Shown one piece after another: positions 1 through 64,000 of a stretch of DNA of 64,000 nt (position 1 is the first letter of the stretch; each line of letters begins with the position of its first letter). This DNA is from an uncultured Gammaproteobacteria bacterium (GTDB taxonomy: Bacteria; Pseudomonadota; Gammaproteobacteria; JACCXJ01): the NCBI GenBank assembly GCA_963764725.1, contig CAVXTM010000002.1, forward strand, positions 128,001-192,000. The letters run 5' to 3'. Made by a program: the position numbers and the translations under genes. The notes under the pieces are model-generated. The model was not told the DNA's origin, searched no databases, and was given only the letters and a program-made list of their open reading frames with translations.

Positions 1-1385
1 TCGTCACCGTGCATAAGAGCAAGGGGCTCGAATACCCGATCGTCTTTTGCCCGTTTATGTGGGATCCCCGCCGGCGCCCTGACGACGCGAACGGGATCCT
101 GTATCACGATCCGGATGAACGCTTCCGGCCCGTGCTCGACCTGGGATCGGAGAACCACGCCGCGGCGTCCAAATTCGCCGCGCGCGAGCGCTATGCCGAG
201 AGCCTGCGGATGCTTTATGTCGCGGTCACGCGCGCCAAGCACCGCTGTTATTTACTTTGGGGAGCCGTCAAGGACGCGGCATACTCGCCCCTTGCCTGGT
301 TGCTACACCCGCCAAGCTCCGGCGCATCCGAGATCGATTGGCATCAGCAGGTCGAGAGCTTGAGCGATGCAGCGATCAAAGGCGAGATCGAAGCGCTGGC
401 ATCGGCCTCGGGGGGTACGATCCTTCTGGCGTCGCCGCCAACCCCTACGCGGCGCGCGCCGGCCGAGGCGCCACCAAATCCTCGATTCGCGGCGCGTGTA
501 TTCTCGGGAACCATCGCCGAACCGTGGGCTATGACAAGCTTTTCGGCGCTGATGCGCGGGATGCCGACGGAGGCGCGTTACGTCGATTTGGATACGGAGC
601 CGGATCCCAAGCCGGGCCCAGCGGACGTGCCGCGCACGATCTTTCATTTCCCGCGCGGTGTAACCGCGGGCCGCTGCCTGCATGCGGTCTTGGAGCATTT
701 GGATTTTACGACTTACCGGTCCGAGGATCTCATGGCCTTGGTCCGGCAAAGCCTGGAAGAACACGGCATCGCTACCGAATGGAGCAAGGTGTTGAGCGGG
801 CACCTCGCACAGGCGTTGCGTGCACCGCTCGACGCCGAAGGGAGACTGCGCCTCGACAGGATCACGCCGAGACAGCGAATCAATGAGATCGAGTTTCATT
901 ACCCCATCGCGGAGCTTAGGCTAGATGCGCTCATGGATCTGATTGAACCATGGGATCCCGAGGCATGCCAAGCGCTAACCGGATGGGGAGGGGAGGGGGC
1001 TTGTGGCTATATGAAAGGTTTCATCGATCTGGTTTTTGAAACCGAGGGACGCTATTACATAGTGGATTATAAGAGCAATTGGTTGGGGATGAATCTCGAA
1101 GATTATCATGCGACCCGGCTGCCGGCGGTTATCTCCCAGGCGGGCTACCCTCTTCAGTACCTTCTGTACGCGGTCGCGGTGCATCGCTACTTGCGGCATC
1201 GCCTCGCAAGTTATGACTACGAGCGGGATTTCGGCGGCGTCTATTATCTCTTCCTCCGCGGCATGAATGCGCGGCGCGGCGCCGACTACGGGATATTTTA
1301 CCGGCGGCCGGAGCGCGCGTTGGTCGAGGCGCTGGATCGGTATTTCCTCACCGGCGCGGTGGCCGCCGGCGAGTCGCCAGGATAG
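1..1385 (+). CDS. recB: Exodeoxyribonuclease V beta subunit, C-terminal part (starts before window)
   Basis: [11 protein letters not shown] helicase motif, LYVAVTRA, and RecB nuclease motifs GFIDLVF...YYIVDYKSN and YPLQYLLY. Confidence 0.97.
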
Positions 1386-1394
1386 AACGGTGGG

Positions 1395-1481
1395 TGATGG
1401 AACAACGATAACAAAGACTCGGAACCTTTTTGGATCTTTCCCGGAGGGGTTCGCAACGCGGTAAAGCTCGCCGCGCTTCAT
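1395..1481 (-). pseudogene. PemK/MazF-family toxin, N-terminal fragment only
   Basis: [26 protein letters not shown] resembles a MazF N-terminus; start overlaps the antitoxin stop; similarity ends next to the recB stop. Confidence 0.7.
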
Positions 1482-1711
1482 AGACCGACTTGATAATTAA
1501 GAACGTCCGCAGCCTCTTCGTTGAGATAATCGGCCCTTCGATTGATGATATCGAGGTCTTTGGCGTTCTGCTCGTCGCGGTTCTGTTGCTGGATGAAGGC
1601 CGAGACGGCAACTTCGATGAAATCAGAGCGGTTCGTCTTGAACGACCGTGCACGTTTGTCGATAAGGTCGAGGAGGTCCTCCGAGAGCGTGATAGATGTC
1701 TTCACTTTCAT
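1478..1711 (-). CDS. Ribbon-helix-helix (CopG-like) antitoxin
   Basis: [18 protein letters not shown]...[13 protein letters not shown] pattern, 77 aa, coupled to the MazF-like fragment. Confidence 0.8.
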
Positions 1712-1969
1712 ACTACCAAAGAAGTATATTCAGATTGATGAAGAAGTACAGGGTTATGTTGCTTAGCACGTGTCGAACCCTGCGAGGGGCAGTCGTTCCG
1801 GCTAGTCCACTCAATTAGGATTACATCGAGGGTACCGCGACCAAAGCTAGACTTGCGGTTGGCAAAGGCAGCGACTGGATTAAGGGGGTGGCTTGCGGCG
1901 AGAGCGGCCAGTGTCTCAGTTTGAATTTCGGCCATGACCAGAAGCAGTCATTCAGCGATGACCCAATGT

Positions 1970-2150
1970 GTTAGGCACTAAGCTTCTGAAGTAGATGTCC
2001 GGCGACCTCACGCAGCGCGCTTGCCTCCGGGGCCGTTTGGCGCACGTTTTCGAGGAGTTGCTTCCGGTCTACGGATGCGGTGTCGTGAAATAAGCCGAGC
2101 ATCGCTTCGAGTCTCACGTTCTCGCTTTCGTCCGATTCCGCGAGCCGTTC
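1970..2150 (-). pseudogene. 3' tail of an unrelated (HEAT-like) gene ending in an attC-type inverse core site
   Basis: ESDESENVRLEAMLGL...LLQKLSA*; the stop lies in GCCTAAC on the minus strand (1976-1970). Confidence 0.35.
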
Positions 2151-3040
2151 CAGCCGTTGAGGAGGAACGAGAACGATCCCGACTGGCAAACGCGTGCAAG
2201 TTCGGCCGCGCCGATGCCGCGTGCCAGAAACTCGCGCATCCCGCCCAGATACTCGAGAATGTTGCGGCTTGAATCGACCCACTGAGACAGGTTGACCATG
2301 AGCGCGGTATGGTCTGCGCCCGCGCCGCGCGCGATCTGAACCAGCGTCGTGGTCTTGCCGCGTCCGGCGGGCGCCTCAAGAACAAGGCGGCGGCTCTCCC
2401 GCAGCGCCTCGCTCACGTCGCCGAGGAAAGACACTTGGCCGGATTCAGCGCCGTTCTGCTCGAGCCGTTCAACGCGCAGTTCGATGAGCGGCTGTCCCTT
2501 CAACCTGCCCGCCCAGCTCTCGGCGATTTCGGCAGCCGCCTGTCGTGCATTGGCAATGAGTTCGGCAAGCGTCGGTTCAGGCCGCAGATCAATATTGAGG
2601 AAGGTCGCACAGATGGACGCGTTCTCCGGAGGCATCAACGTTGTGATGATGTCTTCGCGAGAGACGACCTGGAGCTCAAGCTCGTAGTCTTTGAGAATTT
2701 GCTTCGCCCACTTCGTCGCGGTGATGCGCGACACCTTGCCGGACGTCACGAATATGAGCGTCTTGAGACCAGGAACCTTTTCCTTTGCTTTCTTCGCATC
2801 CTCCGAAACCTTGCTGATAGTCGGGGTCGTCGAGCAGGCGACGCCGCGGCCTGTCCTGTCGCCCGAGAGGCTTGGAGGGGCATAGGCATCAAGCCCGTCG
2901 TCTTTTTTCGGTTCGTGCGCAATGAGCTCCGGCCAGCGCCGCTGCTGGAGGATGACGGCCATTCGCTGAAACCGTTTCCCTTCCTCCATGAGAACGAGTT
3001 CGTCGAGAGCCCGCTCGATATCAATCAGCCGGATGGCCAT
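2114..3040 (-). pseudogene. Restriction-endonuclease-like domain fused to NACHT/STAND NTPase, C-terminally truncated
   Basis: N-terminal FQRMA...DDGLDAY...GVACS; Walker A APAGRGKTT; Walker-B-like FSFLLNGWN, then abrupt end. Confidence 0.65.
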
Positions 3041-3110
3041 CTTCCTCGACCTTCATAGCAACGTTCCTGACGCTGACATACTTCTGGGCAGAGACCTCGT
3101 GTTCGGCATT

Positions 3111-4229
3111 TCACGCCTGCTCGCTGGCAAGAGAGTAACTGGTGCTGCGGCCGCGTTCGGGCCCTCGAACTAGGATGCCTTGTTCAACCAGCTGCAAGAT
3201 GTCACGAAGAGCGGTGTCTTGTGAGCATTTCGCGAGAGCCGCGTATTTGGAGGTGGTCAGCTTGCCTTCAAAGCCATCGAGCAGGCGATTCAGAACGACG
3301 GTTTGACGTTCATTCAGCGGCACGCCCTGCAGGCGCTCCCAGAAGCGCGCTTTGGCCAGCACGCCGGCTAGCATTGACTGCGCGCCGTCGATTGCCCGGC
3401 CCAGGCAAGCCACAAACCACTCCATCCACGGCGTGACGTCAAGCGTCGCCTTCTGCGTGCGCTCAAGGATGTCGTAATACGCGTTGCGCTCCTGGCGGAT
3501 TTGCGTCGACATGCTGTAGAAGCGCTGCGGGCTGTTCTCCGAACGCGCGAGAGCCATATCGGCGATGGCGCGCGCGATGCGGCCGTTGCCGTCATCGAAG
3601 GGATGGATGGTCACGAACCACAAGTGCGCCAGGGCTGCCCTGAACACCTCGTCGATTTCGGGCTTAGCGTTGAACCAGGCAAGGAAAGCAGACATCTCCG
3701 CGGCGAGTCGCGGTGCCGGGACCGCCTCGAAATGGACGCGCTCTCGCCCGATGGGGCCCGAGATGACTTGCATGGGCCCTGTGCTGTCATCGCGCCAGGC
3801 GCCAACGGTGATCTTGGTCATGCCGCTACGGCCGGTCGGAAAAAGGGCGGCATGCCAGGCAAACAATCGCTCCTCGTCGAGCGGCCTGTCGTAATGGCGG
3901 GTTGCGTCGAGCATCATTTCGACAACCCCTTCAACGTGGCGATCGGTGGCAACGAGGCCGCCGATGTCCATTCCGAGACGCCGGGCGATGGACGAGCGAA
4001 CCTGCGCCGCGTCGAGCTTTTCTCCTTCGATCTCGCTGCTTTTGATGACGTCGGAGGTCAGCGTCTGGAGGATGGCCTCCTGGCGGAGGCCGAAACCGAG
4101 AGCTTCCATGTGCCCCGTGAGGCGCCCCTGGCGGTGCCGCACGTCGGCCAAAGAGGCCGCGAGCCGCTCACTGTCCCACCGGAATGAGGGCCAAGCCTCA
4201 AGGTCATGTATATACAATCGCCGCTCCAT
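3111..4229 (-). CDS. Fic family protein (DUF4172-Fic-wHTH type)
   Basis: HPFDDGNGRIAR Fic motif; typical N-terminus (WPSFRWD) and C-terminal KLTTSKYA...DTALRDI. Confidence 0.93.
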   Translation of the reverse strand: MERRLYIHDLEAWPSFRWDSERLAASLADVRHRQGRLTGHMEALGFGLRQEAILQTLTSDVIKSSEIEGEKLDAAQVRSSIARRLGMDIGGLVATDRHVEGVVEMMLDATRHYDRPLDEERLFAWHAALFPTGRSGMTKITVGAWRDDSTGPMQVISGPIGRERVHFEAVPAPRLAAEMSAFLAWFNAKPEIDEVFRAALAHLWFVTIHPFDDGNGRIARAIADMALARSENSPQRFYSMSTQIRQERNAYYDILERTQKATLDVTPWMEWFVACLGRAIDGAQSMLAGVLAKARFWERLQGVPLNERQTVVLNRLLDGFEGKLTTSKYAALAKCSQDTALRDILQLVEQGILVRGPERGRSTSYSLASEQA

Positions 4230-4365
4230 CTGCGGTGATTGTAGGGCTCCTGCACCGCAAAGTCAATTTTTCTACGCATTGATGCGGATAATAAGGCCTC
4301 TAATCGCCGCATGATCCAAACTTTCGCCTTGACAAACTCAGCATACGATGACGTAGTATCGACCC

Positions 4366-4790
4366 GTGTCGGACCTCGGAAAACTAATCCGTGAGAGGAC
4401 CGCAGATGGTCGCTTCGCCAGCTGGGCGAAAAGATAGGCGTTACGCCTGCCTATGTCGCTGACCTGGAGGCTGGCCGCCGTTCGCCCGGCGCCGAGCTCA
4501 AGGAGCGAATCGCGGCGGCGCTCGACATTTCGCCGGAGAACCTCGCTGCCGCAGATGCACGGTTGAGCGCCGATTTGCGCGACTGGATTGAGGAGCGCCC
4601 GCACCTTACGGCGGTCCTGCGCTCCCTGCACTCCTCTCCGAATTCCGACCGGGGGCTCGGCCGCTTCATCAGCCGCAGGTCGCAGGCGCAACCCGCCAAG
4701 GGGTTCCTGGTTACATGGGAGTCGGAGCTGCGCGCCATGGCGGCCGAGGCCTCGGCCTGGTCCATCGAGACGGGAGGAGATCTCTTCGGC
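4366..4790 (+). pseudogene. XRE-family HTH fused to the start of a putative JAB/MPN-like domain; frameshifted and truncated
   Basis: GTG 4366 gives MSDLGKLIRER; after a frameshift WSLRQLGEKIGVTPAYVADLEAGRRSP (HTH) ... IETGGDLFG; cut at 4790 by a recB duplicate. Confidence 0.6.
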
Positions 4791-4945
4791 ATTGGTTGGG
4801 GATGAATCTCGAAGATTACCATGCGACCCGGCTGCCGGCGGTCATCTCCCAGGCGGGCTACCCTCTTCAGTACCTCCTGTACGCGGTCGCGGTGCATCGC
4901 TACTTGCGGCATCGCCTCGCAAGTTATGACTACGAGCGGGATTTC
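4791..4945 (+). repeat. 155-bp duplicate of recB internal segment 1078-1232
   Basis: Direct comparison shows 3 differences (TAT/TAC, GTT/GTC, CTT/CTC), all synonymous. Confidence 0.95.
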
Positions 4946-5129
4946 TTGTTATAGACCGCATAATGCTTGGCTGAGACAGCGAAGCAATAGAGCGGGCAAG
5001 GAGCCCCTGTGGAGACTCAACATGGTTGGATTGAACTTTCTGCAACCCGCGAGCAGAATGTCACCTTGTAAGCCGATACTTCGGTCGGCCAATAGACGTT
5101 AGCCAGTTTACACGTATTGGCCCGCTGCT

Positions 5130-5792
5130 ATGAAACCCATGCTCCGTAAGATTGGACTTATGTGCGGCATACTGGCTCCAGTCTTATGGGCATTGGTTAT
5201 TATTTTATGCGGCGGTCTAAGACCGGAATACAGTCACTTGACGCAGTACATTAGCGAGCTTGGTGAACGGGGCGGCTCTACCGAATTCATTATGCGGTAC
5301 GCCGCATTTGTGCCCACTGGGCTCATGCATACGGCTTTTGCGGCATACTTGTATGTTGCATTCAAAGGTAGCCCGCTTGCTACAATTGCAGCAACGCTGC
5401 TTGCCATAAATGGAATAGCCCGCATTGTCGCAGGCATGTTTCCTTGCGAGATTGGGTGTGCCCTACCTAGACTTTTGCTCAGTCAGAAGTTGCACAGCTT
5501 AGCCGCCGGCGTAGGCTTTTTTGCACTTATTGGTGCCTCGGTCCTTTGGGGTTTCGTATTCAGGCGATATCAAAGCCTGCGAGGCCTTAGTGCCTACTCC
5601 ATCGGTTCCGGATGTTTGGGTTTGGTCTTTCTGGCGCTCATGTCGTGGGGTGCCGAACTGAGGACAGGTACAGGTCTCTACGAACGCTTATCCACCGGTG
5701 TATTGTCTTTGTGGGTGTTAGTGTTCGCAGCTCGGTTATGGTGGCTCAAGGCATACAGCGTAACGGCTGCTGGCCGGCTAACTCGACGATAA
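5130..5792 (+). CDS. DUF998-family membrane protein in an integron-type cassette
   Basis: YSHLTQYISELG motif, several TM helices, GLYERL; bounded by GTTAGCC (5098) and complementary GGCTAAC (5776); lower GC. Confidence 0.8.
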   Translation: MKPMLRKIGLMCGILAPVLWALVIILCGGLRPEYSHLTQYISELGERGGSTEFIMRYAAFVPTGLMHTAFAAYLYVAFKGSPLATIAATLLAINGIARIVAGMFPCEIGCALPRLLLSQKLHSLAAGVGFFALIGASVLWGFVFRRYQSLRGLSAYSIGSGCLGLVFLALMSWGAELRTGTGLYERLSTGVLSLWVLVFAARLWWLKAYSVTAAGRLTRR

Positions 5793-5875
5793 GTGGCGTT
5801 GGCTCCGCCCGGCCGCTGTGTCTGCGCAGCCTAGCGGAACAGTGAGTGGTTGGTCGGTCACACGGGACCTTTAGA

Positions 5876-6571
5876 ATGCCTCCACGTCACTTGGAACGAC
5901 ACCGCGCTGAACGCATCGGCTGGCTCCGCGCCGCGGTATTGGGCGCCAACGATGGCATCGTTTCCACCGCGAGCCTAGTGCTGGGTGTTGCAGCGGCTGA
6001 TGCAACTCACAGCAACGTATTGATCGCCGGGGTTGCCGGCCTAGTCGCCGGAGCCATGTCAATGGCAGCCGGCGAGTATGTGTCCGTCCACTCACAGGCA
6101 GATACCGAACAGGCAGACATCGAGCGTGAACGCAAGGAACTCACGACGGACGATCCGGGCGAGCGCAAAGAATTGACGGCGATTTACGTCGGTCGAGGGC
6201 TTGATCCTGCGCTTGCGAAACAGGTCGCCGATCAACTCATGGCGCATGACGCGCTCGGCGCACATACCCGCGACGAACTCGGGATCTCCCAGGCTCTTAG
6301 TGCGCGTCCGATTCAGGCTGCTTTTGCTTCGGCTGCCAGCTTCGCTGTTGGAGCAGCTATGCCCATCCTAGTCACCTTATTGGCCCCCGAGACGAGCCTG
6401 TTCTGTCTCGTCTCAGGTACTTCACTCGTTTTCCTCGCGTTCCTAGGTGGGCTGGCTGCGCGCGTCGGTGGAGCGCGTGTGGCATTGGGTGCAATGCGCG
6501 TTACATTCTGGGGTGCGCTAGCCATGGGGTTGACCGCTGGCGTCGGAGCTCTGTTTGGAACGGTCGCGTGA
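5876..6571 (+). CDS. VIT1/CCC1 family iron/manganese transporter
   Basis: GWLRAAVLGANDGIVS and GAMSMAAGEYVSV motifs. Confidence 0.93.
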   Translation: MPPRHLERHRAERIGWLRAAVLGANDGIVSTASLVLGVAAADATHSNVLIAGVAGLVAGAMSMAAGEYVSVHSQADTEQADIERERKELTTDDPGERKELTAIYVGRGLDPALAKQVADQLMAHDALGAHTRDELGISQALSARPIQAAFASAASFAVGAAMPILVTLLAPETSLFCLVSGTSLVFLAFLGGLAARVGGARVALGAMRVTFWGALAMGLTAGVGALFGTVA

Positions 6572-6642
6572 GCGAATCAAACTGCCGCGGCTATTGAGCA
6601 AGGTCCTCTGGTATAAAGATAGATCGTCTAAGCGAGGCGGCC

Positions 6643-7302
6643 ATGACGCCCACACCCAGATTAGCGTTCATCACCGTCGTGGCGACCCTTGCCTATCTCG
6701 GGCTCGCCATCCTTGGCTGGGGCGGATTTGCCGCCTTCTTCTCTCACCCGGCCCTGATTGTCCTTGCGATCGCGCTCTTCGTGCTGTCCGGGGTCGCGCT
6801 CTTCAGTGGCGGAAACCTGAGCCCCGGCGAGCGCGAGGATCGTTCCAACCGTTGGGTCCTCGTACCCTTCGCGCTGATCGGGTTGCTGGACGCCTATCTA
6901 CCGGCCTACACTGACCGGATTGGGTTCTGGACCCTCGACGGCGATGCCATTCGCTGGCTTGGCGTCGTTCTCTTCGCCGCTGGTGGTGTGCTGCGGATCT
7001 GGCCGGTCTTCGTGCTCGGCCGTCGGTTCAGCGGCTTAGTAGCCATCCAGCCCGGGCACACGCTGGTCACGAGCGGTGTCTATGGCGTCATCCGCCACCC
7101 CAGTTATTTGGGGTTGCTCGTCAACTCGCTGGGGTGGGGCCTCGCCTTTCGTTCGGGGGTCGGCGTGCTGCTCACGGCGCTCCTTATCCTGCCACTCCTC
7201 GCGCGCATCCGCGCGGAAGAGAGGCTGCTGCGCACGCAGTTCGGCGCCGAGTACGATGCTTACTGCGCCCGGACGTCACGGCTGATTCCCAGGCTCTATT
7301 GA
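6643..7302 (+). CDS. Isoprenylcysteine carboxylmethyltransferase (ICMT/PEMT) family membrane protein
   Basis: LVTSGVYGVIRHPSYLG and RIRAEERLL...FGAEYDAY motifs. Confidence 0.9.
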   Translation: MTPTPRLAFITVVATLAYLGLAILGWGGFAAFFSHPALIVLAIALFVLSGVALFSGGNLSPGEREDRSNRWVLVPFALIGLLDAYLPAYTDRIGFWTLDGDAIRWLGVVLFAAGGVLRIWPVFVLGRRFSGLVAIQPGHTLVTSGVYGVIRHPSYLGLLVNSLGWGLAFRSGVGVLLTALLILPLLARIRAEERLLRTQFGAEYDAYCARTSRLIPRLY

Positions 7303-7660
7303 GGCGACGGGCCGCCGACGGTCCGGTATGGGTCGGCAAGCGACCGCAAAAACGGTCACAGGAATGGACCGATCAACGCCACCGGCACAGGATAACGTGG
7401 CAGTTTGCGTGCAAGCACTGTAAGAAGGTCGGAACAACTCACGCTGCCAGCACTAAGGCTAAAATAGCCGGCCAGGTGGTCTACATCGTCCTCTGGCACA
7501 ACGACATAGACTCGCGTCAGATCGCGTCGTACATCTTGTGGCGCATATCGCCTGATATAGTCATCAAGGGTCTACCCGAGCGCGTCGGCGCGCTGGCTCA
7601 TCGGAGCAAGGATGATACAATTCGCCCGCAAATTCCGTTAAAGCCCGCAACATCGATCGG

Positions 7661-8173
7661 ATGATACAAGTCCTCAAGAATTTCATTTTCTGGAGCCGTT
7701 GGCTGCAGGCGCCGCTTTACCTGGGATTGATCGTGGCGCAAGGCGTGTACGTCTATCAGTTCATGATCGAGTTGAGCCACCTCGTGGCCAAGGCGGGGGG
7801 TTTGACGGATACCGACATCATGCTTATCGTGCTCGGCCTCATTGATGTCGTGATGATCGCCAATCTCTTGAATATTGTCATCATCGGTGGCTACGAAACC
7901 TTCGTCTCGCGGCTCGCGCTCGAGAGCCACCCGGATCAACCCGAGTGGCTGTCGCACGTCAGCGCTGGTGTGCTCAAGGTTAAACTGGCCACCGCCTTGA
8001 TCGGGATCTCCGCGATTCATCTGCTCAAGACCTTCATCAATGCCGAGCACGTACCCGAAAAGGCAATCATGTGGCAGGTGATCATTCACATGACGTTCGT
8101 ATTCTCGGCCCTCGCAATGGCGTATACCGACAAGGTCATGACCAGTACGGTGTTGATGACGAAAAGGCATTAA
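7661..8173 (+). CDS. TIGR00645/YqhA (UPF0114) family membrane protein
   Basis: SRWLQAPLYLGLI, VIIGGYETFVSRL, LKVKLATALIGISAIHLL. Confidence 0.88.
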   Translation: MIQVLKNFIFWSRWLQAPLYLGLIVAQGVYVYQFMIELSHLVAKAGGLTDTDIMLIVLGLIDVVMIANLLNIVIIGGYETFVSRLALESHPDQPEWLSHVSAGVLKVKLATALIGISAIHLLKTFINAEHVPEKAIMWQVIIHMTFVFSALAMAYTDKVMTSTVLMTKRH

Positions 8174-8449
8174 ACGCACTACGTTTCCTCTTCCGTTTGG
8201 AGAGGGTAGGAGGAGTATTTGATTGGGGAGTTAATAGCAAATATAGGGGAACGCGGGTCGGCGGACCGTGCGCTAGGACCGATCCTGCCGCGCTGGATTT
8301 TCTGATCACCGGGATCTAGGCGTCAACGGTACCGCTCAGCGGCAGGATTATGCGACTCCCTACGTTTTCTTCGAAGGCCCGAGCTAGCACCATCGGCGCT
8401 CTAACTGCGGCGGTGCGCGCCGCACGCTTCGCCGCCTAGGGGCGCACCA

Positions 8450-10288
8450 GTGCGCGCGCTCGAATCGCTCTATCGCTCGGAACGCATCACCGACATCGAT
8501 TTCCACTTTGCCCGGTTGATCGCCCGCTTAGACGGCCGCGAGCGGCCAGAAGTCGCGTACGCGGCGCTGCTGACCAGTACCCTGGCCGGTCAAGGGCATG
8601 CGTGTGCGCGTCTCGAAGCGCATGCGGGCCGCCCGCTCTTGGATGCACCCGAGGCGCCCATTGTCCCCGTGCTCGAGGCGTGGCTCGACGCCTTGCGCGG
8701 TAGCCCGACCGTGGGTGCTCCCGGTGACTATCGTCCTTTGATTCTCGAGGGTGGCACGCGGCTATACCTCTATCGCTATTGGCGCTATCAACAAACGATC
8801 GCGGAGGCTTTAAGCGAGCGCGCCAAGGATGAGGCGGCCGGGGTAAACCTCGACACGCTGCGGCAGGGAATCGAGCGGCTGTTCTCGCACGAGAGCGCCC
8901 TCGATACGGGCGGCCAAAGAGTCGCTGCGGCGGTGGCGGTGCTGCGCAGGCTCTGTGTGGTGAGCGGACCCCCGGGTTCTGGGAAGACCTCGGCGGTGCT
9001 TGGACTCTTGTGCCTGCTTGTGGACCAAACCAACGCGGGCTTGCCGCTTCGGATCGGCTTGGCGGCCCCGACCGGCAAGGCAACGGCGCGCCTCCAGGAG
9101 GCTATGCGCGCGGCCAAGGAACGGCTGCCAATCACACCCGAAATGTTGGGCCGACTACCCAAGGAGGTTGCCACCTTGCACCGCCTGATGGGCGCGAGGA
9201 CGGATTCGGAACGTTTTCGGTATCATCGCGCTCACCCGCTGCCGCTCGATGTCGTGGTCGTGGACGAAGCCTCGATGATCGACTTGGCCTTAATGGCCAA
9301 GTTGCTCGAGGCCTTGCCGCGTTCCGCGCGGATCATTCTTTTAGGCGATCAAGAGCAGTTAGTCTCGGTCGGACCCGGCGCAGTTTTCGGTGACATATGT
9401 TCCGGGCCAAAGGGCTACTCACAGGATTTCGCCGAACGCATCAGCGCGCTGACCGCTGTGGCTGTTCCCCGCGCACCGGCGGGTCCGCCGTTGCGCGACT
9501 CGCTGGTCCGCCTGGAGCACAGTGTCCGATTCCATGCCGAAAGCGGCATCGGCAGGCTCGCCCGTGCCGTCGCGGCAGGCCGTGCCGAGGAGGCCCTCTC
9601 GATCTTACGCAGTGGCGTCGCGGGCATTGAATGGCGCGAGGCGCGAGATGCGCGCGCCATGATCCGGCAGCAAACACAGGCCATCGTTGACGGCTATGCC
9701 GATTACCTGCGATTGGTCCGCGAGGGCGCCGAGCCCGAGCGCGTTCACTCGGCTTTCAACGAATTTCGGATCTTGTGCCCGCAGCGTGCCGGCCCGGCGG
9801 GGGTTGAGGCCGTTCAGACCGCCATCGTGGAGGTCCTCGGCACGGCGAGATTGATCGAAGCGCGGAGGACCTGGTACCTCGGCCGCCCGGTGATGGTGAT
9901 CCGCAATCACTACGGACTCAAGCTCTTTAACGGGGACATCGGAATCGTCCAGCGCGACCCTAGGGGCGGCCGCGAGCTTAAGGTTTGCTTCATAAGCCAG
10001 CAAGGTTCCTCGCGCACGTTCAGTCCAGAAAGCTTACCCGGCCACGAGACGGTATTCGCGATGACGGTGCATAAAAGCCAAGGATCCGAGTTCGGGCGGG
10101 TGGTGCTGATCTTGCCGGAGCTTGACTCGCCGCTGTTGACACGCGAGCTCATCTATACCGCGATCACGCGGGCCAGGAGAGGGCTAGCGATTTGGAGCGT
10201 CGAACGCGCCTTCATCCAGGCCATCGAGCGCACGCTCCGGAGATCGTCCGGACTGCGTGAATTGCTATGGGGCGGTGCGATAACGTAG
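8450..10288 (+). CDS. recD: Exodeoxyribonuclease V alpha subunit
   Basis: RLYLYRYW, GPPGSGKT, APTGKA, VVVDEASMID, AMTVHKSQGSEF, RELIYTAITRA. Confidence 0.96.
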   Translation: MRALESLYRSERITDIDFHFARLIARLDGRERPEVAYAALLTSTLAGQGHACARLEAHAGRPLLDAPEAPIVPVLEAWLDALRGSPTVGAPGDYRPLILEGGTRLYLYRYWRYQQTIAEALSERAKDEAAGVNLDTLRQGIERLFSHESALDTGGQRVAAAVAVLRRLCVVSGPPGSGKTSAVLGLLCLLVDQTNAGLPLRIGLAAPTGKATARLQEAMRAAKERLPITPEMLGRLPKEVATLHRLMGARTDSERFRYHRAHPLPLDVVVVDEASMIDLALMAKLLEALPRSARIILLGDQEQLVSVGPGAVFGDICSGPKGYSQDFAERISALTAVAVPRAPAGPPLRDSLVRLEHSVRFHAESGIGRLARAVAAGRAEEALSILRSGVAGIEWREARDARAMIRQQTQAIVDGYADYLRLVREGAEPERVHSAFNEFRILCPQRAGPAGVEAVQTAIVEVLGTARLIEARRTWYLGRPVMVIRNHYGLKLFNGDIGIVQRDPRGGRELKVCFISQQGSSRTFSPESLPGHETVFAMTVHKSQGSEFGRVVLILPELDSPLLTRELIYTAITRARRGLAIWSVERAFIQAIERTLRRSSGLRELLWGGAIT

Positions 10289-10345
10289 TCTTGGCGATCG
10301 AGTCGCCCAGGGGACGATGCGATTTCTTGAGGTGAGGATGCAATA

Positions 10346-11293
10346 TTGAGTGACTTCAGTTTCAAAGCGGGGGCGTGTCCCGACCTAGCCAATACGGGCC
10401 GGAGCGGCATCGCGACGGCTCTCCTGAGCTTGCTCGCGGCGAGTCCCGACCCGCTGCCGTTGTCCAAGCTAAAGGCAGGTCTGCGTAAGCGTCATGATCT
10501 ATCTGTCCAGGAGCTAGAGGCGCTGGTGGCGAGCCACCTCGGCCTCGGAACCGTGTTCCGCTACCCGCCGCTCCGCGGCGAGGGCTACCGCTACTGGGAC
10601 CGCGACCGCGGCCATTACCTCGACACCCTCATCGAACGCGAGCTTCACGCCGCCGCGCTTCCCATCCACACGCTTCGAGGCCGCGTGGCCAGACGCCTGG
10701 GGGACGCTTCCGAGGCGGAGGTGCGAGAGCGTATTGAGGGACTGCTGCGCGTGGGGAGGCTGCATGAGCTACCGCGCGGCCCGGGCAGCCGTTCGGCGCG
10801 CCTGAGCGCCAAGCCGCCCGATCCCAAAGACTATCTCAGTGGTACGATTCAGCGCTTGGTTCAGGCCATCGAGGAGGAGAGCCTCAGGCTCGCGGCTTTC
10901 GGGGTCCCGTGCGCGGCGACCTTCGCTGCGGCGCGTATCTTATTGGAAGAGAGCGTGCTTTACGGCCGGCCGGCACTGGCCGGAGTCCCGCCGCACATGG
11001 ACAGTGCCGTCACGGAACAGGATCTCGAGCACCAGATCTTGGAGCAATTGCGGCGCCTGAGCGCGGATCTTCGCCACGGCGGGTTGGTCTCTACCCGCGA
11101 GCTACGCGGCACGCAACCACGCTTCACGCACGAGCACGCGGCTTTCGACCAGGCGCTCCTGCGGCTCGCGAAAGACGGAAGGGTATGGTTGTTTCGCCAC
11201 GATTTTCCAGCGAGCCTCAGCGAATCGGAGCGCAAGGCGATGGTCACGGATGGCCGCGGCAATTACTATAACGGGATCTCGTTCAAAGAATAA
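10346..11293 (+). CDS. Hypothetical protein, probably tandem winged-helix domains
   Basis: Three helix-helix-wing-like segments; C-terminal FDQALLRLAKDGRVWLFRHDFPASL...DGRGNYYNGI; 8 nt upstream of the ATPase. Confidence 0.65.
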   Translation: MSDFSFKAGACPDLANTGRSGIATALLSLLAASPDPLPLSKLKAGLRKRHDLSVQELEALVASHLGLGTVFRYPPLRGEGYRYWDRDRGHYLDTLIERELHAAALPIHTLRGRVARRLGDASEAEVRERIEGLLRVGRLHELPRGPGSRSARLSAKPPDPKDYLSGTIQRLVQAIEEESLRLAAFGVPCAATFAAARILLEESVLYGRPALAGVPPHMDSAVTEQDLEHQILEQLRRLSADLRHGGLVSTRELRGTQPRFTHEHAAFDQALLRLAKDGRVWLFRHDFPASLSESERKAMVTDGRGNYYNGISFKE

Positions 11294-11301
11294 CGCCCAT
11301 C

Positions 11302-13296
11302 ATGGATATCATCAATCCCTTTGCCCAGTCCATCGTCACCGATGCCTGGCAAGCGCCGCAATCCGATGTACCGATGATCCACGCCGGAGTGTTCGAGCTT
11401 TGCTGTGAGGTGCTCGAACAGGTGCGCCGATCCGGGGGCAGCCGGTCCGTGCTCCTGCACGGGCTACCGGGGAGCGGCAAAACCCATCTGCTCGCGCGCG
11501 TTCGCACCAATCTCAACGGCACGCCGAATGACATGGCTGCGACGGTGCCCGTGCCCCTCCCCCCGAACGTATTGTTCATCGCCGTGCGCCTGCGCGCCGG
11601 CGCCAGGATGCTATGCCGCCATCTCCGCCGTACCCTTGCGACCGATCTGTTTCGCCCCACGCGCCTAGGGATGTCGCAACTCGAGCAATTACTCCTCTAC
11701 CGCTTGGCGCAGTTTCTCAAGGACCGGAAAAAAGCCCAGAAATGGTGGATCGATCTGCGCCAGCCCCAAAAGCCGCGGCGCTGGTGGTTGTTCGGAAAGA
11801 CCGATGAGGCCGGACGCGCGCAGCAGGAAATAGAAGCCATGATCGAGCACCTCGAGGAGCAAGCGGCTCTCGGCAGAAACCTCAGTGCGATCCTGCGTCA
11901 CTTGGCCTTGGGGCGCCATCGGCGGAATGTACGCGATTGGTTGCACGATGGGCTGCTACCGGACGGCGCAATGCGGGATCTGGGCTTGGTGCCGCCGCCC
12001 GAGGACGAGGATCCCGAGGAGCAGGCGCTCGATATGGTCTGCGCCGTGAGCCGGCTCGCGGATTCCCATACACCGCTGGTGCTCTGTTTCGACCAGGTGG
12101 AAGCGTTGCAAACGTCCCCCGACGACATGGAGGGTCTGTATGCTTTCGGCCGGATGGTCAGCTCGCTTCGCGACAAGACGCGCAACACCTTGTTGCTCTC
12201 CTGCGTGCAGACCGCGTTTCTGGACAAGCTCGATGAGATCATTCGGGGCGCCGACATGGACCGGCTGGCGGAAAAGGCCGGTCTGCTCAAACCGCTCTCC
12301 GCGGAGGAGGCGCAACGGCTGATCCCGGTGCGTTTGGATTCCGCGCCGGCGGTGGCCAAGATGCGCAAAGGTCAATCGAATAAGCTCTGGCCTCTCAAAC
12401 CGAATCGCATCGCGGAATTCATGGACGGGAATCCCGCCTGTACCCCGCGCCAGTTGATTTCGTTTTGCGAGGACGAGTTCGAGAAATGGCGCCACGGCCA
12501 AGCGCAGCCGGCGGCCTCCGTAGAGGAATTCTTGACGCTCCAATACGCTATCGAGTACGGGCAAGCGCTGCAATCGAGTCATCCCCATAAGATGGACGAA
12601 ACCTTGGCGCACGGATTACCGCTGGTACTCGCGCTCTTGGGGCGCAGCAAGCAGGTCGTGGACGCCGGTCACAAATACGCCGATCTCATCTTCGAGTACG
12701 CTGCCGGGCGGCTGTACATCAGTTTTTGCAACCAGGTCGGTAACCCCTTGACTGCGCGCCTGGCGAAGCTTCGCGAGGCGGTGGAAAGGGGGCGGATCGC
12801 CAATCTGGTCGTGGTTCGGGATAGCCGCCTGGCAATCTCGCAGCATGCCAAGAAAGCACAGGAACATTTGGATGCGCTCACGCAACGCGAGGTGACTTTG
12901 CTGCGCCCCTCCGCGGAGGGATTGGCGGCGATCGAAGCATTCCGCAGCCTGCTCTCGGATGCCAAGGCGGGGGACCTCGCTAAGCGCGGGGAGGGGATCG
13001 GCCCGGGCGCCGTGGAAGAATGGTTTAAAGCGCATCTACCGCCGTCCGTGGCCGATTTGGTGGAGGGTCTCACGCCCGAGCGGCGGTTGAGCGGACGCGA
13101 TGCGATTTACGATGAGCTGTTGGAATTGGTGCAACAGGAACGGATCGTTCGCTTAGACGAGGCCGCCGAACGGCTGCATCGGGATGCCGAAATGATAGCC
13201 GCCTGTGCCGCGGGCCATATCGATCAGTTCGGGATCTTGCAGGGACCGCCCTTGGTGATCTTCGAGAAGGTAGCCGCGGCGGACAGCGTCGCCTAG
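11302..13296 (+). CDS. AAA+/P-loop ATPase with C-terminal extension
   Basis: Walker A GLPGSGKT, Walker B LVLCFDQVE, putative Arg finger MDRL, sensor-2-like TPRQL. Confidence 0.85.
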   Translation: MDIINPFAQSIVTDAWQAPQSDVPMIHAGVFELCCEVLEQVRRSGGSRSVLLHGLPGSGKTHLLARVRTNLNGTPNDMAATVPVPLPPNVLFIAVRLRAGARMLCRHLRRTLATDLFRPTRLGMSQLEQLLLYRLAQFLKDRKKAQKWWIDLRQPQKPRRWWLFGKTDEAGRAQQEIEAMIEHLEEQAALGRNLSAILRHLALGRHRRNVRDWLHDGLLPDGAMRDLGLVPPPEDEDPEEQALDMVCAVSRLADSHTPLVLCFDQVEALQTSPDDMEGLYAFGRMVSSLRDKTRNTLLLSCVQTAFLDKLDEIIRGADMDRLAEKAGLLKPLSAEEAQRLIPVRLDSAPAVAKMRKGQSNKLWPLKPNRIAEFMDGNPACTPRQLISFCEDEFEKWRHGQAQPAASVEEFLTLQYAIEYGQALQSSHPHKMDETLAHGLPLVLALLGRSKQVVDAGHKYADLIFEYAAGRLYISFCNQVGNPLTARLAKLREAVERGRIANLVVVRDSRLAISQHAKKAQEHLDALTQREVTLLRPSAEGLAAIEAFRSLLSDAKAGDLAKRGEGIGPGAVEEWFKAHLPPSVADLVEGLTPERRLSGRDAIYDELLELVQQERIVRLDEAAERLHRDAEMIAACAAGHIDQFGILQGPPLVIFEKVAAADSVA

Positions 13297-13300
13297 CCTT

Positions 13301-14362
13301 ATGGCTGTGTATTTGACCATGCCGCAGGTTCGGGCCACGTTGCTTGAAAGCGGCGTCGAGCAGCACCCGCCGACACAGCTTCTGGCGCGCCTATTTGTCG
13401 AGGTGATGGATGAGTTGCTCGGGCAGGGGCGGAGCCCGCACTGGACGGCGATCTTGGGCGATGAAGATCTGGATCGGGAACGGTGGCAACAGAGGCTCAT
13501 CGAGCACGCCTATCGGCGGTGCGTCGCGCCGAGATTGCTGCGGCAGCGAGCCGCATTGGATCCCGCCGCCAGGGAGGTGTGTCTGTTTTGGGAAGCGGTC
13601 CAAAACCTCTGTACCTGGAGCGTGGACGCGCTTTGGGAGCGTTACCGCGCGCGGGGACGCGTGCCGGAGGCCGGACTATTCAGTAAAATCGGCTTGGCGA
13701 AGGATCTGGAGTTACACGAACCCGAGTGGACCGATGCGGTCCGTATCACGGATATCCGGGAAGCGCTTTGGCTCACGCCGGGCGCCGAATCCTATTGCGC
13801 AATCGAGCTTTGTCTCAATCCGGACGGGGAAGGCATCGAGCAGGCGTGTCTCTATCGCCTGTTGACACACGCATCCTACCCGGCGCCGCGCGCACGCAAG
13901 GGGGTGCTGCGGCTGGTCTCCTTCTCGCCGGCGCGCCAGGAAACGGCGATCGACATAGCACGGTTGGATAGGCTGCAGCGGCATGTGAAATACTTGATCG
14001 GACGCGCCGCCGGCGTGCTGCCGACGGGGTTGCCGGTCAGCGCGGACCCTGCAAGCGCGGCGCATAACTATGTGAACCTGGGCAAGATGCTGGTCGAGAT
14101 CCTGAGAAACTTTGGGATCGAGGCCAGCGTCGCCGGCATGCCCGCGATTGAACACGGGAAGGTGCAGTTCTTGATAGAGCTTCCGCCGGGTATTCGGGTC
14201 ACCGGGCCGGAAGCGCTCGCGGACGATATCAAGCAACGCTTGCGGCTTAAGACCCCGCCGCTGATCGAACACGTTGCCGGGCATTTATTCGTTAGTCTCG
14301 AGGTTCGCGCACGCCCGATCTTCTTTTTCTGGCCGACGGGCTGGACGAGCAGGGCGGAATGA
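13301..14362 (+). CDS. Hypothetical protein: degenerate PD-(D/E)XK-like region plus FtsK-alpha-like C-terminus, no ATPase
   Basis: VRITDIREALW...YCAIELC...EQACLY; LVEILRNFGIEASV...PPGIRV...LADDIKQRLRL...PLI; no Walker A. Confidence 0.55.
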   Translation: MAVYLTMPQVRATLLESGVEQHPPTQLLARLFVEVMDELLGQGRSPHWTAILGDEDLDRERWQQRLIEHAYRRCVAPRLLRQRAALDPAAREVCLFWEAVQNLCTWSVDALWERYRARGRVPEAGLFSKIGLAKDLELHEPEWTDAVRITDIREALWLTPGAESYCAIELCLNPDGEGIEQACLYRLLTHASYPAPRARKGVLRLVSFSPARQETAIDIARLDRLQRHVKYLIGRAAGVLPTGLPVSADPASAAHNYVNLGKMLVEILRNFGIEASVAGMPAIEHGKVQFLIELPPGIRVTGPEALADDIKQRLRLKTPPLIEHVAGHLFVSLEVRARPIFFFWPTGWTSRAE

Positions 14363-14387
14363 ATTCGTCGGATCGCCGATCACACCT
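14335..14387 (+). repeat. 53-bp junction repeat, copy at 16926-16978; partial third copy near 24505-24536
   Basis: 47/53 identical by direct alignment; contains the stop of the 13301 ORF and the last sdhE codons/stop on the opposite strand. Confidence 0.85.
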
Positions 14388-14452
14388 TGTCTGCTGTAGC
14401 TATGGATCGAGTCGAGTTGACTGGCGCAATACCGTCGGCTCGACCCGGTCCA

Positions 14453-14504
14453 GGCTAACCCGCACGCCGCTTTATGGCGCGTCCGGTGGATCGAGAAGTT
14501 AGCT
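14453..14504 (-). other. Short, degenerate attC-like site
   Basis: Minus strand AGCTAAC...CCACCGGACGCGCC...GTTAGCC; carries the stop of the upstream antitoxin remnant. Confidence 0.5.
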
Positions 14505-14765
14505 GAATAACCGCCCGTGACGGAAGGCGTTTGGAAGAAACACGGTGGGCGGATTTGCGGTTTGCGTTGTGTTGCTTGAGAGACGCGATGGCTTTTCGAT
14601 AAAACGGCCCGTGACAAATTTGTGAAGTACGCTGGCAATGAGAGTTTGATAAGGGACCCCCTCCTCCAGGGCACGCGTCTGGATATCCATCAGGTTGGGG
14701 GATGAGAGTCAGATATTTACCCGCCGGTTCTTGATAAGCGTCGCCCGAGCAGCGTCCCGAAACGT
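14499..14765 (-). pseudogene. BrnA/CopG-like antitoxin remnant
   Basis: RDAARATLIKNRRVNI*LSSPNLMDIQTRALEEGVPYQTLIASVLHKFVTG, with an internal stop. Confidence 0.7.
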
Positions 14766-15186
14766 CTCAAGCCCGGGCCTTCGAAAGACCGATGGATTTT
14801 GAGCTCATCTTAGATCCGCTCGGTGCGCAGGCTGTAAATGGAGGTAGCGCAGGCGCTCCCGCACGTGATCGAGCAGGTTTGTTGGCGGCGGGTGTGCTAA
14901 AAACTCCCTCGCGTGCATTCGTTGGCATCGTTGAGTTCCCAATCAAGCGCTTATATGATGACCGCCGTGATTATGCACCAGTCCGTGGATTGGGTTAGGG
15001 GTTAAACACCTATTGGTGTCGAATTCTGAGTTGGTCGGCGCGCAGCGCCGGGGCCACGGCTTTTAGAACGGGAGATGGGCGTGGATAGGATCACAGGCTT
15101 CGATAACGGCAATCGAGCGGCGCTAAGCGCGCGCCAACCAACGGAGCGCGAGTTGTCTCACGTCGAGTTGTCCGGCGCTGCGCGCC

Positions 15187-15308
15187 GTCCAACTCTCGTT
15201 CGAGCGGCACCGCGGCGCTGCGCTTGCGGCTTCGCCCCTATGACTCGGTCGAAAGACTTCGTCTTTCTCTCGCGTCAGGGGCGCCGCTCAACTCGCGCTC
15301 CGTTAGGC
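15187..15308 (+). other. attC recombination site (long type)
   Basis: GTCCAAC...imperfect palindrome...GCCGCTCAACTCGCGCTCC-GTTAGGC directly before the cassette gene RBS. Confidence 0.7.
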
Positions 15309-15331
15309 GCAAACCTAAAGGAGAATTGCAA

Positions 15332-15922
15332 ATGATCGGTACGTTTTCGTCCGCGGACAGCGCCCTGTTACTCATCGACCATCAAGTCGGGACGATGAAG
15401 CTCATCAAGAACATCCCGCTTGATGTGGTCAAACGAAACACGCTGGCTCTTGCCAAAACAGCCAAGATTTTGAACATCCCTGTCGTCCTTACGAGTTCGC
15501 AGGAGCAGAATGTTCAGGGGCCATTGCTTCCGGAACTCGAACAAATTCTTCCTGAGGCGTTTGCTGCCAGGGTTCAGCGAGCCGGAATTGTTAACGCTTG
15601 GAGTGATCCGCACTTCAAAAAGGCCGTCGAAGCGACAGGTCGCAGGAATCTCATCATGGCCGGTGTGACCACCGATGTGTGTTTGGTGTATCCGGCAATT
15701 AGTGCCTGTCGCGAGGGCTACCAAGTACAGGCAGTTATGGACGCTTCAGGGTCGCCATACGAACTTTCCGAAGATATGTCGCGGCGGCGCATGGAACGCG
15801 AGGGAGTAGTGCTTACCGCAACAAACACGCTCATGGCTGAACTCGCTCAGGATTGGAGTCGGCCAGAAGGTGGCCAATTGCTTGGCATACTGTTTCAAGA
15901 CGTACTTCCACCAATCGCCTAA
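15332..15922 (+). CDS. YcaC-like isochorismatase-family cysteine hydrolase (gene cassette)
   Basis: LLLIDHQVG and GVTTDVCLVYPA; cassette ends GTTAGGCG / CGCCTAAC are complementary. Confidence 0.9.
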   Translation: MIGTFSSADSALLLIDHQVGTMKLIKNIPLDVVKRNTLALAKTAKILNIPVVLTSSQEQNVQGPLLPELEQILPEAFAARVQRAGIVNAWSDPHFKKAVEATGRRNLIMAGVTTDVCLVYPAISACREGYQVQAVMDASGSPYELSEDMSRRRMEREGVVLTATNTLMAELAQDWSRPEGGQLLGILFQDVLPPIA

Positions 15923-15987
15923 CAAGGCGCTCCACCGGACGGCAATTCCGCTGCGCTCCAGTGCCGCCGGTGAGCGTTGCGTTAGCC
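15917..15987 (+). other. attC site (71 bp)
   Basis: GCCTAACAAGGCGCTCCACCGGACGGC...GCCGCCGGTGAGCGTTGC-GTTAGCC, canonical palindromic attC layout. Confidence 0.9.
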
Positions 15988-15994
15988 ATAACAC

Positions 15995-16651
15995 ATGCTT
16001 AATACTATTTTCCAAAAACGCTTCACTGAACTAAAAGCTCAGTTCGAAGCAATGCCTTTCCACTCAAATGCTGACGGCATGTCTGGGACTCATGTTCCAT
16101 CTGGCGTTTGGCAGCAATGGGCTACAAGTGCGCAAAACCTTCTTCTTACGGTCTTTGGTAAGGAGTCACCTCACTACGCGAACTTTGTAGACGCGTTCCA
16201 AAAAAGCACCGGTTACGCCCACAGTGTTAATGTGCTCAAAGGCATTTTCCCTAGCGCGAAAGATGACTTTGAGGGTGGATACGTTTTTGATGTTGATCTC
16301 CGGGTGTCCGGGGAGGTCTTCGGGGATTTCGTGGCCATGGCAAAGCATGCCTTATCAGAAGGCTATAAAGATGTCGCAGCGGTGCTAGCCTGCGCTGCGT
16401 TGGAAGACACCCTTAAGCGATTCTCAGCGGCAAATGGTCTCGATGTTGGTGAGAAGTCTATGCAAGAAGTAGTCGGCGCATTGAAGTCAAAGGGGCTGGT
16501 GTCCGGGGCCCAGAAGTCTTTGTTGGATACTATGCCAAGAATTCGAGACTACGCCATGCACGCAAACTGGGAAAAGATCTCGGCGCCAGACGTTAGTAGC
16601 GTTATTGGCTTTGTTGAGCAGTTTCTTCTTTCAAAGTTCAGTCATGGCTAA
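15995..16651 (+). CDS. DUF4145-like HEPN-motif protein (gene cassette)
   Basis: AAVLACAALEDTLK and RDYAMH (RxxxxH); cassette ends GTTAGCCAT / ATGGCTAAC are complementary; following attC is truncated. Confidence 0.75.
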   Translation: MLNTIFQKRFTELKAQFEAMPFHSNADGMSGTHVPSGVWQQWATSAQNLLLTVFGKESPHYANFVDAFQKSTGYAHSVNVLKGIFPSAKDDFEGGYVFDVDLRVSGEVFGDFVAMAKHALSEGYKDVAAVLACAALEDTLKRFSAANGLDVGEKSMQEVVGALKSKGLVSGAQKSLLDTMPRIRDYAMHANWEKISAPDVSSVIGFVEQFLLSKFSHG

Positions 16652-16705
16652 CAAGCCGATCAACACGGACAGCAAGTAAGCGCCGCTCCTTCGTCGCTCT
16701 GCTTC

Positions 16706-16821
16706 ATGATTATCCTCGGCGCCATGATGCGTAAGCTCGTCCATGTCACCTTCGGCGTCCTCAAGTCCGGAACACCTTTCAATCCCACACTTCATCTCAC
16801 TTGACACCGATAACAGTATCT
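16706..16821 (+). mobile_element. IS110-family remnant (transposase C-terminus and right end)
   Basis: MIILGAMMRKLVHVTFGVLKSGTPFNP* followed by TTGACAC...AACAGTATCT. Confidence 0.7.
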
Positions 16822-16827
16822 ACATCT

Positions 16828-16899
16828 AAGTCGTAGCGAGAGAGGGTGTGTGAGTCTATTGGAGTCGTTTTGTTTCAACATTCAAGACGTGAGTATCTA
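16828..16899 (+). repeat. ~72-bp dispersed non-coding repeat, second copy 24296-24366
   Basis: Shared GAGTCT...GTCGTTTTGTT..CATTCAAGACGT..GTATCTA. Confidence 0.7.
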
Positions 16900-16985
16900 A
16901 AACATGGTGTGGCGGCCTTACCCGAGACGGGTTGGACGAGCAGAGCGGAATGATTTCGCCGAAGCGCCGATCACACCTCGCCGGA

Positions 16986-17191
16986 GAGGTTGTGAATTAA
17001 TCGTCGCGAGCAACCCCGAGCGCCAGGACCGTTTCGCCGGGAGCGAAACGGCGCATAAGCCCCGAAGGGGCGAGTCTCAAGGATGAGACGAGCAACCGCA
17101 GAGCGAGCGACGAGACATATCAATTCGATAGGCGAGCGAGCGAGCACGCGACGCAGCGATCGGGATGCGCAGCAGATTAATTCACAACCTC
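16986..17191. mobile_element. MITE (206 bp) inserted in the 3' end of sdhE copy 1
   Basis: TIRs GAGGTTGTGAATTAAT / ATTAATTCACAACCTC; flanks GGA / TGA; the empty site CGCCTGAGGTC is visible near 24538. Confidence 0.85.
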
Positions 17192-17425
17192 TGAGGTCGA
17201 TCGGATCTCATCGATCAGCTTCAAGCATCTCGGATCATTGGGTTGCGATCTTCCCAGCAACCACGCCATGATGTCCTGGTCCGCTTGGTCGAGCAGTTCG
17301 ACGAAGCGGAGTTGATCGGCTGCGGCAAGCTGGTGGTAACGGAGATCCAGGAATCTTTCAAGGATGATATCGAGCTCGCGCATCCCGCGCCGGCAACGCC
17401 ATCGGAGTCGGTCGATCGAAGTCAC
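17177..17425 (-). CDS. sdhE: SdhE (succinate dehydrogenase assembly factor 2), duplicate copy; last residues come from the MITE
   Basis: LRWRCRRGMRELD motif. Confidence 0.8.
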   Translation of the reverse strand: MTSIDRLRWRCRRGMRELDIILERFLDLRYHQLAAADQLRFVELLDQADQDIMAWLLGRSQPNDPRCLKLIDEIRSTSEVVN

Positions 17426-17440
17426 GAACTTAACCGGGTC

Positions 17441-18004
17441 TCACAGCGCTCGCGTTAGCAGCAATTTCTTGATCTCCCCGATCGCCTTCGCCGGGTTGAG
17501 GCCTTTGGGGCAGGCCTTGGTGCAATTCATGATCGTATGGCAGCGGTACAGGCGATACGAATCTTCGAGCGTGTCGAGGCGCTCGCCCGTATTCTCGTCG
17601 CGGCTGTCGACGATCCAGCGGTAGGCCTGAAGCAGAATAGCAGGTCCGAGAAAGCGATCACCGTTCCACCAGTAACTCGGACAACCCGTCGAGCAACAGG
17701 CGCAGAGAATACATTCATACAGCCCGTCAAGTTGGGTGCGGTCTTCCTTGGTTTGCAAACGCTCGCGAGCGGGCGACCGGTGTGTCCGCCTGTAACCAGG
17801 GTTTGATCGAGGCATATTGGGCATAAAAATGCGTCAGATCGGGCACCAGATCCTTGATCACCGGCAGGTGCGGCAGGGGGTAGACGGAAACCTCCATCTC
17901 GGCGTCATCGATGGCCTTGGCGCACGCTAAGGTATTGGATCCATCGATATTCATCGCACACGAGCCACACACGCCCTCGCGGCAGGAGCGCCGGAAGGTC
18001 AAGG
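17441..18004 (-). pseudogene. sdhB: Duplicated 3' part of sdhB, 5'-truncated and frameshifted
   Basis: Near-identical to 24790-25352; 1-bp insertion near 17776 (GGCGACCGG vs GGCGCCGG). Confidence 0.93.
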
Positions 18005-18360
18005 CTGGCCGGCTCATGCTGGAAGCCCTGGCGGAGCTGGAAAAGAAGGGTGAAAGTTTTGCCTTCGAGACGACATTATCCGGCGTGACTTACGCGCGCC
18101 GCATTCCCCGCTGGCGAGCCGCCGGTTATCATGTCACGCTGTATTTTCTTGCCTTGCCGTTGGTTGAGCTGGGCATCGCACGAGTCGCGGAACGTGTGCG
18201 GCAGGGCGGTCATCATGTACCCGATAGTGTTGTCCGGCGCCGGTTTGTGTCGGGCCGACGGAACTTTGACCGCATATATCGTGATCTGGTGGACGCCTGG
18301 GCGCTTTACGACAATTCCGGCGCGGAGCCGGTTTTGATGGACTGGAAAGAAAAGCCATGA
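18001..18360 (+). pseudogene. Zeta-toxin-like P-loop ATPase, 5'-truncated (Walker A missing)
   Basis: KAGRLML...[10 protein letters not shown]...RVAERVRQGGHHVP...YDNS. Confidence 0.8.
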
Positions 18361-18530
18361 ACCCGAAGAGCATTGAGCAGGCGCGTGACCCCGACCTGCG
18401 GAATTCGCTGGTCGCACTCAAGCGGGCAGCCAAGCGTGCCCGTGAGACCGCCTTGCGCACCAAGACGCAGGTGGTCATCGCACGCGACGGTAAGTGGGTG
18501 CGCGTTTCGCCTGCGAAGCTCGCACAATAG
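18357..18530 (+). CDS. Small partner protein of the zeta-like ATPase (putative antitoxin), 57 aa
   Basis: MNPKSIEQARDPDLRNSLVALKRAAKRARETA...VVIARDGK; ATGA overlap with the ATPase stop. Confidence 0.7.
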   Translation: MNPKSIEQARDPDLRNSLVALKRAAKRARETALRTKTQVVIARDGKWVRVSPAKLAQ

Positions 18531-18692
18531 CGAGCCAAGTGAATCACCAGGTCAACGCCATTAACTAATGGGGACGCACACCTTTTCTGCGAACGATGAT
18601 CGGCTTGCACAATGGGGGACCTCCCAGAGGGACGGGGGAGGAGGAAGAATCCTGGGCAGCAGGAGCTTGAGTTGGTGTAGCGAGTGGATGCC

Positions 18693-19129
18693 ATGTTGCC
18701 GCCGTTCAACAACACAGGGGATTACCACCCGGCATTCATGTAGCCAGTTGGAGTGAGGTCGAATACCGGTTTGGAATGGGTTCGTCCGCGCGCACGCGGC
18801 ACTTGGCAAGACTTAGACATCTTTATGAGCTCGCAAGCCGTACCGAAAAGCTCGCGCGCTTTCTGGTGTTTGGAAGCTTCGTTTCCGCGACGGACAGTCC
18901 TCGCGATGTGGACGTGGTGTTGATAATGGCGCCGGATTTCAAACTGGAAGAGGCGCCGAGAGAATGCCAAACGCTTTTCTCGCATCCCGATGCGGAGGCC
19001 AGGTTCGGAGCGAGCGTGTTCTGGGTACGGGAAGGCATGTTGCCCGAGGACTTGATGGGGGAGTTTCTCGACACGTGGCAAACTAAGCGCGATGGGACCA
19101 AACGTGGAATAGTGGAGATTAAACCATGA
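18693..19129 (+). pseudogene. DUF6932-like minimal nucleotidyltransferase, frameshifted near the 5' end
   Basis: MLPPFNNTG / LPPGIHVASWSEVEYRFG in different frames; FGSFVS...PRDVDVV nucleotidyltransferase motif. Confidence 0.75.
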
Positions 19130-19341
19130 TACAAAACGATCACGAACTGGCAGTGACCCGCGAGCGCGCCGCCAAACTGGAGAGGTTGCTTGAAGCGCTG
19201 CGCAAGACGGCGAGGCCGGAGGAGTGGCCTTTCTTGAGTTCAGGCTATCGACTGGAGATCGAGCGCATGCAGGGACAGATCCTCGATTACCTCATGGAAG
19301 GTGCGCCACAGACACCGGCGCAATCTGCTGGGGTGCGCTGA
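19126..19341 (+). CDS. Small protein coupled to the nucleotidyltransferase (putative TA partner)
   Basis: MIQNDHELAVTRER...EIERMQGQILDYL; ATGA overlap. Confidence 0.65.
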   Translation: MIQNDHELAVTRERAAKLERLLEALRKTARPEEWPFLSSGYRLEIERMQGQILDYLMEGAPQTPAQSAGVR

Positions 19342-19357
19342 ACATCGATAGAATCGG

Positions 19358-22051
19358 ATGAACCGCCACGTCAACGCCATCGCCGGGCGTCTGAGCCTGC
19401 GCCCGCCTCAGCGGCGCTCGCTGGAGATTCTTGATCGGATCACGGAGATCGTGCCGCCGAGAAGAGGCGCCGACGTTCAGGCCGCGCTGGACGCAGTCCG
19501 CAGCGAGTTCCCGACCGTTACGGAGTTTGAGCGTGATTTTCCGTCGCTCTGCTTTGCGTTGGCGACGGGCGTCGGCAAGACGCGGCTCATGGGTGCGTTC
19601 ATCAGCTATCTGCATCTGGCGCACCGCATCAACAATTTCTTTGTGATGGCGCCCAACCTGACGATCTACAACAAGCTGATTACGGACTTCACGCCCAACA
19701 CACCCAAGTATGTGTTCAAGGGCGTTGCCGAACTTTCAGTGAACCCGCCGACAGTGATTACCGGCGACAACTATGACCAGCGCGACCCGGCCAGCGGGAT
19801 GCTGTTCGGCGGTGTGCGCATCAACATTTTCAACATCTCCAAGATCAACTCCGAAGTGCGTGGGGGCAAGGCGCCTCGTATCAAGCGACTGTCCGAATAC
19901 ATCGGCGAGAGTTACTTCGACTATCTGGCGGGTCTGCCCGATCTGGTGCTGATCATGGATGAGTCGCACCGCTATCGGGCTTCGGCCGGTGTGCGGGCGA
20001 TCAACGAACTAAAGCCAATCCTGGGTCTGGAACTGACGGCCACGCCATTCACAGAAGGTGTCCGCGGCGCGGTGCCGTTCAAGAACGTCATCTTCGACTA
20101 TCCGCTCGGCAAGGCGATGGCGGATGGCTTTGTTAAGGAGCCCGCGGTGGTCACGCAGAAGAACTTTGATCCGCGGCAGTTCTCTGCGGAGCGGCTGGAG
20201 CAGATCAAGCTTGAAGACGGCATCAGGCTGCACGAAAGCGTAAAAGTAGAGTTGGAAACCTATGCCCGGCAGAACGACCAGCCCATCGTGAAACCTTTCG
20301 TACTCGTCATCGCCCGCGACACGACACACGCCGGCCAATTGCTGCAACTGATCCAGTCAGACAAGTTTTTTGAGGGCCGCTACCGGGCAAAGGTCATCCA
20401 GGTGGATTCCAGCAAGACCGGCGCGGAAGAAGATGAGATGATCCAGCGGCTATTAGCCATCGAGAAGACCGAAGAGCCGACGGAGGTTGTGATTCACGTC
20501 AACATGCTCAAAGAAGGCTGGGACGTGACCAACCTCTACACGATTGTCCCGCTGCGCGCGGCGAATGCGCGCACTCTCATCGAGCAGTCCATCGGCCGCG
20601 GCCTGCGCCTGCCCTATGGGCAGAAAACGGGGGTGAATGCGGTTGATCGCCTCAACATCGTGGCCCACGACAGGTTCCAGGAAATCATTGATGAAGCCAG
20701 CAGGCCGGGCTCGGTGATCCATCTGCAGAAGGTGATCCTGGATCCGACCAGTGATTTGCAGAAGACGGTCACGGTGGTGGCACAGTCCAATGTCCTGCAC
20801 CAGATCGGCAAACCCGCCGAAGCGGGCGCAACCCCGGCCCCGGGCGCGAAGACGCCTGCGCCAGTGTTCAAGACCGAGGCCGAGCAACAGGTCGCGCAAA
20901 TCACCTATGAGGTGATCAAGCGGCACGAGTCGTTGCCGGGTTCTGCGGCGCTGCTCAAGCGCGACGTGCAGGCCGCGATGATTAGGGAGGTGGCGGCGGC
21001 CTACAAGCCGGTGCAACAGGAGCTGGAAGGCATTTCCAAGCCGCCGGACATAAAGGGCATCGTTGCCAGGACCACGGAGCTTGTTGTCGGACAGACCATT
21101 GATATTCCCCGCATCCTTGTGGTGCCGAAAGGCGAGGTGACGGTCGGCTTCAAGCCGTTCAAGCTCGATCTATCAGGGATCAACTATCAACCCGTCACGC
21201 GGGACCTGCTGATCCAGCACCTGCGAACGCGCCAGCAGGACACGTTGAGTGCACTTAACGCTCAGTACCGTGAGCAGCGCTTGGAGGACTACATCGTCCG
21301 CGCACTGGTGGACTTCGACGATATCTCTTACGACGATCACGCAGAGCTTCTTTATGACCTTGCCGGTCAGGTTACGCGACACTTGCAGGGATATCTCTCC
21401 GAAGACGACACCCGCAACGTGCTGCAGTACCACGAGCGGCAGATTTCCGAATTCATCCACGCGCAAATGCAGCCGCACTATTGGGAAAAGGCTGCGGGCT
21501 ACGAGGTGGTCGTTACAAAGGGATTCACGACCCTGAAACCCTCCGCGTTCACGGCGGTCGCTGCGGACAAGGTCCAGGACGTGCATCAGGCCGTCGCAGA
21601 CAAGGGCAAGATCGGCCAGCTCGTCTTTGGCGGGTTCAACCGGTGTCTCTATCCTTTCCAAAAATTTCATTCCGACGCTGAGCGCAAGATGGCGATCATC
21701 CTGGAACGGGAAGCGCTGAAGTGGTTCAAGCCCGCAAAGGGCCAGTTCCAGCTCTTCTACAAATTGGGCGCCAGGCAGAACGAGTACCAGCCCGACTTTG
21801 TCGCGGAGACAAAGGACGAGATCTTCATGCTAGAACCCAAAGCTAAGAACGAACTGACCAGCGATGAGGTTTTGGCGAAGAAGGCCGCCGCCCTGCGCTG
21901 GTGCGAACTTGCAACCGCGCACAGCAAAGAGAATGGTTGCATAAATTTGGGGTTAAGCGGTGGGAAATGGCGTCGGACACAGGGTTTCAGTGAGTTTTGT
22001 GCTTTTCGCTGGATCTCACTGCTGGTGAAATCCAGCCCGTCAGAAAGATAG
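19358..22051 (+). CDS. Type III restriction enzyme Res subunit; native C-terminus apparently replaced from ~21945 by IS1380 sequence
   Basis: LATGVGKT, DESH, LTATP, MLKEGWDV, EQSIGRGLR, YQPDFVAET...EPK. Confidence 0.88.
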   Translation: MNRHVNAIAGRLSLRPPQRRSLEILDRITEIVPPRRGADVQAALDAVRSEFPTVTEFERDFPSLCFALATGVGKTRLMGAFISYLHLAHRINNFFVMAPNLTIYNKLITDFTPNTPKYVFKGVAELSVNPPTVITGDNYDQRDPASGMLFGGVRINIFNISKINSEVRGGKAPRIKRLSEYIGESYFDYLAGLPDLVLIMDESHRYRASAGVRAINELKPILGLELTATPFTEGVRGAVPFKNVIFDYPLGKAMADGFVKEPAVVTQKNFDPRQFSAERLEQIKLEDGIRLHESVKVELETYARQNDQPIVKPFVLVIARDTTHAGQLLQLIQSDKFFEGRYRAKVIQVDSSKTGAEEDEMIQRLLAIEKTEEPTEVVIHVNMLKEGWDVTNLYTIVPLRAANARTLIEQSIGRGLRLPYGQKTGVNAVDRLNIVAHDRFQEIIDEASRPGSVIHLQKVILDPTSDLQKTVTVVAQSNVLHQIGKPAEAGATPAPGAKTPAPVFKTEAEQQVAQITYEVIKRHESLPGSAALLKRDVQAAMIREVAAAYKPVQQELEGISKPPDIKGIVARTTELVVGQTIDIPRILVVPKGEVTVGFKPFKLDLSGINYQPVTRDLLIQHLRTRQQDTLSALNAQYREQRLEDYIVRALVDFDDISYDDHAELLYDLAGQVTRHLQGYLSEDDTRNVLQYHERQISEFIHAQMQPHYWEKAAGYEVVVTKGFTTLKPSAFTAVAADKVQDVHQAVADKGKIGQLVFGGFNRCLYPFQKFHSDAERKMAIILEREALKWFKPAKGQFQLFYKLGARQNEYQPDFVAETKDEIFMLEPKAKNELTSDEVLAKKAAALRWCELATAHSKENGCINLGLSGGKWRRTQGFSEFCAFRWISLLVKSSPSER

Positions 22052-23487
22052 CTGATCTTATGGCCAGGATAATAGAAGAAGCGGCCTACGCTTTGCGGTA
22101 TAATGTGTTTGCCAAAACAACAACATCCGCGAAGGAGACCGCTTATATGAAGTGTAGCAGAGCCGAGGTTCACTGCAAGACTCGCAGCCTTCCGGTGCTG
22201 CGGTTTGAGGACAGCCAACTGACCTCGTTCTCGGGCTTGGTCCTCATCCAAGAGCTCTTTGTCCGTCTGGAACTGAAGGAGCGGCTGCGGCGCTGTTTTA
22301 GCCATCTCACGGTCAGCCCCATCTTCGGCTATCCCACCCTGGTAGTGTGTTTGGTCGTGCACCTGCTTCTCGGATACCGGCAGTTGCGCGATAGGCGTTA
22401 CTACGCTGATGATCCGCTGGTGAAGCGGATCTTGGGCTTGCGCCGCTTGCCCGATGTCGCCACCGTGAGCCGTGCGTTGGCGGGGGCAGACCAAGAGAGT
22501 GTCAGGCGCCTGCAGGGGCTGCTTAGGGAGGGGGTCCTCGCACGACTAGCGGCACTTCGGCTTCCCCGGGTGACGCTCGACTTCGATGGCTCGGTGATTG
22601 GCACAGGACGCTGGGCCGAGGGGACGGCGGTGGGGTTTAACCGCAAGAAAAAGGGCCAGCGCAGTTATTACCCGCTCTTTTGCACCCTCGCCCAAACCGG
22701 GCAGGTGTTCGATGTGCTGCACCGATCCGGCAACGTCCATGACTCCCACGGTGCCCGGGACTTCATCCTCGCTTGTATCGCCACGGTACGGGCCGCCCTC
22801 CCTGGGGTCTGCATTGAGGTGCGCATGGACAGTGCGTTTTTCAGCGATGAAATCATCGCCAGCCTCGACGCCCAAGGGGTGGAGTATACGGTGAGCGTCC
22901 CCTTCGAGCGCTTCGCTGAACTCAAGCAACGCATCGAAGCGCGCCGCTGGTGGTGGCCGCTCGGGGCGGGGTGCGCCTACTTCGAAGCGCAGTGGAAACC
23001 TAAGGCCTGGAACGTTCGCCATCGTTTCCTCTTTATTCGCACGCGGGTAAAACAGCAATTCAAGGATCCCGTGCAACTCGATCTCTTCACTCCGCACCAA
23101 TTCGGCTATGAGTTTAAGGTTATCCTCAGCAATAAACGCCTCGGTGCCCGCAAGGTACTCGCCTTCCATAACGGCCGCGGAAGTCAGGAAGGCCTCTTCG
23201 CCGAGCTCAAATCCGACAATCAGCTCGACTACGTGCCCACCCGTACCTGGGTCGGTAACCAGATCTACCTGCTCTCGGTGCTCCTCGCCCACAACCTCGG
23301 CCGCGAGCTCCAGATGATCGTCCATCCGCCTTCGCGCACAACCCTGGAGAAACGACCCGCCCTGTGGAATTTCGCGCGCCTCGACACCCTGCGGCGTCGC
23401 CTCATCCAGCGCGCAGGCCGCTTGATCCGGCCGCAAGGACAGCTCACCCTGCGGCAAAGCGTGGGAGTACCTGCTGATTCCGCATGA
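21945..23487 (+). mobile_element. IS1380-family element; transposase 22147-23487, probably 3'-truncated; boundaries approximate
   Basis: LTSFSGL, TLDFDGS, SYYPLF, VRMDSAFF, FHNGRGSQEGLFAELK. Confidence 0.88.
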
Positions 23488-23535
23488 CGTGATTGCAGAC
23501 AACATGAGCTTACAGGCGCTTAGGAACCACAGCGC

Positions 23536-24081
23536 CTAGTCTTTCTCCGACATGGCCAAAGCCCCCGCATCCGAACGCCTGCTCATCCTGGCAAAGACGC
23601 ATCCGGCGCCGAGCACGAAGCACCGGGAAATCAGTTGGGTCGCGGCGGTAAATGGCGACCGCAAGCTCCGCCGTTTGTGATCCCGTTGCGCCAGACCTTC
23701 GTGTTCGTCGCGCCGGACAATGACCTCGTACAGCCGATTGAGCCGGTCATTGGCCTCATCGATGCGGTGAATCACGTCGACATGAATTGCATCGATGCGC
23801 TTATTCGTCTCATCGATGCGGTGTGAAAGATCGACATGAACGGCATCGATGCGCTTATTCGTCTCGTCGATACGGTGTATGAGATCGACATGAACGGCGT
23901 CGATGCGCTTATTCGTCTCGTCGATGCGGCGGCTTTGGTCGGCTAGGTGAACGTTGATGTCGTCCAGCCGCTTATTGGTGAGTTGCAGGATAGTTTTGAT
24001 TTCGGCATTTTCCGCCCGGATCTGCTTGAGCTCGGGTACCACGACGTCTTGAAAAAATCTCTGTAATACGCCCATCAGCAT
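23536..24081 (-). CDS. Coiled-coil protein with 18-aa tandem repeats; C-terminus probably replaced
   Basis: IDETNKRIDAVHVDL(I/S)HR-type unit, three copies (54-bp DNA repeats at ~23755-23930). Confidence 0.7.
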   Translation of the reverse strand: MLMGVLQRFFQDVVVPELKQIRAENAEIKTILQLTNKRLDDINVHLADQSRRIDETNKRIDAVHVDLIHRIDETNKRIDAVHVDLSHRIDETNKRIDAIHVDVIHRIDEANDRLNRLYEVIVRRDEHEGLAQRDHKRRSLRSPFTAATQLISRCFVLGAGCVFARMSRRSDAGALAMSEKD

Positions 24082-24251
24082 AGGGATCTCCGTGCAGCTT
24101 TCGATGCGTGACTAAGAGTAAAATCTAGCTTTCAACGAGTCGGCGCCGGAGATGTAGGGTGAGTATGCTGGCCGCAACTCACCGACTCGGCCCGCGTAGC
24201 TAGCCTCCTTTTCAAGCTCTACTCCAAGGTGTCGGCCTGCGCCGACGGGTT

Positions 24252-24291
24252 GGTGGGTTACGCCGCGAACAGCGCGGTTAACCCACCCTAC
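24252..24291 (-). repeat. GTAG-type REP palindrome
   Basis: Minus strand GTAGGGTGGGTTAACCGCGC...GCGTAACCCACC. Confidence 0.7.
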
Positions 24292-24529
24292 ATTGAAGTC
24301 ATAGGGCGAGCGGGCGTGCGAGTCTGTTGAGGTCGTTTTGTTCAGCATTCAAGACGTTCGTATCTAGCATTCAACGAGTCGGCGCGGGAGACGTGTAGCG
24401 GCGAAGGCCAGCACTGCAAGTATATCTTTCCGCTTCAGATCTGCGCAACAGGCTATCTCCGGAGAATTAAACGCCGCGATTCGATGTTACCACACCCCGC
24501 TCCCTGCTGGACCAGCCGCGAATCGCCGA

Positions 24530-24775
24530 TCACACGTCGCCTGAGGTCGATCGGATCTCATCGATCAGCTTCAAGGATCCCGGATCACCGGGTTGCGATG
24601 TTCCCAGCAACCACGCCATGATGTCCTGGTCCGCTTGGTCGAGCAGCTCGGCGAAGCGAAGTTGATCGGCTTCGGCAAGCTGGTGGTAGCGGCGATCGAG
24701 AAATCTTTCAAGGATGATATCGAGCTCGCGCATCCCGCGCCGGCAACGCCATCGGAGCCGGTCGATCGAAGTCAT
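24530..24775 (-). CDS. sdhE: SdhE (FAD assembly factor)
   Basis: MTSIDRLRWRCRRGMRELDIILERF; directly downstream of sdhB. Confidence 0.92.
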   Translation of the reverse strand: MTSIDRLRWRCRRGMRELDIILERFLDRRYHQLAEADQLRFAELLDQADQDIMAWLLGTSQPGDPGSLKLIDEIRSTSGDV

Positions 24776-24789
24776 GAGCTTAACGGGTC

Positions 24790-25569
24790 TCACAGCGCTC
24801 GCGTTAGCAGCAATTTCTTGATCTCCCCGATCGCCTTCGCCGGGTTGAGGCCCTTGGGGCAGGCCTTGGTGCAATTCATGATCGTATGGCAGCGGTACAG
24901 GCGATACGAATCTTCGAGCGCGTCGAGGCGCTCGCCCGTATTCTCGTCGCGGCTGTCGACGATCCAGCGGTAGGCCTGAAGCAGAATAGCAGGTCCGAGA
25001 AAGCGATCACCGTTCCACCAGTAACTCGGACAACCCGTCGAGCAACAGGCGCAGAGAATACATTCATACAGCCCGTCAAGTTGGGCGCGGTCTTCCTTGG
25101 TTTGCAAACGCTCGCGGGCGGGCGCCGGTGTGTCCGCCTGTAACCAGGGTTTGATCGAGGCATATTGGGCATAAAAATGCGTCAGATCGGGCACCAGATC
25201 CTTGATCACCGGCAGGTGCGGCAGGGGGTAGACGGAAACCTCCATCTCGGCGTCATCGATGGCCTTGGTGCACGCTAAGGTATTGGATCCATCGATATTC
25301 ATCGCACACGAGCCACACACGCCCTCGCGGCAGGAGCGCCGGAAAGTCAAGGTGGCATCGAGCTCATTTTTTATGTAGATAAGTGCATCCAGCACCATCG
25401 GGCCGCAGCGGCTCAGATCGATATCGAAACTGTCCAATTGCGGCGGCTTACTGGCATCTGGATCATAGCGGTACACCTTAAAACGTTTGACCCGCCGAGC
25501 GCCCGCCGGCGCGGTCAAATGTTTTCCCCTCTCGATATTCTCAAACATTGGCAATTTCATGGCACGCAT
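24790..25569 (-). CDS. sdhB: Succinate dehydrogenase iron-sulfur subunit
   Basis: [36 protein letters not shown]. Confidence 0.97.
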
Positions 25570-25605
25570 CGCTGTCCCTCGCCAAGCAGGTTGTTGATAT
25601 CGTCA

Positions 25606-25658
25606 GAGGTTGTGAAAAAACCGTGGCGAGCGAGCGCAGCAGATTTTTTCACAAGCTC
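25606..25658. mobile_element. Short (53 bp) copy of the same MITE family, at the sdhA stop codon
   Basis: TCA-GAGGTTGTGAAAAAA...TTTTTTCACAAGCTC-TCA; shares GCGCAGCAGATT with the 16986 copy. Confidence 0.8.
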
Positions 25659-26320
25659 TCAGTACACGCGCGCCTTTGGCGGTATGACCTCGACTTCATC
25701 CGTGAGCGTACGCAGGTGTACCGGCCGGTAGTCGAAGCGCGCCTCGCCGCGTTCATCGAGCCAGGTCAACGTGTGCTTGAGCCAGTTCTCATCATCGCGT
25801 CGAGGATAATCCTCGCGCGCATGCGCGCCGCGGCTCTCGGTGCGGTTATGAGCCGCGCCTATACTCACCATCGCCTGTCCCAGCAAATTATCAAGCTCCA
25901 AGGTTTCCACTAGATCGGTGTTCCAGATGAGGGAACGATCCGATACCCGCACTTCGGAAAAGGACTCTCGGATGGATTTGAATTTGTGAATTCCCTCGCC
26001 GAGCAGCTCCGCGCTCCTAAAGACCGCTGCGTGGTTCTGCATCACGCGTTGCATGTCCAGCCTGATCTTCGCGGTCGGGCGCGATCCTTGCGCGTGACGC
26101 AGTCGATCGAAACGTGTCAGTACGGCTTCGGTGATTTCCTCGGGCAGCGGCTTGTGAGCCTGCCCGGGTTGGATATGGGCCGCGCAGTAGTTGGCCGCCG
26201 CGCGTCCGAACACGATGAGATCGAGCAGCGAATTGGACCCCAGCCGATTGGCGCCGTGGACGGAGACGCAAGCGCACTCGCCGATGGCCATGAGACCCGG
26301 CACGACCGCATCGGGATCGC
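25659..26320 (-). pseudogene. sdhA: sdhA flavoprotein subunit, 3' portion only
   Basis: GECACVSVHGANRLGSNSLLDL, ESRGAHARED; upstream sequence is IS-derived. Confidence 0.93.
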
Positions 26321-26419
26321 CTTCCATAACGGGCGGGGCAGTCAGGAGGGTATCTTCGCCGAGCTCAAATCCGACAACCAGCTCGACTATGTCCCCACGC
26401 GTACTTGGGTCGGCAATCT
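26317..26419 (+). mobile_element. ~100-bp internal IS1380 transposase fragment (diverged copy of 23159-23260)
   Basis: FHNGRGSQEGIFAELKSDNQLDYVPTRTWVGN. Confidence 0.88.
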
Positions 26420-26735
26420 TCGAGGACGATAAGCGCTGGTACCAGGTTTTTCACCTCCGCGACCAATGCTGCAATACCCGCTTCATCATTGCTAAAGCGT
26501 AGCGTGGTCCCAGAGGGGCGTATCGCCACATCCAACACGGCCTTAGACACATCGATACCGACGAACACTGCGGTTATTTCGTTCATGCCATTGCTCCGTT
26601 ACCCAACCTTGCAAAAATGCGGGCTCTTATGGGCCCAAGCAACTGTTCGGGTTGATTGAGAAAGGGACGTGGCGACGCACGCTCAGCGGCGGGATCATTG
26701 TCCCAAGGACGCACCGGTCTACCACGTCCATTACA
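26419..26735 (-). mobile_element. IS110-family remnant: transposase N-terminus (start 26586) plus upstream non-coding end
   Basis: VFVGIDVSKAVLDVA...IVLE (RuvC-like DEDD N-terminus). Confidence 0.82.
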
Positions 26736-26768
26736 ACACTTTGGCTCAAATAATTGACTGAAACCAAC

Positions 26769-26813
26769 GTTGTGGATATGTGGAATCTTCCCTGATACCC
26801 ACATATCCACAAC
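26769..26813. repeat. Perfect 15-bp inverted repeat hairpin
   Basis: GTTGTGGATATGTGG ... CCACATATCCACAAC. Confidence 0.85.
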
Positions 26814-26859
26814 CCAACAACAGAATAAATATCCATAGAAAAGAAAGATACAAGGATGC

Positions 26860-28311
26860 AGCGATGAAGGGCGAAGGCTATCAAGTGAAGAGCAGCGGGA
26901 ATGCATCTGACAACCGACCCGAGTCGGCCGTGACGAAGTCACGGGATGAACCTGCGGCTGGAGAACGGGATATGCCCGAGTCGATTCCAAACTCCGCGTT
27001 GCTCGAACGCGTGTTAGAACGCGCGAACCTGCAACGTGCCCTCAAACAGTCAGAAGTAACCAAGGCGCGCCAGGCATCGATGGGATGACTGTCGAGGAGC
27101 TTCCGGACTATCTCCGACATCATTGGAGGGATATTCGCGCGCAACTGGTGGCAGGCACGTATCGCCCGCAACCGGTACGGCGTGTGGAAATCCCGAAGCC
27201 CGATGGACGCAAGCGTTTGCTCGGCATACCGACGGTGTTGGATCGCTTCATCCAACAAGCCATTGCGCAAGTCGTACAGGCGCAATGGGAACCGCACTTC
27301 CACCCCTGGAGCTACGGATTTCGCCCGCAACGCTCGGCCCACCAGGCCGTGCGGCAACTGCAGGCGGACATTCGCGAAGGTTACCGCTGGGTGGTGGATC
27401 TCGACTTGGAGGCGTTCTTTGACCGAGTTAATCACGATCGGTTGGTTGCGCGGCTCAAACGATCCGACCATTCGCTACTCCGCCTGGTCAACCGCTATCT
27501 CAAGGCGGGGGTTCGCGTAGGCAGCCGTACGGAAGCGACGACGAGGGGGGTTCCCCAAGGCGGTCCGCTTTCGCCCGTGCTTGCCAACGTGGTGTTGGAT
27601 GAACTCGACTGGGAGCTTACCCGGCGCGGCCACCGCTTTGCCCGCTATGCCGATGACTGCAACATTGTGGTCAAGAGCGAACGGGCAGGTAAGCGGGTGA
27701 TGGCAAGTGTGACACGCTTTATCGAAGAATCGCTGCGGCTCACAGTGAATACGAGAAAGAGCGCGGTGGATCGCCCGTGGAAGCGCAGCTTCCTGGGCTT
27801 CACGGTCAGTCGCAACGAGGTCCGGCTCAAGGTGGCGGAGAAAGCCATCGACAAGCTCAAGGCCGAGGTGCGCGAACTGACCCGTCGTACACGAGGCTAC
27901 CGTTTGGTGGATGTTGTGGCAGAGCTGAGAGAATACCCTGCTTGGTTGGAAAGCGTACTTCGGCGTCGCCGAGGTGCTGAGCCCTCTGCGCGATGTCGAC
28001 AAATGGATACGACGCAAGTTACGCTGCTATCAATGGAAGCAATGGGGACGAGCGGGCTATCGGGAACTGCGACGACGCGGTGTCACCGTGCGCGAAGCAT
28101 GGAACCTGAGCAAGTCGGCGCATGGACCGTGGCGCCTCTCCAAGACCCCGGCGCTCACGCTGGCTCTGCCGGCGCGGTACTTCAGCGGTTTGGGACTGCC
28201 GAGTCTGGCAGCGAGCTAGGAATATGTTTCATCGAACCGCCGTGTACGTGATCCGTATGCCCGGTGGTGTAGGAGGGGCGGGGGGCCGCGAGGCCTCCCC
28301 CTATCCCTGAT
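26860..28311 (+). mobile_element. ltrA: Group II intron (class C-like), 5'-truncated; RT/maturase 26971-28219 has two frameshifts
   Basis: LGIPTVLDR, SYGFRP, GVPQGGPLSP, RYADD; no endonuclease domain; DV/DVI GAACCGCCGTGTACG...CCTATCCCTGAT at 28234-28311; frameshifts near 27048 and 27935. Confidence 0.9.
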
Positions 28312-28346
28312 TAGTCGCGTCCGTTTCCGTTAATGTCAAATGCATA

Positions 28347-29948
28347 GGGTGTAGGTCTCAAACTGATCATCAGTGTGCCCTGGCGCCAGGGAATGCAACG
28401 ACGTTATCGGGAGCCGCGACGTGGGCACAGTAGGTTTGCGCGAGCAACCGCCAACCGTGATCGAAGCGCTGGCTCTGCGCGAGCGCGCGCAAGGTCAAGA
28501 TCGCTTGTCCGCCCGCATGCCGCCAACGCATTCCCGATCGTTTCATTCGTTGCGTCACCAGCGTCTTGCACGCCGCTTCCACCACACCTGAACCGATCGG
28601 CAACCCCAGCGCTTTTGCCCCCGCGTAGCCCATGCGCGCTCGATTGCGGCGGAAGTAGCCGAGCTCGGTCGCCAGCACCTTGCGGCGCGGATGCCGGTTG
28701 CGCTGATAGGCAAGTGTGCGGATCACCTTTTCGACTCCATCGTGCTCCGCGCGCAGGATGTGCCGATAGGTCTCAAACTGGGTGCGCGCCTTCGGGGTGT
28801 TCTCCCCGTAGGCCACCGCAAACGCTGCCTTGAGATGCTCGGCGGCGTGGTAGAAGTCGATGATCTCCTCACCCGCGGGCAGTTCATCGCTGAGGAAGGT
28901 CCAGTTGTCCTTGGCCCCGTCGGCGAGCTTGACCACCCGCAGTCCCGGACGTTCTTGGAGCACGGTCGACACCTCCGCCGCTAGCATCGTCTTCAGGGTC
29001 GCTTTCTTCGACTCCGGCATCCGCGCCATGCGCACCGTGCCCAGCCGCTCGCCTTCGGCATCGTGAAAGCTCAGCGTCGCACAGCCCACTTCTTGATAGC
29101 CGGCCGGTCCTTTCGTGTGCTTACCCTCGGCAACACCCCGCTCGCGCTTAGCAGCGCGCCCCCCGTCCTTCATCGGTGTCATCACCCCATCGAGCGACAC
29201 CGCCACCGTGACCGCCGCTTCGGGAATCCTCATCGCTCCGCGCAACTGCGCATCGAAGTGTTCCCGTTGCGCTTCCCACTGCGCCGAGCACTGCTTCGGC
29301 AACCGATCCAGACTGCTCTTCGAGGGACTCATGTTGCCCACTTCCCGAAACAACCCTTCGGCCTCCTGCGGGGTCAGATGCGCCACCGCCCACAGCGCTT
29401 GGCGCGCCGCGCGCGGGGTGAACTGACCGGCCACCATACCCGCACGCAACTCCAACGGCACCACCGTCCCATCGCGACCACGGCGGTACAGCGTGCGCCA
29501 CACCTTCACCGCACCCGCCGCGCTCAGGTAGGTCTCCGAACTGCGTAGCACCCGATGGTGCAGGTGCCCGTCAATCAGCAGCTGCGGCTGGTTCACATCC
29601 AGCCGCTCCAGCTCCTCGGCGAGGATCTCGCACTCGGCGTCCATAAATACGGCGTGCAACTCCTGTTCAAAGCGTTCGAAGTTCTCCTCCGCCCCACGAC
29701 GGGCGCGCAGCTCCGCGACTGCCTTATGCAGTCGTTCGATCGCTGCGTTTGTGGCCGTGGCATCGTTTTGGGACGTGTGAAATACTGGCATCGGGGCAGC
29801 CCTCCGGAGTTCGTTGGATTAATGCACGACGAATTATCCACGAGGACCACTGCCCCTTCATCTCCCTACCACCATGACAAATTGTCAGCTCACGCTACCC
29901 GAACGCAAAAAACTCCAATAAAACCAGATCAGTTGCCGATCTACACCC
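28347..29948 (-). mobile_element. Complete ISKra4/ISLre2-like IS; transposase 28370-29791
   Basis: TIRs GGGTGTAG / CTACACCC; 8-bp TSD AATGCATA (28339-46 and 29949-56); SLDG, LADGA, DFYHAAEHL, IGSGVVEAACK. Confidence 0.92.
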
Positions 29949-29949
29949 A

Positions 29950-31155
29950 ATGCATAGCCTGATCGAAAGCATAAGCGCCTGGATACCGGTCGACCCGAGG
30001 GCGCGGCTGGAGCAGCTTCGGAGCAGAGAGAGAGGTAAAAGCAGACCGGCGCGCCTTGTCGTTGGGGAAAAACTTTCGCCCCTGGATTTTTACGTGTATC
30101 TCAAAGCACGTTTCGGACCGCCGAACGGAATCCAGATGCCCTTGCGGAATCCATCTTCCGACAATCTCATTCACTGGCACTACACAATCGGAGGAGGGCC
30201 GGCAGTGCTGGAAATCTGGCAGGCAAATCTCAGTATGGAGATATACCTCGAAGGTATCGAGACTCCTACGGACGCGGACTGGGATAGGCTACTTCTTGCG
30301 ATCAAGGGGGACTTCGCGAACTACGGACAGAAAATGTCCGTCGTCCGAAAGGAGTTGGAGCGCTGGCATCTCTTCATCAATCCCTACAAACGGTTACATG
30401 ACGTTTTGGAACGCAGTCGTTTAGACCTAATTGCGCTTGATATTGACTCCGTCATTGTGCCAAGGACCCCGGAAACCCCGGACGACCTTAAGATGCTCTC
30501 GGAGACCATCTCCAAGCATCAAGCACGGTTCGAAGAGGCGTTGAGACTAGGTGTAACCATCCGAATGCTCGCCCCTGTTCTTGGAGAGGCATTCGTCAAC
30601 TCATTGATCTTCGTTTTGGCCAAACCGGAGATCAAAGCTGATTCGCGACTATATCAGGACGTTATTCGGCGTGAGGTCGATGTGCGAATAAAAAGCTTGC
30701 ATTTGCATTGCAACGGATTCGCCAAACCTGTAGACGCCACCGCAGAGCGGTTCAAGTCTTTCCAGACGTTGATGAACGGTCGGAACGATTTTCTTCATGG
30801 CAACGTTGACCCGACAAAGTTGAAATACGACACTGTGTATTTCGACTTTCGGACCGTACCGATCTTCGAGACCCGAGCTACATTCGGCGAGATGGCACTT
30901 TCCCACAAGCTCATTCATGTCGAACCGACGGTGGCGCTATCAGATATTGAGACGGTGAAGCAATTCATTGATCTTGTACTAGAAAGTTTGCAGCCTGAGC
31001 GTCGAGAGCTCGTGCGCCGTTTCATGGAAACAACGTCACCGGGCTGGCGACCTGATACGGGTACGCCTGGTGTGCTCTTTCCGGAGCACGTCATCCACTC
31101 TGTGCTCGCGATGGGTCCGGAGAAGGAAGATGATGATTGTGGCAACGCGAGCTAG
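29950..31155 (+). CDS. Hypothetical protein with HEPN-like RxxxxH motif (probable cassette gene)
   Basis: EAFVN...RNDFLHGN; lower GC; followed by an attC-like site. Confidence 0.6.
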   Translation: MHSLIESISAWIPVDPRARLEQLRSRERGKSRPARLVVGEKLSPLDFYVYLKARFGPPNGIQMPLRNPSSDNLIHWHYTIGGGPAVLEIWQANLSMEIYLEGIETPTDADWDRLLLAIKGDFANYGQKMSVVRKELERWHLFINPYKRLHDVLERSRLDLIALDIDSVIVPRTPETPDDLKMLSETISKHQARFEEALRLGVTIRMLAPVLGEAFVNSLIFVLAKPEIKADSRLYQDVIRREVDVRIKSLHLHCNGFAKPVDATAERFKSFQTLMNGRNDFLHGNVDPTKLKYDTVYFDFRTVPIFETRATFGEMALSHKLIHVEPTVALSDIETVKQFIDLVLESLQPERRELVRRFMETTSPGWRPDTGTPGVLFPEHVIHSVLAMGPEKEDDDCGNAS

Positions 31156-31218
31156 CCAACCGCTGCACCCGACGGCTCACCGCCGCGCGTTTCGCCGCGG
31201 GTGAGCGGCACGTGGGAC
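31150..31218 (+). other. Degenerate attC-like site
   Basis: CCGCTGCACCCGACGGC...CGCCGCGGGTGAGCGG palindrome with mutated core sites (AGCTAGC / GTGGGAC). Confidence 0.6.
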
Positions 31219-31238
31219 ATTCTGCTGGGAGGAGGAGA

Positions 31239-32342
31239 GTGAACTACTTCCTGGATCTCTTCAGCCCGGAAACCTACGAGGCGTTTAGGCGTTCCGATCG
31301 CTCGGTGTCCGGGTTCCGCCCCCGGCATAAGAACGCGGCGGAGCGGGTCCGCCCTGGCGACAAGCTGGTCTGCTACATGACACGGGTCTCACGCTGGTTC
31401 GGTGTGCTCGAAGTCCTTGAGGGTCCGTTCCGCGACAGCACGCCGATCTTCCTCGAGGAAGTCGATCCTTTCGTAGTGCGCTTTCGCGTCAGGCCGATCG
31501 TGTGGCTTGCGGTCGAGAAAGCCGTTCCCATTTACGAAGACGCGGTGTGGAACCAGCTGTCCTTTACCAAGGGGCAGACGAGAGGTACTCCTACGTGGAC
31601 GGGCCGGGTCCGGACCAGCCTGGTGCAGCTTAGCGACGCCGACGGACGGCTTCTAGAGTCCCTGCTTCTGGAACAAAGTCGTGGTGGCCGGGCCTATCCA
31701 CTCGATACGTCGGATTCCCGGAAGCTCGCCACTCATCGAGTGCGGCGCGTGGACAAGGATGTGACCGTTACCGTTCCGGAAGATCGGGACGACGTGGATC
31801 AGGAAAGGGCGCCTCAAGCAGAGGTACGGGAATCAATCCAGATCCAGGCCCTCCTGGCGGACATTGGCGCGCGCATGGGCATGCAGATCTGGATCCCGCG
31901 CGCCGACCGCGCGGCCGTGGTCGGGGAATGGAAGGGGGACCACCCGCCACCCCTTGAGCGCCTTCCCCTCAACTACGACGAGACCACCCTGCGAACCATC
32001 GAGCAGATTGATGTCCTCTGGCTCAAGGGGCGGTCGATCCGCCGCGCGTTCGAAGTCGAGCACACCACCTCGGTGTACTCGGGAATTCTGCGGATGGCGG
32101 ATCTGCTTGCCCTACAGCCAAACATGGACACCCGCCTTCACATCGTCGCGCCGCTGGCTCGGCGCGAGAAGGTACTCCAAGAACTGCGGCGGCCCGTGTT
32201 CTCGCTTTTGGAGCGCGGTCCACTGTTCGAGAGCTGTACCTATCTTTCGTACGACGGCCTGCGGGAGCTAGCGAAGCAGCCGAACTTGGCCCATTTGAAA
32301 GAGAGCGTTCTTGAGGACTACGAAGAGGGGGCCGAGGAGTAG
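31239..32342 (+). CDS. EVE-domain protein fused to a PD-(D/E)XK-type nuclease (putative modification-dependent restriction enzyme)
   Basis: RBS GGAGGAG + GTG; VRPGDKLVCYM EVE signature; IDVLWL...AFEVEHTTSVYSGILRMADL. Confidence 0.8.
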   Translation: MNYFLDLFSPETYEAFRRSDRSVSGFRPRHKNAAERVRPGDKLVCYMTRVSRWFGVLEVLEGPFRDSTPIFLEEVDPFVVRFRVRPIVWLAVEKAVPIYEDAVWNQLSFTKGQTRGTPTWTGRVRTSLVQLSDADGRLLESLLLEQSRGGRAYPLDTSDSRKLATHRVRRVDKDVTVTVPEDRDDVDQERAPQAEVRESIQIQALLADIGARMGMQIWIPRADRAAVVGEWKGDHPPPLERLPLNYDETTLRTIEQIDVLWLKGRSIRRAFEVEHTTSVYSGILRMADLLALQPNMDTRLHIVAPLARREKVLQELRRPVFSLLERGPLFESCTYLSYDGLRELAKQPNLAHLKESVLEDYEEGAEE

Positions 32343-32352
32343 CCCCGAGTCG

Positions 32353-32430
32353 TTCCAACAAGCGGATGCAGCAAACGAGCGGCACGGTCAACGGATGGAC
32401 GCCGCGCGCTGGTGATTCGCAGCGTTGAGT
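32353..32430 (+). other. attC-like site
   Basis: TTCCAACAAGCGGATGCAGC...GCTGGTGATTCGCAGC-GTTGAGT just after the stop codon. Confidence 0.65.
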
Positions 32431-32635
32431 GTCTGCTCCGGGCAGATTATTGTCGCCACACGCAAACGTCCCAAATGGGTCGGAAGCCGAAATTCAGCTG
32501 AGATACCACCGAGCCGGTGACTTGGGCGTTTCTGGACATCGTTCATGCTTACGCGCGGATTTACGCATCGTGATCTAGACTTTACCCTAGAGGATACCCA
32601 GCCACAAAAAACCCACCCTCGTTCAAAGCACGTTT

Positions 32636-33055
32636 ATGCCGATCCACTTTTCCAAGACAGTCTACGAGCCGCCTGAGTCAGAAGACGGTTGCCGGTTGAT
32701 CATCATGCGGCGTTATCCGCGCGGCATCGCGAAATCGCGGGCGCACGCATGGGTGCCGCAGCTCGCGCCCACGCTGGCGCTCGTGCATTGGTACCATGAC
32801 AATAAGCGCGCGATCGAAGCACGGTGGCAATCGCGCGACCCCGTGCGCTTTGAACGGGAAATCGCGAAATTCTGGAGAACCTATAGCCGCCGGTATCTGA
32901 GTGAGATGCGCGGGCAGCGGAGCCTGATCGAGTTTCTAGCCTCTCTGCAGCGCGATTTTGGGGTGACGTTCACGTTGTTGTGTGCCTGCCCCGACCATCG
33001 GATCTGTCATCGGAGTCTCCTCGCGCGGCTCATTAACGACACGCCTCCTCGGTAA
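32636..33055 (+). CDS. DUF488/YeaO-like protein
   Basis: VYEPP..EDGCRLIIMRRYPRGIAK...W.PQLAPT; TLLCAC...CHRSLL. Confidence 0.8.
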   Translation: MPIHFSKTVYEPPESEDGCRLIIMRRYPRGIAKSRAHAWVPQLAPTLALVHWYHDNKRAIEARWQSRDPVRFEREIAKFWRTYSRRYLSEMRGQRSLIEFLASLQRDFGVTFTLLCACPDHRICHRSLLARLINDTPPR

Positions 33056-33086
33056 GCTTGCGTACCGCTCCAGCGGTAACGCGTGA

Positions 33087-33656
33087 TTAAAACAATCCGC
33101 TGAGATCGACCGGACAGTCAGGCAAAGCCCTTAGCGTGCGTACGGCCGGTTCGGCGAGCGTCTGAGTTTGTTGATAGCCGGTTTCGGCGGCTCCGGTAAA
33201 CACGTGCAAGCATCTGTTTTCGAGATCCAGGATCCAGACCTCGGGTATGCCGTGGCGCGCATAAAGCGGAAGTTTAACGTCGCGATCGTAGGCCAAGGAG
33301 GTATCTGCTACTTCGATGATCAGCATTACATCGGCGGGATGCGGGTGGGCGGATGCGTAAAAATCCCTTCGAGGCCGGAGTAAACAGATATCGGGTTCCG
33401 GTTCGGATCGATCGTTTAAGACCACCGGATTCTGTATCCAGATAATCGCTTGGTCCCCCGCGCTACGTTCAAGAAGTCTCTGTAAGCGGGCGACGTAAGC
33501 GGCTTGCTGACTTCCAATGGGCGCCATCTCGATGATTTCTCCCTCGATAAGCTCGACCCGGTCTTCTTCGGCGAAGATACCCGCCTCGCCCATGCGATGA
33601 TAATCATCCGCCGTCAGGCGATAACGGCGATAGGGCGATTGAGCGCTGCTTAACAC
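33087..33656 (-). CDS. Uma2 (DUF820) family endonuclease
   Basis: RVELIEGEIIEMAPIG, EPEPD, IEVADTSLAYDR, YARHGIPEVWILD. Confidence 0.92.
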   Translation of the reverse strand: MLSSAQSPYRRYRLTADDYHRMGEAGIFAEEDRVELIEGEIIEMAPIGSQQAAYVARLQRLLERSAGDQAIIWIQNPVVLNDRSEPEPDICLLRPRRDFYASAHPHPADVMLIIEVADTSLAYDRDVKLPLYARHGIPEVWILDLENRCLHVFTGAAETGYQQTQTLAEPAVRTLRALPDCPVDLSGLF

Positions 33657-33795
33657 GGTGGCTAATCCTAGGCAGAGTTGCTTGCAAAAGAAAAAAGATA
33701 TATCATTTATCCTAGCATAAACCACATAATGCAACCAACCCTGGCTAGCATAGCGCTCGGGTACCGCCTCGGCAATTGGGTGGTCAGTCCTGGTG

Positions 33796-34473
33796 TTATC
33801 CGCACTTCGACTCTCCGCAGTTGAGGCACGTCAAGCAACCGTCCATTTGCACCATGGCCTTGGTGTGGCACTTCGCGCACAGCTCGGTGCCGCCGGGAAA
33901 TTCATCCGCAGCGGATGATCCACTCAGTTGCTGTGAGCGCTGATACTCGGCGCGCTTCTCTTCGATGAGTTTTTTTTGATGCGCATCGGGCTTGTTGTCC
34001 TTGAGCAAGCCGATCATCCGCAGGTGGCATTCGAGCACATCGCCGATCTCGGCCACCAAGGAAGGCATGAAGCGACCGCCCTTCTTGAAGTAACCCCCTT
34101 TCGGATCGAACACCGAACGCAGCTCTTCGACCAGGAAGGTGACATCTCCGCCCTTGCGAAAGACGGCGGAAACGATGCGCGTAAGGGCGACGATCCACTG
34201 GAAATGATCCATATTCTTGGAGTTGATGAAAAGCTCGAAAGGCCGCCTCAGCTCGTGCGCCGTGCCGGCGTTGAGCACGATGTCGTTGATGGTCACATAG
34301 AGCGCGTGCTCGGAGAGCGGAGTTTTGATCTTGTAGGTCGATCCCAGCAGCATCTCGGGGCGCTCGACCTTCTCGTGCATCTGGATAACATTATCCTGCG
34401 GCTTTTCCGCGGCCGAGGTCTCGGCCGTAACGACGCTATATTTGACGATGCGCTGCTCGAATTTCTTGCTCAT
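33796..34473 (-). CDS. nrdJb: Class II ribonucleotide reductase second component NrdJb
   Basis: GSTYKIKTP...ALTRIVSAVFR; C-terminal CAKC...CLTCLNCGESKCG. Confidence 0.9.
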   Translation of the reverse strand: MSKKFEQRIVKYSVVTAETSAAEKPQDNVIQMHEKVERPEMLLGSTYKIKTPLSEHALYVTINDIVLNAGTAHELRRPFELFINSKNMDHFQWIVALTRIVSAVFRKGGDVTFLVEELRSVFDPKGGYFKKGGRFMPSLVAEIGDVLECHLRMIGLLKDNKPDAHQKKLIEEKRAEYQRSQQLSGSSAADEFPGGTELCAKCHTKAMVQMDGCLTCLNCGESKCG

Positions 34474-34492
34474 GGCCTGAAGTCCTCGCTCG

Positions 34493-36646
34493 CTAAAATT
34501 TACCGTAGTAGCCCTCTTTGAGGGCGTCAAAGAGGTTGGCGGCGGTGTGGATCTCACCGTCGTACTCGATGTCCTCGTTGCCCTTGGCTTCCACGGCGGT
34601 GCCGTCCTCCAGAATAAAGCGATAGACGGTGTTTTCGAGATCCTGATCCTTGACCAAGACCCCCTGGAAGGCTTCCGGATTGAAGCGAAAGGTCGTGCAC
34701 CCTTTGAGGCCCTGCTCGTAGGCATAGAGATAGATGTCCTTGAAATCCTCGAAGGGGAAATCAGTGGGTACGTTCGCGGTTTTCGAGATCGAGGAATCGA
34801 TCCAGCGCTGCGCCGCGGCCTGGATGTCGACATGGTGGCGCGGGGTGATGGTCTCGGCGGTGACGAAGTAATCCGGTAACGGCGCCGCGGACGGCGCGGC
34901 GCTGGGCTTGGCATCGGGGTCTACGAAATGGCGGTAGGCGAGGAGCTCAAACGAATACACATCGATCTTCTCTTTGCTCTTGCGCCGCTCGCGGATGACG
35001 TTGCGTGCATAATGGTGCGCGAAGCTCGGCTCGATCCCATTGCTGGCGTTATTGGCCAGCGAGAGCGAGATGGTGCCGGTCGGTGCGATGGAGCTATGAT
35101 GGGTGAAGCGCGCCCCCGTCTCGGCGAGCGCATGGGCGAGCTCGGGCATTACTTTGGCCACGCGCTGCATATAGCGGCTGTAGCGCGCGTGCAAGATCTT
35201 GCCCTTGACCACGTCGCCGGCCCTGTAACCGTCGCGAGTCATTTCCGGGCGATGCCGCAGCATCGCGGCCGTGACGGTAAACTCTTCTTCCATGATAGGC
35301 GCCGGTCCCTTCTCGCGGGCGAGATCCAAGGCCATCTCCCAACCGGCCAAAGCCATCTCGCGGGTGACCTGCTCGGTGAAGGCGAGCGAGTCCGGCTCTC
35401 CGTACTTCATGCAGAGCATCGTGAGCGTCGAGCCGAGGCCAAGGTACCCCATGCCGTGACGACGTTTGCGCAGGATCTCGTCGCGCTGCGGTTCCAAGGG
35501 AAGGCCGTTGATTTCGACCACGTTGTCGAGCATGCGTGTGAACACCTGTACGACTTTACGGTATTCCGCCCAATCAAAGCGCGCTTGGCCGGTGAAGGGA
35601 TCGCGCACGAACTTGGTGAGATTGATCGATCCGAGCAGACAGGATCCATAGGGCGGCAGCGGCTGCTCGCCGCACGGGTTGGTCGCCCGGATGGTCTCGC
35701 AAAACCAGTTGTTGTTGAGATCGTTGACCCGATCGATCAAGATGAAACCGGGCTCGGCATAGTCATAGGTCGAGGCCATGATCATGTCCCAGAGATGCCG
35801 GGCGCGAAGCGTCTTGTAGATCTTGCAGGCGACCTGCCCCTCGCTGTTGCTGAGATAGCCTTCCGTTACCGGCCATGCGCGCCAAATCACCTTATCGGGA
35901 TCATTGAGGTCCAGATCCTCGGTTTCCAGCTCTGCTTGCTTAACCGGAAAGGCGAGTGGCCAGAGGTCGTTGGCCTTGACGGCCTGCATGAAGGCGTCGG
36001 CAATGAGCAATGAAAGGTTGAATTGCCGCAGCCGTCCGTCCTCGCGCTTGGCGCGAACAAAGTCCTTGACGTCCGGGTGCCCGACATCGAAAGTCGCCAT
36101 CTGGGCGCCGCGCCGCCCCCCGGCCGACGAGACCGTAAAGCACATCTTGTCGTAGATATCCATAAACGAGAGCGGACCCGAGGTATACGCACCGGCTCCC
36201 GAGACATAGGCGCCCTTCGGACGCAAGGTGGAGAACTCGTAGCCGATACCGCAGCCCGACTTCAGGGTCATACCGGCTTCGTGGACTTTGCCGAGGATGT
36301 CATCCATCGAATCGCGGATGGTGCCTGACACCGTACAGTTGATAGTGGAGGTGGCGGGTTTATAAGCGCGGGCGCCCGCGTTCGAGACGATGCGGCCCGC
36401 CGGGATGGCCCCGTGGCGCAGCGCCCACAGAAACTCGCCGCACCAGTGCTCGCGTTTCTCCGGCGTCGCCTCGACCTCCGCGAGCGCCAGCGCGATCCGC
36501 TGGTAGCTGTCGTCCATGGTCGCATCGATGGCGGTACCATCTTTCTTTTTTAAGCGGTATTTCCGGTCCCAGATGTCCAGCGAAGCGGCTTGGAAAGGAA
36601 CCTCCGCGGCCACCTCGGAAATTAGCTTGATCGACGCTTTATTCAT
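34493..36646 (-). CDS. nrdJa: Adenosylcobalamin-dependent ribonucleotide reductase NrdJa
   Basis: PAGRI, TINCTV, ATNPCGEQPL, SIAPTGTIS, GLKGCTTFR. Confidence 0.95.
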   Translation of the reverse strand: MNKASIKLISEVAAEVPFQAASLDIWDRKYRLKKKDGTAIDATMDDSYQRIALALAEVEATPEKREHWCGEFLWALRHGAIPAGRIVSNAGARAYKPATSTINCTVSGTIRDSMDDILGKVHEAGMTLKSGCGIGYEFSTLRPKGAYVSGAGAYTSGPLSFMDIYDKMCFTVSSAGGRRGAQMATFDVGHPDVKDFVRAKREDGRLRQFNLSLLIADAFMQAVKANDLWPLAFPVKQAELETEDLDLNDPDKVIWRAWPVTEGYLSNSEGQVACKIYKTLRARHLWDMIMASTYDYAEPGFILIDRVNDLNNNWFCETIRATNPCGEQPLPPYGSCLLGSINLTKFVRDPFTGQARFDWAEYRKVVQVFTRMLDNVVEINGLPLEPQRDEILRKRRHGMGYLGLGSTLTMLCMKYGEPDSLAFTEQVTREMALAGWEMALDLAREKGPAPIMEEEFTVTAAMLRHRPEMTRDGYRAGDVVKGKILHARYSRYMQRVAKVMPELAHALAETGARFTHHSSIAPTGTISLSLANNASNGIEPSFAHHYARNVIRERRKSKEKIDVYSFELLAYRHFVDPDAKPSAAPSAAPLPDYFVTAETITPRHHVDIQAAAQRWIDSSISKTANVPTDFPFEDFKDIYLYAYEQGLKGCTTFRFNPEAFQGVLVKDQDLENTVYRFILEDGTAVEAKGNEDIEYDGEIHTAANLFDALKEGYYGKF

Positions 36647-36689
36647 GCTCCCCCCTCGTTGATGGTGTATCGGGCTCATCCGGCTATGA

Positions 36690-36705
36690 ACACAATATAT
36701 TGTGT
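36690..36705. promoter_or_regulatory. NrdR box
   Basis: Palindrome ACACAATATATTGTGT upstream of nrdJa. Confidence 0.8.
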
Positions 36706-36804
36706 TTTTATAAGCTTTGCAACCCAGTATTATGTATAATTACCGGACAGGGGCTTAAGCTCCCGAACGCGCCTGCTCAACGAGAGGTCCCTTTAGAACG
36801 CGTT

Positions 36805-38502
36805 CTAAAGGGACCCTGTACCTAACTGCATGCCCTCAACTTCGTTTCCATGCGTCAACATTTCCTCCGCATGTCTTAGCGTCTGTGCGGAGATGTTGAT
36901 GCCCCCCAACATTCGCGCGAGCTCCTGTATCCGCCCTTGACCGTGAAGTTTGTCGACCACGACGGCGGTGGTTTCTTGGCCGCTATGTTTTGTGATCGAG
37001 TAATGGTGATGCCCGAGGGACGCCACTTGGGGCAGATGAGTCACACACAGGATTTGCCGATGCTGCGCCAATTGCCGCAATTGACGGCCGACGATCTCAG
37101 CGACCGCGCCGCCGATTCCGGCATCGACTTCGTCGAAAATCAGCGTCGAGACTCCCTTTGCGGTGGCGTCCAGGACTTGGATGGCCAAACTGATTCTGGA
37201 CAGCTCCCCACCCGATGCGACCTTCTCCAGCGGGCGCGGGGGTTGGCCGGGATTAGTGGTGACCTGGAATTCGATGCGATCTTGCCCGTTGGCAGCCGCA
37301 TCCTCCAAGGCGTCCAGGCGGACGACAAACTCGCCGCGCGGCATGCCGAGTGTATGCATCGTGGCCGCGATTCTCTGCGCCAAGCGCGGCGCGTACCGTG
37401 TTCTTAGCTCCCGCAACCCGGCGGCAGCGTACTGGTAGGCGCTCCGCAGCGTGTCTTGCGCCTCTCTAAGCTCATTCAAGCGCGCCTCGCTCCCTTGGAT
37501 GAAAGCTAAGCGTGCCTTAAGCTCCACGAGCTGCGCGGGGAGTTGTGCGATGACGATCCGATGCTTACGCGCCACCTCGGCAAGCGCCGCTATTCGCGCT
37601 TCGACGTCTTGCAGCCGCCCGGGATGTTCGTTGATCGCGTCCAGGTAGCGATTGAGCGTCGCGCTCGCCTCCTCGACGTGAATCGCCGCGGTATCCAGCA
37701 GATCGACGACCGGCTCGAGACGCTCGTCGAGCGCGGCGCCCGCACGGATCTCGCGCACGGATCGGATAATCAAGGCATGGGCGTTGTCATTGTCCTCGCG
37801 TAAGGCCAACAAAGCATACCGGCAGCCGGCGACGATCTGTGAGAGATTAGCAAGCCGCGTATGTTCGCGTTCCAGCTCCGGCAGTTCCTGGGAAGTAAAG
37901 CCAAGCATCTCGATCTCATGGATCTGATAGTCCAAAAGGGTTCCCTCGGCCTCGCGATCGTGGCCTTGTGCTTGATCAAGGCGCAGTAGCTCGTCGCTGA
38001 TTTGTTTCCACTCTCGGAACGCACGCGCCGTTTCCGAGGACGCTGCAGTGGCGCCGGCAAAACCGTCGAGTATTGCGAGTTGAATATCACGGCGCAGCAA
38101 TGACTGGTGCGCGTGCTGCCCGTGAATGTCGATCAGGATCTCCCCGACTTCTTGCAGGGTGCGGGCGGGAACCGCGATACCGTTAACGAAGGCGCGCGTG
38201 CGTCCGTCGGCGCTCAATTGGCGCGTGATCGTGCACTCGTGATCACTCGCTTCGAGACTCCGATTCGCCAGCAGAGCACGGGCTTGCGCCGACAGATCGA
38301 ATACCGCCATGACCGAGGCCCGCGGGCGCCCGGCCCGGATCAGGCTTGGATCGGCACGCTCGCCTAGGATCAGCCCAATCGCATCGATCACGATCGATTT
38401 ACCGGCGCCGGTCTCGCCGGTAAACACGGTGAAACCAGGAGCTAACTCCAGGTCTAATTGTTCGATGACCGCGAGATTTTCGATATGCAGGTGCGTTAAC
38501 AC
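36805..38502 (-). CDS. recN: DNA repair protein RecN
   Basis: TGETGAGKS, IHGQH, ASGGELSR, IFDEVDAGIGG, CVTHLPQVA. Confidence 0.96.
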   Translation of the reverse strand: MLTHLHIENLAVIEQLDLELAPGFTVFTGETGAGKSIVIDAIGLILGERADPSLIRAGRPRASVMAVFDLSAQARALLANRSLEASDHECTITRQLSADGRTRAFVNGIAVPARTLQEVGEILIDIHGQHAHQSLLRRDIQLAILDGFAGATAASSETARAFREWKQISDELLRLDQAQGHDREAEGTLLDYQIHEIEMLGFTSQELPELEREHTRLANLSQIVAGCRYALLALREDNDNAHALIIRSVREIRAGAALDERLEPVVDLLDTAAIHVEEASATLNRYLDAINEHPGRLQDVEARIAALAEVARKHRIVIAQLPAQLVELKARLAFIQGSEARLNELREAQDTLRSAYQYAAAGLRELRTRYAPRLAQRIAATMHTLGMPRGEFVVRLDALEDAAANGQDRIEFQVTTNPGQPPRPLEKVASGGELSRISLAIQVLDATAKGVSTLIFDEVDAGIGGAVAEIVGRQLRQLAQHRQILCVTHLPQVASLGHHHYSITKHSGQETTAVVVDKLHGQGRIQELARMLGGINISAQTLRHAEEMLTHGNEVEGMQLGTGSL

Positions 38503-38509
38503 CGGCTGC

Positions 38510-39367
38510 TTAGCCCCACTGCAACTTGGCGCGTAGGGTAGCGAAGTGGTCATGCCCCTCCGGGTGGACTAGGCGGATGGCGCGTTCCGCCTTCTCCACG
38601 ACCACGCGGTCAGCCGGCAGGAGCGCGCATCCGATTTCTCCGTCACAGGTCAAACGCGCCTGTCCAGCCTCGAGGGTGCCTACCACGATTTCAACGCGAC
38701 TAGTGCCGTTCAGTACGATCGGACGGTTGCTCAAGGTATGCGGGCACAACGGCACCAAGGCCAGCGCATCGATAGCCGGGTGCAGTATGGGACCGCCGCA
38801 TGACAAGGCATAGGCGGTGGACCCCGTGGGGGTGGACACGATGATGCCGTCGGAGCGTTGCCGGTGGACGAACTGTTCATTGACGTAAATGTCGAGCGTG
38901 ATCAAGCGGCCGATGTTCCATTTTTGCACCAACACGTCATTCACGGCCTCTTGAGCGTAGAGGGTTTTTCCGGCGCGGATGACGTGGCTTTGGAGAAGCA
39001 TGCGTTCGTCTTCGACAAACTGCCCATCAAAGATCGCGTCCAGCCGCTCCGGGATCTCCTCGGGGGAGATGTCCGCGAGAAAGCCGAGATGCCCGACATT
39101 GATCCCCAACAGCCTGACCTTGGGGTTGGAGATCTGGTGGGCGGCTCGGAGCATTGTTCCATCGCCGCCGATGGCGATCACGAGATCGATCGGATAACCG
39201 ACAAACGTCTCGGTCACCGTCAAAAGCGGCGACTCCAGTAGCTGCGCGCAGCTCTTGTCCAAGAAAACTTCCAGGTGTCGGCGTTTGAGGAAAGACAGGA
39301 GAGCATGCAGCGTATCCGGGATGCGCGCGTCGCCGGTTTTAGCGATGAGACCGACTCGCTTAAACAT
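38510..39367 (-). CDS. nadK: NAD+ kinase
   Basis: GGDGTML, GHLGFL, DGIIVSTPTGSTAYALSCGGP. Confidence 0.96.
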   Translation of the reverse strand: MFKRVGLIAKTGDARIPDTLHALLSFLKRRHLEVFLDKSCAQLLESPLLTVTETFVGYPIDLVIAIGGDGTMLRAAHQISNPKVRLLGINVGHLGFLADISPEEIPERLDAIFDGQFVEDERMLLQSHVIRAGKTLYAQEAVNDVLVQKWNIGRLITLDIYVNEQFVHRQRSDGIIVSTPTGSTAYALSCGGPILHPAIDALALVPLCPHTLSNRPIVLNGTSRVEIVVGTLEAGQARLTCDGEIGCALLPADRVVVEKAERAIRLVHPEGHDHFATLRAKLQWG

Positions 39368-39519
39368 CGAGATCGAGGACCAGCGCGCGCATGGATTAAC
39401 GTTAACATGTCCATCCCCGCCGCGCCAACTATGGCGCCACGGCCAGCATCCGCGACTGAATTTTGGGTAAGCTTGCTCGGTGTTCCGGGTCATTAGGCCG
39501 TCGGCGTGGTCCGTTCACA

Positions 39520-40122
39520 TCAACCGATACGTTCGAGAATCACGCCAGCGTCGCGATAATTGTAAGGCAGCCGGCGATGTAATCCATTGTGTTCCAGGAT
39601 CAAGCTTGGCAAACCGTCCGCCCCGAGCTTCCGCGACAAACAAATCTGCTCCCTAAGTTGCGATTGTGTTTCGGCGCTGTTCAGGTCGCTTTTAAATCGC
39701 TCTGCGTCGAGCCCCAAACGCGTTGCAAGACCGAGGAGTGTCTCGTCGTCGGAGGGATTCCGCGCTTCCCGGTAATAGGCTTCTTGGATGGCCAGGATCA
39801 TGGGCTCCTCGTAGGAGGCTGCTTGGCTCTGCGCGGCAATCACAGCTCGGCACGCAGGGTGAGTCGAGCGGCGTGGCACACAACGGGTCCAGAAATCGAA
39901 GTTAAACTCCGTGCCGGGAACCACCTGCTGTATGCGCCGCCAGGTCTCTTGGATAGTCGAGCGCATCGCAGCGGGCATCGGAACCTCGGAATCCGGTGCG
40001 AGCCCCCCGAGCACGCGTTGAGTCACGACGCCACCCGGTAGACGCTTAACCACTTCGTTCCACACCGAACGAAATGCCCAACACCAGCTACACATCGGAT
40101 CGTGTACGTAGTAAAGGCGCAT
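39520..40122 (-). CDS. DsbA-family (thioredoxin-fold) protein
   Basis: YYVHDPMCSWCWAF. Confidence 0.88.
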   Translation of the reverse strand: MRLYYVHDPMCSWCWAFRSVWNEVVKRLPGGVVTQRVLGGLAPDSEVPMPAAMRSTIQETWRRIQQVVPGTEFNFDFWTRCVPRRSTHPACRAVIAAQSQAASYEEPMILAIQEAYYREARNPSDDETLLGLATRLGLDAERFKSDLNSAETQSQLREQICLSRKLGADGLPSLILEHNGLHRRLPYNYRDAGVILERIG

Positions 40123-40557
40123 CAATAAATGCTCGTCGATTGCAGTGTCATGGTGGATGCCGGGGATCAACAACGAAATGGCGCTTATTATAATAGGGAT
40201 GTATTCGCTGTTGGAAAGGAGAGACAATGCATCATCGCTTTGCGCGTCTCCTAGTTTTTCTGTGTTGGCTTTAGCTTCGTCGAGCGCCGTGTTTGCTGCT
40301 GTTACCTCTTGCCGGTTGCCGCCGTCATTATGGAGCAGAAAAATACGCGTCACCCGCACGTCGGGTTCGACATGATTACCTACCCATCGGACATACCTAT
40401 GATCCGCTGAAGTTCTGGATAACGACGCCGATACAGCGTGCGATAGTCCAGAGCCGGGGAATAGCGCAATACAAATGCGGCGGCGGTTCCGCATCGTCGA
40501 TGGAGACGCTGCCGAAATTACGCAAGGCGATGCTAAATTTTGAGTATCAAGAGAGTA

Positions 40558-41376
40558 ATGAATAACGCTACATTTACTGTTGCGACCATTGGCCTAGGTG
40601 AAGGTGAACTCCGATGGTTGCAGCAGATCGTGGAGACTTCGCAATCGCAGGCGCTGCGCTTTGTACCTTACGTAGGGAGTCCTGAGACTGCTCCAGACAT
40701 AGTGCTTATCGATTCCGATACGCCACAAGCTCTCCAGAGTTGGGCCGGTTTTCTCAAGGCTAAAGCACAAGGAAAAACGATCTCCGGCATTGTGTTGGCG
40801 CGCGAGCAGCCCGCAGACAATCCGAAATATTTGATTCAGCGGCCAGTGAGCGCAACGCGGCTTCTAGCAATGATGGAAAAGGTTGCCATTGAGGAGCATG
40901 GTGCGCCGCGCGCCGCTGCGTCGGTATCTGCGGACGATACGATAACACGCACGGATACTGGGACTCGGGGCGTGCAAGGCTTGCCTGGTGTGAAGGCGCT
41001 TGTCGCGGATGCCAGTTTCCCGGTCAGGACGCAGCTGAAGAACGCGCTTAAACCGATCGCCTCGTATGTCGATCTCGCACAGACGGGAGAAGAGGCGATC
41101 GAGTTCATCAATAACAAACACTACGACATAATATTTCTTGAGGTGATGTTACCGGGGATAGACGGTTATGAAATCTGCCGGATGATCAAGCACGACCCTA
41201 AGAAACGAACAACCCCGGTGGTACTGCTCGTGGCCAGCGCTTCGCCCGCGGAGAGTATCAAAGGTAAGCTCGCGCTTGCGAGCTGCGATACCTACCTTTG
41301 GAAGCCTTTGCAGCAGGCCTTCATTGACGATGTCGTCAAAAAGCTGCTGCCTAAGCCTATTCCAACACCCGCCTAG
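40558..41376 (+). CDS. Response regulator with degenerate N-terminal and atypical C-terminal receiver domains
   Basis: YDIIFLEVMLPGIDGYEICR...YLWKP. Confidence 0.85.
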   Translation: MNNATFTVATIGLGEGELRWLQQIVETSQSQALRFVPYVGSPETAPDIVLIDSDTPQALQSWAGFLKAKAQGKTISGIVLAREQPADNPKYLIQRPVSATRLLAMMEKVAIEEHGAPRAAASVSADDTITRTDTGTRGVQGLPGVKALVADASFPVRTQLKNALKPIASYVDLAQTGEEAIEFINNKHYDIIFLEVMLPGIDGYEICRMIKHDPKKRTTPVVLLVASASPAESIKGKLALASCDTYLWKPLQQAFIDDVVKKLLPKPIPTPA

Positions 41377-41403
41377 ATCCTCTCGAACCGCAACGGCGCC
41401 GCT

Positions 41404-42564
41404 TTACACCGCCCGATCCAAACCATCAAGCAGTTCAGCGGTGCTTTGGAATCGATCGTTGGGGTCTTTAGCAAGCAATTTGTTAATCAAGGACTGATAA
41501 CGCGAGACTTCGGAGGGAAGGTTTGGAATCGGAGTCTCGAGATGAGCTTGAAAGACCTCGTAGGGAGTGACGCCGCGATAGGGCAGAACCCCCGTTAACA
41601 TCTGATATAGGATAACGCCGAGGCTATAGAGATCGCTGCGTTTATCCGATCCCTCGCGGCTGATTAATTCGGGACTAATATAGTATGCGGTGCCCAGCAG
41701 CGAGTTTGCCGAGGTGAGATCTCCGCTGGCATTGGTATCTTTCGCTATTCCGAAATCGGTTATAGCCAAGCGCTGCTTATCCCGGAACAAGATATTAGCC
41801 GGTTTAAGATCCCGATGGATCACTTCAATCCGGTGGACCGCGTCTAGCCCTAATGAAATCTGACGGAGGAAGTGCATCGCGGCCGCTGGGTCTATGCCTT
41901 GCCTTATCCTTGTTTTTAAATCGCCTGCCGGGAAGTATTCCATTGCAATATAGGCCAGGTCGCTCGCAAATCCGCGCTCGAAGACTCTCGCGACGTGAGG
42001 GTGGCAGAGTTTTCTCAGGAGGTTGTATTCGCGCATGAAGCGTTTAAACGGAACGGGGTTCTCTTGTGCTTTGAAAGGTAGGATTTTGAGTACCAGATGT
42101 TGCCCATCTTTGTGACGTGCAGCGAGAAAAATAGACGCCATTCCGCCCGTGCCGATTTCACGGATGAGCGTGTACCCAGGTACGCTTAAAGGCCGATCCA
42201 GATCCGGTGTTAATGGGCCAGGATCTTCGAACAAGCGCGTAGCAACGGTGCTACGCTCCGCATCATTGAATGCGTCGGCGTCAGCCGCGCTTGCCGTTTG
42301 ATTTCCTGCGAGGGTTATCCTTTTGCCCGCCAGCACCGATCGCCTCCGTAACCTTTGTGGCTTCAAAGATCCGCACGCATCTCGATCCCCTGTCCGAACA
42401 CCCGGATAGTCATACAGTAACAACGGGTCTCGGGCAAGTAAGGGATGACTATCGCGCCCATGCGGGTAGCAGCCCGGCTTCGTGAGCAAAGGAGCGGCGC
42501 GCGTCGAAGTCCGAATGCGCGGACCCTGCCGGTTGCTGTGCGATCCAACGGCGATAGGCGGCAT
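41404..42564 (-). CDS. Hanks-type Ser/Thr protein kinase (start uncertain)
   Basis: IGTGGMA, HRDLKPANIL, DFG, GTAYYISPE, SDLYSLG. Confidence 0.9.
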   Translation of the reverse strand: MPPIAVGSHSNRQGPRIRTSTRAAPLLTKPGCYPHGRDSHPLLARDPLLLYDYPGVRTGDRDACGSLKPQRLRRRSVLAGKRITLAGNQTASAADADAFNDAERSTVATRLFEDPGPLTPDLDRPLSVPGYTLIREIGTGGMASIFLAARHKDGQHLVLKILPFKAQENPVPFKRFMREYNLLRKLCHPHVARVFERGFASDLAYIAMEYFPAGDLKTRIRQGIDPAAAMHFLRQISLGLDAVHRIEVIHRDLKPANILFRDKQRLAITDFGIAKDTNASGDLTSANSLLGTAYYISPELISREGSDKRSDLYSLGVILYQMLTGVLPYRGVTPYEVFQAHLETPIPNLPSEVSRYQSLINKLLAKDPNDRFQSTAELLDGLDRAV

Positions 42565-42757
42565 CGATTTCCGCGGTCCACCAGATTTCGAATGTCTGTG
42601 AGGGCTCTGACTGATCGTTCATACGTAGCTCCGTTATTGACGAATTAGATACAGTGGATGTTCGGCTCCCAAGCTCGGGAACCCGAAGCAATGATTACCA
42701 AGACTAAGGCAAAAACGTAACCAAACGCGTGTATAACCTTCGCGGCAAGACCGCGTG

Positions 42758-43645
42758 TCACGAGAACCGGTAAACGAGCGTCGCCACGCTCGCGCCCGCG
42801 AACACGATGGCATGGAACCAAGACCACCTTTGGTAGCGAGTGGCGAGGTTCTTAGGGTCTCGATTCGATAGCAAGTACGGTCGTCCGCCTTTCGGTGAGC
42901 GCATTATTAGTGCATCGTTAGGCCGGTCGATGCGCTCGCGATCCACTTGATCCTCCGCCGCGCCCCGCGCTTGGTTCCATTCTTGGAGGTTGATCTGTCC
43001 ATCGCCGTCACTATCAAAACGCTTCGCCAGCCTTTCCCGATCTTGTTTCCATTCGCGTAACAATAGACTTACCTCATGACTATGCTCCGTCGACGTGTAG
43101 TGATGACCGATGCTCATGATGTCGCCGAGTGCATATAGATTATCTCCAGGCGCCAGGTATTCCACATCGAGCCAAAAATCGCCTTCCCGCCAGCGCGATC
43201 GATGCGTCGTAACTACCTCCGCAGCGTCGGGATCTATGACGCATTGACCGGTTCCATCGGTTAAAACGAAAGTATCCGTACTCTGACCGTGTGAGTGCGG
43301 TGTCCAAGAACTTCCGCCTTGGCGCTGAACGTTGTAGCGATACCATACGCATGGCGGACCCGATCTATATCCAATCGGGAGGGTCCCCGGATGCGGCTCA
43401 CAGCGGCCGTAGAGTTCAGTGTAGCCCTGGGCCGCGCTCCGGATGGCAGAGCTTGGCGTGTCGGTGATGAGGCGGTAGCGCTGATAGGCGCTTAGCGATG
43501 CCCACAGGCTCGCGATCACAATCGCCCCTAGCAACGCTAATCGAACCATGGGCTGAGGCGCGTACCACATACCCGCGAGCAAGGTTACGTAGCTTGCCGA
43601 AATCAAGCCGTGGCCGAGATCTCGCCACCACGGGCCAAACATCAC
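42758..43645 (-). CDS. LemA-associated membrane protein with GIDE-like domain and EF-hand
   Basis: DTPSSAIRSAAQGYTELYG, CVWYRY, DSDGDGQINLQEW. Confidence 0.75.
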   Translation of the reverse strand: MMFGPWWRDLGHGLISASYVTLLAGMWYAPQPMVRLALLGAIVIASLWASLSAYQRYRLITDTPSSAIRSAAQGYTELYGRCEPHPGTLPIGYRSGPPCVWYRYNVQRQGGSSWTPHSHGQSTDTFVLTDGTGQCVIDPDAAEVVTTHRSRWREGDFWLDVEYLAPGDNLYALGDIMSIGHHYTSTEHSHEVSLLLREWKQDRERLAKRFDSDGDGQINLQEWNQARGAAEDQVDRERIDRPNDALIMRSPKGGRPYLLSNRDPKNLATRYQRWSWFHAIVFAGASVATLVYRFS

Positions 43646-43651
43646 GATTGA

Positions 43652-44230
43652 CTAAGGGGTTTGAAATAAAACGCGAAGATCGACGTCTGTCTTTTCCGCG
43701 GCCTCGAAGAGCAGTACCTCGTACGTTCGAAAGTCGAATAACTTCGCGATGAACAAATCGGGGAATTGCTCGATGCGGACGTTGTTGACGTTCACCGCGT
43801 CGTTATAAAACTCGCGCCGATCGGCGATGTCGTGCTCCAGGCAAGTGATGCGGCTTTGCAGATGGCGAAAGGTCTCGTTGGCTTTAAGATCAGGGTAATT
43901 CTCGACCAGCGCGAAGAGTTGCCCAAGACCGGAGCGCAACAGCTTCTCCGCTGCGCCGAGAGCGGGAATATCCGTGGCTTCACGTGCCGCGGCTACCATA
44001 CTTCGCGCCTCAACGACCTTGCGCAGGGTATCTTGTTCGTGCTTCATGTATTCCTTGCAGGTGGCGACTAGTTTTGGGAGTTCGTCGTGACGCTGTTTGA
44101 GCAGCACATCGATGTTTCCCCATGCCTTACGGACGTTGTGCTTCAACATCACAAAGCGGTTATATGCGAGGGCGCCGTAGATGAAAACGGTAACGGTCGC
44201 GGTGAGCAAAACGTAGCCTGCGATCTCCAT
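43652..44230 (-). CDS. lemA: LemA family protein
   Basis: AWGNIDVLLKQRHDELP, ENYPDLKAN, RREFYND. Confidence 0.93.
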   Translation of the reverse strand: MEIAGYVLLTATVTVFIYGALAYNRFVMLKHNVRKAWGNIDVLLKQRHDELPKLVATCKEYMKHEQDTLRKVVEARSMVAAAREATDIPALGAAEKLLRSGLGQLFALVENYPDLKANETFRHLQSRITCLEHDIADRREFYNDAVNVNNVRIEQFPDLFIAKLFDFRTYEVLLFEAAEKTDVDLRVLFQTP

Positions 44231-44378
44231 GGTGATTTCCCTCGCGATGGTCAGTTGGATACGCCGGCGCTTGTTATGCGCCGTGACTTGGCGCTATAGC
44301 GGCTCTGCGGCCGTTATCTTGATAACGTAGCCGCCGTTGAGGCACCGGGCGCAACGCCGTCTTGAAGGATGGCAGACC

Positions 44379-47300
44379 TTATTCATTGGGCTCATAACCC
44401 AAGCTCGGCCCGAGCCAACGTTCGATCGCTTTAAGGTCCATACCCTTTCGCCGTGAATAGTCGTGGACCTGGTCTTCGTTGATCGGTCCCAGTCCGAAAT
44501 AACGCGCCTGTGGATGGGAGAAATACCAGCCGCTTACTGAGGCCATCGGGTACATCGCGTAGCTTTCGGTGAGGCGGATCCCGGTATGCTGTTCAGCATC
44601 GAGCAGCTGCCATAGCAAGGGTTTTTCGGTGTGATCGGGACAGGCAGGGTAGCCGGGCGCGGGACGGATCCCTTGATAGCGTTCGTTGATCAGCTCCTCG
44701 GTGTCAATGCTTTCCTCGGGCGCGTAGCCCCAAAATTCCTTGCGCACGCATTGATGCAAGCGCTCCGCGAAGGCCTCGACCAGACGGTCCGCTAATGCTT
44801 TAACCATGATGGACGAATAATCGTCGTGTTGATCCTCAAAGCGCTTGACGATTTCCTCTATGCCGATGCCGGCGGTGGCCGCGAAGGCGCCGATATAGTC
44901 CGTGACGCCGGTTTCCTTCGGCGCGACGAAATCGGCCAACGCGAGATTGGGCTGTCCCGGCGGCCGTTTCTGTTGTTGCCGCAAGGAATGGATCACCGTG
45001 AGCTCCCCGGAGCGAGTCTCATCGGTATAGATCTCGATGTCGTCTTCGCCCACGGTATTCGCGGGGAATAAGCCGATGACACCGGATGCGCGCAGCCATT
45101 TTTCCTCGATGAGCTGCGATAACATCACTTGGGCGTCACGGAAAAGCCTACGCGCCGCATCGCCGACGGTGACATCGTCCAAGATCCGCGGATAACGTCC
45201 CGCAAGCTCCCAGGCGATAAAGAAAGGCGTCCAATCGATGTAGTGGCTGATCTCCTTCAAGGAGTAATTCGCGAACGCGAAAACTCCCAGTTGCTTTGGT
45301 ACGGGAGGATTGTACGAGCGCCAATCCACCGGGAGTTTATTTTGCCTTGCCGCGGCGAGGCTTACCCATTCGGTTCGGGCTTGGCGTCCCTTATGGCGTT
45401 CGCGCACTTCCTCGTATTCCTGATCTATTTTAGTGGCGAACTCAGTTCGCAGTTCCTGGCTCATCAACCTCGTGGCGACTCCGACCGCGCGCGAGGCATC
45501 ACGCACATGGACCGTGGGCTGTTGGTAATTCGGTGCGATCTTGACGGCCGTGTGTGTACGTGAGGTTGTGGCGCCGCCGATGAGGAGGGGGATCGTGAAG
45601 CCTTGGCGCTGCATTTCCTTAGCGACGTTCACCATCTCATCGAGCGATGGCGTGATGAGGCCGCTCAGGCCGATAAAATCGGCGTGTTCCTGTCTAGCGG
45701 TCTCGAGGACCTTTTCCGCTGGAACCATCACGCCGAGATCGACGACCTCGAAGTTGTTACATTGGAGAACGACGCCCACGATATTCTTGCCGATGTCGTG
45801 AACATCACCCTTAACGGTGGCCATGATGATTTTTCCGTTGTTCCGTATGACGCCGCCAGCGCGTTTTTCCGCCTCGATATAAGGGATGAGGTGGGCGACC
45901 GCTTTTTTCATTACTCGAGCGCTCTTGACGACCTGGGGTAGAAACATCTTTCCCGCCCCGAAGAGATCACCCACCACGTTCATGCCGTCCATGAGCGGGC
46001 CTTCGATGACCTGCAGCGGGCGCTCATGAGCTTGTCGCGCTTCTTCCGTATCGCTTTCGATGTAATCGGTTATCCCTTTGACGAGAGCATGCACCAGGCG
46101 TTCTTGCACACTCTGGTTTCGCCAGACGGAATCATCGTGTTTTTCCCTTGCTTCGCCCCTGACGGTTTCGGCAAACTTTACCAAGGATTCAGTGGCGTCG
46201 GAACGGCGATTCAAAAGAACATCTTCAGTCCTTTCCATCAGCTCACGGGGAATATCCTCGTAGATCCCGAGCTGCCCGGCATTCACGATCCCCATGTCCA
46301 TCCCAGCCTTGATACCGTGATACAGGAAAGCGGTGTGCATGGCCTCCCGTACCGGGTTGTTACCCCGAAACGAGAACGAGACGTTGCTTACGCCTCCACT
46401 GACGAGTGCATGGGGAAGGTGATGTTTGATCTCGCGCGTGGCTTCGAAAAACGCCAAGGCATAATCGTTGTGCTCTTCAATCCCCGTCGCGACCGTTAAC
46501 ACGTTGGGATCAAAGATGATGTCTTCCGGCGGAAACCCGAGCCTTTCAGTGAGGATTTCATAACTGCGTTTACATATCGCGAATTTTCGCTCGGCGGTAT
46601 CGGCTTGCCCGCGCTCATCGAAGGCCATGACGACGACCGCGGCGCCGTAACGGCGCACCAAGCGCGCATGCTCGACAAAGCGCTCCTCGCCTTCTTTCAG
46701 GCTAATCGAGTTGACCACACCTTTCCCCTGCAGGCACCGGAGTCCCGCTTCGATGATGCTCCATTTGGAGGAGTCGATCATCACCGGCACGCGGCTGATC
46801 TCGGGCTCCGCGGAAATCAGATTCAAGAACCGGATCATCAATTCTTCGGAATCGAGCATGCCTTCGTCCATGTTGACATCGATCATCTGAGCGCCGTTCT
46901 CCACCTGATGCCGCGCCACCTGCACTGCGGCATCGAGCTCGCCCGTGCGCACCAGCGCGGCGAATTTCGGTGAGCCGGTAACGTTGGTGCGCTCGCCGAT
47001 ATTGACAAAATTCACCTCCGCTCCGATCGTCAGCGGTTCCAGACCGCTCAGCCGGCAACGGCGAGGGATCTCCGGGACGCGGCGCGGCGGGAAATCGCGT
47101 AATGCCTCCGCGATGGCTCGGATATGCGCGGGCGTCGTACCGCAACAACCACCGACGATGTTCAGGAATCCGCTCTCGGCGAACTCCCGCAGTACGCCGG
47201 CCATGAAGTCGGGGCTGTCGTCATACTGGCCGAACTCGTTCGGCAGGCCCGCGTTGGGATGGGTGCTGACGTAAGTGCCAGCGACTCTCGCTAACTCCTT

Positions 47301-48092
47301 GACATAGGGCCTCAGCTCGGTGGCGCCAAGCGCACAATTCAAACCGACCGCGAGCGGGTTTGCATGTGAGACCGAAATCCAGAATGCCTCGGTGGTCTGG
47401 CCCGTCAAGGTGCGCCCGCTGGCGTCGGTGATAGTTCCCGAAATCATGATTGGAACGCGGAGGTTGTGGTTCTGGCAATACTCGTCGATGGCGAACAAGG
47501 CCGCTTTGGCGTTGAGGGTGTCGAAGACCGTCTCAACCAAAAGCACATCGGCGCCGCCATCGAGCAAGCCCCGGATAGCAGCCGTGTACGCTTCGGCGAG
47601 CTCAGCGAAGGTCGTGTTTCGGAAACCCGGATTATTGACATCCGGCGAGATCGAGGCCGTGCGATTCGTGGGTCCGAGCACGCCGGCGACGAACCGGGGG
47701 CGGCTGATGTCTTGTTCTTCGAACTCGTCGGCGGCGGCGCGGGCCAGACGGGCCCCGGCGTAGTTCAAGTCGTAAGCGAGGGATTCCAGCCGGTAGTCTG
47801 CCATCGCGATAGCGCTAGAATTGAAGGTATTGGTCTCCAAGATATCGGCACCGGCCTCCAGATAGGCGCGGTGAATCGCGTCTATAATCTGTGGCTGGGT
47901 AAGCGTCAGTAGATCGTTATTTCCCTTCAGGGCGCTGGGGTGATGTGCAAAGCGTTTCCCTCGATAGTCTTGTTCCTCGAGTCCGTAAGACTGGATCATC
48001 GTCCCCATGGCGCCATCGAGAATCAGTATGCGCTGACTCAGTGCGGATTGGAGTTGGTCTCGGCGCTGTTCTGGAGTGTAAGTGACCGCCAT
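44379..48092 (-). CDS. metH: B12-dependent methionine synthase
   Basis: [46 protein letters not shown]. Confidence 0.98.
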
Positions 48093-48096
48093 TGTG

Positions 48097-48732
48097 CTAG
48101 CTCGTTAAATCCTCAAAACCCGGCTTACGGAGCGTGCGCCGACAAAAATCCACGATCGCCCCGAGGACCACTTGCAAGGCGTTATTGATGGCCGTAACCC
48201 CCCCTTTGGCATCCTCGGTGGGAGCGGATTCGGTCGCGCTGAAGACACGCGTGGCGAGGACCCGGTTCCTGGTTAGGTCGATGAGTTGGGCGCGGATCGC
48301 GACTTGGCCCTGGCTTGGAGCGATCAGGAACTCGTGATGGATCTGAACGATCTCGGTATCGATCCGCAGCTCCGCGATTGCAGCGCTGGTAGCGGAGACC
48401 ACCGCGTTGAAAAGATTGGATTCTTGTAGCGCCGTCATCAATAGGGGCTCTAACATCCGCGCCGGCTGATCGGCCCACTCGCTCTCGGCGTAGTAATCGA
48501 CTTGGAGGGGATGGCGCACATAAGCGATGCGCGCCCGGTCATAACCTGGCCAAGCCTTGGGCGCCGAGACGAGCACGCTTAAGTGGCTCTCTGCCGGCGT
48601 GGCTTCCGTGTCGTTGGGCGCGACCCTGAGCACATAGATTTGCGGCGGCTGCTCCGGCGTGCGGTTGAAAAGCGCACATCCGCTCAGAGCGAGCACGAGC
48701 AACACGCATGCATGCTTTACCGATATCGTCAT
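48097..48732 (-). CDS. ABC-type transport auxiliary lipoprotein (PqiC-like)
   Basis: Lipobox LSGC; [15 protein letters not shown]. Confidence 0.85.
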
Positions 48733-49658
48733 TCGCCCGGTCCCCGGCGCACCCGTCGGCCGAACAAGAGCGCATTGGGATCACGTTCGATCGTCTCGGT
48801 CAAGCGCTGTAGGTTATCCACGAGTCGGTGCAGGTCAGTCAAAATCGGGATGGCCTGCGCGGCGGTACCACGCGAGAACCGCCGGAGGTCGGCGCGGGTG
48901 TCGACGATCAGCTGGTCGAGATTCGTGGCTGTGCGATCGAAGGTGCCGAGCACGGAGTCGATCCTTTCGGCACCTTTGCGTAGTGCACTCAGGAGCGCCG
49001 GCAACTCCTGCGCCATGCGGGCGGCGTTGTCAAGGATGGCGCTCACGCGCACGAGGGTGGTCCCGATGTCCTGGTCGCGGCTTGCGAGTGCCGTGGTGAT
49101 GCGCTCTACGTTTTGCAACGTATTGCTCAACGCGTCCTGATTTTCCTGGTTCAACAATTTTAGAATCTGTTCGGCAATCTTCTTGAATTCTTGTGCCAGC
49201 TCGGTGGCTTGCATCAGGCCGCTGGACGCGGAGGCGAGCAGCGACGGCCCGGTGCGGATCTCGGGGTAACGTTCGCCGGGACGCGCTACCAGGGGCGGAG
49301 AGTTGCGATTGCCCCCTGTCAGATCGACAAAGGCGAGCCCGGTGATGCCGTAGACCGATAATAGCGCCACCGTGTCGGCCTTAACCGGGGTGCCGGCCTC
49401 AATGTCAAGCAACAGCCGTACCCGCTCCGGGTTATCTTTGTCGAGGCTTATCTTACGCACGAATCCAACATCGACGCCGCGGTATTTTACCGCCGCGCGG
49501 GGGGCGAGGCCGGCCACGGATTCGTACACGTACGCCACGTAGGTTTCATAAGTTTTAGAGTCCTCTTGCGCGCTCAGCCATATCCCCGTCCAGATCAGCG
49601 CGGCGCCGAAGACGAGGACGAACAGGCCGACCAGCGTAAAGTTTACGCGCGGGTCCAT
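48729..49658 (-). CDS. MlaD/MCE family protein
   Basis: VGLFVL, SVAGL...VKYRGVDVG, GITGLAFVDL. Confidence 0.9.
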   Translation of the reverse strand: MDPRVNFTLVGLFVLVFGAALIWTGIWLSAQEDSKTYETYVAYVYESVAGLAPRAAVKYRGVDVGFVRKISLDKDNPERVRLLLDIEAGTPVKADTVALLSVYGITGLAFVDLTGGNRNSPPLVARPGERYPEIRTGPSLLASASSGLMQATELAQEFKKIAEQILKLLNQENQDALSNTLQNVERITTALASRDQDIGTTLVRVSAILDNAARMAQELPALLSALRKGAERIDSVLGTFDRTATNLDQLIVDTRADLRRFSRGTAAQAIPILTDLHRLVDNLQRLTETIERDPNALLFGRRVRRGPGE

Positions 49659-50425
49659 GTGGAAGCTTGTGCGGCGGCGCGACCGCGCGGACCGCAAAAA
49701 TAAGCGCGGACTTCGGGGTGCGGATGCGCGCTCAATTCAGCCATCGGTGCGAGAGCCACGACTTTTTTTTGCGCCAGGAACGCCACCCGGTCGGTCACCC
49801 GCCAGAGGGTATCGAGATCATGCGTCACCAGTATCACGGTCAACCCCAGGGATTCCTTGAGCTGCATGACGAGATCATCGAAGGCGCTGGCGCTCTGCGG
49901 ATCCAACCCGGCGGTAGGTTCATCGAGGAATAAGATCTCCGGGTCGAGGGCTAACGCTCGAGCAACGGCCGCACGTTTCAGCATGCCCCCGCTCAGCTCG
50001 CGCGGATACTTGAATGCCGCGCTAGCCGGGAGCCCGGCGAGGACGACCTTTAACAGCGCCAGTTGTTGTACGAGATCGCGCGAGAGATCCGTATGTTCGT
50101 TTAGGACCAAGGCAACATTCTCCAGCACGGTCAGAGCGCTGAACAATGCTCCATGCTGAAACATCACGCCGATGCGCCGGCGCAGCTGGTCTAAGCGATT
50201 TTCGGGCAGCGCCAATACGTCGAATCCAAGAACCCGTAAGCTGCCGGAGGCCGGGCGCGTGAGCATAATGATCTCGCGAAGCAAGGTGGTTTTCCCGGAA
50301 CCGCTGCCTCCCACCAGGGCAACCGTCTCGCCGCGTTGGACATCGAGGTCAATCCCGTCGTGAATGCAGACCTCTCCGAAATAGGTGCGTATATCCCGCG
50401 CTTCAATAATGTGCTTGCCAGACAT
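49643..50425 (-). CDS. ABC transporter ATP-binding protein (MlaF-like)
   Basis: GGSGSGKT, LSGGM, LFLDEPTAGLDP. Confidence 0.93.
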   Translation of the reverse strand: MSGKHIIEARDIRTYFGEVCIHDGIDLDVQRGETVALVGGSGSGKTTLLREIIMLTRPASGSLRVLGFDVLALPENRLDQLRRRIGVMFQHGALFSALTVLENVALVLNEHTDLSRDLVQQLALLKVVLAGLPASAAFKYPRELSGGMLKRAAVARALALDPEILFLDEPTAGLDPQSASAFDDLVMQLKESLGLTVILVTHDLDTLWRVTDRVAFLAQKKVVALAPMAELSAHPHPEVRAYFCGPRGRAAAQASTWTRA

Positions 50426-50445
50426 CGCCGTGCGTTTCAGGGGGA

Positions 50446-51558
50446 CTATATCCCAAGCCAACTGTAGAGGATTGAAAACGCGGCGTCAGCGACGATGACT
50501 AAGAAGATCGCCTGCACTACGCTGACTGTGGTTTGGCGGCCGACGCTGTCGGCGCTGCCCATCACCCGGAAACCTTGGAAGCACCCGACGACGGCGACGA
50601 TCATTGCGAATACCGGAGCTTTGCCAATACCGAGGAGAAATGATCTGAGCGTGACTTCCCCGGGGATGCGGTCGAGAAAATCCAAGTAGCTCACGTCCAA
50701 GAGCTTAGCGGCCATGACCATGCCGCCTAAGACGCCGGCCGCATCGGCGACCAGAGTCAGAAGCGGTAGGGCGATCATTAGCCCGAGAATCTTCGGCAAG
50801 ACGAGCAGCTCGAAGGGCGAGATACCGATGGTTTTCAAGGCATCGATCTCTTCCGTGACCTTCATCGTCCCAATCTCGGCCGTGTATGCCGACCCCGTGC
50901 GGCCGGCGATGATGATCGCTGTCATCATGGGACCGAACTCGCGGAACATCGTGAGCGTTACGAGCTCGACGATGAAGATGTTAGCACCATAGCTTCGCAG
51001 CTGAATTCCGCCCTGGTATGCGATGACAACTCCAAGCAGAAACGAGAGCAAGGCGACGATCGGGATCGCGCGCACGCCAGCGCGTTCGACACAGCTGAAG
51101 AAAGCCCGCCAACGGATGCGTGAAGGTTTTCGAATGTTGCGTAGAAACGCGGCGCTCACCTCGCCGATAAACGTCAGCAAACGCAGGCTATGATCGAAGC
51201 GTTCAATAGCCTCTTGTCCTAACCGCCCGAGGATGCCAAAAGCTTTGGGGATAGGCTCATCGTCGACCGAATTGGTGCGGGCTTCGATCAACTCCAAAAG
51301 CGCGCGGAACTCCTCGCGCAGACCCGTCAACTGCGCAGGCACACCCTGCGCGGCATAGGTACGCAACATCCGTTGCAGAAGCCAGGCCCCGTTGGTATCG
51401 AGCGCGGTGATCCCGCTTGCGTCGAGGATCACCGGCCTCGGTGCCTGGGCCGCGAAGCTTGTTTCCAAGAGCGCGAGATTGCGCATCGTCCAAGCACCAG
51501 TAAGCCGCAACTGCCTGGCTCGAAGGTCGATTTTCGCGTTCTCAGATTGTTCGGTCAC
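50446..51558 (-). CDS. MlaE-family permease with N-terminal STAS domain
   Basis: REFGPMMTAIIIAGRTGSAYTAEIGTMKVTEEIDAL. Confidence 0.92.
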   Translation of the reverse strand: MTEQSENAKIDLRARQLRLTGAWTMRNLALLETSFAAQAPRPVILDASGITALDTNGAWLLQRMLRTYAAQGVPAQLTGLREEFRALLELIEARTNSVDDEPIPKAFGILGRLGQEAIERFDHSLRLLTFIGEVSAAFLRNIRKPSRIRWRAFFSCVERAGVRAIPIVALLSFLLGVVIAYQGGIQLRSYGANIFIVELVTLTMFREFGPMMTAIIIAGRTGSAYTAEIGTMKVTEEIDALKTIGISPFELLVLPKILGLMIALPLLTLVADAAGVLGGMVMAAKLLDVSYLDFLDRIPGEVTLRSFLLGIGKAPVFAMIVAVVGCFQGFRVMGSADSVGRQTTVSVVQAIFLVIVADAAFSILYSWLGI

Positions 51559-51928
51559 GGCGTGCGCGGGCCGTTGCGATGAGGGTGTGACGAAGCATTC
51601 AGGGCGTTGGCGAGGACGGACTGTAAGCGGCGAAAATGCGAGCCCGACCCAGTATACTCGATCACATGTCCGGCACATCCAGAACTGGGTGTAGGGCCTT
51701 TATAGCAGCGGACCTCGGCAATGGCTATATCCACCGTACAAGGGCGTCATCTCCTTGTCCGACATTGTCTCAGGCGCCCGTCTCTTAGCAACAGGCGTCG
51801 GTCTGTGATCTAAAAACCCGCGAATCTTATTACGGCGAGTTATCCGCGTCACGCACCGTCGGGGTCGATTTTCCATACTCACTGATGTAGGATTTAGCCT
51901 CATCGGTGTCTCGTAAGGAGCCAGAGCA

Positions 51929-52432
51929 ATGGAACAAGTGCGTCAGGGCACAGGGACGTATATCGGGAAACACATGGCCGGCGGCGTTTCAGCCGCTCAA
52001 CGGCGCGGCTCCGATCGGCGGCGCCTGTCTTGGTGGACCTTGACATATGGGTCGTTTTGTGGGCACCGCGCGCGAGAGAGGCGGTACAACGGTGCGGTGG
52101 GTTACATCGACCGCTACGAGATGCCGCTGTTCGTTGTCTCGATCGGTGTCTTTGTCCTAGGGTGCGTGGATGCCTGCTTAACGTTGCGTCTTCTAGCGGC
52201 AGGTGCGACCGAGGTCAATCCGCTGCTTGATGCCGTACTGCGCGCCGATACCACGCTGTTTTTACTCGTGAAATTCGTGCTGACAGCGATCGGTCTAGCG
52301 ATTCTAGTACTGCACAAGAATTTCACTGTTTTCTACTGCCTCAAAGGGCAAACCATCCTCCAAATCACGTTCGCGATCTACGTTTGTCTTGTCGGGTACG
52401 AAGCGGCGTTGTTGTCGTTAAGCGAAGCTTGA
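51929..52432 (+). CDS. DUF5658-like membrane protein
   Basis: DACLTLRLL..GATEVNPLL. Confidence 0.7.
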   Translation: MEQVRQGTGTYIGKHMAGGVSAAQRRGSDRRRLSWWTLTYGSFCGHRARERRYNGAVGYIDRYEMPLFVVSIGVFVLGCVDACLTLRLLAAGATEVNPLLDAVLRADTTLFLLVKFVLTAIGLAILVLHKNFTVFYCLKGQTILQITFAIYVCLVGYEAALLSLSEA

Positions 52433-52933
52433 ATGCAAACGGGCCGTGGGTCCACGACCCGTCGGCCCAGTTTCTTAGCTCGGCTATCGTCTGCTAATGA
52501 GATTTCCGCTCGCACATTGCCTAAGGGCTCATGAATTCGGTTGGCACTTTGGGCAAGCGTAAACTGTGGCCAGCTCAATACGACCATGCTTCCGCTGGCT
52601 GCTATCACAAGGGGATCGTGAGCCATGGGTTTAAAAAGCTCCTTTTCAGTTTTTAGGTAACGCCGATATCGTCAGGAGGAGAATATTCTTCAGTCTGGTT
52701 GTTGTTTGCGAAGGGAAACGGCAACGTCGAAGCATAGGTCCAGCACAAGCGCCCCGCTGTGAAAAAGTTCACAGAACCTCGTCCTAGTCGCTCGCAGCTC
52801 GCTGTTCCACTTCCGTACTTATTGGCCAATCGCCCTTTAACGTCGTGTCGGACGGGCTTCAATAATGTCGCCGAGCGCGGTGCAACATGCGTAAAACAAT
52901 GCACGTGACTAACCACTAACACGGGATTTTCGT

Positions 52934-54376
52934 ATGGCGTTCGGACCCGGGGCTAAACATGGGGGTAAGCTCAAAGCGGCGCTCGATCAGGTCGTTGACC
53001 TGCTTAACAAACAAGATCTTGTGAGTGAGATCGCCGCGCGTCAGGCTACTCCGCGTCACGAACTGCTACAGAGTCTGTTGCTAAAACAGCATCTGGCGGA
53101 GGTGCAGCGGCGGATAGCGCAGCTCCACCCGGCGGACCTCGCCTTTGTATTGGAAGGTTTACCGTTAGACCGTCGCCACGTTGTGTGGGATCTCCTGCGT
53201 CCCGAGACGCGGGGCGCCGTGCTCCTGGAACTTTCCGATGCGGTGCGGGCGAGTCTCATTGCCGACATGCCGAAGAAAGAAATTCTTGGGGCCGTCGAGC
53301 ACCTAGAATCGGAGGATATCGCCGATCTGGTCCCGAGCCTCTCTCAGGATACGGTATCGGAGCTGTTCGATACGCTCGACCGCGAGGATCGTAGCGAGGT
53401 TCAGACCATACTCGAGTTTCCGCCGGGCACGGTCGGCTCACTCATGGACCTCGATGTTGTGACGGTGCGCGAACATGTAACCCTTGATGTCGTGCTCCGC
53501 TACCTGCGGCGTCGCAGCGGCCTGCCTGCCCGCATCGACCATATCTTCGTGGTCGATCGCGGAGGTATCTTGAAGGGACTGCTCCCAATTAGAAAGCTGT
53601 TGGTCCACGATCCCGATGTGCAGGTCCATGAGGTCTTGGTTCCCGATCCGATTTTTTTCTACACCGAAGATGCGGCGACGGACGCCGTGCAAGCCTTCGA
53701 GCGTTATGACATTATTACCGCACCCGTCTTGAACTTGCACGATCGGGTCGTGGGTATGATCACGGTCAACGCAGTGATGGACTATCGGCGCGAGACGACC
53801 GAACGCGATCGCTTGAAACAAGTCGGATTAAACGAGGACGAAGACCTGTTCGCACCCATCTGGAAAAGCGCTAAAAACCGCTGGGCGTGGCTAGCGATCA
53901 ACCTGGTTACCGCCTTTATCGCCTCGCGTGTGATCGGAGTCTTCGAGGGCACGATCGATAAGCTCGTCGCGCTGGCGGCTTTGATGCCGATCGTCGCCAG
54001 TATCGGCGGGAACACGGGCAATCAAACCGTTGCCTTATTGATTCGTGGTCTGGCATTGGATCAGATCCATCGCGGGAACCTCGGGTACTTGGTGTACAAG
54101 GAGATCGGGATAAGCATTCTGAATGGCATCATCTGGGGTGCGGTCGTGGGAACATTCGCCTTGGTTTTCTATTCCAAGATTTCGCTAGCGGTACTTATGG
54201 CAGTGGCGGTGCTGCTCAACTTGGTGATTGCATCACTTGCCGGCATATTTATCCCGCTAGGCCTACGGTGGCTGGGCCGTGATCCGGTCTTCGGCAGTAG
54301 TGTCATGTTGACTGCAATTACCGATTCGATGGGGTTCTTTATCTTCCTTGGGCTGGCAGCGGCATTTCTGATTTAA
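52934..54376 (+). CDS. mgtE: Magnesium transporter MgtE
   Basis: HPADLA, CBS pair, LMPIVASIGGNTGNQT, TAITDSMGF. Confidence 0.95.
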   Translation: MAFGPGAKHGGKLKAALDQVVDLLNKQDLVSEIAARQATPRHELLQSLLLKQHLAEVQRRIAQLHPADLAFVLEGLPLDRRHVVWDLLRPETRGAVLLELSDAVRASLIADMPKKEILGAVEHLESEDIADLVPSLSQDTVSELFDTLDREDRSEVQTILEFPPGTVGSLMDLDVVTVREHVTLDVVLRYLRRRSGLPARIDHIFVVDRGGILKGLLPIRKLLVHDPDVQVHEVLVPDPIFFYTEDAATDAVQAFERYDIITAPVLNLHDRVVGMITVNAVMDYRRETTERDRLKQVGLNEDEDLFAPIWKSAKNRWAWLAINLVTAFIASRVIGVFEGTIDKLVALAALMPIVASIGGNTGNQTVALLIRGLALDQIHRGNLGYLVYKEIGISILNGIIWGAVVGTFALVFYSKISLAVLMAVAVLLNLVIASLAGIFIPLGLRWLGRDPVFGSSVMLTAITDSMGFFIFLGLAAAFLI

Positions 54377-54492
54377 TTCATGCGCTCCCCCGCGTACGCG
54401 TAATTCACCCAGCGGTTGCGCTAAAGCGGCTGATCGCAAGGTTCTTCCTGCGTAAAATAGTGTAAGTCTCATCGAATAAAAAGGTAGTTGGC

Positions 54493-55900
54493 ATGCGTTA
54501 TCGACCTCCCTCAATAGCCGCGATCGCGTTCGGAAAACTGGTAGTCGCGTTATTATCTGGAATGCTGGGAATTCAGGTTTCGCACGCGGCGCTCCCTTGG
54601 TTCGGGAGTGACCATCCAACCCTGGCGCCGATGCTGGAGCGGGTTACGCCTGCAGTCGTGAATATCGCTACCGAGGGCCGCGTTAAAATTCAGCAAAATC
54701 CGCTGTTCGAGGACCCGTTCTTTCGCCACTTTTTCGGCGTTCCGAATCAACCTCTGGAACGCAAAACCCAAAGCCTCGGATCCGGAGTCATCGTCAACGC
54801 GGGGCGCGGTTTGGTCATTACCAATGCCCACGTAATCGCCAATGCCCAGCAAATCACGGTCACGCTGCGCGATGGACGTAGGATCGAGGCCAAGCGCATC
54901 GGCAGCGATACGGCGACGGATGTGGCCGTGATCCAGATCCCGTCCGAGCGGTTGACGGCGCTGCCCATGGCGGATTCTGATCAGTTAAGAGTCGGTGACT
55001 TCGTGGTCGCAATCGGTAACCCCTTTGGCCTCGGGCAGACCGTAACCTCCGGGATCGTAAGCGCCCTGGGGCGCAGCGGGCTCGGTATCGAAGGATACGA
55101 GGATTTTATCCAGACGGATGCCTCGATCAATCCGGGTAACTCCGGTGGCGCGTTGGTCGACCTCGATGGCCGTTTAACGGGGATCAATACGGCGATTTTC
55201 TCCGGAAGCGGCGGAAGTATCGGCATCGGGTTCGCGATCCCAACCAACATGGCGCGGCAAGTGATGGAGCAACTGGTGGATCACGGTGAGGTCCGTCGCG
55301 GGCAATTGGGTGTCCAGCTTCAAGATCTGGATATTTCACTGGCCGAGGCGTTCGGTCTGAAAGATCAGCAAGGCGCAGTGATCGTGAGCGTATTGGAAGA
55401 TTCTCCCGCAGCGAGGGCCAGTTTGAAAGCAGGGGATATCGTGGTGGCCGTGAACGATAGGAATGTCATTAATGCGAGTAGCGTACGCAATATAGTCGGG
55501 CTGCTCCGCGTGGGTGAAAGGGTGCGGCTCGATGTGCTACGCAAGGGTCTGTTCGGACGCAACGAGCGGGTTGAAATTACCGCGACGGTCACAAGCCAAA
55601 GCAAGACCCTCACGAGTAGTGCCGCGCTTGAGAACCCGCGTTTAGACGGCGCTAAGTTCGGCGAGATCCCAAATGAAGCGTCGCGCCTACGGTGAGGTGG
55701 AGGGCGTCATAGTGTACGAGGTAAAACGGGGGAGCCGGGCGTGGCTCAGCGGCATTCGCAGAGGAGATATCATCTTATCCGTTAACCGCATTGCGGTGTC
55801 GAATGTCAACGAGTTCTACCAACTTGCGAATAAGCATAGAGGCGCGTTGCTGCTACACGTCCTGCGTGGGGACAATGCGGCGTTTGTCGTCGTGCGGTAG
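54493..55900 (+). CDS. degQ: DegQ/Do serine protease with a frameshift before the second PDZ domain
   Basis: TNAHV, QTDASINPGNSGG; ORF stops at 55695 and PDZ2 continues in frame 55673-55900. Confidence 0.88.
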
Positions 55901-55929
55901 TGTGTCCTCTGCTTAGAGTCCCCCTCGGG

Positions 55930-56170
55930 GATGGTTGAAACCCCTCGCCTTCAGGCGAAGCAGGATTTCGTGTAACGTGGGAGCGTGCGACGCTATAGGG
56001 TAGGCGCGCACACGAAGGGCGATCTGAAGGTGCACCTGGTATGGATTCCCAAATATAGGAAACCGGTGCTGACGGGGTAGTGGCGATACGTGTGCGCGAC
56101 GTAATTAGGCAGATAGCGATGGAACATGAGCTGGAGATAATCTCCGGCAAGGTGGCACGCGACCACGTAG
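55930..56170 (+). mobile_element. IS200/IS605 tnpA remnant with end hairpin
   Basis: GAAACCCCTCGCCTTCAGGCGA; HLVWIPKYRKPVL / VAIRVRDVIRQIA...ARDHV, frameshifted and truncated. Confidence 0.82.
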
Positions 56171-56260
56171 CCGGGCTCGCCTGGCCCGCCGGCGCAGCCG
56201 CCCGAGCCATCGTCTGCCATGAAGCTTGAGAGGGCAGGAGCGGCAGCGCCTTGGTGCGGA

Positions 56261-56653
56261 TCAATTGATTACGTTATGTCCCCGGCCACGCATGCAATTT
56301 GAATACGCGCGTTTGTAATCTCCCTCGGTGTCATAAGCGTTGTACGCGCCACTGCCGATGCCGCCGGTCGCCGCGCCAATCGCCGCCCCTGTGCCCGGGC
56401 TTCCAACCGCAGCGCCAATCGCGGCCCCCGCGGCCGCGCCGATCGCGCCTCCCAGCAAGGTGCCTTTTACGGTTTCGCCACCTGTGCTACCCGCGGCCTG
56501 TTGCGCGATCTGCTTGCATTCAACAGTATCCGCCGTGATGCGTTCCGGATGGGGATCCCCGTAGGGATCAACAGTTGGCGCCCAGCCGGTTTGTGTTGCA
56601 CAGCCGGCTAGCCCAAGTGTTACAACGAGCGCGTATTTCTTGAAATGTCGCAT
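56261..56653 (-). CDS. Glycine-zipper lipoprotein
   Basis: Lipobox LAGC; GGAIGAAAGAAIGA; CMRGRG. Confidence 0.85.
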   Translation of the reverse strand: MRHFKKYALVVTLGLAGCATQTGWAPTVDPYGDPHPERITADTVECKQIAQQAAGSTGGETVKGTLLGGAIGAAAGAAIGAAVGSPGTGAAIGAATGGIGSGAYNAYDTEGDYKRAYSNCMRGRGHNVIN

Positions 56654-56824
56654 GACTAAAAACCCTCCGTTTCAGACAATCGTGAATAGAGTAATAGGTA
56701 CCATTCCGAAAAAAAAGGTAGCGGCAACTTCCGGCTACGCTTGATCGGGCGGCCATTCGGTGGTACCACCATCGCGCGTGTGACCCTAATCGCAGACGTT
56801 GGACCAGGCCGCGCGCGAAAGATT

Positions 56825-57103
56825 CTATGGCACTGCAAAGTGCTGGGGCCGTCTTGTAAGCCGGAGGGTCCAACCTGGCAGGGAAAGACCAAGATTCGCG
56901 AGGATAACGCCTAGGCCGATGCCTGGGCACAAGCCGTAGCCATGGACCAGTAGCGCTGCCAAGACGATTCCGGCCGGTGGCCAAACGAGCGAGACGCTGC
57001 TGCCGGTGAGCGTAAACGCTTGGCCCAGCTTCGCTCCTGCGAAGTACAAGCCGGCGAGTACAAAAACGCGGGCACGATACGGTATCCATCGCCTATCGTC
57101 CAT
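56825..57103 (-). pseudogene. MASE1-domain fragment
   Basis: YFAGAKLG...SLVWPPAGIVLAALL, truncated. Confidence 0.65.
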
Positions 57104-57178
57104 GAATCCGCTTCACGGTTATTGATAAAATGGTGCGGTCAGCCAGTGTGTTGTAAGTTTGGTTGCTCGCGCCATCGT

Positions 57179-57205
57179 TTTGCACTGTCCGAGGATGAGT
57201 GTTAA
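57179..57205. promoter_or_regulatory. CIRCE-like HrcA operator
   Basis: TTTGCACTG-N9-GAGTGTTAA upstream of hrcA (consensus TTAGCACTC-N9-GAGTGCTAA). Confidence 0.75.
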
Positions 57206-57297
57206 ATTCCTGGGGTGTTCCTTGCCTCGGCGAGGAAAAGCATTCCACGGACATTAAATCGATGAGTATTACCCGAGATCTGAACCGGTAGCGAGCG

Positions 57298-58344
57298 ATG
57301 GTGGCGAGTGTCAAAGAGGGCATCCTCTCGGCGCGGGCTCAGCACCTGTTTAGGCTGCTGGTGGAACGCTATATCAGCGACGGTCAGCCGATCGGATCGC
57401 GTACGCTCGCGCGCGACGCCGGCATGGATCTGAGTCCAGCCACGATAAGAAACGTGATGGCCGATCTCGAGGATCTCGGTCTCATCCGCTCGCCCCACAC
57501 CTCGGCGGGCCGGGTGCCTACAACCCGCGGCTACCGGTTTTTCGTCGATTCGCTATTGACTGTGAAAGCGGTATCCCAACAAGAAGTAATGCGCTTACAC
57601 GCGGATTTGGGTACCGAGGACGATATCAATCGCCTGCTCGCCAAGACCTCCAACCTATTGTCGGAAGTCACCCGGCTTGCGGGCGTGGTCATGGTCCCGC
57701 GCGCTGAGCATCGCGCGTTGCGGCACGTCGAGTTCGTAAGGATGTCCGATACGCGCGTCTTGGTGATCCTCGTGATTAACAATAACGAGGTGCATAACCG
57801 TGTGATCTGCACCACGCGGACCTATTCGGAATCGGAGTTACAGCAAGCCTCGAACTACCTCAATCACGTCTTCGCCGGAAGAGAGTTGTTCGAGGTCCGC
57901 GATCAGCTCGTCGCCGAGATGAGCAGCGCGCAACAAGAGATGAACCGGATGATGCAAGCCGCAGTGGAAATGGCGCAAAAGGCCTTCGAGACGCCGCATG
58001 ACGACTACGTGTGGGCTGGGCAAACCAATCTAATGGGTATCGAGGCCTGGGCGGATATAGCGAAGCTGCGGCAACTTTTTGAAGCCTTCGGTCAAAAGCG
58101 TGACGTACTGCACCTGCTAGACCAGGCGTTAAACGCTCAAGGTGTGCAGATATTTATCGGCGACGAATCCGGATATGAGTTTCTGGATGATTGCAGTCTG
58201 GTTACCTCGACCTATTCCGCGGATGGAAAGGTGCTGGGCGTTCTCGGCATCATCGGCCCCACGCGCATGGCTTACGAGCGCGTCATACCCATTGTCGATG
58301 TCACCGCCAAGGTTCTCGGTTTGGCCTTGAAATCCCTGAATTGA
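57298..58344 (+). CDS. hrcA: Heat-inducible transcription repressor
   Basis: SPATIRNVMADLE, PHTSAGRVPT, IIGPTRM. Confidence 0.97.
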   Translation: MVASVKEGILSARAQHLFRLLVERYISDGQPIGSRTLARDAGMDLSPATIRNVMADLEDLGLIRSPHTSAGRVPTTRGYRFFVDSLLTVKAVSQQEVMRLHADLGTEDDINRLLAKTSNLLSEVTRLAGVVMVPRAEHRALRHVEFVRMSDTRVLVILVINNNEVHNRVICTTRTYSESELQQASNYLNHVFAGRELFEVRDQLVAEMSSAQQEMNRMMQAAVEMAQKAFETPHDDYVWAGQTNLMGIEAWADIAKLRQLFEAFGQKRDVLHLLDQALNAQGVQIFIGDESGYEFLDDCSLVTSTYSADGKVLGVLGIIGPTRMAYERVIPIVDVTAKVLGLALKSLN

Positions 58345-58351
58345 ACCCCAT
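58326..58351 (+). promoter_or_regulatory. Sigma32 promoter for grpE
   Basis: CTTGAA-N14-CCCCAT. Confidence 0.8.
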
Positions 58352-58420
58352 AGTGAGAATCGGTTTTATGGGGGCGGGACGCTTACATAAAAAAAAGCGC
58401 ACCGTAACTCAGCCACGTGT

Positions 58421-59083
58421 TTGTCCAATGAACTAAGCGAGGATCTTGCCGTGAGTGACCAAGAGGCGAATAAGAACGCCGTGCTTCAATCCCAGACACT
58501 TGCACAGCCGGCCCCGGAATCCGCGAAAAGTATTCACCACGATCCGACCGCGCCGGAAGAGGCGTTGTCCATAGACGCCCTACCAAGCGTCGATGCATTG
58601 CAGAGTGCGCTCGACGAAGCGGCGCGTAAGGCGGATGAGTATCGGGACGAGCTGTTGCGAGCGAGAGCGGAGCTGGAAAACGTCATCAAACGGTCAGGCA
58701 AGGAGGTCGCCAATGCGCACAAATATGCGCTGGAGCGGTTTGTCGCGGACCTGCTGCCGGTCAAGGATAGCCTAGACTTGGGCCGGGCCGCCTCCAATCA
58801 ATCCGCGGATGTCGCGGCGATCCGCGAAGGTTTGGATCTCATCGTCAAAATGTTGGACGCGACGCTGATCAAGCATGGCATCAGGGCAATCGAGCCCCAA
58901 GGTGAACGCTTTAATCCGGAGTTACATCAAGCCATGACCATGCAAGAATCGAAAAATTCGGCGCCTGGGACCGTCCTCAGCGTGGTGCAAAAGGGCTATT
59001 CGCTCAACGATCGACTGCTGCGGCCGGCGATGGTAATCGTCGCCAAAGCGCCCGAAGACCGCCCGGCGCCGGCGGCAAACTAG
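58421..59083 (+). CDS. grpE: Nucleotide exchange factor GrpE
   Basis: LRARAELEN, FNPELHQAM, QKGYSLNDRLLRPAMV. Confidence 0.96.
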   Translation: MSNELSEDLAVSDQEANKNAVLQSQTLAQPAPESAKSIHHDPTAPEEALSIDALPSVDALQSALDEAARKADEYRDELLRARAELENVIKRSGKEVANAHKYALERFVADLLPVKDSLDLGRAASNQSADVAAIREGLDLIVKMLDATLIKHGIRAIEPQGERFNPELHQAMTMQESKNSAPGTVLSVVQKGYSLNDRLLRPAMVIVAKAPEDRPAPAAN

Positions 59084-59098
59084 CCGGTGGCGCCAGGC

Positions 59099-59124
59099 CT
59101 TGAAAATGCCATCTTAGTCCCCAT
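59099..59124 (+). promoter_or_regulatory. Sigma32 promoter for dnaK
   Basis: CTTGAA-N14-CCCCAT. Confidence 0.8.
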
Positions 59125-59187
59125 GTTGCCAACCAGCGAGCGGGCTCTATTCGTATTCTAAATTCGTAACTTCTGGAGATTCGGGCA

Positions 59188-61119
59188 ATGGGCACAATCA
59201 TCGGTATCGACCTCGGTACGACTAACTCCTGCGTGGCCATCCTGGAGGGCGGAAAGCCGAAGGTTGTGGAGAATAGCGAGGGTGGCCGCACGACGCCGTC
59301 CATCGTCGCGTTTACGACGGACAACGAAGTATTGGTCGGCCAAGCGGCCAAGCGGCAAGCGGTGACCAACCCCCACAACACGCTCTTCGCGGTGAAGCGT
59401 CTGATTGGACGGCGCTTCGATGACGATGTCGTTAAACGCGATATGAGCCTGGTGCCGTATAAGATTGTGCGCGCCGACAATGGCGATGCATGGGTCGAGG
59501 CGGGCGGGAAGAAAATGGCCCCGCCCGAGATCTCGGCGCGGGTCCTGATCAAAATGAAGAAAACCGCGGAGGATTACCTCGGCGAGGAGGTCAAGGAAGC
59601 CGTGATCACGGTCCCGGCGTATTTCAATGATTCACAGCGGCAAGCCACCAAAGACGCGGGCCGGATTGCCGGGCTTGAGGTCAAGCGCATTATCAACGAG
59701 CCGACCGCCGCCGCCTTGGCTTATGGCATGGACAAGAAGCGCGGGGATGCCAAGATCGCGGTCTACGATCTCGGGGGTGGAACCTTTGACATATCGATCA
59801 TCGAGATCTCCGAGGTCGATGGCGAGCATCAGTTCGAGGTCCTCTCGACCAACGGCGATACTTTCCTCGGCGGCGAGGATTTCGACCGGCGCATAATCGA
59901 TTATATCGCCGACGAGTTCAAGAAAGAACAAGGGGTGGATCTTCGTAACGACCCCTTGGCGCTGCAACGGCTGAAAGAAGCGGCGGAGAAAGCCAAGATC
60001 GAGTTGTCCTCAAGTCAGCAGACCGACATCAACCTTCCATATATCACGGCCGACGCCAGTGGCCCGAAGCATCTCAATATAAAGCTGACGCGCGCCAAGC
60101 TCGAATCCTTGGTCGAGGACATCATCATGAGTACCCTCGATCCCTGCAAGACGGCGCTGAAAGATGCCGGCCTCGGTGCGGGGGACATCAACGAGGTGAT
60201 CTTGGTCGGAGGTCAGACCCGCATGCCCAAGGTCCAGGAGGTGGTCAAGGCTCTGTTTGGCCGCGAGCCGCGTAAAGACGTCAATCCCGATGAAGCCGTG
60301 GCGGTGGGCGCCGCGATCCAAGCGGGCGTGTTGGGCGGACAGGTCAAGGATGTGCTGTTGCTCGATGTCACGCCGCTGTCGCTCGGGATCGAGACCCTGG
60401 GCGGCGTCAGGACGAAATTGATCGAGAAAAATACCACGATACCGACGAAGGCGGCGCAGGTGTTTTCGACTGCCGAAGACCATCAGACGGCGGTGACGGT
60501 CCACGTGTTGCAAGGCGAACGGGACATGGCGTCCGCCAACAAATCCTTGGGCCGCTTTGATCTGACCGATATCCCGCCAGCGCCGCGCGGGGTCCCGCAG
60601 ATCGAAGTGACGTTCGATATCGACGCCAACGGCATTTTGAACGTGTCGGCCAAGGATAAGGCCACCGGCAAAAAGCAGTCGATCGTCATCAAGGCTTCGA
60701 GCGGTCTAGCCGAAGGGGAGATCCAGAAAATGGTGAAGGATGCCGAGACCCATCGTGAAGAAGATCGCCGTTTTCACGAACTAGTCAACGCTCGGAACCA
60801 TGCCGATACGCTTGTGCATGCGACCACCAAGTCGTTGCACGATCTCGGAGATAAGGTATCAGCGGAGGAGAAACAAGAGATCGAAGCGGCGCTCGACGAG
60901 GTGAAACAGGCATTGAAAGGCGATGACAAAGACGCCATCGAGGCCAAGGTACAGCGACTCTCCGGTCTGGCCGGAAAGATCGCCGAGCGGGCGTACAAGG
61001 AGGCCGGCGCCGAGCCGCAGCAGCCCCCGGCATCGGAAACGCCGGGCGGTAACGGCGCGGCCCGCGCGGACAACGTGGTGGATGCGGATTTTGAAGAGGT
61101 CAAGGAAGACCGCAAGTAA
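59188..61119 (+). CDS. dnaK: Chaperone DnaK
   Basis: [35 protein letters not shown]. Confidence 0.99.
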
Positions 61120-61232
61120 CGGCCGGAGTGGGGTAGTTTAGGACGATTCTGCAAGCCGCGGCATCCATGCAGTTCCGGATCCCGCTCTGCGTCAACGCGA
61201 GGGCAGGGCTTACCTTATTTTAATTAATAAGC

Positions 61233-62345
61233 ATGGCAAAGCGCGACTACTACGAGGTCCTGTCCGTCCCGCGCAACGCGACGGAGTCGGATTTGAAAAA
61301 GGCATATCGCCGCCTGGCGATGAAACACCACCCTGATCGTAATCCCGGTGATCGAGCGGCGGAGGAGCAGTTCAAGGAGGCGAAGGAGGCCTACGAAATA
61401 CTAACCGACCAGAGAAAGCGTGCGGCTTACAATCAGTTCGGGCATGCCGGAGTCGATCCTGCCGCGGTGGCACCGGGCGCGGGTAGCTTCAGCGATATCT
61501 TCGACACCGTTTTCGGAGACATTTTCGGCGGGGGAGGCCGGAGCGGGGCGCGCGTCAACCGCGGCGCGGATCTGGTTTATGACCTGGAGATGAGTTTGGA
61601 GGATGCCGTAGCCGGCGCCACGACGGAGATCGAGGTCCCGACACTCACCATGTGTCGCACGTGTAATGGATCCGGTGCGCGTTCCGGCAGCGGAATGGTC
61701 AACTGCTCAAGCTGCGGAGGCCACGGCGCGGTGCGAATGCAACAAGGATTTTTCTCCGTTCAGCAGACCTGTCCGCGTTGCCGGGGCACCGGGAAGGTGA
61801 TTCGAGACCCGTGCGGCTCTTGTCACGGACACGGGCGTATTAAGCAGCATAAGACATTGGCGGTCAAAGTGCCCGCAGGCGTCGATACTGGGGATCGGAT
61901 CCGTTTGTCGGGCGAAGGTGAAGCCGGGGCACACGGCGGTCCGGGGGGTGATCTCTACGTCAACATCCACGTCAAGAAGCATCCTATCTTTACGCGCGAG
62001 GGATCGGATCTTTATTGCGAAGTTCCGATCGGTTTTGTTACCGCGGCCTTAGGCGGGGATCTCGACGTACCTACGCTCAACGGCCGCGTGACGCTGAAGA
62101 TCCCGGCGGAAACACAAACCGGCAAAGTATTTCGCCTCAAAGGGAAAGGGGTAAAAGCCGTGCGAGAGCGCGAGGTGGGCGATCTTCTCTGCCGGGTCGC
62201 GATTGAAACGCCGGTGCATCTCAATTCGGAGCAAAAAGATCTGTTGCGCACCTTTGCGGGCACGATGAAAACCGGGCGCCATAGCCCGCAGGAAAGTTCG
62301 TGGCTCGACGGGGTGAAGCGGTTCTTTGACGAGATGAAATTTTGA
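61233..62345 (+). CDS. dnaJ: Chaperone DnaJ
   Basis: HPD J-domain; four CxxCxGxG repeats. Confidence 0.98.
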
Positions 62346-63175
62346 GCGCGGTTGCTCCGATCCGGGTGGCGGTGGCGGGTGCGGCGGGGCGCATGGGCCG
62401 GACTCTGATCGAGGCCTGCCGCGACGCGCCGGATATCGAGCTTTGCGCCGCGCTCGAATGCGCGGGATCGCCCTATCTGGGACAGGATGCGGGGATCGTG
62501 GCGCGGGGCACGGGGCTCGGGCTCCCGATCACCCCACGATTGGAGGATGTCTTGAACGCATTCGATGTGCTGGTCGAATTCACCGCGCCGGGTGCGACCC
62601 TCCATCATCTCTCGCTCTGCCGCGCCGCCCGGCGGCGCATGGTGATCGGGACCACGGGCATCCCCGATGCTGGCTTGGCGGAGATTCAAGAGGCCGCTCA
62701 CGACTGCGCTATCGTGTTTGCCTCCAACATGAGCGTGGGCGTGAATCTCTGTTTTAAGCTATTAGAGACCGCTGCGCGCGCGCTGGGACCGGCCTATGAT
62801 GTAGAGATCATCGAGGCGCACCACCGGCAAAAAGCCGATGCTCCCTCGGGCACCGCGCTCGAGATGGGCAAGATTGTGGCGCGAGGCTTGAATCGCGATC
62901 TTGCCCAATGCGCGGTCTACGACCGCCGTAGCACGGCCGGGCCGCGTTCCGCAGAGGCCATCGGATTCGCGAGCATTCGCGCGAGCGATATCGTCGGTGA
63001 GCACACGGTGCTGTTCGCGGGCGCCGGGGAGCGCGTCGAGGTCGTGCACAAGGCCACCGACCGCGGCGTCTTCGCGCACGGCGCCTTGCGGGCGGCGCGG
63101 TGGATCTCGCGCCGTGAGCCTGGCTTATTCGACATGCAAGATGTCTTAGGTTTGCGGGCCGTCAATCCGCCCTAA
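62342..63175 (+). CDS. dapB: 4-hydroxy-tetrahydrodipicolinate reductase
   Basis: [27 protein letters not shown]. Confidence 0.97.
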
Positions 63176-63271
63176 ACATTCATTTCCTCGCCCGTTTCCG
63201 TAACGGCGAGATCGGGGGGCATCACGCGTTGGAATCGCTAGGCTAGTTCAATACAATAGAAATCTCATTAG

Positions 63272-63302
63272 CGGGCGTTGCCGGCGGGTAACACCCGTTT
63301 TT
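63272..63302 (+). terminator. Terminator/attenuator-like hairpin in the carA leader
   Basis: CGGGCGTTGCC...GGTAACACCCG followed by TTTTT, about 20 nt before the carA ATG. Confidence 0.5.
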
Positions 63303-63323
63303 CACATGAACTGTTAAAAAACG

Positions 63324-64000
63324 ATGGAAAACGAACCTGCCCTGCTAGCCCTCGAGGACGGATCACTGTTTCATGGTGAGTCCATTGGCGTGACCGGCCG
63401 GGCGGTGGGCGAGGTCGTGTTCAACACGGCCATTACCGGCTACCAAGAAATCCTCACGGACCCATCGTATTATCAACAGATCGTCACGCTGACCTATCCC
63501 CACATCGGCAATGTGGGGGCGAATGAGAACGATGCCGAGTCGGCTCGGGTTTACGCCGCCGGGCTGGTGATCCGGGACTTGCCGCGAACGTGCAGCAACT
63601 GGCGCGCGCAGGTGTCGCTTCAGGACTATCTTGGACAGAACCGCGCGGTAGCCATTGGCACTGTCGACACCCGCAGGCTCGTGCGCATCTTGCGTGAGAA
63701 AGGTGCGCAGAATGGATGTATCGTGGCGGGGCACGGCATCGATACGCAAGCGGCGATCGCGGCCGCGAAATCGTTCCCCGGACTTGAGGCCGCCGATCTT
63801 GCTAAGGAAGTGACGACCGCGAGCCCGTACCATTGGCAAGACCCGAGTTACCGCTTCCATGACGATGAGGAACCGCGGAATGCGCCGGCGGCGGACCGGG
63901 CGCGGTATCAGATCGTCGCCTACGATTACGGCGTCAAGAAAAATATCCTGCGGCTGCTTACCGATCGCGGATGCAGAATAACGGTGGTGCCGGCTCAGAC
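63324..64000 (+). CDS. carA: Carbamoyl-phosphate synthase small subunit (runs off window)
   Basis: ALLALEDG...[21 protein letters not shown]...YPHIGNVG; [11 protein letters not shown]. Confidence 0.97.

Follow-up and report, generated by a model that had tools for sequence, protein, structure and literature searches.

The three genes that stand behind recD in the 64,000-nt stretch of DNA analyzed here (the window, meaning that whole stretch) are probably a derived, effector-less member of a predicted anti-invader class, the "HerA/FtsK capture systems," exapted or domesticated as a DNA-binding ATPase complex. The ORF listing bears out the initial annotation in its description of three intact, co-oriented ORFs behind recD, with successive gaps of 57, 8, and 4 nt (Table 1). 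The trio is more than a chance grouping, as the same three genes stand in the same order in many phyla.

Table 1. Features of the locus, with nucleotide positions in the window and residues in each protein.
Feature	Residues	Nucleotides	Strand	Remarks	Basis
recD-like		8450-10288	+	612 aa	ORF listing
ORF1		10346-11293	+	315 aa, TTG start	ORF listing
ORF1 wH1	~17-87	10394-10606	+		
ORF1 wH2	~86-157	10601-10816	+		
ORF1 helical hairpin	160-206		+		
ORF1 wH3	~224-313	11015-11284	+		
ORF2		11302-13296	+	664 aa	ORF listing
ORF2 AAA+ core	28-330	11383-12291	+	~150-aa helical insert after strand 2	
ORF2 lid	334-398		+		
ORF2 alpha/beta domain	407-535	12520-12906	+	candidate inactive REase	model
ORF2 C-terminal wHTH	600-655	13099-13266	+		model
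ORF3		13301-14362	+	353 aa	ORF listing
ORF3 degenerate PD-(D/E)XK domain	~1-240	13301-14020	+		alignment with long relatives
ORF3 FtsK-alpha domain	256-335	14066-14305	+		Pfam PF17854
att-like 53-nt sequence		14335-14387	+	last codons and stop of ORF3	blastn within the window

A widely transferred cassette with a published architecture

The trio is a genuine cassette that has been transferred widely. Its homologs do co-occur as a trio, the gene order recurring in Planctomycetota, Acidobacteriota, Myxococcota, Verrucomicrobiota, Thermodesulfobacteriota, and Gammaproteobacteria. Searching with the window's proteins (tblastn) placed ORF1 at 27 and ORF3 at 26 of 31 genome loci (L001-L031), and the upstream genes at L014 and L029 also cluster with ORF1. 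Metagenome loci L061-L073 have the same trio order, and a single 1314-aa frame in Minicystis rosea (L008) encodes both ORF2 and gene 3.

In most relatives gene 3 has a long form of 610-700 aa that comprises a PD-(D/E)XK nuclease, FtsK-alpha, and an FtsK motor. FtsK_SpoIIIE was found in all 7 long proteins tested (1e-28 to 1e-37), PDDEXK_1 in 6 of the 7 (1e-5 to 2e-8), and FtsK_alpha in 6 of 8 relatives tested, while the motor matches the C-terminus of SspH at 1e-43 to 1e-58. ORF3 of the window is, as had been suggested, exactly the pre-motor part of such a nuclease-FtsK fusion. Cellular FtsK has FtsK-alpha in common with ORF3. Elsewhere in the genome, long-form gene 3 matches only one frame of 766 aa, on contig C1 (39% identical over residues 274-608, the stretch of alpha and motor), which we read as the genome's cellular FtsK. 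The long forms differ from cellular FtsK in that Pfam reports no gamma domain in them, and the window's ORF3 differs in having no motor.

The initial annotation took the unit to be undescribed, but its architecture was described computationally in 2024 (Rakesh, Aravind, Krishnan, NAR; PMC10853773) and the trio is therefore not new in that sense. Sections 22 and 26 of that paper present an Orc/CDC6 ATPase that carries an inactive REase as an insert and ends in a wHTH, together with a REase-FtsK-alpha-HerA/FtsK protein and a fast-evolving protein of 2-4 wHTH domains. An FtsK-alpha N-terminal to the motor characterizes one subset of the class, and the paper names, as a theme shared with DndFGH and SspFGH, a HerA/FtsK motor preceded by a REase and accompanied by a triple-wHTH protein (DndG). 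Matched on this published architecture, the domain inventory and gene partition of the capture systems agree with those of the window's long-form relatives, in which the ATPase has an extra domain and a C-terminal wHTH, and both the Orc/CDC6-clade ATPase and FtsK-alpha are present in the window's trio. The window's copy departs from the class in having neither the HerA/FtsK motor nor the ExK lysine, and in being fixed across a bacterial order rather than patchy. A full-text literature search found no bench experiments on members of the class, so the ancestral defense role is itself a prediction.

The trio had been said to match no named system, and this held: no dedicated model for the cassette exists in PADLOC 2.0, NCBIfam 20, or Pfam, either for the window's trio or for its long-form relatives, whose PADLOC/NCBIfam matches are confined to generic models of FtsK, EccC, and the SspH C-terminus and stay below cutoffs. 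The FtsK-alpha and motor of long-form gene 3 resemble the SspH C-terminus in PADLOC, but no model of DptF/DptG or SspF/SspG is matched by ORF1 or ORF2 at E <= 0.1, gene 3 lacks the large N-terminal portion of DndH (helicase, TRD, and inactive methylase), and no dnd or ssp modification cluster lies near the trio.

The surroundings of the cassette bear on whether it is, in long or short form, a selfish mobile or segregation module whose Orc/Cdc6 ATPase and REase are TnsC/TnsA-like or partition-like. In many phyla its three genes stand alone as an insert between housekeeping genes that have nothing to do with it, PMC10853773 speaks of "mobile gene neighborhoods," and an att-like repeat lies at the 3' end of ORF3. 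However, the 105 neighbor ORFs of 33 long-form loci showed neither a transposase nor an integrase domain, no terminal repeats surround the trio, and the att-like repeat bounds the downstream cargo and not the trio, and we consider such a module very unlikely. The defense-island enrichment envisaged at the outset was not seen at these 33 loci either, where the immediate neighbors are mostly housekeeping genes with few defense genes among them.

ORF1 and ORF2

Multiple wHTH domains were found in ORF1, and it is the triple winged-helix protein that had been proposed. It evolves fastest within the trio (dN/dS 0.40-0.50 among 92-94% identical relatives), it has no PADLOC match, and PADLOC, PDB-sequence, and fold searches recovered no relation to DndG, SspB, or FokI.

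ORF2 is an Orc/Cdc6-clade AAA+ ATPase that carries an additional alpha/beta domain and, at its C-terminus, a winged helix; its designation as an AAA+ ATPase stands, and Pfam and Foldseek place it in the Orc/Cdc6 kind. All of the motifs quoted for it were located in the translation: Walker A GLPGSGKT (residues 54-61), Walker B LCFDQVE (261-267), DRL (320-322), and TPR (381-383). G54, G57, G59, K60, T61, D264, Q265, E267, and R383 are invariant in 25 homologs, and S58 and R321 almost so. Pfam gives AAA_16 at 6.9e-9 and AAA_22 at 5e-8. With the AF2 model (pLDDT 86.8, pTM 0.85), the best Foldseek matches were RdrA (8hr8, 2.9e-5) and Orc1/Cdc6 (2v1u, 3.2e-5; 2qby and 1fnn, ~1e-4), at low TM-scores of 0.19-0.44, and ORC4 was also among the top matches. 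A PDB profile search returned ORC4, Cdc6, and DnaI at weak E-values, and PADLOC returned three weak matches only, to IetA, Avs2, and mad8 (E 0.03-0.04).

RdrA of RADAR and archaeal Orc1/Cdc6 resemble ORF2 in having a helical insert in the AAA+ core and a winged helix at the C-terminus, but neither gave a significant sequence match, and ORF2 has no RdrB-like deaminase partner and no origin context. Residues 407-535, the putative inactive REase, run helix-strand-strand-strand-helix-strand in the model, with a conserved D and with CNQ where ExK would be expected; for this assignment Pfam gave nothing consistent, the Atlas was uninformative, and hhalign against the ORF3 nuclease domain returned a probability of 5%.

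ORF3 has lost its motor and its lysine

FtsK_alpha (PF17854) matches ORF3 at 7.3e-5, with 23.3 bits against a cutoff of 22.9, and the protein ends in FFFWPTGWTSRAE at the point where its relatives start the FtsK motor. No motor remnant was found downstream of ORF3 in the window by tblastn with 16 long homologs. In alignments of long-form gene 3 the motifs FH, GxAD, ExK, and QAxLYH are conserved, whereas none of the four short lineages keeps the ExK lysine (they read ELC, ALR, ELR, and ELS). The window's ORF3, which has ELC, also carries E for the GxAD aspartate and V for the FH histidine, gives no match to PDDEXK_1 at E <= 0.1, and in PADLOC matches SspH no better than at E 0.022, across the alpha domain. 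Since the lysine is replaced differently in each short lineage, the site is not maintained, and the nuclease activity of the window's ORF3 has probably been lost. This undercuts the working nuclease unit that the initial annotation had in mind: with the motor cut off and the ExK lysine gone, the complex can, as far as its sequence tells, probably neither pump nor cut.

Structure prediction supports docking of the ORF3 stub on the C-terminal wHTH of ORF2. The predicted complex of ORF2 400-664 with ORF3 scored 0.72 (runs 0.72, 0.01, and 0.76), the best control 0.35; of 157 solved complexes 116 attained the mark, and of 215 mismatched pairs 2 did. Run agreement was at least 3% of contacts and partner pLDDT at least 68, and the modeled interface would join ORF2 614-659 to ORF3 67-97.

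Descent, fixation, and selection of the short form

In a quick maximum-likelihood tree the short forms are one clade with 100% support, nested among long forms. Within the window's order, 15 of 15 genomes, from three genera, have ORF2 with short ORF3, a count taken over related MAGs (9 of them unpublished) that are kin and not independent; in one, G007, the ORF3 match is split across two frames. A sample of the taxonomic class gave a match in 5 of 401 genomes, 4 of the 5 from the window's own family. Between genera, ORF2 is 65-67% identical, against 44-49% for recD.

All three genes are under purifying selection. Among the same 92-94% identical relatives as above, dN/dS is 0.13-0.22 for ORF2 and 0.10-0.18 for ORF3, and for recD it is 0.28-0.33. 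Short ORF3 keeps the same stop position and FFWP(T/K)GW tail, with little or no difference in frame length, in lineages that are only 47-49% identical, and the most distant short-form gene 3 (36%) ends FFWPGL. If ORF3, perhaps with the entire trio, were a decaying pseudogene remnant without function, then the loss of the motor domain and of catalytic residues would fit, as would the broken genes in the surrounding region. Against this stand the low dN/dS of ORF3, the stop, length, and tail held in common at such divergence, and the match in every genome of the order, even with the split in G007, and we judge decay to be highly improbable.

Three intact ORFs, purifying selection, intact ATPase motifs, and defense-type genes in the variable DNA just downstream (in the window's genus) might also be taken to mean that the trio is a complete, functioning defense against phages or plasmids, with ORF3 a nuclease effector driven by ORF2. 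However, the FtsK motor is absent and each of the four short lineages has put a different residue in place of the ExK lysine, and universal presence in the order, together with an ORF2 identity above that of recD, looks like a core gene and not like patchy defense, which makes a working system unlikely.

Metatranscriptome run X9 yielded contigs covering 11185-14370 at ~93% identity, and run X8 yielded parts of ORF2 and ORF3 at 99-100% identity, a weak hint that the trio is expressed, as these contigs could also be DNA carry-over.

The recD neighbor

TIGR01447 identifies the upstream gene as a true recD (534.8 bits, cutoff 310), and the gene has RecD_N, AAA_19/AAA_30, and UvrD_C_2 domains. The genome has no second recD, and this one encodes the housekeeping RecBCD alpha subunit, which is not part of the cassette. 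The trio could be a RecBCD accessory, co-transcribed with recD and active in DNA-end processing, in which case RecBCD would supply the lost motor and nuclease. The two share a strand, and a simple scan found no terminator-like site in the 57 nt between recD and ORF1. The adjacency is kept in public metagenome contigs L052, L053, L054, and L007 and in genus-g1 genomes G007, G010, G011, and G012 (G011 and G012 unpublished), and the block 8286-14387 is syntenic throughout among close relatives. On the other hand, recD is beside none of the four short-form loci at 65-70% identity (L001, L055, L056, and L058), was not found beside the trio in any long-form locus, and lies on other contigs in genus g2. 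The functional link to recD that had been proposed is thus weakened: the adjacency, found only in the window's own genus, may simply be inherited, and an accessory role seems to us quite improbable.

A proposed path from capture system to DNA-binding complex

Taking the relatives and the published proposal together, we infer an ancestral system in which the triple-wHTH ORF1 and the Orc/Cdc6-type ATPase of ORF2 would bring the machine to particular DNA, and in which gene 3, a hexameric FtsK-type pump joined to a RecB/Cas4-like PD-(D/E)XK nuclease, would reel that DNA in and cut it. In the window's lineage, gene 3 was truncated exactly at the alpha/motor boundary and the ExK lysine lost, leaving an intact ATPase, a wHTH protein, and a nuclease-fold/FtsK-alpha stub. 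What remains may be a complex for ATP-dependent DNA binding or sensing, the output of which could now run through a host nuclease or motor, or consist in plain occupancy or regulation. A more specific version, which we put forward tentatively, is that the trio was domesticated from defense and now belongs to the chromosomal core of a single gammaproteobacterial order, where it would load on specific DNA and pass it to host enzymes such as RecBCD or FtsK, or would organize the adjacent integration hotspot.

If domestication is what happened, the trio would show clearly how an immune system can become a housekeeping factor for DNA transactions. The window's variant has lost both effectors yet has not been purged, and strong selection acts on it in every sampled member of the order, which makes the short form a tractable example of defense-gene exaptation and a warning to annotators that an intact "defense-like" operon need not be a working defense system. 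For a bench test, the long-form loci offer cultured sources in Aporhodopirellula aestuarii and in Minicystis rosea DSM 24000, where the ATPase and pump are naturally fused.

The downstream edge

The 53-nt sequence at the end of ORF3 has a copy at 16926-16978 (88.7% identical, still encoding TGWTSRAE*) and a partial third copy near 24519-24559, and synteny with close relatives breaks at 14387-14502. The repeat looks like an attachment site marking the edge of a variable island. In the window this variable DNA includes a PDC-M63A-like gene and, at 19358-22051, a Type III Res gene that matches REase_III of PADLOC at 2.7e-214, and in L053 it holds DrmD-like and RmrA-like genes. The initial annotation had described the accessory genes of this region as mostly broken, which was borne out in part, namely for sdhB fragments at 17441-18017 and a C-terminal fragment of sdhA at 25659-26327.

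A widespread cassette with the architecture of HerA/FtsK capture systems

The three genes 3' of recD encode a triple winged-helix protein (ORF1), an Orc/Cdc6-type AAA+ ATPase (ORF2) and a protein with a PD-(D/E)XK-type region and an FtsK-alpha stub (ORF3), and they form a conserved, horizontally spread cassette. As the initial annotation stated, and as the ORF list bears out, the three are intact and co-oriented, with spacers of 57 nt (recD-ORF1), 8 nt (ORF1-ORF2) and 4 nt (ORF2-ORF3) on a single strand. A word-based search with ORF2 yielded 94 homologues, none with an informative name, and an exhaustive profile search among 1.84 billion representatives yielded 745 clusters at the 50% identity level (E <= 1e-30). 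A pattern scan of species-representative genomes found at least 49 loci, and 31 of the matches listed (L001-L031) are clear relatives; among these, tblastn with the window proteins placed ORF1 immediately 5' of the ORF2 homologue in 27 of 31 loci and ORF3 immediately 3' of it in 26 of 31. Two further upstream genes (L014, L029) cluster with ORF1, which was not seen in L002 and L024. At the five loci without an ORF3 match, either the contig ends inside ORF2 (L002, L007) or other genes lie downstream (L010, L015, L022). The hosts belong to Planctomycetota, Acidobacteriota, Myxococcota, Verrucomicrobiota, Thermodesulfobacteriota and Gammaproteobacteria, with Minicystis rosea and Aporhodopirellula aestuarii among the species, metagenome contigs carry the identical trio order, and no conserved fourth gene was found around the cassette loci.

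Coordinates of the features in the window
Feature	Position	Strand	Basis or remark
recB, C-terminal part	9-1385		UvrD_C + PDDEXK_1
SoFic-like Fic protein	3111-4229		PADLOC SoFic 3.4e-40
recD	8450-10288	+	ORF list; 5' of trio
ORF1	10346-11293	+	ORF list; 315 aa
ORF2	11302-13296	+	ORF list; 664 aa
ORF3	13301-14362	+	ORF list; 353 aa
53-nt direct repeat, first copy	14335-14387		spans last 8 codons and stop of ORF3
Putative att-bounded cargo	14388-16925		antitoxin-like remnant, isochorismatase, DUF4145
63-aa ORF	14499-14690	-	resembles C-terminal part of CopG/BrnA-type antitoxin
Repeat, second copy	16926-16978		88.7% identical; TGWTSRAE* still encoded
830-bp duplication, first copy	17191-18017		sdhE + 3' part of sdhB
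sdhB copy	17441-18017		split over two frames
Type III restriction Res gene	19358-22051		PADLOC REase_III 2.7e-214
DDE transposase	21997-23487
Repeat, third copy	24519-24559		partial
830-bp duplication, second copy	24541-25367		96.6% identical to first
sdhA, C-terminal fragment	25659-26327
Reverse-transcriptase gene	27085-28251		RVT_1 3.5e-39

The initial annotation put the trio forward as a candidate undescribed system, but the architecture is already in the literature. Rakesh, Aravind and Krishnan (NAR 2024, PMC10853773) described "HerA/FtsK capture systems", one class of which has as its core domains an Orc/CDC6 ATPase, an active REase and a HerA/FtsK ATPase, the last carrying in one subset an N-terminal FtsK-alpha fusion captured from cellular FtsK. 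In most relatives gene 3 encodes a protein of 610-700 aa with PDDEXK_1, FtsK_alpha and FtsK_SpoIIIE domains (the long form), and these relatives share the core domains of the published class, in which we would place them by architecture only. Under the model of those authors, the Orc/Cdc6 ATPase would position the restriction machinery on DNA, and invader DNA would be intercepted and pumped by the HerA/FtsK motor (PMC10853773); their group took up the theme again in 2026. If this published prediction holds, the ancestral form of the window trio would have served in defence. A full-text literature search found no experimental test of the Orc/CDC6-HerA/FtsK capture class, and PADLOC 2.0 and NCBIfam 20 gave no model for the cassette when queried with the window proteins or with long-form relatives.

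A defence-island signal was sought around 33 long-form loci, but their 105 neighbour ORFs are mostly housekeeping genes, so the defence-island argument is unavailable for the family as a whole. In a plain tally, domains of defence, toxin-antitoxin or modification type occur at few of these loci (Dam at L008, Uma2/PIN at L030, TIR at L062, Fic at L069), and the Dam is the sole methylase among the neighbours tested; in Minicystis rosea this Dam-family methyltransferase gene (TIGR00571 9.4e-78) is the one immediately 5' of the ORF1 homologue. A Tn7-like reading, with TnsC and TnsA analogues, was dropped, since the cassette neighbourhoods showed no transposase.

The structural inferences of the initial annotation were largely right, and the ORF2 motifs it listed are all present and sit in conserved columns of an alignment of 25 sequences, in which G54, G57, G59, K60, T61, D264, Q265, E267 and R383 never vary and S58 and R321 hardly do. 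In the predicted ORF2 model (pLDDT 86.8, pTM 0.85), a long helical insert follows strand 2 of the AAA+ core; beyond the core come a lid, an alpha/beta domain (407-535) and a winged helix at the C-terminus (600-655). Structure searches matched the model best to RdrA, archaeal Orc1/Cdc6 and ORC4. We also considered an REase fold for residues 407-535. A Pfam tally over 31 members gave scattered single matches, including REase_MTES_1575 at E 0.15, an Atlas search with residues 400-664 returned unnamed clusters, and hhalign against the ORF3 alignment gave a probability of 5% with the D and CNQ/ExK strands in register; none of the three identified such a fold. FokI, SspB and DndG, to which ORF1 may nonetheless be related, were absent from the listed matches of the ORF1 fold and sequence searches, and PHROGs gave no match for any of the three proteins.

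Loss of the motor and of the ExK lysine in the short form

ORF3 has lost both the FtsK motor and the ExK lysine. The motor was found in all seven long gene-3 proteins tested, the alpha and motor part of which matches the C-terminus of SspH models (1e-43 to 1e-58). ORF3 passes the Pfam threshold only for FtsK_alpha (residues 256-335); it aligns with residues 1 to ~360-400 of the long proteins, the part that precedes the motor, and ends at the motor start, with no motor remnant downstream in the window. Elsewhere in the genome, long gene 3 matches only a 766-aa frame of contig C1 (39% identity across residues 274-608, alpha and motor), which we take to be the cellular FtsK.

Long forms keep the nuclease motifs FH, GxAD, ExK and QAxLYH, and short forms, in which gene 3 ends before the motor, do not. 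The corresponding residues are FV/FI, DIRE and ELC in the window's short-form group and FH, HI(P/R)E and ALR in a 47%-identical short group, while two further short-form homologues have ELR (P0097) and ELS (P0098) at the ExK position. The lysine is thus gone in all four short lineages with a different replacement in each, which argues against continued maintenance of the catalytic site.

Maintenance of the trio in one order

Despite these losses, the short form is maintained and not decaying. In a quick ML tree the short-form ORF2s group together with 100% support inside a set of long-form lineages. Short ORF3 proteins of only 47-49% identity share a common end point and an FFWP(T/K)GW tail, and FFWPGL is the end of the most distant one (36%). 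For the ORF2 lineages at 53-56% identity (P0007, P0009-P0011, L060), the contig stops short of gene 3. Nei-Gojobori dN/dS between relatives 92-94% identical in ORF2 indicates purifying selection, with values of 0.10-0.18 for ORF3, 0.13-0.22 for ORF2, 0.40-0.50 for ORF1 and 0.28-0.33 for recD. ORF2 and a short ORF3 are fixed in the window's order (one family, three genera), being present in 15 of 15 genomes, nine of them unpublished and the public ones giving six of six; the ORF3 match of G007 is divided between two frames. Between genera ORF2 is 65-67% identical, compared with 44-49% for recD. Across a sample of the class, a match was found in 5 of 401 genomes, four of them in the window's family.

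Four genomes of a second genus (G002-G005, for example locus L106; G002-G004 unpublished) carry the short-form trio plus one or two separate long-form copies, with ORF2 32-39% identical and gene-3 frames of 621-758 aa, so effector-less and complete versions coexist. The reading we lean towards is that the window trio descends from an Orc/Cdc6-REase-FtsK capture system, has lost its effectors and was domesticated, and any present function of the short-form trio is one that we can only infer.

The three proteins may together form a DNA-binding complex. In a complex prediction, the ORF2 C-terminal wHTH (614-659) contacts conserved helices 67-97 of ORF3 with a score of 0.72 (three runs: 0.72, 0.01 and 0.76; best control 0.35), the runs sharing at least 3% of contacts at a partner pLDDT of at least 68; the mark for this score is reached by 116 of 157 solved complexes and 2 of 215 mismatched pairs. 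The model supports a putative ORF2-ORF3 contact, in agreement with the natural fusion in Minicystis rosea (L008, complete genome CP016211.1 around 9.593-9.598 Mb, locus coordinates 5987-11921), where one 1314-aa frame encodes the ORF2 homologue together with the nuclease-FtsK protein. Contigs from metatranscriptome libraries give a weak hint of expression, with DNA carry-over possible: those of run X9 cover 11185-14370 at ~93% identity and those of X8 match small parts of ORF2 and ORF3 at 99-100%. Such contigs carry no transcript end, strand or level, and runs X1 and X5 may be DNA.

The recD neighbour and the downstream edge

A true recD lies upstream (TIGR01447 534.8 bits, cutoff 310; RecD_N, AAA_19/30 and UvrD_C_2 domains) and is the only one in the 4.2-Mb genome. 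It adjoins the trio in public contigs L007, L052, L053 and L054 and in G007, G010, G011 and G012, genomes of the window's genus, but in none of four short-form loci 65-70% identical (L001, L055, L056, L058) nor in any long-form locus examined. Since adjacency is confined to close relatives, the pairing is genus-specific, and the link between recD and the trio suggested in the initial annotation finds no support beyond one genus; we read the adjacency as an inherited position and not as a sign of function. A simple promoter and terminator scan of the recD-ORF1 interval gave nothing informative. The C-terminal part of recB sits 7 kb 5' of recD, and the interval holds the SoFic-like gene with DUF998, VIT1, ICMT-like and UPF0114 genes; the gene before recD in the relatives L052 and L053 is ccdB.

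Close relatives are syntenic with the window from ~8286 up to 14387-14502, where the match breaks off. The 53-nt repeat at this edge resembles an att site of the kind found at an anchor gene's 3' end, and no integrase lies within the putative cargo. Variable DNA past the repeat comprises the cargo genes, a zeta-toxin-like ORF, the Type III Res gene and a transposase. At the place in L052 equivalent to that of the 63-aa ORF there is a longer ORF with a weak CopG_antitoxin match (2.4e-4), so the window's ORF looks like a remnant.

The 830-bp duplication flanks a ~6.5-kb insert with the zeta-toxin-like ORF, a DUF6932/PDC-M63A-like ORF, the Res gene and the DDE transposase. Farther on, the sdhA fragment adjoins the reverse-transcriptase gene; this may be a group II intron or a retron-type element interrupting the sdh operon. 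In L053 the gene right after ORF3 (11294-14200) encodes a DrmD-like SNF2 helicase (PADLOC DrmD 9.1e-202), and further downstream (16319-17985) lies an IrrE/RmrA-like HTH-peptidase gene with a DUF4411 gene.
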